Positions 1-30,483 of a stretch of 30,483 nucleotides of DNA are shown here, one piece after another; position 1 is the stretch's first letter; each line of letters opens with the position of its first letter. The stretch is from a virus (lineage: Duplodnaviria; Caudoviricetes). Below the pieces are notes generated by a model. That model was not told where the DNA came from. It did no database searches and saw only the letters and a list, made by a program, of their open reading frames with translations. Made by a program: the position numbers and the translations under genes. The DNA lies in the IMG/VR virus record IMGVR_UViG_3300005805_000314, positions 1 to 30,483 of that record; one strand, 5' to 3'.

Positions 1-76
1 ACGTACCACATGGTACATGTACTCCTACATCCTATGAGCGTGTCCGCATAGGTACGGTGTTAGCGACAGCTAACAT

Positions 77-104
77 CCCCGCCCTTGGTTTCCCAAGAGC
101 GGGG
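77..104 (-). terminator. Stable stem-loop downstream of the small membrane-protein gene (terminator-like or RNA-processing hairpin)
   Basis: Minus strand reads CCCCGCTCTTGG-GAAA-CCAAGGGCGGGG: a 12-bp stem (one G-U pair) with a GAAA tetraloop, 10 nt after the stop at 114. The following U-tract is weak (ATGTT). Confidence 0.5.
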
Positions 105-113
105 GGTTGGTTG

Positions 114-275
114 TCACTCGCACACCTCCATCACCACCTGACAACACATCAGCAGGCACAGAGACGTGCACATGATTGCCCATTCCAGGGTGACTGCATT
201 CATTGCAGTCACCAGGAACAGTAATCCAACCACGGTCCATACCGTGATCTTCAGGGCCTTCCACAAACGACGCAT
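114..275 (-). CDS. Small hydrophobic (1-2 TM) hypothetical protein, 53 aa
   Basis: Start moved from the ORF-track position 341 to the ATG at 275, which has a strong SD (AAAGGAG-CTGAT-ATG). Product MRRLWKALKITVWTVVGLLFLVTAMNAVTLEWAIMCTSLCLLMCCQVVMEVCE has a basic N-terminus followed by hydrophobic segments. A hairpin follows the stop. Confidence 0.55.
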   Translation of the reverse strand: MRRLWKALKITVWTVVGLLFLVTAMNAVTLEWAIMCTSLCLLMCCQVVMEVCE

Positions 276-291
276 ATCAGCTCCTTTCAGC

Positions 292-338
292 TGGGGGTGC
301 GGGGGGTCGCAACGCTGTAAACCCACCACACACCCCCA
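292..338. repeat. GC-rich inverted repeat (TGGGGGTG...CACCCCCA, extendable with mismatches)
   Basis: Perfect 8-bp arms at 292-299 and 331-338, with further imperfect G/C pairing inside. It lies between the giant gene's stop and the next SD. Confidence 0.6.
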
Positions 339-365
339 CAAAAATTTGCGATACCTAAGTCGATT

Positions 366-3300
366 TTACATCGGTGCTTTAATTGGAGTTGTAGCCTGTT
401 GTTTCAACGAAGGAGTATTGGCTTCCTTGAGTTGTTGTGTACTAGGTGGTGTCATTGGTGGTCTAGGTTGAGAAGGTGGTGCTTTAGGTGTTGTACTTGG
501 TGGTCTTACACTTCCCCACGGATCTGTACCTACATTTCTAATTGGCAGTGGAGTTGGTTTTGTACCAACAAACTCTTGTTGGGCAATTCTAAACGGAAGT
601 TCGCTTAGGAATGGAATCATTCTACCAAAAGAATCTACGAATGAGTTTTTGACTTCCCATATTTCTTGTTGGTTAAGATTTCCACCTACCTTATCACTAA
701 GTAACCAAGCATCGGCTAGTGAATATGTAGCAGCAGCAGGACCAGCAAAAAGTGTCTTAAGTGCACTATAGGGAACAAAGTCTGGATTAAGTGCATCTAG
801 CCCAGCTCTAGCAGCAAGTTCTGCTCTCTTGACTTGACTGGTATTTCTACTTAATTTACTACGATTATAGCTATCGGTAATAGAAAAGATCATTTCACTG
901 GTAAAGTTAGCAGTTACACCAAAAATTGGATTTCTTGCCAACAAAGTTTTTACCATTTTCATAGGATCTTTTTTCCATAGGAAATCTTCATGACCTGGTA
1001 GTAATGCAGTTAAAGGAAGTACTCCTAATGCAACCATAAGTAATGCATTATAGATAAGATCAAGAATAGAAACTGCAACAAGTAATGGAACATAGTGTCT
1101 AGTTCTCATCTGCGATCCTCTTCTTAGGATCATCTGAGACATAAACAAATTGGGATATTGTCTATAGAAATTAAATAACAATGTCCAAGCTGAGTTGTTG
1201 GTACCAGAATCCCAGGGATTAGGATCTACTGTTGCAATTTCTCTAAACGCTTTGATTGAGTTGTAAATAGCCTTGGTTGTCTGATAGGCTTGATGCTTAT
1301 CAAACTCAATACCCTTACTTAACAATTCACCTAAATCAGTCCAGTTAGCTGTTTCAATAAATCTTAAGGCAGCTTGGAGATCTAAAGTATTTGGTGTTTC
1401 TTTGCTTCTTACGTTAGCAAGCATCCATTCATAGGTTTCTAATACACCATCAGCAAATAATCCAGCTTTGTTTAATTCCTGCATTAAGTGTGGTTGTAAA
1501 TGTCTTCCTGCAAACCAACCAATTAGCCCTGCTTTTTTCATAGCATCATTTAGTTCGGTTAGGTTTGTAATATTACCTGATCGTATGATTTCTCTTACCT
1601 TGTAAAGACTACCATCTCTTTTGCCTGTTTTGCCATCTCGTAAACCTTCAATAATGATTACTTGTGCTTGTTCAGTTAAACCAGTAATAACAGATTGATA
1701 ACCTCTATTGTTATTTTGTCTAAACCAATCTCTTAACTTTTGCATCTTACTGGCATTGCGATCAAAGACTGTATCTGTAATATGCATTACTTCTCTGGAA
1801 TCTTGCATTGCTCTTTCCATACCAAGCATGAGATTTACAGCTGCTCCTCTTTGCTCTATCAAAGTCATGTTTCTTCCAAAGTAAGAACCAAAGAAAGTTC
1901 CAAATACAGTACTTACAAACTGTAGTGGATTACCCCCATAAACTGTTGAAATATAAGTTCCTAACGCACCTTCCATAAGCAAAGATGCGGTATTGAGATT
2001 GGAGCCATAGGCTAATCTTGTAATATCAGGACCATACTTAGCCATTAGTTGAATCATAACACCAACAGCTGTATCTGATCCAATATGAGATAAACCCTGT
2101 TCAATCTTTAGTTTTTCTCTAATAATATTAATTGAGCTTGTTAAAGCAATACTGTTTTCAGTTTTTAATTCATTAACTATTTGTCCAAGAATATTTAATA
2201 ACTCTTCAATATCATAACCAGCAATACCAGTTGCTTCAAAGATAGCACGTTCACTGGCGGCACGGAAACCTTGTCGCCTTTCAACTTCATATAGATGAAC
2301 ATTGGTTGCATAGGATAAGAAAGGAGCAATGTTTTCATCACTAGCCATATCTTTTCCTGAAATTAATCCCCTAGAACTTAAATAATGTACATCTTCACCA
2401 AGATGGCCAAGTACAAGGCTTGCAAGAACTTCTTCTGGTTTACCTTGTCTAATCAAGGAATCTTTTTGGTAATTAAACGCCGAAATTGGTTGTCTTGAAA
2501 TAACACGGTATGGTAATAACGGATTACCGTCTTTGCTGAATAAACCAGAACCATCTACATTTCTACTTGAGTTAAATAGATTTTTAAAAGAATTTTGTAG
2601 TAATTTGTTTCCTCTAAGATTAAACTTAGCGGCAATATGTGGCAATGAATTAGTTGTTCCAGCAAAATGATAAACATCTTTTACTGCGGCTAAGAATGCT
2701 TCTCTAATTAGAGTTTGACTTTGAGTTCCTTCTGCCACAGTGGTTTCTAGTTTAAAGTCTATTCTTAGTATAGCCCGATTTACAAAATCTCCAGCTTTTC
2801 CACGTTCAATGCCGTTTTGTACTAGTTTTTCGATTGTAGCAAGCCGTAAGAATTCAAACGCATCTGGATATTGTTCTCTAACTCTGTTTAATTCAGATAT
2901 AAAATCAGAAGCAGCTGTTTGGTTTTTGTTGATTCTAGGAATAATTCCAGTTAGATAGAATGCAGTTGGATCAACACGCTCAAGTTTAAGAATATTATGT
3001 CTAATTCTTTGAGCTACTGCTTTAACTAGTTGTTCTCTAGCTAATGCTTGTTTTTCTTTAGAAGCCTTAGAAGACCTAACTTCAGACGATCCAATCATCT
3101 TAATGTTAAGTTGTACAGGAAGCATATCCATATACTGATCGCTGTTGCCAAAGATAAATTGTCTAAGGTTTCCAGAATTTGCCCTTAGACTTTCTGATAA
3201 TTCCTGTGCTTTTTGAATTGCTTCTTTATTACTAGTTATATCTTCAATTTTTCTAGTAATATCCATAGCATCTAAATATGCCCACTGTTGAAGATCTTCA

Positions 3301-6300
3301 AACTCTTTGTTAGTAGAAGCAGCAGTTAGTAACTGTTCTGTTCGATAAGTAACTGCTTCTACCCATTGTCTTGTATAGTTTCTATTTTCTCGAATGCCTT
3401 TTGAACCAGATGAAATCTGATATTGGTGTTGAGTTATACTAAAAGTATCACCAATAATGTGCATAAGAGCTGCAACAGTAGGATCACTACTTTCATAAGT
3501 AAATCTGCTTTTTGTTAAACCAGCTGTTAAAGCAAAACTTCTAGCTCTAGAATCAATAAGTCTAGTAACATTTTGTTCTCCAAAGATTCTATTTGCTACT
3601 GTTCGTGTAAGTCCACCAAAAGTTAGATTTGATCTAGATAGTTTACTAGTACGTTGTAAAGCTTCAGTTACTAGGGTTTGTGCAATTTCTTTCTTTTCAT
3701 CAATACTAAGATCCTCAAAGGGAATATAAGCTCTACCTGGTTCTTCAGTAGTTGGGTCTGTTTGTCTAGCTTCTCGTTTACCACGAAGATCATTATACTT
3801 TGCAACCGAAAAATCCTTAACAGCAATAGCTTGATACTTAACACTTAGTCCTGCAAATTCTTCAGCTTCAGACGCATTTAGAGGTCTTGTTTGTTGTGTT
3901 TCATATAACGACTCTAGTCTTTCAAGTTCACTTTGTTCAATACCTAACGGTTGATTATTTGCATCAACAAGATCTATAATATTAAACAAAGATTGATCGG
4001 CATTGTTTATTTCAACCTGTCTATCTACTGGAGCAGCTAGTCCAAACATTGTAATAGTAATATCCATAATTTGATTTAATACTGGTAAATCAACTTCATG
4101 CATACCTACCGCAATATTTGCTAAATCACGTTGGACATTATGAAATGCTTTTTGCCAAGTATTATGGACATCTAATGCTCCACGGCTTCTTGATTGAACA
4201 AACTTAAGAAGTTCATGACTAGCAAAAGTCTTTTGGATTAGGATCCAAGAACCCCAACTTGCAATGAACTCTTCTGGATTATTACTATAGTAGTCTAAAT
4301 CCTTATCAAATCCTAAATACTTTTTACCATTATTCATGGCTAGCATCATTACTTCAATACTTTGTCGTCCACGCGAAGATTTTACTAAAGCTTCGATTTT
4401 ACGCCACTCAGGACTATTGTCTTGAATAAACGCAAGACGGGCAACGTGTGCCATTTCGTGAGCAAATACACGGACTTGATCCGCAGTGCCCATTAATTTA
4501 AGTGTAGTACTATTTAGTCTAATCTTAAACCGATCTCGACTTTTAATTGCAGTTCCTGCTTGGATACTGTCTTCTGCTTCAGTTTCTAAAGAAAAATACT
4601 GAAGTAGTTGGGGATTATGTTTCATTACCTTAACAATCATTAATCGGTAGAAAACAGCTACTTCTTGGGAAATAACTCCCTCATTAATCAGTTGTTGTAA
4701 CTGGAAATTAATCTTAGCACTTTGACCACCTGGGAAATTGATCTCAAATGCTTGTGGATTATAAGCCGATTCGATTAAATCCTGATCAGCAAGATGTTCA
4801 TAACGAACAACACCAGAATCAAAACTACGCAACAATTCCCTAGCTTCTTCTACTGCTTGATCTATTAAAATTACTTGATCTCCTGATGATTGAGTTGCTG
4901 GTTCCCATGTATTGTGTCTACCTAAAATAGTACTTGCAGAAACGTTTACAGGTGAACCTTGTCGTTTAATTCTAGGAATTAAACCATGAACATTTCCAAG
5001 AGCGGCAGATTCTGGATTACCATCTAAAAGTTTCAACGCAGGAGCAAGATAAGGATTACGTCCTTTAATTCTTGCATGGTTAATTGTATCCATGTTTACT
5101 AACATCTTATTAGCCATGTTGTCTATCTGATCCCATTCTTCATCTGTCAAGGATTCGACACCAGCAGCTTCGGCTGTAAGTAAACGTTCTTGTTCAGGTG
5201 TTAAGTTAGTTACGTTTTGTCGTAAAAAGATTAAGAATGACGTAACTCTTGTAAACTTTTGACCAGACTGATAAAATTCTTCTAGTTCTGTTACAACAGG
5301 TTTAAGAATTGGATAACGCTTACCCCTTTGAATTGCAACTCTAATTGTACTAGTAATGGCTGTTCCGTATGGAGTTAATCCATTGTAACTTGGTTGCATG
5401 TTATCGACATGTGTTCTACCGTCATCAATAGCATAATAGAATGCATCGTATGGATTTAAGGTTAAACCTAGTTCATCTCTTAGTTCGGATTGTCCATCTT
5501 TTACTAATAACTTTAATCCATTCTTAGGATCTAATCCATGAAGGTGCTCAAGAATTTCTGTTTCTTCAGCAATTTCTTGTAAGAATCTTTCGTTATATTC
5601 TCCAAAGCGTTGTCTTTGTAGGGCTTGAACTCTTGTTCCAGTACCTAAGAATTTTCCTGTTTGTAGTGCTGTTTCTAGTTTTTCAAGCATTGGTTGGTTT
5701 CGACTACCAACTAACATTTTCTTTAAACCTTCAGCTGTCAAAAGTACAGTAACTTCTTTTGGTCCAACCTTAACTGGATTTGTGGTTGGTGTACCTAAAC
5801 CTGGACGCAAACCAACATAGTTATTATTTGGATTTTCAGGGTCAGTACTTGGTTTAGAAGCCGCTCTACTAAGCGTCCAGTTAGATACTTCTCCAGTAAG
5901 AATATCAACTGTAATATACAGATTAAGGTTGTCAACCGCTGATAGGATTAACTCTGGATCACTAAAGATTGCTTCTGTAATGTGATTATCCCATTCTCTA
6001 GGAATAGAGGAAAGAATAATAAACCCTTGTTGATCTGTTTTAAAATCAAGTCCAAGTTGTTTAGCATAATCAGTTGCTGCTCTTTTAATTCGATCATCAG
6101 CTAATACTTCTAGTATTAATTGAGCAATGTCACGACCTTGTACAAACAATGGTTTAGTCATTGTATATGATTTTTTAAATACATCTATATCTTCACCTTT
6201 ACCAGAAATAACCATATATTCGGTGGGTGAAAGACCATATTTTAAAGCATTTGCTGAAGTAATACCTAGTCTACCTAGTTTAACAATAGCATCGTACCAT

Positions 6301-9300
6301 CGCATGTTTTTACCTAAACTGTCTTTAAACAAATCAGGATCAATAGAAATTTCTTTTACTAAATCAAGAATATTAGTTTCTTTTTTAGCCATATCTCTCT
6401 GATACTTAGTTAAAGTATGGATATCTACAACAAAGTTTCGATGGTCCATTTGTAATTCACGCAGTGATACACCTGTTTTAGCATGGTATCGTAGCATTCT
6501 AGCATAACGCAATGATTTACGATGAATCTTATAAATCTGATACAATCTAGCATATTGTTTAGTTTTGACTAAATCTTCTAATCCAGCTTCAATTGCAAAT
6601 TGATCTAAAATAAACTTAGTCTTATTAATTTTGACTGTAATAGGTAAATCAGTATCAGTAAAAATCGTAGCTAAAGAGTTATTAGAAATAGGAATAAAAG
6701 GAAGTTGATCTGGATTATAAACACTAGATCCTGGTTTACGTTCTTCAAAAATTTGTTGTAGTGTTTTACCTTTAGCTTTGGCTTTATCTAATCCTAGTCT
6801 AATGGCACCAGCTTTTTCTCTCATTTGTTTTGATTTAATGTGGATAGAATATAAACCGTGTACAGCTGCGTCAAGAATATCTTGATCTGCAATACGAGGA
6901 ATAAAACCACCTAAACCCTTTGCATCTTTATTTGTAATAATGGTATCCTGAGCTGAATTAGGCATAGCTAATAAACGAATACCTTCTCTTTTCATAAATG
7001 GAACAGAATTGCTTTGAATATAAGAATCAATCTCGTCATCAGTCATTTCTTTTCTATCTTTGTCATCTCGGAATCGGTCTTGTTGTTTTAAGTATAATTC
7101 CTTAAACTGTTGTCGTTTTGGTCCTCCTCTTGCTAACTGACGTAAATCAAATGATCTTTCAATTTCACTTCTGGTTTGCCAATCCCTAAAGAAATTTTCT
7201 CTAGATTCTTCTTTTTTCCAGTCATATCCAAGGAAGTCTGGTGGGTATTGTGTAGCAAGTCTAATAGCATAGTCTTGAATAGCTAAATCTTCAGCTTTTT
7301 TACGAGCATCTTCAGGAGACAATCCATGATATGGGTGATCTTTAGTAATTTCCCAAAGGCTATTAACAATTGAACTATCCCAATCTAGTTTACCATTTTT
7401 ATCATATTCTAGTCTAAAGCCTTTACTTAGATCTGAGGATTGAAGATTAGTTAGATAATTGCCTGGGTAAGTCATTCTAGAATTACCAGTTCCTAATCCT
7501 GTGGTCATAAATACAATAAAGTTATCAAACATTACATCATCAGGAGAAATATATCTACCTAACTTAACCATAGCCTCTAGGAAATGTTCTTCTGAACTGT
7601 TTAATCTGTATCCAGCACCTTGAATTTTAGTTAGGAATAGTAAAGTTGCTTGTTGTTTGTACTGTTGTTCTCCTCCAGCTAAAGCAACCATTACTTCTCG
7701 TTCTAAATCACTTCCTTTTACAAAACCCCGACCCGTTGAAACATTATTAGATGTTTTATGGGCCTCATCAATTATTTTTTCAGCTTGTTTAATTCTACCA
7801 CTCCATTTAGCAAGAATTTGTTTTTTCTTTTCTTGAACTAAACGTTCGGTTTCGTCCCTAACTGCCATTCTTTTCTTTTCATCAGACATTTTATTGTAGT
7901 TAGGGATTGTTCTAGGCTCCAGTGGTGGAATACTTAAACGAGCTACATACTCAATTCTAGCCATAATAGCTTTTCTCATTACTTCAATTGAAATAATATC
8001 ATTTCGTAGTAATGTATCGTTGTCTAGAATATTTTGAATATCAATAGCATACTTATCAACTAATTGCTCTGTGTCACTCATTAACGCACCAGTTAATTTA
8101 GAAACAAGATTTGCATCCATACCTAGAATATCGTCAATTAAACGCCCTTGAACAATAATTGAAGATTGGGTTAAGGTTTGAGCAATAATTTCAATTTGAC
8201 GGTTTGTTAAGTTATTTAATGGATCTCCAACTTTAGCAGATCGTTTGGATCTGAGTTGTTTGATAACACCTTCTTTACCACCACTATAGATAACTGGAAT
8301 TACAACACCCTTAAAGAAATCTCTAGTTGTAGTTGAGCTATTTAGTATTTCTTCAATTCCATCAATTTCTTCTAAGTCTTTTTGTCTATTTGAACTTTCC
8401 CATTTAGAAGAAGGATCAGCTACTATTTCTCTTAAGGTAGTTAATTTTTCTCTAAATACAGTATCTGTTTTAGTATAGTAATCAGTTAATTGATTTTTAC
8501 TTACACCTAATTCCCCACCGTTTCTAATTTCAAGTAGCTTTGTAAGTAAACTAACAGAATCTGGAAAGTATGCTCTTTGCATTACAAGTAAATGGTGAAT
8601 ACCGCTATTTGTATCATCCCAATATGTAGCTTTTGAAAAACCCATACCTTTTCTGACAGCTTCTCTAGCATCTCGTAATGACGCTTCAACTAATTCTCTA
8701 CTTGCGTTTATTTTTTTAGAATTTTGGTCTAAATAAAACTGAGGATTGACTAAATAGTGAGCAACTAAAGATGAAATTCCAGTAAATAAAGTTCTACCAG
8801 AAGGACCACCAGCCGAAAGAGCAGGATCTAAGATATAACTTGGTTGTTCTAGTACTAATTCAGTATCTCTAGGCGTATTTTTTGAATCGTGAACTAAAGT
8901 TGCAATGTATTGTGGAAGTTGTAAAGCAGCTTCCAGTGACATTTCAATTTCTTCTTCCATTGTTGGAATTCTAGTATAGATATCTTTATTATTTACACGA
9001 CTAAATAAACCATATCTCTGAACTCTACCTTGATCTAAACGCATTTCATCTAATAATGCAGTATAGTTATCAAACTCTTGTTTAGCTTCGTCAAATACTT
9101 TCTTTTGTTTAGCTTTTGTTTTTTGAAGTTCTGCTAGTTTTTCTTCATTAGTTTCTTTTCTAATGTCTTTTTCAGTTTGACGTAGTTCTTTCTTAGCATT
9201 TATTACTTTGTTTTGTAATTCTGCATAACGATTTTCAGCAATAAACTTTTTCCATGCTTCTCTTTCAGGATCTCCAATTTTAGCGTTTAGAATTGCTTTA

Positions 9301-12300
9301 TAACGCTTACGGAGTGCCCAGTCACTATGGAGCCTTTCCTGCTCAAAACGGCTTAAAGGTGAAAAGAATGACACATTCGTTGGCTTTAGAGGCAAATACT
9401 CTCGTTTGGTAATTTCACCCTCTAAGGATTCAACATCCAACACATCTCCAGCAGCATCTTTTTCTTCTTTTACTCTATCTACTTCTTCCATAGTTGAGTC
9501 AATGCTTTGAGTTAGGGTATTACCTTCTCGCACAAAGCCTAAAACAATCTGAGCAAAGCCACGCCCAAGTTGGGATGCTGGGATATAGTCAAATACCCCA
9601 TTACCATAATCTTCAAAAGTATATTCTTTGTTATTAAACAGTTTATTTACAAACTTAAACAACTCTCCAATATAGTTTTCTAAACTTTCGTTATTTGTCC
9701 CGTCAATTTCTCTAAATCCAACAATAACAGCAAACTTTTGAATATAAGAAGCCATTGAAGAACTACGCTTATAAGCATCAAATGTAGCAACAAATGAGTC
9801 ATGTACTCTATTTAGGTATGCTTGTACACTGTTTGTAAGAATTGGAGAAAGTTCTTTTGTTCTAACATCGCGTGACCAATCAGTAATAAACTTATTTCCA
9901 AACTTAGCGCGTTGTTCACGTTTAACAACCATGTAACCATCATGGTCAAGTTGTGAAAGCCTTAATACAAAATCGTAATGCTTGCTGATTTGATCTGGGG
10001 TTTGAATCAAGCCTTCTAAGATTCTGTGGATTTCGCTTGGATTAGTTTCATTGATAGCAAGAATTAGTAGATTAATTACTAGGTTTTGAACCTCAGTTAA
10101 ATCATACATTAATTCTGAACCAAGATTATATCCTAAATTATTTCTAATATTTTGGAATGGTTGGATATCATAAAGATGGTGAATTCCTTTATATCCAGCA
10201 TGGAATCCAACTCCAGGGTTTCCTGTATCAAACCAAAGTGGAACTACTTGTTGAATTTTAACGGTTTGTTCTCTTTGGTTGTCAGCAGGTCCTGATAATA
10301 CTCTCATTTCGGTATTAGCTTTTGAAACCATCTGTTGCAAGACGATTCCACTGGTTAAAGCCGATGCTGTTAGATTTTCACTGTATTCTACAGATGTCGA
10401 ATCAAGGGTAGATAGATCCTCTACTACGCCTTTAAACCCAGAAGTATAATAGGCTCTAGCTAAGTTGTTAAGGCTTGCTGGTCTATTGCGTGAGAAATTG
10501 GATGTAGGAGCTCCCCTAAACGCTAATAGAGCCGTATCAAACACTCTTAGGGATATGGTGAGTAGTTTTTGTAGGTCGCCTGAGTTAACCGCTAATGCGT
10601 TTATATCGCCGTTACGACCTAGGATATTATGGCCTACAACTTTAAATCCTTTGTTTTGAAACTCAGCTAAGATATTAATAGCACTGTTGATTTCTTCTGA
10701 ATTTAAGAATTGTCCACTAGATGGTTTAAATGAATGGACTACTCTTTCCTCATTACTCATAGTAACAATAGAAATACCATTAACTTTGTTTGTTTTAGGA
10801 TCAATACCAACTTTAAAAGTGATTAAATGATTAAAATCAAACATAAAGTTTGGATTTTGGAATTCTGGTAATTTTTGAATTTCTTCGTCAGAGTATCCAT
10901 ATGCCTTTAGAGATTGTCTTAAAATTTCTAGTTTTTTATCTGGATCGTGACTAAACTCTAGTTGATCCATATCCAACTCTTGTGGATTTGTTATTGTAGA
11001 ATCAAATAACGTAAACAAACTCTGGGCATCTGTACCTAGTGCTGCAATTAACGCCCACTCTGGAATAACGCCATTAAATCTTGGTGACAAACTTAAAGTG
11101 TTAAGACGACCTAAAACGTTTCTTAGATCTACAATAAAAGCATTCTTATCCTGTGCTGTAGTAAGGTTATACTGCTTTCCAGTAACCGCTTGACTAGCCT
11201 CTGTAAAAGATCTTGTTGTTGGTTGTGGGTCTTCTGGATTTACACCAGAAATTAGTTTACGATCTCCTGCTACAATAATATCTTGGACTTGTTTAGCTTC
11301 TTCTAAATCAAAGCTATTATCAAAAATGTTTTCTCTTTCCATTTCTGACCAAATATCAAAGATTTTATTCATATCTTCTTTAGTAATGAATTCTTTTAAT
11401 TGGGTATTTGGTTTTGTTGAATCGGTTTTAACTTCAGATCCATCTGGGTTTGTTGCGGTTTCTTTAAACATTGCTTGAATAACAGGCAAAGTAGTTATAT
11501 CCTTACCAAACAATCTTATAGCTTCAGGCAAAGTAAACTTATCGTCATCCTTGGCATTTTTAATTGTTTGTTTAACAAACTGAATTCGATCTCTAACTCG
11601 GATAGCTCGTTGTTTAATATCTCGTAAAGAAGATGCAAAGAAATCTGGTTTTACACCAAAAGTTGAAACCACAGCCTGGGCAAAATAAAGATCAGCATTA
11701 GAGTCATCTAATTTATCAATCTTTATTTTCAAATCTGTAATACGTTTAGATGTACTTTGTCGAATTTCTTTTTGTCTTTCGCTCTCAACCTGACTAAGTT
11801 CTGCTTGTAATTTTCTGACTTCAGAAGCTAATTCTCTCATTTCTTTTTGAAAATCTTCATTTGCTTGCATTTCTTCTTCTTCAGTCAGTTCGGCATCTTC
11901 TTCCATAAACAACTTTCGTTTATTCTTTGCTTGGATAGATAAAGCCAAAATCTTTTGTTCTATTTTTGCTTGGTTTTTAGCAGTCTCTTTGTCTCCAACC
12001 TCTAATAACGCCTCTAATAAAGCAATTTCCATTAACAACTTTTCTCTTTTTTTACTATTGTCTTGAATAGCATTCCAGTCAATTTTAAGTTGACTAGAGA
12101 CAAGTTGTGCTTTTCTCATATTCTTTAAAGCTGCCTCTAGTTTTTCAATTTGTTTTGTATCTTTTCGCTGCTTAGCTGCTTCTAAACTATTTTCTAAAAG
12201 TTCCATAGCAGTAATAGTTCGATCCGCTGGAGTAGCGGTAATTAAATCCATAACATATTTTAAACGCTCAACACTTACACGAGCTTTGTTAGATGTAAGT

Positions 12301-12635
12301 TTAAACTTAGTTAATAATCTTAGAAAACGATCTTTACGTTCATTATCCATAATGTCAAAGAATGACTTGCCTTTTTGAACCTCTGATGCAATAAACTCAA
12401 TTTCAGACTCAAATAACGTTACTTCGTCATCAGACATTTTATCTGCCTTAGAAATAATTAACGTTTTATATGCATCAATAAAACCAGTTATACCTTTTTT
12501 TTCTAAATCCTTATTAACTTTAACTACAGCAGCAGCAACCTCTTCGGGTGTTCTATTAGATCCATCTGGGTTTTTAAGAATTTCAGTGTTAACAATTTCT
12601 TGAATATTAAGTGGATTGCATTTTTTCTTAGCCAT
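366..12635 (-). CDS. Giant polyvalent virion/ejection protein with a single-subunit (T7/N4-type) RNA polymerase domain (putative virion RNAP), 4089 aa
   Basis: Uninterrupted 12.3-kb ORF with SD AAGGA. Motif A-like YWDDTNSGIHH (aa 1338-1348; T7 has DGSCSGIQH). Motif B-like RDFFKGVVIPVIYSG (R1438, K1442, Y1450; T7 has RSVTKRSVMTLAYG). Candidate motif C VMFDNF (D1704). PSGR at aa ~1281. Also a degenerate DEDD exonuclease fold (aa ~605-765), HEMAH (aa 2726-2730) plus EEFIA, and hydrophobic C-terminal helices. One Cys seen. Confidence 0.8.
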   Translation of the reverse strand: MAKKKCNPLNIQEIVNTEILKNPDGSNRTPEEVAAAVVKVNKDLEKKGITGFIDAYKTLIISKADKMSDDEVTLFESEIEFIASEVQKGKSFFDIMDNERKDRFLRLLTKFKLTSNKARVSVERLKYVMDLITATPADRTITAMELLENSLEAAKQRKDTKQIEKLEAALKNMRKAQLVSSQLKIDWNAIQDNSKKREKLLMEIALLEALLEVGDKETAKNQAKIEQKILALSIQAKNKRKLFMEEDAELTEEEEMQANEDFQKEMRELASEVRKLQAELSQVESERQKEIRQSTSKRITDLKIKIDKLDDSNADLYFAQAVVSTFGVKPDFFASSLRDIKQRAIRVRDRIQFVKQTIKNAKDDDKFTLPEAIRLFGKDITTLPVIQAMFKETATNPDGSEVKTDSTKPNTQLKEFITKEDMNKIFDIWSEMERENIFDNSFDLEEAKQVQDIIVAGDRKLISGVNPEDPQPTTRSFTEASQAVTGKQYNLTTAQDKNAFIVDLRNVLGRLNTLSLSPRFNGVIPEWALIAALGTDAQSLFTLFDSTITNPQELDMDQLEFSHDPDKKLEILRQSLKAYGYSDEEIQKLPEFQNPNFMFDFNHLITFKVGIDPKTNKVNGISIVTMSNEERVVHSFKPSSGQFLNSEEINSAINILAEFQNKGFKVVGHNILGRNGDINALAVNSGDLQKLLTISLRVFDTALLAFRGAPTSNFSRNRPASLNNLARAYYTSGFKGVVEDLSTLDSTSVEYSENLTASALTSGIVLQQMVSKANTEMRVLSGPADNQREQTVKIQQVVPLWFDTGNPGVGFHAGYKGIHHLYDIQPFQNIRNNLGYNLGSELMYDLTEVQNLVINLLILAINETNPSEIHRILEGLIQTPDQISKHYDFVLRLSQLDHDGYMVVKREQRAKFGNKFITDWSRDVRTKELSPILTNSVQAYLNRVHDSFVATFDAYKRSSSMASYIQKFAVIVGFREIDGTNNESLENYIGELFKFVNKLFNNKEYTFEDYGNGVFDYIPASQLGRGFAQIVLGFVREGNTLTQSIDSTMEEVDRVKEEKDAAGDVLDVESLEGEITKREYLPLKPTNVSFFSPLSRFEQERLHSDWALRKRYKAILNAKIGDPEREAWKKFIAENRYAELQNKVINAKKELRQTEKDIRKETNEEKLAELQKTKAKQKKVFDEAKQEFDNYTALLDEMRLDQGRVQRYGLFSRVNNKDIYTRIPTMEEEIEMSLEAALQLPQYIATLVHDSKNTPRDTELVLEQPSYILDPALSAGGPSGRTLFTGISSLVAHYLVNPQFYLDQNSKKINASRELVEASLRDAREAVRKGMGFSKATYWDDTNSGIHHLLVMQRAYFPDSVSLLTKLLEIRNGGELGVSKNQLTDYYTKTDTVFREKLTTLREIVADPSSKWESSNRQKDLEEIDGIEEILNSSTTTRDFFKGVVIPVIYSGGKEGVIKQLRSKRSAKVGDPLNNLTNRQIEIIAQTLTQSSIIVQGRLIDDILGMDANLVSKLTGALMSDTEQLVDKYAIDIQNILDNDTLLRNDIISIEVMRKAIMARIEYVARLSIPPLEPRTIPNYNKMSDEKKRMAVRDETERLVQEKKKQILAKWSGRIKQAEKIIDEAHKTSNNVSTGRGFVKGSDLEREVMVALAGGEQQYKQQATLLFLTKIQGAGYRLNSSEEHFLEAMVKLGRYISPDDVMFDNFIVFMTTGLGTGNSRMTYPGNYLTNLQSSDLSKGFRLEYDKNGKLDWDSSIVNSLWEITKDHPYHGLSPEDARKKAEDLAIQDYAIRLATQYPPDFLGYDWKKEESRENFFRDWQTRSEIERSFDLRQLARGGPKRQQFKELYLKQQDRFRDDKDRKEMTDDEIDSYIQSNSVPFMKREGIRLLAMPNSAQDTIITNKDAKGLGGFIPRIADQDILDAAVHGLYSIHIKSKQMREKAGAIRLGLDKAKAKGKTLQQIFEERKPGSSVYNPDQLPFIPISNNSLATIFTDTDLPITVKINKTKFILDQFAIEAGLEDLVKTKQYARLYQIYKIHRKSLRYARMLRYHAKTGVSLRELQMDHRNFVVDIHTLTKYQRDMAKKETNILDLVKEISIDPDLFKDSLGKNMRWYDAIVKLGRLGITSANALKYGLSPTEYMVISGKGEDIDVFKKSYTMTKPLFVQGRDIAQLILEVLADDRIKRAATDYAKQLGLDFKTDQQGFIILSSIPREWDNHITEAIFSDPELILSAVDNLNLYITVDILTGEVSNWTLSRAASKPSTDPENPNNNYVGLRPGLGTPTTNPVKVGPKEVTVLLTAEGLKKMLVGSRNQPMLEKLETALQTGKFLGTGTRVQALQRQRFGEYNERFLQEIAEETEILEHLHGLDPKNGLKLLVKDGQSELRDELGLTLNPYDAFYYAIDDGRTHVDNMQPSYNGLTPYGTAITSTIRVAIQRGKRYPILKPVVTELEEFYQSGQKFTRVTSFLIFLRQNVTNLTPEQERLLTAEAAGVESLTDEEWDQIDNMANKMLVNMDTINHARIKGRNPYLAPALKLLDGNPESAALGNVHGLIPRIKRQGSPVNVSASTILGRHNTWEPATQSSGDQVILIDQAVEEARELLRSFDSGVVRYEHLADQDLIESAYNPQAFEINFPGGQSAKINFQLQQLINEGVISQEVAVFYRLMIVKVMKHNPQLLQYFSLETEAEDSIQAGTAIKSRDRFKIRLNSTTLKLMGTADQVRVFAHEMAHVARLAFIQDNSPEWRKIEALVKSSRGRQSIEVMMLAMNNGKKYLGFDKDLDYYSNNPEEFIASWGSWILIQKTFASHELLKFVQSRSRGALDVHNTWQKAFHNVQRDLANIAVGMHEVDLPVLNQIMDITITMFGLAAPVDRQVEINNADQSLFNIIDLVDANNQPLGIEQSELERLESLYETQQTRPLNASEAEEFAGLSVKYQAIAVKDFSVAKYNDLRGKREARQTDPTTEEPGRAYIPFEDLSIDEKKEIAQTLVTEALQRTSKLSRSNLTFGGLTRTVANRIFGEQNVTRLIDSRARSFALTAGLTKSRFTYESSDPTVAALMHIIGDTFSITQHQYQISSGSKGIRENRNYTRQWVEAVTYRTEQLLTAASTNKEFEDLQQWAYLDAMDITRKIEDITSNKEAIQKAQELSESLRANSGNLRQFIFGNSDQYMDMLPVQLNIKMIGSSEVRSSKASKEKQALAREQLVKAVAQRIRHNILKLERVDPTAFYLTGIIPRINKNQTAASDFISELNRVREQYPDAFEFLRLATIEKLVQNGIERGKAGDFVNRAILRIDFKLETTVAEGTQSQTLIREAFLAAVKDVYHFAGTTNSLPHIAAKFNLRGNKLLQNSFKNLFNSSRNVDGSGLFSKDGNPLLPYRVISRQPISAFNYQKDSLIRQGKPEEVLASLVLGHLGEDVHYLSSRGLISGKDMASDENIAPFLSYATNVHLYEVERRQGFRAASERAIFEATGIAGYDIEELLNILGQIVNELKTENSIALTSSINIIREKLKIEQGLSHIGSDTAVGVMIQLMAKYGPDITRLAYGSNLNTASLLMEGALGTYISTVYGGNPLQFVSTVFGTFFGSYFGRNMTLIEQRGAAVNLMLGMERAMQDSREVMHITDTVFDRNASKMQKLRDWFRQNNNRGYQSVITGLTEQAQVIIIEGLRDGKTGKRDGSLYKVREIIRSGNITNLTELNDAMKKAGLIGWFAGRHLQPHLMQELNKAGLFADGVLETYEWMLANVRSKETPNTLDLQAALRFIETANWTDLGELLSKGIEFDKHQAYQTTKAIYNSIKAFREIATVDPNPWDSGTNNSAWTLLFNFYRQYPNLFMSQMILRRGSQMRTRHYVPLLVAVSILDLIYNALLMVALGVLPLTALLPGHEDFLWKKDPMKMVKTLLARNPIFGVTANFTSEMIFSITDSYNRSKLSRNTSQVKRAELAARAGLDALNPDFVPYSALKTLFAGPAAATYSLADAWLLSDKVGGNLNQQEIWEVKNSFVDSFGRMIPFLSELPFRIAQQEFVGTKPTPLPIRNVGTDPWGSVRPPSTTPKAPPSQPRPPMTPPSTQQLKEANTPSLKQQATTPIKAPM

Positions 12636-12645
12636 TGTAGTTTCC

Positions 12646-15600
12646 TTATTCTAAATCACAAAGCTTATCAGTATCTAGGTCGTCATCTAGTTTAGCATCA
12701 CTAGAGCCTAAATCATCGGGGTTTAGTGAACCATCAGTTACGGCACCAAGAATTTCTAATGATGCTATTGCAGCATCATAAGTAGTTTCTACTGGTTTAG
12801 TTTCAGGTGGTGTTGGGGGTTTTGCAGCTTCTGGAGCTGTTTCAACAGTTTCTTCTTTTTGATAAAATGTAATATTTCCTGTTATTCGACTTGTTACATA
12901 TTGCCTTTCTTCGTTTTTTTCTAAATCAAGTGCTTTAATTGTTTGTTTGCCTTTATCATCAGTAGTTACACTAATAACCCTAACTCTACGCTTTTCTCCA
13001 CTTCGTGTTCCTGATGAGTATTCAAACTCAATTTCATCATCTTTTTTTAATAAACCTATAATTGTAGTATTTGCAGATAATGCAACACTTTCTTCTTCTT
13101 TTGTTTCTATAGACTCGTTTGTTGGGGTGGGTTGAGTTTCAACAGGAGTTTCTTTAGGTTTAGTATCAACCGCTGTTTCTGCTTCTTGTTTAGCATAAAC
13201 ACCAATTTTACCTATAAGTCTTTCATCATTGGAAGTTTGTTCGATTCCAGTTGTTTCAATATCACTAAAGGCAATAATAGGTTTACCTTGTTCATTTTGA
13301 AATACTAATGATATACCAAAAGCAACTGTTTCTTCGCCTTTAAAAGTTAAAACTTGTCTAATAATAACAGATTCATCTTTTGCGGGACTAACATCTTCAA
13401 AATAAACTAGAATTAAATTAGCAATTTGTCCAGCTTCATAAGTACTTTCTATAAAGTCTTTAAGAGCTTTTAATCCACTTTCATCTTGTGAAAATGTTAA
13501 ATTAGCTTGACCAAACTTAACATCACTAGTCCAAATATTATCAGTTTTGTCACGTTTTTTAAAAAAAGATGGAACTTTTTCTAATTCTTTTGCTTTTTCA
13601 AGACTTGAGGTTTCTTTTACTTGCTGAGCGGTTGGAGTTACATTTACTTTATCTTTATTAGGTTTAATTACAATTTTTCTACCCAAACCATCATCAACTT
13701 CAATTGTTTGATTGGTTTGATTTGCTTGCTCTTGGGCTGTTTCCGTAATTGTAGTTTTAGTATCTCTAGAATAAGTTAACTCAGGATTACTTAACGGAGT
13801 CATCTGACCATTAGCATCTTTAGGTGCACTGTCGGCACTACCATACATAAATACAGCAGCGCGCGTATTTAACGTTTGTAAATAGTTAACTACAGTATCT
13901 GTTTCGTCATCAGTCATACTTGCTAGATCCTCTATAGTTGGATCTTCTAAATCTGTTTCTCCTTGGTTTCTTCTGTCTTGTGCCTGACGTTTTTTCCATT
14001 CTAACCACATTAAACCTACAAATTTATTTGATTTAATATCTGCTTCGGTATCGTGAAAAGCACTTTCTTGTAGGGTATATGCCATAAATACAGACATCAA
14101 ATCATCCCTAGTTACATTAGTTTTACCTGTATTTGGATCTCTTTTTTTATCTAGAATAGCAGAAAAAATCCTAAATAACTGAGTTCGATGGTCTACACCA
14201 GTATTGTCTAATTCTTTTAAAAACGTTTCAACTACATTATCTTTTGGATTTAAGAAATCAAAATCAGGAATAATATCTACAATTTCATCATTACGTTTCA
14301 TTAAATCATAAGCTCTAAAACGTAAATCAATTTGTTGTGATAGAGTTAATTTAACATCTGGTGATTTAGTATTAAGACCTAAGGTTAACCCAGCAACGTA
14401 TTCAATATTTCGTCTTGTTCGTTTAGATAATGAAGTCCATACGGCATCTTGGATTTCTAAGTTTTTTTCTTTAATTCGTTTTTGAACAATAGAAAGAAAT
14501 TTGATTTTTTCTTTTGCATTAATATTAAAGGTTTTTGAGAAATTCATTGTGGCATTCATTGCACCACCTAATAACAACTCACCTACAGCTTCTTCAACAA
14601 TATTTTGTCCTAAAGCAGTATAAGTAAACGTGTCTTTAAATCCAGTAGCCATTGCATTTTGTTGTCTAATTACGTCTTCAATAGCTCCTTGACCAGCACC
14701 ACTGATTAAAGAACGTAACGCATATCTTCCTAAAACTTTAGCTTCTTGTTTAAGTCCACCAGCTTTAACAAAATCAGACCAAACAGATTTTTTTAATAGG
14801 TCACCCATTGTATCAAGCTTTAAAGCAGTTTCTCTTCCTTTTTCACCTGTGTATAATATGTTTTTAAGTTTTGAACTTTTTGCGGCTAACCTTAGTAAGT
14901 TTTCACCTACATAATGTGGAGCAATAAACCCTACGGCTTTTCCAACTCCATTGGTTGTATATAAAAAAGCTTTAGTAACTGTTCGACTTGTTTTGGCAAC
15001 TCTAGCTAATCTTTCAATTTTAGTAAGCGAAGATCTAGCCCTACTAAACATTTTAAAAACACTAGATAATTTAGAAGTTACACCTACCGCAGTAGCGGCT
15101 ACACCAGGAACTGCGGCAACACCTGTTGCAGTTAGTGCTAGACCACCACCAATTAAAATAAACTCCGCAACAGTATCATTACTGTTTAAAGAATCTCTAA
15201 TTACTGGATAGATAAACTTAAAAGTATTTCTCTCAAAAAACCCTGCTTGTTTTGAAAACTCATCTAAAACCAATCCAGTAGCAAATGTATCTAAAGCATC
15301 AGCAATAAAGAATTTAAATGTTTGAGGATTTTTAGCTACAATAGGATCTAACAAACGCTCTTCTGGAATACCCATTTGGGTAAATAACGCATAAGCAATT
15401 TTTGGATTGCTGACTTTTAACTCTTCAATTGCTTTTTTTGGATCCCAAAGAACTTCACCATTAGGCCCTGTAGGAACCTCAGCATTCTGTAATATTTCTA
15501 AAGGATTGGTTCTCATAAATGGCAAACTTGTAGAAGCTTCCCAGCTAAAGAAATATGGTGAAATGTTTGTCATTGTGTCTAAATAAGCTTTTACTGTAGG

Positions 15601-16239
15601 ATCTTCTTTAAACATTTCTTTTAAATAAGGAGATGCATTTTCCCATAATTCGCCTTTTGCACCACCCCGCATTCGTTCTGCAAAAAACCTAAGCGTTTGA
15701 CCATTCATAGATACAAGTTCATTAAACTGGGGTGATTCTGCTTTAGGATCTAATAAAAAACCCCAATTTGAAGCCGATCTAAAAGTTAGTTCTCGTATGT
15801 TTGAGTTACTACTAGCAAAGTATTTTGGTAGGATTGCTTCTCCTGGTTTTTTATCAGCAATTAAAGATACAGACAAAGCAAAATCATTAAGAGCAAGTTC
15901 TTCATTAAAACTAATTTTAGCTTCGTTTTCAATGTCAATGTTTTTTTGATTTGGGTTTTGTTTTATAGCTTCTCGTAATGCGTCTGTGTAAAGATCTAAT
16001 TCTTTGGTTCTACGTTCTTTATCATTCTGAACAAACTCACCTTGTCTAATTAAACCTTGTTCTTGTTGATCCTGAATATACTGAGTAATTCTTTGTTTTT
16101 CAGTTTCGTCTTCGTCAAGACTATAATTAGAAAGGTAAACAGGAGGTTTGTTAAATGAAACACCAGGAAAAAACGTAGAGTTTGTTTGACCCGCAGCATT
16201 AAATCTAGTTTCAAATTGACCAGTACTAAATAAGCTCAT
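12646..16239 (-). CDS. Putative internal virion (ejection) protein with a hydrophobic membrane-insertion segment and a C-terminal WYL-like domain, 1197 aa
   Basis: Long ORF starting immediately after the upstream stop, SD AAGGGGG. Gly/Ala-rich hydrophobic stretch FILIGGGLALTATGVAAVPGVAATAVGV. WYL-like pattern IEFEY...RRVRV...IKALDLEKNEERQYVTSRI between Pro/Glu/Thr-rich linkers. Lies in the ejection-protein block. Confidence 0.65.
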   Translation of the reverse strand: MSLFSTGQFETRFNAAGQTNSTFFPGVSFNKPPVYLSNYSLDEDETEKQRITQYIQDQQEQGLIRQGEFVQNDKERRTKELDLYTDALREAIKQNPNQKNIDIENEAKISFNEELALNDFALSVSLIADKKPGEAILPKYFASSNSNIRELTFRSASNWGFLLDPKAESPQFNELVSMNGQTLRFFAERMRGGAKGELWENASPYLKEMFKEDPTVKAYLDTMTNISPYFFSWEASTSLPFMRTNPLEILQNAEVPTGPNGEVLWDPKKAIEELKVSNPKIAYALFTQMGIPEERLLDPIVAKNPQTFKFFIADALDTFATGLVLDEFSKQAGFFERNTFKFIYPVIRDSLNSNDTVAEFILIGGGLALTATGVAAVPGVAATAVGVTSKLSSVFKMFSRARSSLTKIERLARVAKTSRTVTKAFLYTTNGVGKAVGFIAPHYVGENLLRLAAKSSKLKNILYTGEKGRETALKLDTMGDLLKKSVWSDFVKAGGLKQEAKVLGRYALRSLISGAGQGAIEDVIRQQNAMATGFKDTFTYTALGQNIVEEAVGELLLGGAMNATMNFSKTFNINAKEKIKFLSIVQKRIKEKNLEIQDAVWTSLSKRTRRNIEYVAGLTLGLNTKSPDVKLTLSQQIDLRFRAYDLMKRNDEIVDIIPDFDFLNPKDNVVETFLKELDNTGVDHRTQLFRIFSAILDKKRDPNTGKTNVTRDDLMSVFMAYTLQESAFHDTEADIKSNKFVGLMWLEWKKRQAQDRRNQGETDLEDPTIEDLASMTDDETDTVVNYLQTLNTRAAVFMYGSADSAPKDANGQMTPLSNPELTYSRDTKTTITETAQEQANQTNQTIEVDDGLGRKIVIKPNKDKVNVTPTAQQVKETSSLEKAKELEKVPSFFKKRDKTDNIWTSDVKFGQANLTFSQDESGLKALKDFIESTYEAGQIANLILVYFEDVSPAKDESVIIRQVLTFKGEETVAFGISLVFQNEQGKPIIAFSDIETTGIEQTSNDERLIGKIGVYAKQEAETAVDTKPKETPVETQPTPTNESIETKEEESVALSANTTIIGLLKKDDEIEFEYSSGTRSGEKRRVRVISVTTDDKGKQTIKALDLEKNEERQYVTSRITGNITFYQKEETVETAPEAAKPPTPPETKPVETTYDAAIASLEILGAVTDGSLNPDDLGSSDAKLDDDLDTDKLCDLE

Positions 16240-19200
16240 TTATGGTATCCCCCTTGTGCCACTCATAAAATTAAGTCTTTCTTCACTTTTTTCCATTTCA
16301 GAAAGACGTTCTTCTTCTTTTTGTTTTTCATTGTTTAATACTGAAAGAGTTTGTAAACGTTTTTGAAACTTTTTAGTATTATCTAAAAACGAAGTAAAGA
16401 ATGCGTTGTTTAAAGAAAGTAGTGGACCATTGAAATCACGATTAATCCAATCATAACTCGGTAAAAAAGAACTTACATTTCCTGTGTTAAACTCTTGTGT
16501 TATTGTAGAAAATCCAGGTAACTCTGAATTATACTTTGAGTTAATAAGCCGTCTAGTACCACCACCAGCAATGTATACTTCATTTAACATTTCAATTTTT
16601 TCTTTAAAAGTTAGATCTTGATTTCCTTCACTAAGAACAGCCATTAATGCTAGTTTAGCTGGTTTACTATTAATAGGTACTTCTTGTTCATCACTTAATA
16701 ATAAATCTGGCATTGTTTGATACCCTGGAGTTACTAAACCTTCGGCTTCTAACCATGGAGTAATAGCTGCTAAGAATGTTGCATCGTCTGGAACATGTTC
16801 TAGGATAGTAGACCCAACCTTAAAAAGCATACCATTTGCAGAAATAGCACCATTCTTTTTGGGATTATATTTACCTGTAACATCTTCTAATAAAGACATA
16901 CCTAAATCTTTGTTTCCAACAAACTCATTAAGAGTAGCTGTTAGATTAAAGTTATTAGATGATCTTGATGGGTTTTGGTTATATACAGCATAGAATGATC
17001 CAAAAACTCCTGGTGAAATTTCTACTTGTTGTTTATTAAAGGGAGTATCTTGAGTTGTATAAGCCCCAGTTACAAATAAAGGATTTCTAACAATAAGATC
17101 AATATCTAAAGCTGTTCCTAAAAAGTTAAAGAAGTTTCTAGATTGTGTTTCTGCTCTTCTTTCTCCTTCTCCTGGAGCAAATAAGGGATGCTTACCAACT
17201 GGTCCCATAAAGCCACGCATAGCTCCTGAAAGCAAGCGTCTATTATTAGAAGTTGTTTCCCAAAGTAATGTAGCTCCCTTACGAATAGTTTCTTCATCTG
17301 ATAATGGAGGTAATGTTGGATCTATAGAACCACTTAAAATTGAATCACGCATACTAATAGCAATTCCTTGTATGGTTTCTCCTGGACCAAAAAATCCAGA
17401 AGATTGCATATTACTAACAAATGTGTCAACACTCCAATTAGGATCAGATGGAGATAGTCCTTCATTTCCTCGTAATACAATTGTTTTTCCAGCTTCTTGT
17501 TGTTGGTTTAATTGTTCACCTATTTGTGGATCTAATTGAACTCCTAATGCAGACATCGCAATAGCAACACTTTTGTCTTCTAAAGTATAAACCATACCAA
17601 CTCTACCAGCATTACCACCGCCCATTTCAAAAGTCATTTCAACATTTGTATCTGGTACTTGCATACTAGCAACAACTAATGGCATTGCCACAGCTAAATC
17701 GGCTTTTGCTCTAAATTCTGGATTTGTAAAAAAGTCGGCTACGTTACCTAAACTGTAATCTTCAGCTGCTGCTCCCATCAAAAACAATCTAGTTTCAACA
17801 TAAGATGCATTTCCAACGTTAACTACTAAACCCCTATCGTAATTTTTCTTATACTCTAAACCCAAAGCCATTAAAGCTGTAGCTTGTAAAGCTTTTTGTG
17901 GGTTTTGAATTAGTTCATTAATGTCTCTAACATTACCTAAACCTTCTGTTATTTTTTTAAAAGCATCACCAAATCTATCTCTTTCAGACCAATTACTTGA
18001 AGTTCCTAAAGTGCTTCCAATAAGAATTGACTGTACTAAAAATCTTTTACCTTCATAGGTAAAATCTTTACCATTCCAAGCGTTATTTGGGACTCGACCA
18101 TCATATGGTTCAGCACCGCCAGTAACAAACTCCATAGACATTCTTTCTAATTCTACAGCTAAGTTATTAGCATAGGTTTCTGCTTCTTCTCCTGTAAGTC
18201 CATTAAATCCAGGAAGTGCTTCTAATAGGCGAGGTTGTAATGCTTGAACTTGAAGATCAAGGACAAACAAAGCAGAAACATGGTCATCTAAATAGTTTCC
18301 TGGGCTTCCGTCTGATTTCATGTATTTAAATATAGAATGAATATCACCCGAAGACATAACAAATGCATGAGCGGCTTGTTGTTGTGGTGTAAGCTTTGTT
18401 AAATTAAGACTTCCATCTTGATTATACGCACTTTGGGGAAGTGTTAGTAATGTTTTCTGAGCATGGTATGCTTGTCTAACTAAATCTAAATATTTTCTAT
18501 TCTCGTTACTTTGGGCAAATCGTCCAGTTATTAAACCAGAAACCAACGAACCTTGGCTTTGTGTAATGTTTGGAGTATTATTTGGAGCAAACTCTTGTGC
18601 ACTTCTAATATAAGCATTTTGTTGCTCTTCTGTTAAAGGACCGCTGCCGCTTGTTAGTTTTGATTTATGCTCAAGAGCAGCTTGTTCTATTTGTTGTGCT
18701 AAATTAGCGTCAGTTTCAAGCATTTGCTTTACATTACCAAGATTTATACCACGCAATGCTAGATTCTTTCTACTTTCTTCACTTAATGATTTATACCAAG
18801 TTGCAAAGTCTTTTTCGGTTCTAAATTGTGTAATACCCTTAGAATCAACTTCTGTATATAACTTTCTCCACTCTTCTACAGGAACTCCATATTTTGAAAT
18901 AGAAATTGAACCCAAAGAACTATTGGTAAATGAATCTACAGCTTGTTCGGTACCCATAAGTCCAATACTTTGGATATTTAAATTTGTTTGAATTTTGTTT
19001 CTACTGTTCCATTCTTCTACTGCTTTTTGAAAAGTAGGATCATTGGATGCTATAGCTCTTGAAGCACTTTCTAAATAGTCATTTAATTGATCTTTAGGAA
19101 CACCAGCAATTCTAGCAATATCTAAATTTCTACCTAAATTTCTAATATGTTCTCGTACAATTTGAATTTTTTCAAAAGGACTTAGTAAACTCCAATTTGG

Positions 19201-20445
19201 GTGTTGTTCAGTAATTTCTAAACCATTTCCAGCTGCAACCGCTTGATCCCAATTATTTAAAGTAGTTCCAATTGATCCCATAAAAACTTCAATTTGTTTA
19301 TCTGGAGTTATATCCATATCAGGGACATTATCAACAAGGGCTTGAAAATACATTTGTGTATCAGAAATTGGATTTTTAGATCCTTGAAATAAAAAGGTTG
19401 CATTGGCTACATTTGTATTAGCTTGTTGAATTGTCTCAGCACGTCTAAAAGCTCCAGTAGCTTTTCTAACACTATCTGCATACTTAGCAGCTTCAACTTT
19501 TAATACAGGTTCTAATTCTCGTAAAGTATATTCTTGATACTTTTCTGGGTTTTTTACAATAATTTGATCATAAAGAAATTCATAAACATTAGTTCTGATT
19601 TCTGGTAGTGTCATTGTTTTGTAAGTACCAACCCTATCAAAGAATGCTGTATAGTTACCTAGGATTTGATTTTTTTCTGACCCACCATTTAAAACTGTTT
19701 GGATTTCTGATTCATCTGGAATAGGTAAAACGTTTGCAATTGAAATATTTAGATTTTGAATAGCAAGTCTATTATACTTATCAGCTAATGCACTATTCGA
19801 TTGAGCTTGTTTATATTTAAACCATTGATTGCTGTCTGCTGTTGGAAATGTTTCAACATAAAATTCATTAAAATCAACTAAAGCTTGTTCTGATTCAGTA
19901 TTACCAATTTTGTTATTTTTAGTACGCCACTTAGTATATTCTCGTCCCCAACGGTCTTCTTCAAATTTGTTCTGGGCTTCTCTATTACCAAATGCAGAAT
20001 AAGCATCAATATTTAAGTCTTTTACCCAAGTATCTCCTAACAATGGTGTCCAAATATCTCTAATATAAGTATTCCATGCTTCCATTTTTTCTGCTGGATT
20101 TCCGTATGAACGAACAACTTCACCTGTTTCTGTTTTAGATTCAGTATAATCTCCAGAAAAGATTTCTTTAAACTTTACCTTAGCTTTGTCAATTTCTGTT
20201 TTTTCGTTTTGACTGCGGATTGAACCAAATACATCAATACTAGTTTTTACCCCTCCAGCAATATCTCGTAATGCTCCAAACATTGCTTCTTCAGCAGAAG
20301 GACCTGTACTTCGTGCTGGAGCACCAAGTTGTACCGCTCCTCCACTAAAAGTATTACCTTGTTGAATTGGTTCTGCTCCAACCTGTGGAATCTCAATAGA
20401 ACCCTGCCCCAACCTTAAAATATTTTGTACATTCATTTGACTCAT
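16240..20445 (-). CDS. Putative internal virion (ejection) protein, gp15-like by position, 1401 aa
   Basis: Long ORF overlapping the gp14-like stop (ATGA), SD CAGGAG. Q/N/A-rich and apparently helical, no Cys seen, Gly/Pro-rich N-terminus typical of podovirus core proteins. No catalytic motif recognised. Assignment rests on synteny. Confidence 0.55.
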   Translation of the reverse strand: MSQMNVQNILRLGQGSIEIPQVGAEPIQQGNTFSGGAVQLGAPARSTGPSAEEAMFGALRDIAGGVKTSIDVFGSIRSQNEKTEIDKAKVKFKEIFSGDYTESKTETGEVVRSYGNPAEKMEAWNTYIRDIWTPLLGDTWVKDLNIDAYSAFGNREAQNKFEEDRWGREYTKWRTKNNKIGNTESEQALVDFNEFYVETFPTADSNQWFKYKQAQSNSALADKYNRLAIQNLNISIANVLPIPDESEIQTVLNGGSEKNQILGNYTAFFDRVGTYKTMTLPEIRTNVYEFLYDQIIVKNPEKYQEYTLRELEPVLKVEAAKYADSVRKATGAFRRAETIQQANTNVANATFLFQGSKNPISDTQMYFQALVDNVPDMDITPDKQIEVFMGSIGTTLNNWDQAVAAGNGLEITEQHPNWSLLSPFEKIQIVREHIRNLGRNLDIARIAGVPKDQLNDYLESASRAIASNDPTFQKAVEEWNSRNKIQTNLNIQSIGLMGTEQAVDSFTNSSLGSISISKYGVPVEEWRKLYTEVDSKGITQFRTEKDFATWYKSLSEESRKNLALRGINLGNVKQMLETDANLAQQIEQAALEHKSKLTSGSGPLTEEQQNAYIRSAQEFAPNNTPNITQSQGSLVSGLITGRFAQSNENRKYLDLVRQAYHAQKTLLTLPQSAYNQDGSLNLTKLTPQQQAAHAFVMSSGDIHSIFKYMKSDGSPGNYLDDHVSALFVLDLQVQALQPRLLEALPGFNGLTGEEAETYANNLAVELERMSMEFVTGGAEPYDGRVPNNAWNGKDFTYEGKRFLVQSILIGSTLGTSSNWSERDRFGDAFKKITEGLGNVRDINELIQNPQKALQATALMALGLEYKKNYDRGLVVNVGNASYVETRLFLMGAAAEDYSLGNVADFFTNPEFRAKADLAVAMPLVVASMQVPDTNVEMTFEMGGGNAGRVGMVYTLEDKSVAIAMSALGVQLDPQIGEQLNQQQEAGKTIVLRGNEGLSPSDPNWSVDTFVSNMQSSGFFGPGETIQGIAISMRDSILSGSIDPTLPPLSDEETIRKGATLLWETTSNNRRLLSGAMRGFMGPVGKHPLFAPGEGERRAETQSRNFFNFLGTALDIDLIVRNPLFVTGAYTTQDTPFNKQQVEISPGVFGSFYAVYNQNPSRSSNNFNLTATLNEFVGNKDLGMSLLEDVTGKYNPKKNGAISANGMLFKVGSTILEHVPDDATFLAAITPWLEAEGLVTPGYQTMPDLLLSDEQEVPINSKPAKLALMAVLSEGNQDLTFKEKIEMLNEVYIAGGGTRRLINSKYNSELPGFSTITQEFNTGNVSSFLPSYDWINRDFNGPLLSLNNAFFTSFLDNTKKFQKRLQTLSVLNNEKQKEEERLSEMEKSEERLNFMSGTRGIP

Positions 20446-21122
20446 GAGTTGTCTCCTGAGGTGGTTGTGGTAGTTGTTGTCTTAGTTGGCATGAATCCAG
20501 CTGCCAAACCAGAGCCAATTTGTAATACACCAGAAATTAAACCACCTGTAGCTGCTGCGCTAGCATCACCAAAAATTGGTTCTGCATCCATTAACTGAAT
20601 ATTTGGTGCATAGATATTTTCAGTTTGTTGAGCAAGAATATCTCTAAATTGTCTATCAATTCCTTTTAACTCTTGTTCGTATGCTTGTTTAACTTGAGAT
20701 GATTTTTCTAAAGCATCTAAAGCTTGCATAGTAGCAAGTGCTCCATACATTCCACTTACAGAAGACACTCCTTTAGCAGTAATAGCATTTAACAAAGTAC
20801 TTGAATTACTACTAAGCAATCTAGACATATCTCGTCTTTGATTAGTAAAGTTTGTTGCTGCAACTTGTTTTGCATCGCTTTGGTATCTATAAGCTGATTG
20901 AGCAATTGAATGGTTTCGTTTTAATTGTTGTTGAAAGTTATAACTTGCTTGAAATTGCTCTCTAGCATTATTAAAGGTTTTTTGTGTATTAGAAGTAATC
21001 CAATTTCTGTATGCTTCTTGATTTCTTCGTTGTTGTTCTGCTGATGCAGCTGATCCACCAAAAATAGATTGTAATCCACCAGCTATAGCTGATCCAACTG
21101 CTAGCATTGTTGTTGGGTCCAT
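20442..21122 (-). CDS. Internal virion protein B-like (T7 gp14-like ejection protein), 226 aa
   Basis: SD AAGGAG. N-terminus MDPTTMLAVGSAIAGGLQSIFGG, a Q/A-rich helical middle and a Gly/Ala-rich hydrophobic C-terminal segment. Size and architecture match gp14-type ejection proteins. Confidence 0.65.
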   Translation of the reverse strand: MDPTTMLAVGSAIAGGLQSIFGGSAASAEQQRRNQEAYRNWITSNTQKTFNNAREQFQASYNFQQQLKRNHSIAQSAYRYQSDAKQVAATNFTNQRRDMSRLLSSNSSTLLNAITAKGVSSVSGMYGALATMQALDALEKSSQVKQAYEQELKGIDRQFRDILAQQTENIYAPNIQLMDAEPIFGDASAAATGGLISGVLQIGSGLAAGFMPTKTTTTTTTSGDNS

Positions 21123-21132
21123 ATATTACTCC

Positions 21133-22797
21133 TTACCAGCCCCATTGGCTTTTACGATTTTTAGGTTTTTGATTAGTAGCAACAACCCGTGTAGCACCAC
21201 TAGTTGGAGCGTAGTCACTGGCTCTAAAGTTATTAGCCCAGTCCTTAACTCTTTTTTCCCACTCTTTCTTTTTATAATCTTCTGTAGCCTTTTCGGTATC
21301 AGTAGACATGTGGGCTTTATAATACTCTACGGCTGCTGACAGCACATCCACCCTATCGTCGTGCTTCAAAGCCCCTCGACCTCTATGCAGTCTTGTGAGT
21401 TGTAGTTGATTAGTCTGATCCTTAGCTGCCTTGCGTGACATAACTAAGCGATGCATAGCCATCACAGGTTCCAAGGTAGATATAATTCTTAGTTCTTTTT
21501 GACCAGTTACCTTGTACTCCTCGACCCCAACTTGGTGGGGACAGTTCTTCATTAAGAATGGAATCAAGACTTTAGTAAACAAACCATCACCAAAGTTAGA
21601 CTCTACACGGACCAAAGGTAATTGATATTCATTTACAATCTTAGCAATCTTATTTAAAGTAGCATCATCATAGCCACCTTGGATACCTAAAAGTTCATGG
21701 ATAAATATAGTACCACTTAGGACTGAGGATACACATAAGCCAGTCTCATCAGCTCCTCTGCCACTAGGGTCTATACTTAGGTGACTATGGTTGTATTTAA
21801 GGTAATTATTACTAATGTACATAGGCTCTGAGATTAAATCCCCAGAGATACCAAAGTTAGGCATATCCCTTAGGGGATTCTGTCCTTGCCAGACAATTTT
21901 ATCTGGACCGATCTCTGGATCTAGATCCATGACTATTAGATCCCTAAGCTTTAATGGATACCTGTCGGCATCCGCAAGGGATGTCACCAGCTTGTATTGC
22001 AGGGCGTAGTGACTAGGGCCGATTTTAGCCCGTCTAGAGCCAAGCTCGGTACGGTCGAACCGTTCGGGCTGGGTAGCGTCCCCTGGCTCTATATCCAATC
22101 CTAGGACCCAAGAAGCCACGTCTTCCATCTCGGCTGGGATGGATGGATCAGGCATCTCCGCAGGGTACTTGATCATGGGGTAGGATTCCTTGAGGACATT
22201 GTAAACCGAGTCTTGGTAGTGGGGGGTACCTAGAAAAATAACCCTTGAGCCTTTATTTCTAATAGACTCTAGTTCTGCCAGCTTTTTAAGTAATGTTTCT
22301 TTACCTACTGGGGTTTCATTCTTACCCGCAATTTCAATGTCGTCTAGAACCACGCGGTCTGCGTGTAGACCTGTAATCTGTCCTGTGATGCCTCGGGCGG
22401 CACAGTTTAGATCTTGTGTAAACTTGGTTCTAACCGCTAGGTTAAAACCAAGGGCATTGTCTTTATCCATATCCCGTGGAATCATATACTTGCAATATGG
22501 AACCACTGATAGGATTTTTCTAGCCTGGGAAACAAAGTCTATAGCCTTGCCTTGGGTATTGGATAATACCAGAAAGGTTAGGTTTGGGTCTTTAAGCCAC
22601 TCCCAGCTGGCTAGACAAGCAGTAATGGTAGACTTACCAGTACCTCGTCCTGCGGCTATAATAGCATCTGAAGGACCTTCTTGGATCTCTCGGGCTAGTT
22701 CATACTGAATTCGGGTAGGCTCCCCAAGGCCAAGATGCTTAAAACAAAAATACAAGTGGTTTCTAAAATCATCAATAACTTCTTGGGGAACCTTCAT
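21133..22797 (-). CDS. terL: Terminase large subunit (T7 gp19-like DNA maturase B), 554 aa
   Basis: Walker A AAGRGTGKST, GITGQITG motif, Walker B VVLDDIE, coupling motif FLGTP, RNase H-like nuclease motifs SIDPSGRGADE and HDDRVD, and KELRIISTLEPVM. This pattern is characteristic of T7-type gp19. Confidence 0.95.
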   Translation of the reverse strand: MKVPQEVIDDFRNHLYFCFKHLGLGEPTRIQYELAREIQEGPSDAIIAAGRGTGKSTITACLASWEWLKDPNLTFLVLSNTQGKAIDFVSQARKILSVVPYCKYMIPRDMDKDNALGFNLAVRTKFTQDLNCAARGITGQITGLHADRVVLDDIEIAGKNETPVGKETLLKKLAELESIRNKGSRVIFLGTPHYQDSVYNVLKESYPMIKYPAEMPDPSIPAEMEDVASWVLGLDIEPGDATQPERFDRTELGSRRAKIGPSHYALQYKLVTSLADADRYPLKLRDLIVMDLDPEIGPDKIVWQGQNPLRDMPNFGISGDLISEPMYISNNYLKYNHSHLSIDPSGRGADETGLCVSSVLSGTIFIHELLGIQGGYDDATLNKIAKIVNEYQLPLVRVESNFGDGLFTKVLIPFLMKNCPHQVGVEEYKVTGQKELRIISTLEPVMAMHRLVMSRKAAKDQTNQLQLTRLHRGRGALKHDDRVDVLSAAVEYYKAHMSTDTEKATEDYKKKEWEKRVKDWANNFRASDYAPTSGATRVVATNQKPKNRKSQWGW

Positions 22798-23018
22798 CAG
22801 TATGCTGCTTTCTTAATCTTAAAGGGTACGGCATCTTTCATGGCTGCCTCTACAGCTTCAATTGTTTCATTAGGAATGGTATTGACCTTATCCTTGTGGT
22901 CGCTTAGGACTCCACGGACTACGGTATACAGACCTGGTGTTCGTCTATCAGGATCATTTAGATCGTTAATTAGACAATCTAATAGTTTATCCTGCATGTC
23001 ATTTAGTTTTTCTTTCAT
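22797..23018 (-). CDS. terS: Terminase small subunit (T7 gp18-like), 73 aa
   Basis: Short helical ORF whose stop overlaps the terL start. LLDCLINDLNDPDRRTPGLYTVVRGVLSDH resembles the gp18 pattern (L..DL.....R.P.LY..I..LL..H). Confidence 0.75.
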   Translation of the reverse strand: MKEKLNDMQDKLLDCLINDLNDPDRRTPGLYTVVRGVLSDHKDKVNTIPNETIEAVEAAMKDAVPFKIKKAAY

Positions 23019-23260
23019 TTTTTTATTAACTCCCTGTTGTCATTTACAAAAGAAGGTGGTACACAGTACCAACCTTCGGGTAGGTGTACTTGGTGATTGC
23101 TTAGGATCCATTGTCCTTGCTGTAAGGTATAGACCCTTACATTAGCATTAGGTCCTAGGCGGATCGGACTGTCCTCTGGAATGAAGACTGTCCTGCTGCC
23201 GCAACCACTCATCAATCCTAGAACCAGCACGACGAAGACGGTCACGATCAATATCAGCAT
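23015..23260 (-). CDS. Lipoprotein, putative outer-membrane spanin (Rz1-like)
   Basis: Hydrophobic signal MLILIVTVFVVLVLG followed by the lipobox LMSG-C, and a Pro-containing mature part. It overlaps the upstream 65-aa ORF in another frame. The start could instead be 23302. Confidence 0.65.
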   Translation of the reverse strand: MLILIVTVFVVLVLGLMSGCGSRTVFIPEDSPIRLGPNANVRVYTLQQGQWILSNHQVHLPEGWYCVPPSFVNDNRELIKK

Positions 23261-23345
23261 CAACGGCAATCGTCCCTGCTTCAATTCTTTTAAGTAGTGC
23301 ATCTATAATTCCTACGGCTATCTGAGCCAGTACTTTATCAAACAT
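23148..23345 (-). CDS. Putative inner-membrane spanin (Rz-like), 65 aa
   Basis: Follows the holin-like gene with an 8-nt overlap. Has a weakly hydrophobic N-terminal helix, and its 3' half overlaps a lipoprotein gene in another frame (Rz/Rz1 layout). Confidence 0.45.
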   Translation of the reverse strand: MFDKVLAQIAVGIIDALLKRIEAGTIAVDADIDRDRLRRAGSRIDEWLRQQDSLHSRGQSDPPRT

Positions 23346-23538
23346 TTGGGGTTACTGATTGATCTACGGTTTTGGCATCCTTAGCAAGAATAAGACCAAC
23401 ACCAGCAATTACAGCAGCAATGGCTGAAGCAAAGTCAGCTGTGGTAGCGGGATCACCGTCAAACATGGCAGTAAGAACACCACCAATGGCTACGAGAATA
23501 GCACCAATACCAGCTACGGTTGTATTACGATTATTCAT
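23338..23538 (-). CDS. Holin-like two-TM membrane protein, 66 aa
   Basis: Two hydrophobic helices (VAGIGAILVAIGGVLTAMF and FASAIAAVIAGVGLILA) with a short acidic loop and a charged tail. SD AAGGAAG. Positioned between tail fiber and terminase, like T7 gp17.5. Confidence 0.65.
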   Translation of the reverse strand: MNNRNTTVAGIGAILVAIGGVLTAMFDGDPATTADFASAIAAVIAGVGLILAKDAKTVDQSVTPNV

Positions 23539-23795
23539 AGTTTCTTCCTTTCGAGTTCAATTACTCTTTGTTTTAGATCATCCAGCATAGCGCCATGCTT
23601 TGCATCATTGGATGAAATTTGAATTTGGGCTTTTACTAAGTCTTGTACAATTGTTTTTAGTTCACTAAGGTCTTTATCTGTTTTATCTATTAGTTGGGAT
23701 CTTTTACCTATATCAATAAAAAATCCAAAAACCCCCGCTGCTATTACTAATAGCTGTGCTAACTGCATGATATCTTGTTTTTTTTCTTGTGGCAT
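23535..23795 (-). CDS. Single-TM coiled-coil membrane protein (lysis-cluster or virion-associated), 86 aa
   Basis: Start moved to the ATG at 23795 (MPQEKKQD), 13 nt after the fiber stop and behind a G-rich SD. One TM (LAQLLVIAAGVFGFFIDI) is followed by a heptad-rich C-terminus. Confidence 0.6.
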   Translation of the reverse strand: MPQEKKQDIMQLAQLLVIAAGVFGFFIDIGKRSQLIDKTDKDLSELKTIVQDLVKAQIQISSNDAKHGAMLDDLKQRVIELERKKL

Positions 23796-23808
23796 AAAGA
23801 CCCCCCCA

Positions 23809-26800
23809 TTAAGTTGCATTAGGATTCCATGTTGTTCCTGAAAGTAAAGTTGTTGTTCCATCGGTATTTAAAACAGACATACGAATCCAAAGATTACTAG
23901 GAATACCTAATCTAGTAAACTTTACAGCACATTCGTTACGACCAGCTACACCTATAAGTTTTGGTAGATAGTTACCATAAGTTAGTGGTGATGGTGGTGT
24001 ACCGCTAACGTCGAAATTTGAACCAAACCCAACTCCATTGTTTGGCTGTTCGCTTAATGAATCATTTTCTAAATAGAACGTCCAAGGTCCTAAATCAATT
24101 TCATTATCAACAGCATTGTTGACGTTGTTATAATATACGTTTCCATTTGTATCGGCTGGATTTGGTCTTCGATATACCCTAGCATATCCAATAGATTTTA
24201 ATCTTGGAACACTGATGCATAAGTTAATAACGTATTGATTAGTACCTGTACCCGTTGCTTCAAAGTGTTCGCTTTGTACAAAAACCTTTACATCATTTTT
24301 ATCTAACCGCGTTCGAACCCTTTGTAATTGTCTTGGGGTAGAATTTTTTCGGTAGATTTCTGCTAAAGTTGTATTAATAGTTTCTCTTTGAGCGTTATTT
24401 GGGTGCTCATCAAAACCGTGTTCTAGTATAATTGCACTGGCAATATTAAAAGATCCAGCTTTATTAAAGGTATTAAACAATGAATCCTTAACAACTATTC
24501 TAAATACATACTCATCCCTTGGATCTGGAACAAAACTAATAGCATCGGAGAATATTCGATTGCTATCCATGTTAAACAGATGTGTACCAATAAAACCATC
24601 CCATCCATTAGGATCTTTAACAAATACATTTGGACGATAAAGCCAAGGTGAAACATCGGTTGCGTTTATTTCATCATAATTAGCAGATGAACCAGCTGAA
24701 ACAACAGGTGTTCTAATAGGTCTATTGTCTCCAGTTAAATTCCATAGTTTAACACTAGGGGTTTGATCTGTTGCTGTAATTCCAGATACATACCAATCAA
24801 TATCAGCTTCGTTAAATCTGTAAACTGTAGAAGTATTAGCCCAATACTGACACCAATTAAGCCAGAGAGAATCAGACTTATATAATCCACCCATGCCATT
24901 TTCAGTTAAACTACTGCTTGCATTACTAACATAACTTAAAACACCACTACCTGTAAACCTAACCGATTTACTAAGTGTTGCGTTTGCAGAAGCATTGCTA
25001 TCAAAAGGAGTTTCAGGCCATGTGCTTGGTTTATCCGTAGTTGTTGATTCTTGGTTATTAACCATAAACAAAGCAAGTTTATTGTAGTATATCATTTGCT
25101 TTGGCATTTTAAATAAACAAGTTCTTTCCGTATCGTTTGTAATTTCTAGTCTTTTATAAGTAACATCTTCCCAACCATTATAGTCAGCATCTAGTAAGAA
25201 ACTCTTGGCATACCGTGCTTGATGATCATTTTTTTCTGCGTCGGTAATAGCACTTAGATCGCCAGCTATTCCACTACGAACCCCAGCAAACGCAAAATCA
25301 CGCAATGCTGTAAGGTATTCATCACGATAACTTGTTGAAGTAGGTGATGTTAGATTAGCTCTGACAAGATTACTACGTTGGAAAAAGGTGTTAACATCGT
25401 TATAAATAACAGGAATATTACAAAGAGCAGTGTTATAACACTCAGGAACATTAAGGTAAAATCCATTTGGTTTTATACCTTTTCCTGTTATTTTTGAAAT
25501 AGAATCAGATCCATTATAATGGAAGTAAGCGTTATCTCGGTATAGCGTAGTTCCACTTAGAATACCATGATACTTTAAAGTAAGCGTATTTGACCACATA
25601 GATGGATGGTACAATTCTTGTGGGGAATCCCAAAACGCAATCTTATAATTTACAAGCTTATCGCCGCCATTATCTGTAAGGGTATCTGTACTAGGGACTG
25701 CTCGGTTTAAGTTCCAATAGAACTGAACCTTTACTGGATTAGCTAAGCTTGCAGCAAAGTTATTGATCTGTGTATTTACATTGTTAAAGAACGCTACAGG
25801 ATCTTGTTCAGAAGGAATTGTTTTTTTAATAATATGATACACTGTTGGAGGATGGGTTAAAACATAGTTTCCATTTGTATCTGTAAATGTCTCTAGTAAG
25901 CTGGTTGGAGTAGTCGGAACTGCATCAATTCTAGAATATGAGTTTGCTGTAGTTTGTCGATTATAAAACGTAAAATCTTTAAACTTTAGATTATTGTCTC
26001 TAATATCTACACTTGGTAAGTAATTTTTCCAAACTAAACCATCATGTACTAAGATCTGTTTTTCAACAGCTTGATTAATAGCTACATCTTGTAGGTTATC
26101 AAGAAATCCACCAATAGTACCAGCCTCAAACTTAGTCCCATTCCAAACTAATCCATAACCATTACTAATTCCTGATAAATCAAACTTAACTGGTCCTCCT
26201 AAGTTTTCTCCACCTTGAATGACAAACCCATTAGTAATAAAGTTTACTGGATTCCAATAGGTTGCGTTGGGTGGAGTTTGATTTGAATTAGCTTGGATGC
26301 ATTGATAAACTATACTGTTTAGTGTGACATAGTTACCAACACTGTAGGATGTTCCTGAGTTCCAAATTGTAACATTAGCTGCTACTGGATAGTAGTGATT
26401 GTTCGTTGCTCCAATCCATTCCTTTTCTTGACCTAAGAATAACAATTGATACAAAGATCCATTGAGTTGACCAGCAGTAATCTTAGCGCCATCTACAAAC
26501 TTGAATAACATTTTGTCGTTTGGAGTACATCGTCTAATAACAACCTGACCAGAAGCTGGTTGGTTTAAAACCACTCGTTCTAAGGTTTTATTGATTGTAT
26601 AATCAAGACCGTAGGTAAGTTTGGTTTCAGTAGCCCCAGCACTAGCCCTAGTATAGACACATAATTGATCTTGTGGAGGAAGCTCGCACATGATTGCGAT
26701 AGAAGCATATGAGTAAGTAGACCCAGCTGAGTAAACTTTTTCAACTGACCACGGGCCACCGTTAGGTTCATAATAAATAGGTTCATTGGACGAATAGTTA

Positions 26801-26811
26801 TAACAGGGCAT
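23809..26811 (-). CDS. Tail fiber / receptor-binding protein with a T7 gp17-like N-terminal adaptor, 1000 aa
   Basis: SD AAGGAG. N-terminus contains VVIRRCTP...FVDGAKITAGQLN...Q (T7 tail-fiber N-terminal pattern). Contains a CBM5/12-like W...Y..G..V....Y.C module. The rest is N/T/S/aromatic-rich and likely beta-structured. Confidence 0.8.
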   Translation of the reverse strand: MPCYNYSSNEPIYYEPNGGPWSVEKVYSAGSTYSYASIAIMCELPPQDQLCVYTRASAGATETKLTYGLDYTINKTLERVVLNQPASGQVVIRRCTPNDKMLFKFVDGAKITAGQLNGSLYQLLFLGQEKEWIGATNNHYYPVAANVTIWNSGTSYSVGNYVTLNSIVYQCIQANSNQTPPNATYWNPVNFITNGFVIQGGENLGGPVKFDLSGISNGYGLVWNGTKFEAGTIGGFLDNLQDVAINQAVEKQILVHDGLVWKNYLPSVDIRDNNLKFKDFTFYNRQTTANSYSRIDAVPTTPTSLLETFTDTNGNYVLTHPPTVYHIIKKTIPSEQDPVAFFNNVNTQINNFAASLANPVKVQFYWNLNRAVPSTDTLTDNGGDKLVNYKIAFWDSPQELYHPSMWSNTLTLKYHGILSGTTLYRDNAYFHYNGSDSISKITGKGIKPNGFYLNVPECYNTALCNIPVIYNDVNTFFQRSNLVRANLTSPTSTSYRDEYLTALRDFAFAGVRSGIAGDLSAITDAEKNDHQARYAKSFLLDADYNGWEDVTYKRLEITNDTERTCLFKMPKQMIYYNKLALFMVNNQESTTTDKPSTWPETPFDSNASANATLSKSVRFTGSGVLSYVSNASSSLTENGMGGLYKSDSLWLNWCQYWANTSTVYRFNEADIDWYVSGITATDQTPSVKLWNLTGDNRPIRTPVVSAGSSANYDEINATDVSPWLYRPNVFVKDPNGWDGFIGTHLFNMDSNRIFSDAISFVPDPRDEYVFRIVVKDSLFNTFNKAGSFNIASAIILEHGFDEHPNNAQRETINTTLAEIYRKNSTPRQLQRVRTRLDKNDVKVFVQSEHFEATGTGTNQYVINLCISVPRLKSIGYARVYRRPNPADTNGNVYYNNVNNAVDNEIDLGPWTFYLENDSLSEQPNNGVGFGSNFDVSGTPPSPLTYGNYLPKLIGVAGRNECAVKFTRLGIPSNLWIRMSVLNTDGTTTLLSGTTWNPNAT

Positions 26812-26820
26812 GGGTTCTCC

Positions 26821-29586
26821 TTATTCAATACTTGTATTCAGTCTTCTAAAGTTACAAGCTAGTTCGATATTTGAGATATTACATGGGGTGGGATATGCAG
26901 ATTGTATGTAGATTTTACAAGCTTCTGAATAAGATAGAATCTTAACTAGGTGTTCACCTACACTGTCAATCTTTAGTTGATCGTTTCTTGCTAACAAGCT
27001 ATTAATATCTGTTGGGTAGAATGTAACCTTTTCATCTATTCTACCTCTACGGTTTACGATAATGTCATAGGAACCTGAATTATAATGTCTAAAGGTTGCC
27101 TTTTTAATATTAAGAACACCTTCGTATACAGTTGATGGGTCATCAGAACTACGTTGAACTTGTTGAGATAACTCAATGTTCATAAGATAAGAGTGACCTA
27201 CATACACTGGGTAGGCTGTATAATTACCTGTAACTATGAATTGTGTTTTTTTAACCCCAGCATCAGTAATTGTATTGATATCGTCTGGATCAATTTTAAT
27301 AGCCGAATAAGCTTGTGTACCCCAGGCAGGACCTAAGATTACATAGTTGATTTCGGGATCATAATGTGGCAATAGGAAGGTTGTACTGTTGTTAGACGAA
27401 GAATAGGTTGCTGCTGTTATTGGCAGGGTAGTTAGCCAATCTAACATAGGTGTTGATGCTGAAACTGTTTCTAATGATGCATAGTACACAACCAGTTTGT
27501 TTACATTGGGTGTTCCTGAGTTACGTTTAGAAACTGTATATAGATCTTTTTCATAGGCTTTAATACTTAGGATGTTATCATTATTAGATAAAATCCACCT
27601 GTAGTAAGCATTCTGAATAACCTTTTCACCATTGGTTCTAAAGGTAAAGAAATATAGATTATTGGTATCATCTGCATCTACAAACATGATTGAATTGGTA
27701 GCAGAGTTTGTTGTGATTGCACCAAAGTTTGTGGGTAGATAACCCTTGCAGTGGGTACTCATGTCCATAGATGTTGAGAACTCATCATTAAATGCACTAC
27801 CGCTAAGGTACATATACAGCCTACCTGAGTCCATAAAGAAGATATTGTTACCCATCTTTTGTGGTTCTACTAGACGAGATGTACTATAGAACGACGTAGG
27901 ACGTAATTCGACATTGAAAGCCGAGATACCAGTATCAATAGAACCACCTCTGATTTCAAATTGTACTGAACCAGAGCTAGCTACAAACATGATTGTTTGG
28001 AATGGAACAATATAACTTAGTTTGTTATAAGCACCAATGGTTGATTGGATATCAATGGGATCTGTCTCTACGATATTCTGGACATCATCAATCCAGAAGT
28101 TATAGAAGCTGTTGGTTCTTGAAGCCAATAGGGTGCTGTCTGTGGCAAGCCATAGTCTATTCTTCCAGAAAGCAACTGATTGTATTTTTTCCTTGCGTTC
28201 TAGAGCCTTGGGGCCTGGGTTGCTAAGGGCAGTACCAGCTCGTCTAGGAAGCAGTGGCATTGGCTTTACACGCCATTTGCCGTCTGTGGCTGTGTCCTTG
28301 TAGATGATGATTGGAAATCGTCTGTGGTCAAATACGGAGTTTGCTTCTTCAGTTCTTACTCTTTCAAAGTATGGGTTTTTGCCATACCTTGTAGCTCTGT
28401 AGAATGATGAAGGGAATGTTAGGTATGGGTTTCTAGCATAGTATATTTTACCGAAACCGTAGTTTGTAGTTTCTCGTTCTACTTTGGGAAGCGGGGATGA
28501 CTGATGATAGTGATCCGTGGTAAAGTCAATGCTGCCACTCACAATAGGTATAATTCGTGGGTTATCATAGTAATGGTTAAGCATTCGTTGTGCTTTGAAA
28601 CCATTGGCATCATCGACATCCGCTTGTACTTCTGTAGCAGGATACTGAGGAATAACACTAAAGTCATTGAGGTTTTGACCTCTTTCTTCCTCTTCCATAG
28701 TTTCTGAATTAACAAAGAATCGAATATCATCTCTAACGTTTTTCCAATAAAGATCATCTACAAATGTAAGATCATCTTCGTATGCTGGATTTGGATTATC
28801 TGGTCCTACTGCAATTTTGTAACTTAGGGCATCCCCTGAGTGAATATAGACATTATTTGCTTGTGATGAAACCCACTCATTAGTTGGAACAAGCTCTTTA
28901 GTACTGTTATCTGGAAGATAATCTAGTGGTACTAACTTATTCCAAAGTAATAATCCCACATCTAAATCAATAGAACCAAAGGTATCTTTGATTGAGGTAG
29001 GCGGCAGTGTATAGGTTTTATTTGCAACTCTATAACTTGTAGTTATATTCCTATTACCAAATGTAAGGTATTCAAATATGCCACGATTAAATCCACTTGT
29101 GTTTCCTGTTACTCCAGCAGCAATATCTACATCCTCTGCAATCCACTCTGTAGGTTCAATTCTAAATACAGTAATAAAAGTTGCTAAATTAATTGTAATT
29201 AAAGGAACAGTTTGAGAGCTATAACTAAAGGTTTTTACAACATTAGGATCAAACTCATAGGCTGCTCTATTGATTACAATACAATAACGATTATATCCAT
29301 CAATATCTAGATAATGGAAATAAAGGTTATCTGTATTAAAATTGGTAACTTCATTAGTTACAAAGTTTGTTGGAGGATCTACATAGTTAATAGGTAGATA
29401 GGAACCTTGTGGTGTTCCATCCTTAGTATACAAAATCTGTGTCATTGGAGGACGCTTTTCGACAGACTTCTCAAGTGATACCAAGCAGTTGTCTAGATTC
29501 TCCGCTTCGCTGATTAAGCGTTTTGTTGGTGCTTGGCGGCCTACGCCACCACTCAGGGTATTAATCGGAAGTCTTGTAAAAGGCAT
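26821..29586 (-). CDS. Tail tubular protein B (nozzle, T7 gp12-like), 921 aa
   Basis: N-terminal INTLSGGVGRQAP...ENLDN...SVEKRPP, plus AFWKNRLWL, SRTNSFYNFW and DPIDI. These are hallmark gp12 motifs. Follows tail tube A. Confidence 0.9.
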   Translation of the reverse strand: MPFTRLPINTLSGGVGRQAPTKRLISEAENLDNCLVSLEKSVEKRPPMTQILYTKDGTPQGSYLPINYVDPPTNFVTNEVTNFNTDNLYFHYLDIDGYNRYCIVINRAAYEFDPNVVKTFSYSSQTVPLITINLATFITVFRIEPTEWIAEDVDIAAGVTGNTSGFNRGIFEYLTFGNRNITTSYRVANKTYTLPPTSIKDTFGSIDLDVGLLLWNKLVPLDYLPDNSTKELVPTNEWVSSQANNVYIHSGDALSYKIAVGPDNPNPAYEDDLTFVDDLYWKNVRDDIRFFVNSETMEEEERGQNLNDFSVIPQYPATEVQADVDDANGFKAQRMLNHYYDNPRIIPIVSGSIDFTTDHYHQSSPLPKVERETTNYGFGKIYYARNPYLTFPSSFYRATRYGKNPYFERVRTEEANSVFDHRRFPIIIYKDTATDGKWRVKPMPLLPRRAGTALSNPGPKALERKEKIQSVAFWKNRLWLATDSTLLASRTNSFYNFWIDDVQNIVETDPIDIQSTIGAYNKLSYIVPFQTIMFVASSGSVQFEIRGGSIDTGISAFNVELRPTSFYSTSRLVEPQKMGNNIFFMDSGRLYMYLSGSAFNDEFSTSMDMSTHCKGYLPTNFGAITTNSATNSIMFVDADDTNNLYFFTFRTNGEKVIQNAYYRWILSNNDNILSIKAYEKDLYTVSKRNSGTPNVNKLVVYYASLETVSASTPMLDWLTTLPITAATYSSSNNSTTFLLPHYDPEINYVILGPAWGTQAYSAIKIDPDDINTITDAGVKKTQFIVTGNYTAYPVYVGHSYLMNIELSQQVQRSSDDPSTVYEGVLNIKKATFRHYNSGSYDIIVNRRGRIDEKVTFYPTDINSLLARNDQLKIDSVGEHLVKILSYSEACKIYIQSAYPTPCNISNIELACNFRRLNTSIE

Positions 29587-30251
29587 TAGAACCTCGTTCT
29601 TGTAAAGTATGGATCATTACTTAGGATACCTCTACGGTCTACGGCTGCTCTTGTGCCGTTATCTCCCAATAGTATTGATCTGTTTTTCTTGAATATGTCC
29701 GCTGCGCGTCCACGGGCTATATGGTATTGTTCTCGTACAGCAAGTCGTTTATCTACATCCAAATCACCTTGAGTAATGACTTGGTATTCTCTTGCTGCTG
29801 ATTCCATGATACCGCGTTGCAAAGCCGAATCAATATCATCCCAACCATAGTAAGTAGAAGCGTTACCTAGGGTAACGATAACTTCAATATCCAACTCTCT
29901 ATCAAACACATCTGTCTGCTTTGTTATATTGAAAAGCACAGGTCCGCTATTTGTGGACTTTAATGTAGTTTGGATCACCTCCCCCGTCGTAGGATCAAAT
30001 AGGGGTTCTACGACCTGAGCATAACAAGCATTAGACGGTAAGACTATCTTACCACTAGAGTCTGGAGCGATGGTTGTAATGTATCTATTGTTTGCAATAC
30101 CTCTCATTACCATTGCCTTGATCGTTTGATTTAAAATGAATTGGGCAACACTGGTATCTACACCAGCATCAGCCGTTAAATCAGAAATCAAATGTTCTCC
30201 CGAGGACAACAGCATATGATTAATGGCATCAGTATAACTGTAAAGTCCCAT
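29586..30251 (-). CDS. Tail tubular protein A (adaptor, T7 gp11-like), 221 aa
   Basis: N-terminal DAINHMLLSSGE motif, G.I.LP motif, and IMESAAREYQ (AAR.F pattern). Size and position upstream of gp12 fit. Confidence 0.88.
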   Translation of the reverse strand: MGLYSYTDAINHMLLSSGEHLISDLTADAGVDTSVAQFILNQTIKAMVMRGIANNRYITTIAPDSSGKIVLPSNACYAQVVEPLFDPTTGEVIQTTLKSTNSGPVLFNITKQTDVFDRELDIEVIVTLGNASTYYGWDDIDSALQRGIMESAAREYQVITQGDLDVDKRLAVREQYHIARGRAADIFKKNRSILLGDNGTRAAVDRRGILSNDPYFTRTRF

Positions 30252-30418
30252 TACTTAGTTCCTTTCTTCCCGTAGGGAACCAGCTTGTTAAGAAATTCTT
30301 GGCGTTTCTGGCAACCACAACCTTCTGTTTTTTTGAAACCAAGTTTGTTAGCAACTTTAGCTACCGTATCGCCAAGACCTGTAGAACGTGAATTTGAAAT
30401 TGGATTAAATGGTTTCAT
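30251..30418 (-). CDS. Small basic phage protein with GLGD...CGC..R...LN motif, 55 aa
   Basis: Start moved to the ATG at 30418, behind SD AAGGAGAG. The ORF-track start at 30478 would run through a terminator hairpin. The stop overlaps the tail tube A start. Confidence 0.7.
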   Translation of the reverse strand: MKPFNPISNSRSTGLGDTVAKVANKLGFKKTEGCGCQKRQEFLNKLVPYGKKGTK

Positions 30419-30431
30419 AACTCTCCTTGCG

Positions 30432-30468
30432 AAAAAAATACCTAGGGGGCCTTTCGACCCCCTAGGTA
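30432..30468 (-). terminator. Rho-independent terminator (T-phi-like position, upstream of the tail genes)
   Basis: Minus strand reads TACCTAGGGGGTC-GAAA-GGCCCCCTAGGTA-TTTTTTT: a 13-bp stem (one G-U pair), GAAA tetraloop and 7 U. In T7-like phages the equivalent terminator lies after the major capsid gene, which would be just outside this window. Confidence 0.9.
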
Positions 30469-30483
30469 CAAATACCAAAATGT

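Follow-up and report, generated by a model that had tools for sequence, protein, structure and literature searches.

A giant ejection-block protein of an uncultured phage lineage with T7-type genes carries a putative RNA polymerase module of rearranged motif order

Introduction

The closest described system is bacteriophage N4. Its gp50, the virion RNA polymerase (vRNAP) of Schitoviridae, is a giant, cysteine-poor protein of 3500 aa and the product of the largest ejection-block gene, in which a central single-subunit polymerase is followed by an HExxH domain (HExxH at 2228), according to the passages of PMC13434306 that deal with it. The same passages of this 2026 paper hold Schitoviridae to be the only phages with such a giant virion polymerase, and a part of PMC5512222 states that N4-like polymerases are always fused to HExxH-type domains. 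The motif order of N4 gp50 is TxxGR-A-B-C and its motif C reads FDG. In T7 the RNA polymerase (gp1) is a stand-alone enzyme of 883 aa with the motifs in normal order, DxxGR-A-B-C, and gp16, a protein of 1318 aa, is described as recruiting the host polymerase (PMC13434306, in the part concerned).

Other polymerases depart from this arrangement. The RdRps of Birnaviridae and Permutotetraviridae have motif C upstream of motif A with a catalytic site as in canonical enzymes, and palms of this kind are functional (PMC8310298, section on these families). N4 RNAPII (gp15-gp16) is a heterodimer of normal order that is naturally split into a DX2GR part and an A-B-C part and has a truncated thumb and N-terminal domain (PMC4496689, in the part that describes the enzyme). 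In the titles and abstract openings of the literature, with subscription papers thinly covered, no permuted single-subunit polymerase was found to be described, nor was the phage lineage reported here.

Results

The window, that is the whole stretch of 30,483 nucleotides analysed here (record IMGVR_UViG_3300005805_000314), is a linear fragment, 44% complete, and contains no PF00940 match. The phage is uncultured, and the best-matching sequencing runs are lake-water metagenomes, with two possible sources of the record among them. The window forms a minus-strand operon in which the tail tube (221 aa), nozzle (921 aa), tail fibre (1000 aa) and large terminase (554 aa) are encoded in this order, and proteins of 226, 1401, 1197 and 4089 aa follow downstream of the terminase. 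The first four are T7-type by both Pfam and PHROG, in agreement with the tail and packaging neighbours recognised in an earlier note made from the letters of this DNA. The giant ORF on which that note was centred is real, and all the strings quoted from it were found where it had placed them.

23809..30251, minus strand: tail fibre (T7 N-terminal domain), nozzle (gp12-like) and tail tube (gp11-like), by Pfam and PHROG
21133..22797, minus strand: T7-type large terminase (PF22530, phrog_38)
12646..21122, minus strand: genes of the 226, 1401 and 1197 aa proteins, likely other ejection proteins, with cysteine counts of 0, 0 and 1
366..12635, minus strand: giant 4089-aa protein, an ORF and the closing gene of the ejection block

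In relative L003 the 226-aa protein has a counterpart of 232 aa, whose match to T7_gp14 is weak (E 0.92). The giant protein contains one cysteine (C6) in 4089 aa. There are none in N4 gp50-52 or T7 gp15-16, but T7 RNAP contains 12, and 6-11 were counted in the terminase, fibre and nozzle of the window. The near absence of cysteine in the giant protein and the three proteins upstream of it supports a role as ejected cargo, and by analogy with these systems the giant protein is very likely packaged in the virion.

A word search for homologues gave six full-length relatives at 36-40% identity. When 1.84 billion representatives were screened with a profile, 46 passed E<=0.001, the majority about 4,000 aa long. 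The 37-protein alignment used below consists of 35 proteins picked from both searches plus two loci, 15 of the 50 homologue ids, mainly short fragments, having been excluded; over aa 1200-1950 its pairwise identity is 15-81% (median 22%). Standard searches did not reveal a polymerase. The giant protein had no polymerase match in Pfam, PHROG or PDB sequences, and it did not score above the PF00940 cut-off. A tblastn search of the polymerase module against 50,697 phage records returned nothing relevant, whereas the N4 mini-vRNAP matched 383 of them; hmmsearch with an 11-row family profile found nothing significant among the T7, N4 and G003 polymerases (G003 being a complete relative). A pattern search of 185,579 prokaryote genomes revealed no relative, and hence no clue to a host or prophage. 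The sites that we assign to the module are as follows.

6036..9638, minus strand: polymerase module, about aa 1000-2200, with approximate boundaries from conservation and block comparisons
8883..8900, minus strand: motif C candidate TLVHDS, aa 1246-1251 (H1249, D1250), ahead of motif A
8592..8624, minus strand: motif A, YWDDTNSGIHH, aa 1338-1348 (D1340, G1345, H1347)
8475..8483, minus strand: DYY beyond motif A (D1385), counterpart of T7 D569 and of N4 DLY
8277..8324, minus strand: motif B (R1438, K1442, Y1450, G1453)
7596..7652, minus strand: thumb-base motif, aa 1662-1680, matching T7 314-331
7413..7520, minus strand: DxxGR block and NPQG-like tail, aa 1706-1741 (R1720), beyond motif B
6099..6170, minus strand: possible pre-motif-C helix, aa 2156-2179 (D/E2169), tentative

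In the alignment H1249, D1250, D1340, G1345, D1385, K1442 and R1720 are invariant (37/37). H1347 is kept in 36 of the 37 proteins, and position 1450 is Y in 34 and F in the other three. Motif B has the form Rx3Kx7YG, with R or K at 1438 and the G displaced to 1452/1453. Across the whole giant protein the only Asp columns at 37/37 are 1250, 1340 and 1385; D1501 (34/37), D1700 (34/35) and D2201 (32/35) are well kept. Beyond the thumb-base motif the thumb is short. For comparison we used T7 D537, K631, D812 and R425 and N4 D559, K670 and R424, whose catalytic roles are established and whose positions were taken from fetched records. G1345 falls at the position of T7 G542, presumably a small residue that admits ribonucleotides, and its invariance speaks for an enzyme that makes RNA and not DNA.

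The earlier note had read YWDDTNSGIHH (8592-8624) as motif A and RDFFKGVVIPVIYSG (aa 1438-1452, 8280-8324) as motif B, and both assignments stand: D1340 and K1442/Y1450 are conserved, and D1340 and K1442 are the top columns of about 3,800 for the A and B models. Its other placements had to be given up. D1341, named as a key residue alongside D1340, is D in 14/37. The arginine of PSGR (R1281; aa 1278-1281, 8793-8804), taken for that of DxxGR, is R in 6/37, and D1704 in VMFDNF (aa 1701-1706), taken for motif C, is D in at most 2/37, Asp lying outside the six most frequent residues at that position, and in one of 11 close homologues. Since neither D1704 nor R1281 is conserved, the canonical order DxxGR-A-B-C gives way to C-A-B-DxxGR, and with motif C not at D1704 the N4-like B-to-C spacing is void. 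The order C-A-B-DxxGR was found in 37/37 rows, with spacings of 79-138, 93-134 and 236-291 residues, so an assembly artefact does not explain it. It would not be reachable from DxxGR-A-B-C by a single circular permutation and would take at least two rearrangements.

The family was compared block by block (HHalign) with reference profiles of 47 T7-type polymerases, 9 N4-type vRNAPs and 12 minimal polymerases (described below), nine reversed or shuffled profiles serving as nulls. Three of the seven family blocks aligned to the expected places in T7 above all nine nulls, and two of them also to N4; the remaining four had no match to T7 or N4 above the nulls. The motif C block (aa 1246-1258) aligned to T7 808-820 with a score of 23.9 against a null maximum of 20.1 (13 columns, E 0.011); it had no match in the N4 profile and fell below the null with the minimal-polymerase profile. 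Motifs A-B (aa 1337-1464) aligned to T7 534-653 with a score of 25.1 (null 23.7). For aa 1383-1463 the match was to N4 608-691, the DxY and motif B of the N4 mini-vRNAP, with a score of 39.2 (null 18.2; E 1.7e-4). The third block, aa 1662-1741, aligned to T7 314-444 with 31.7 against 17.7 (E 8.7e-4), and its part aa 1706-1740 to N4 411-442 with 28.5 against 20.4 (E 0.0039). The pre-C helix block lay above the nulls against T7 774-797 and within them against N4 912-939. A hint that aa 1012-1090 might correspond to the late fingers of T7 did not exceed the nulls. The whole-module HHalign probability was low, at best 36.5% (N4) and 1.6% for T7. Judged by sequence, the similarity of the giant protein to known enzymes is weak and block-wise.

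Position-specific motif models made from known polymerases were run along about 3,800 alignment columns, the scores being averaged across 35 non-redundant rows. The models were picked after the alignment had been seen, and every scan spanned all columns. Each of the eight models had its proposed site as the top column of the approximately 3,800. The motif C model placed D1250 first (z 7.2, next 4.4; z 6.6 with T7-type windows only), the motif A model D1340 (z 6.0) and the motif B model K1442 (z 7.5). The GR and NPQG models placed R1720 (z 6.6) and Q1732 (z 4.9) first, the thumb-base model 1669 (z 6.9, next 6.1) and the pre-C helix model D2169 (z 5.7, next 5.1), and in the column scan no motif had a convincing second copy. 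In single proteins the proposed site ranked top in 11/37 for C, 6/37 for A and 14/37 for B, and a long ungapped GR model had R1720 on top in 0/37. Language-model features (Atlas) for aa 1050-2000 gave PF00940 or N4 vRNAP families in six of the seven matches listed, the best at 0.87, which is taken as a lead only; for aa 1000-1330 alone no polymerase clusters were returned. By inspection, the residues ahead of H1249 could be helical, which is ill-suited to a motif C hairpin.

Three further features lie outside the module.

10311..10838, minus strand: DEDD-type 3'-5' exonuclease fold, about aa 600-775, by Pfam in homologues
4446..4460, minus strand: HExxH zincin-like motif, HEMAH 2726-2730, with E2789 further on
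990..1094, minus strand: the only long hydrophobic segment, aa 3848-3882, a possible membrane anchor by hydropathy scan

The exonuclease fold was detected with PF13482 above cut-off in four of 12 distant homologues, and with PF10108 in one. Its catalytic-type Asp columns are D in 27, 31 and 28 of the 37 proteins and look intact in most relatives. Since the phage of the window has K608, N675 and S758 in their place, its exonuclease is probably inactive. In a group of homologues of about 5,100-5,360 aa the exonuclease lies downstream of the polymerase module. The sole domain match of the giant protein itself was a SprT-like one at HExxH, below cut-off (E 3.8e-4). E2727 and H2730 are present in 33/33 rows with a residue there and H2726 in 21/33, so that residues of the HExxH motif, like those of the exonuclease, do vary. 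Specific kinship of this domain with N4 C1 was considered and is unsupported, the score against the N4 C1 profile being barely above the null (32.6 against 30.6).

Two more polymerase genes were found in relatives when a second RNAP was looked for; the window fragment contains neither. One is a canonical T7-type polymerase of about 811 aa, present in 9/9 relatives that are at least 90% complete (1/1 and 8/8), which speaks against the earlier suggestion that an injected enzyme replaces the stand-alone T7 polymerase. Regardless of completeness it was found in one of the four records of one set, and PF00940 was matched in 13/18 of another (18 of the 20 loci L115-L134 being covered in that survey). 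The other is a minimal polymerase, an ORF of 586-660 aa (about 600) some 1-2 kb past the giant gene, with its motifs in normal order and a 99.9% HHalign match to the T7 profile (E 6e-37). The R of GR, D and G of motif A, K and Y of motif B, D of pre-C and HD of motif C are kept in all 12 aligned sequences, near-duplicates having been excluded. It occurs in 9/9 near-complete genomes, seven of them in the alignment and two by profile match. The complete relative G003 encodes a T7-type primase-helicase, a family A DNA polymerase, portal and scaffold, and its polymerase of about 811 aa is 26-28% identical to the best named matches. Genomes of the lineage measure about 62-70 kb. Complete ones encode three T7-type polymerase-like genes, the putative module of the giant protein included.

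Discussion

The conserved blocks suggest that the module is very probably derived from a polymerase, and a non-canonical order of its motifs appears likely with good confidence. It could well be active as a polymerase, which we hold to be probable. D1250 and D1340 would converge in one palm and bind two metals, K1442/Y1450 would bind the incoming nucleotide, and R1720 would lie near the hybrid. On balance we favour the view that the giant protein is a packaged ejection protein with a rewired, probably active RNA polymerase for the first genes after injection. Such rewiring is feasible, because RdRps with C before A work and N4 RNAPII is split after DX2GR; both joints are thus tolerated elsewhere.

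Like N4 gp50, the giant protein is cysteine-poor, is encoded by the largest gene of its ejection block and carries a central polymerase module followed by an HExxH motif, and its best HHalign block is the DxY and motif B of N4. It differs in its order C-A-B-DxxGR, in a motif C of the form HD[S/C/G/A], in the exonuclease fold ahead of the module and in having no detectable whole-protein similarity to gp50 beyond short blocks. Unlike N4, the phage lineage has a portal, scaffold, tube, nozzle, terminase and primase-helicase of T7 type and single-chain polymerases, whereas RNAPII of N4 is split. By this analogy the giant protein may work like N4 vRNAP while standing outside that family. With T7 the lineage shares motifs A, C and DxxGR/NPQG, structural and replication genes and, in relatives, the stand-alone polymerase; in contrast to T7 it has larger genomes, three polymerase-like genes and an ejection block behind the terminase. 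The hybrid T7/N4 strategy proposed at the outset thus survives in part: the single-subunit RNAP module, the giant near-cysteine-free protein and its position as the final ejection gene were upheld, as were motifs A and B, and the placements of motif C and DxxGR were not. The minimal polymerase resembles N4 RNAPII in being comparably reduced, although it is one chain and is accompanied by a third, full-size polymerase. The likeness to birnaviral and permutotetraviral RdRps is one of analogy and not of kinship, as these are RNA-templated enzymes of RNA viruses, and in the giant protein the DxxGR block is displaced too.

Other explanations of the module have to be weighed. It could be a polymerase derivative that no longer makes RNA and that binds or pulls DNA during ejection, the early genes being read by host RNAP as in T7. 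The broken order, the short thumb, the presence of two other polymerases and the adjoining exonuclease fold, already degenerate in the phage of the window, are consistent with such a loss. However, the metal-type Asp pair and the nucleotide-binding Lys are kept in 37/37 proteins at 15-81% identity, in contrast to the variable residues of the exonuclease and of HExxH, and sigma-70-like sites in the early region of L003 are no more frequent than expected, a weak point as the same is true of the T7 promoters; we regard the explanation as unlikely. Still less credence is given to a mosaic of two partial polymerases, C-A-B (aa ~1000-1520) and a dead copy of normal order with thumb base, DxxGR and pre-C (aa ~1655-2210). 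The pre-C helix (2156-2179) is indeed far from D1250, and P1913-D1917 lies 252 residues ahead of D2169, much as T7 D537 lies 250 ahead of D787. But the block 1890-1950, in which D1917 was considered as part of a second, decayed motif A, was rejected with scores of 9.0-11.9 against nulls of 15.6-17.1, aa 1640-2260 could not be aligned colinearly with any of the T7, N4 and minimal profiles, and the column scan showed each motif convincingly only once.

If the module belonged to a DNA polymerase, or to an enzyme that makes primers, and were preceded by a proofreading exonuclease as in family A, the DEDD fold, apparently intact in most relatives, would be accounted for. This reading seems improbable in view of the RNA-polymerase-type motif A with G in 37/37 at the T7 G542 position, the DxxGR/NPQG features of RNA polymerases, the presence in the complete relative of a family A DNA polymerase and a primase-helicase encoded separately, and the exonuclease behind the module in the group of about 5,100-5,360 aa. 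It is very improbable that the order is normal after all, with motif C at D1704 or at another Asp past motif B. D1501, D1700 and D2201 are well kept, as such a reading would have it, but none of them, nor the poorly kept D1704, is among the four best columns of the motif C model, and the DxxGR block past motif B breaks the order regardless. A DxxGR at R1204 with normal order was dropped, R being found there in 21/37 and GR 1203-1204 being a feature of the close group.

Returning to the packaged, rewired polymerase, the full proposal is a tentative one, to which we give somewhat less than even credence: a widespread, uncultured lineage of about 69 kb would inject an active, naturally permuted C-A-B-DxxGR polymerase, the first such in the T7/N4/mitochondrial family, and would complete infection from start to finish with three single-subunit polymerases of its own, host RNA polymerase playing no part. 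If true, the lineage breaks the Schitoviridae-only rule and does so with parts of T7 type. If the permutation is a natural one, the palm of the T7 family would be shown to tolerate rewiring, of which examples have so far come from enzymes of RNA viruses, and the failure of profile searches to detect the giant proteins would be explained. With three single-subunit polymerases in each genome, the idea of transcription independent of the host can be tested directly, and the lineage is a source of new enzymes and new promoter types.

The sequence of events in infection can be modelled on N4, as outlined in parts of PMC4496689 and PMC13434306. The 226-, 1401- and 1197-aa proteins would build a channel, through which the giant protein would be threaded into the cell. 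Its polymerase could then read the first genes, that of the minimal polymerase included. The minimal polymerase of about 600 aa would next express the middle region with the gene of the full-size polymerase, and the enzyme of about 811 aa would take over replication and late genes. Such a cascade may have little or no need of host RNA polymerase. In the 4.1 kb of L003 that follow the junction, five sigma-70-like sites were counted where 5.0 are expected; one of them, a 9-of-12 site on the coding strand, lies ahead of the minimal polymerase. The same scan found the three real promoters in T7 at a count of 3 against 4.4 in shuffled sequence, so the count is uninformative.

Two DNA elements were noted as candidate signals.

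30..106, minus strand: three-hairpin element, repeated ahead of small early ORFs in close relatives
293..365, minus strand: lineage-wide element where the late and early regions meet, made up of a 16-base head, a G run, some 22 variable bases and runs of C

The three-hairpin element has no family in Rfam and is not lineage-wide, the pattern of its third hairpin being found in three of 33 junction loci. The junction element sits directly past the giant gene in the window and in relatives. Its exact 16-base head occurs in 37 viral contigs, with the C-terminus of the giant protein upstream in 21/37 and the minimal polymerase downstream in 20/37. The element may be a candidate for the first promoter, or for a genome-end or packaging signal. 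The layout of G run and C runs is kept in 28 of 32 distinct copies of the head, the window copy among them.

The early region and its boundary with the late genes

The first large early gene codes for a minimal polymerase of about 600 aa, which is single-chain and has its motifs intact. Pfam often overlooks this enzyme, and PF00940 was matched in two of the four minimal polymerases tested. The gene is present in the following loci of related phages:

L003 23195-25018, minimal T7-type RNA polymerase gene, ~600 aa
L115 23627-25516, the same
L125 13269-15029, the same
L130 18697-20679, the same
L133 22935-24812, the same

At the late/early boundary just past the giant gene lies an element of fixed spacing and variable core, which is lineage-wide and is retained among phages whose giant proteins are ~20% identical. 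In close relatives, small early ORFs carry a repeated cluster of three hairpins immediately 5' of their ribosome-binding sites, with paired changes in its third stem; Rfam contains no family for this cluster.

Window 293-365 (-), junction element; also in L135-L171
Window 30-106 (-), three-hairpin cluster
L002 22256-23263, three-hairpin cluster
L003 22242-23122, three-hairpin cluster
L004 21242-22395, three-hairpin cluster

A Pistol ribozyme was also observed in the early region of L003 (26667-26737, +), scoring 50 bits against the Rfam gathering score of 34.5. The G+C content is 0.45 in window 1-1000 as compared to 0.31-0.37 in the giant gene, and the early region of relatives also looks G+C-rich (L002 22000-25500), which may be a hint at the host.

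The giant protein and its neighbours

In the window and in relatives alike, the large terminase gene (window 21133-22797) lies between the tail genes and the four-gene ejection block, a placement that differs from the gene order of T7. One subgroup has giant proteins of 5,100-5,360 aa:

L129 137-15460, giant protein
L130 2903-18502, giant protein
L132 335-16414, giant protein

It shares with the window's giant protein the layout in which HD, the motif C candidate, precedes motif A; however, its exonuclease motif is placed after the polymerase module. The zincin-like HExxH is replaced by EExxH in 12 of the 33 aligned rows with a residue there, in the A6 subgroup (e.g. L115, L118, L121). The sole cysteine of the 4089-aa protein (window 366-12635), C6, is conserved in 34 of 36 rows, and that of the 1197-aa protein (window 12646-16239) is C1194, the two occupying facing ends.
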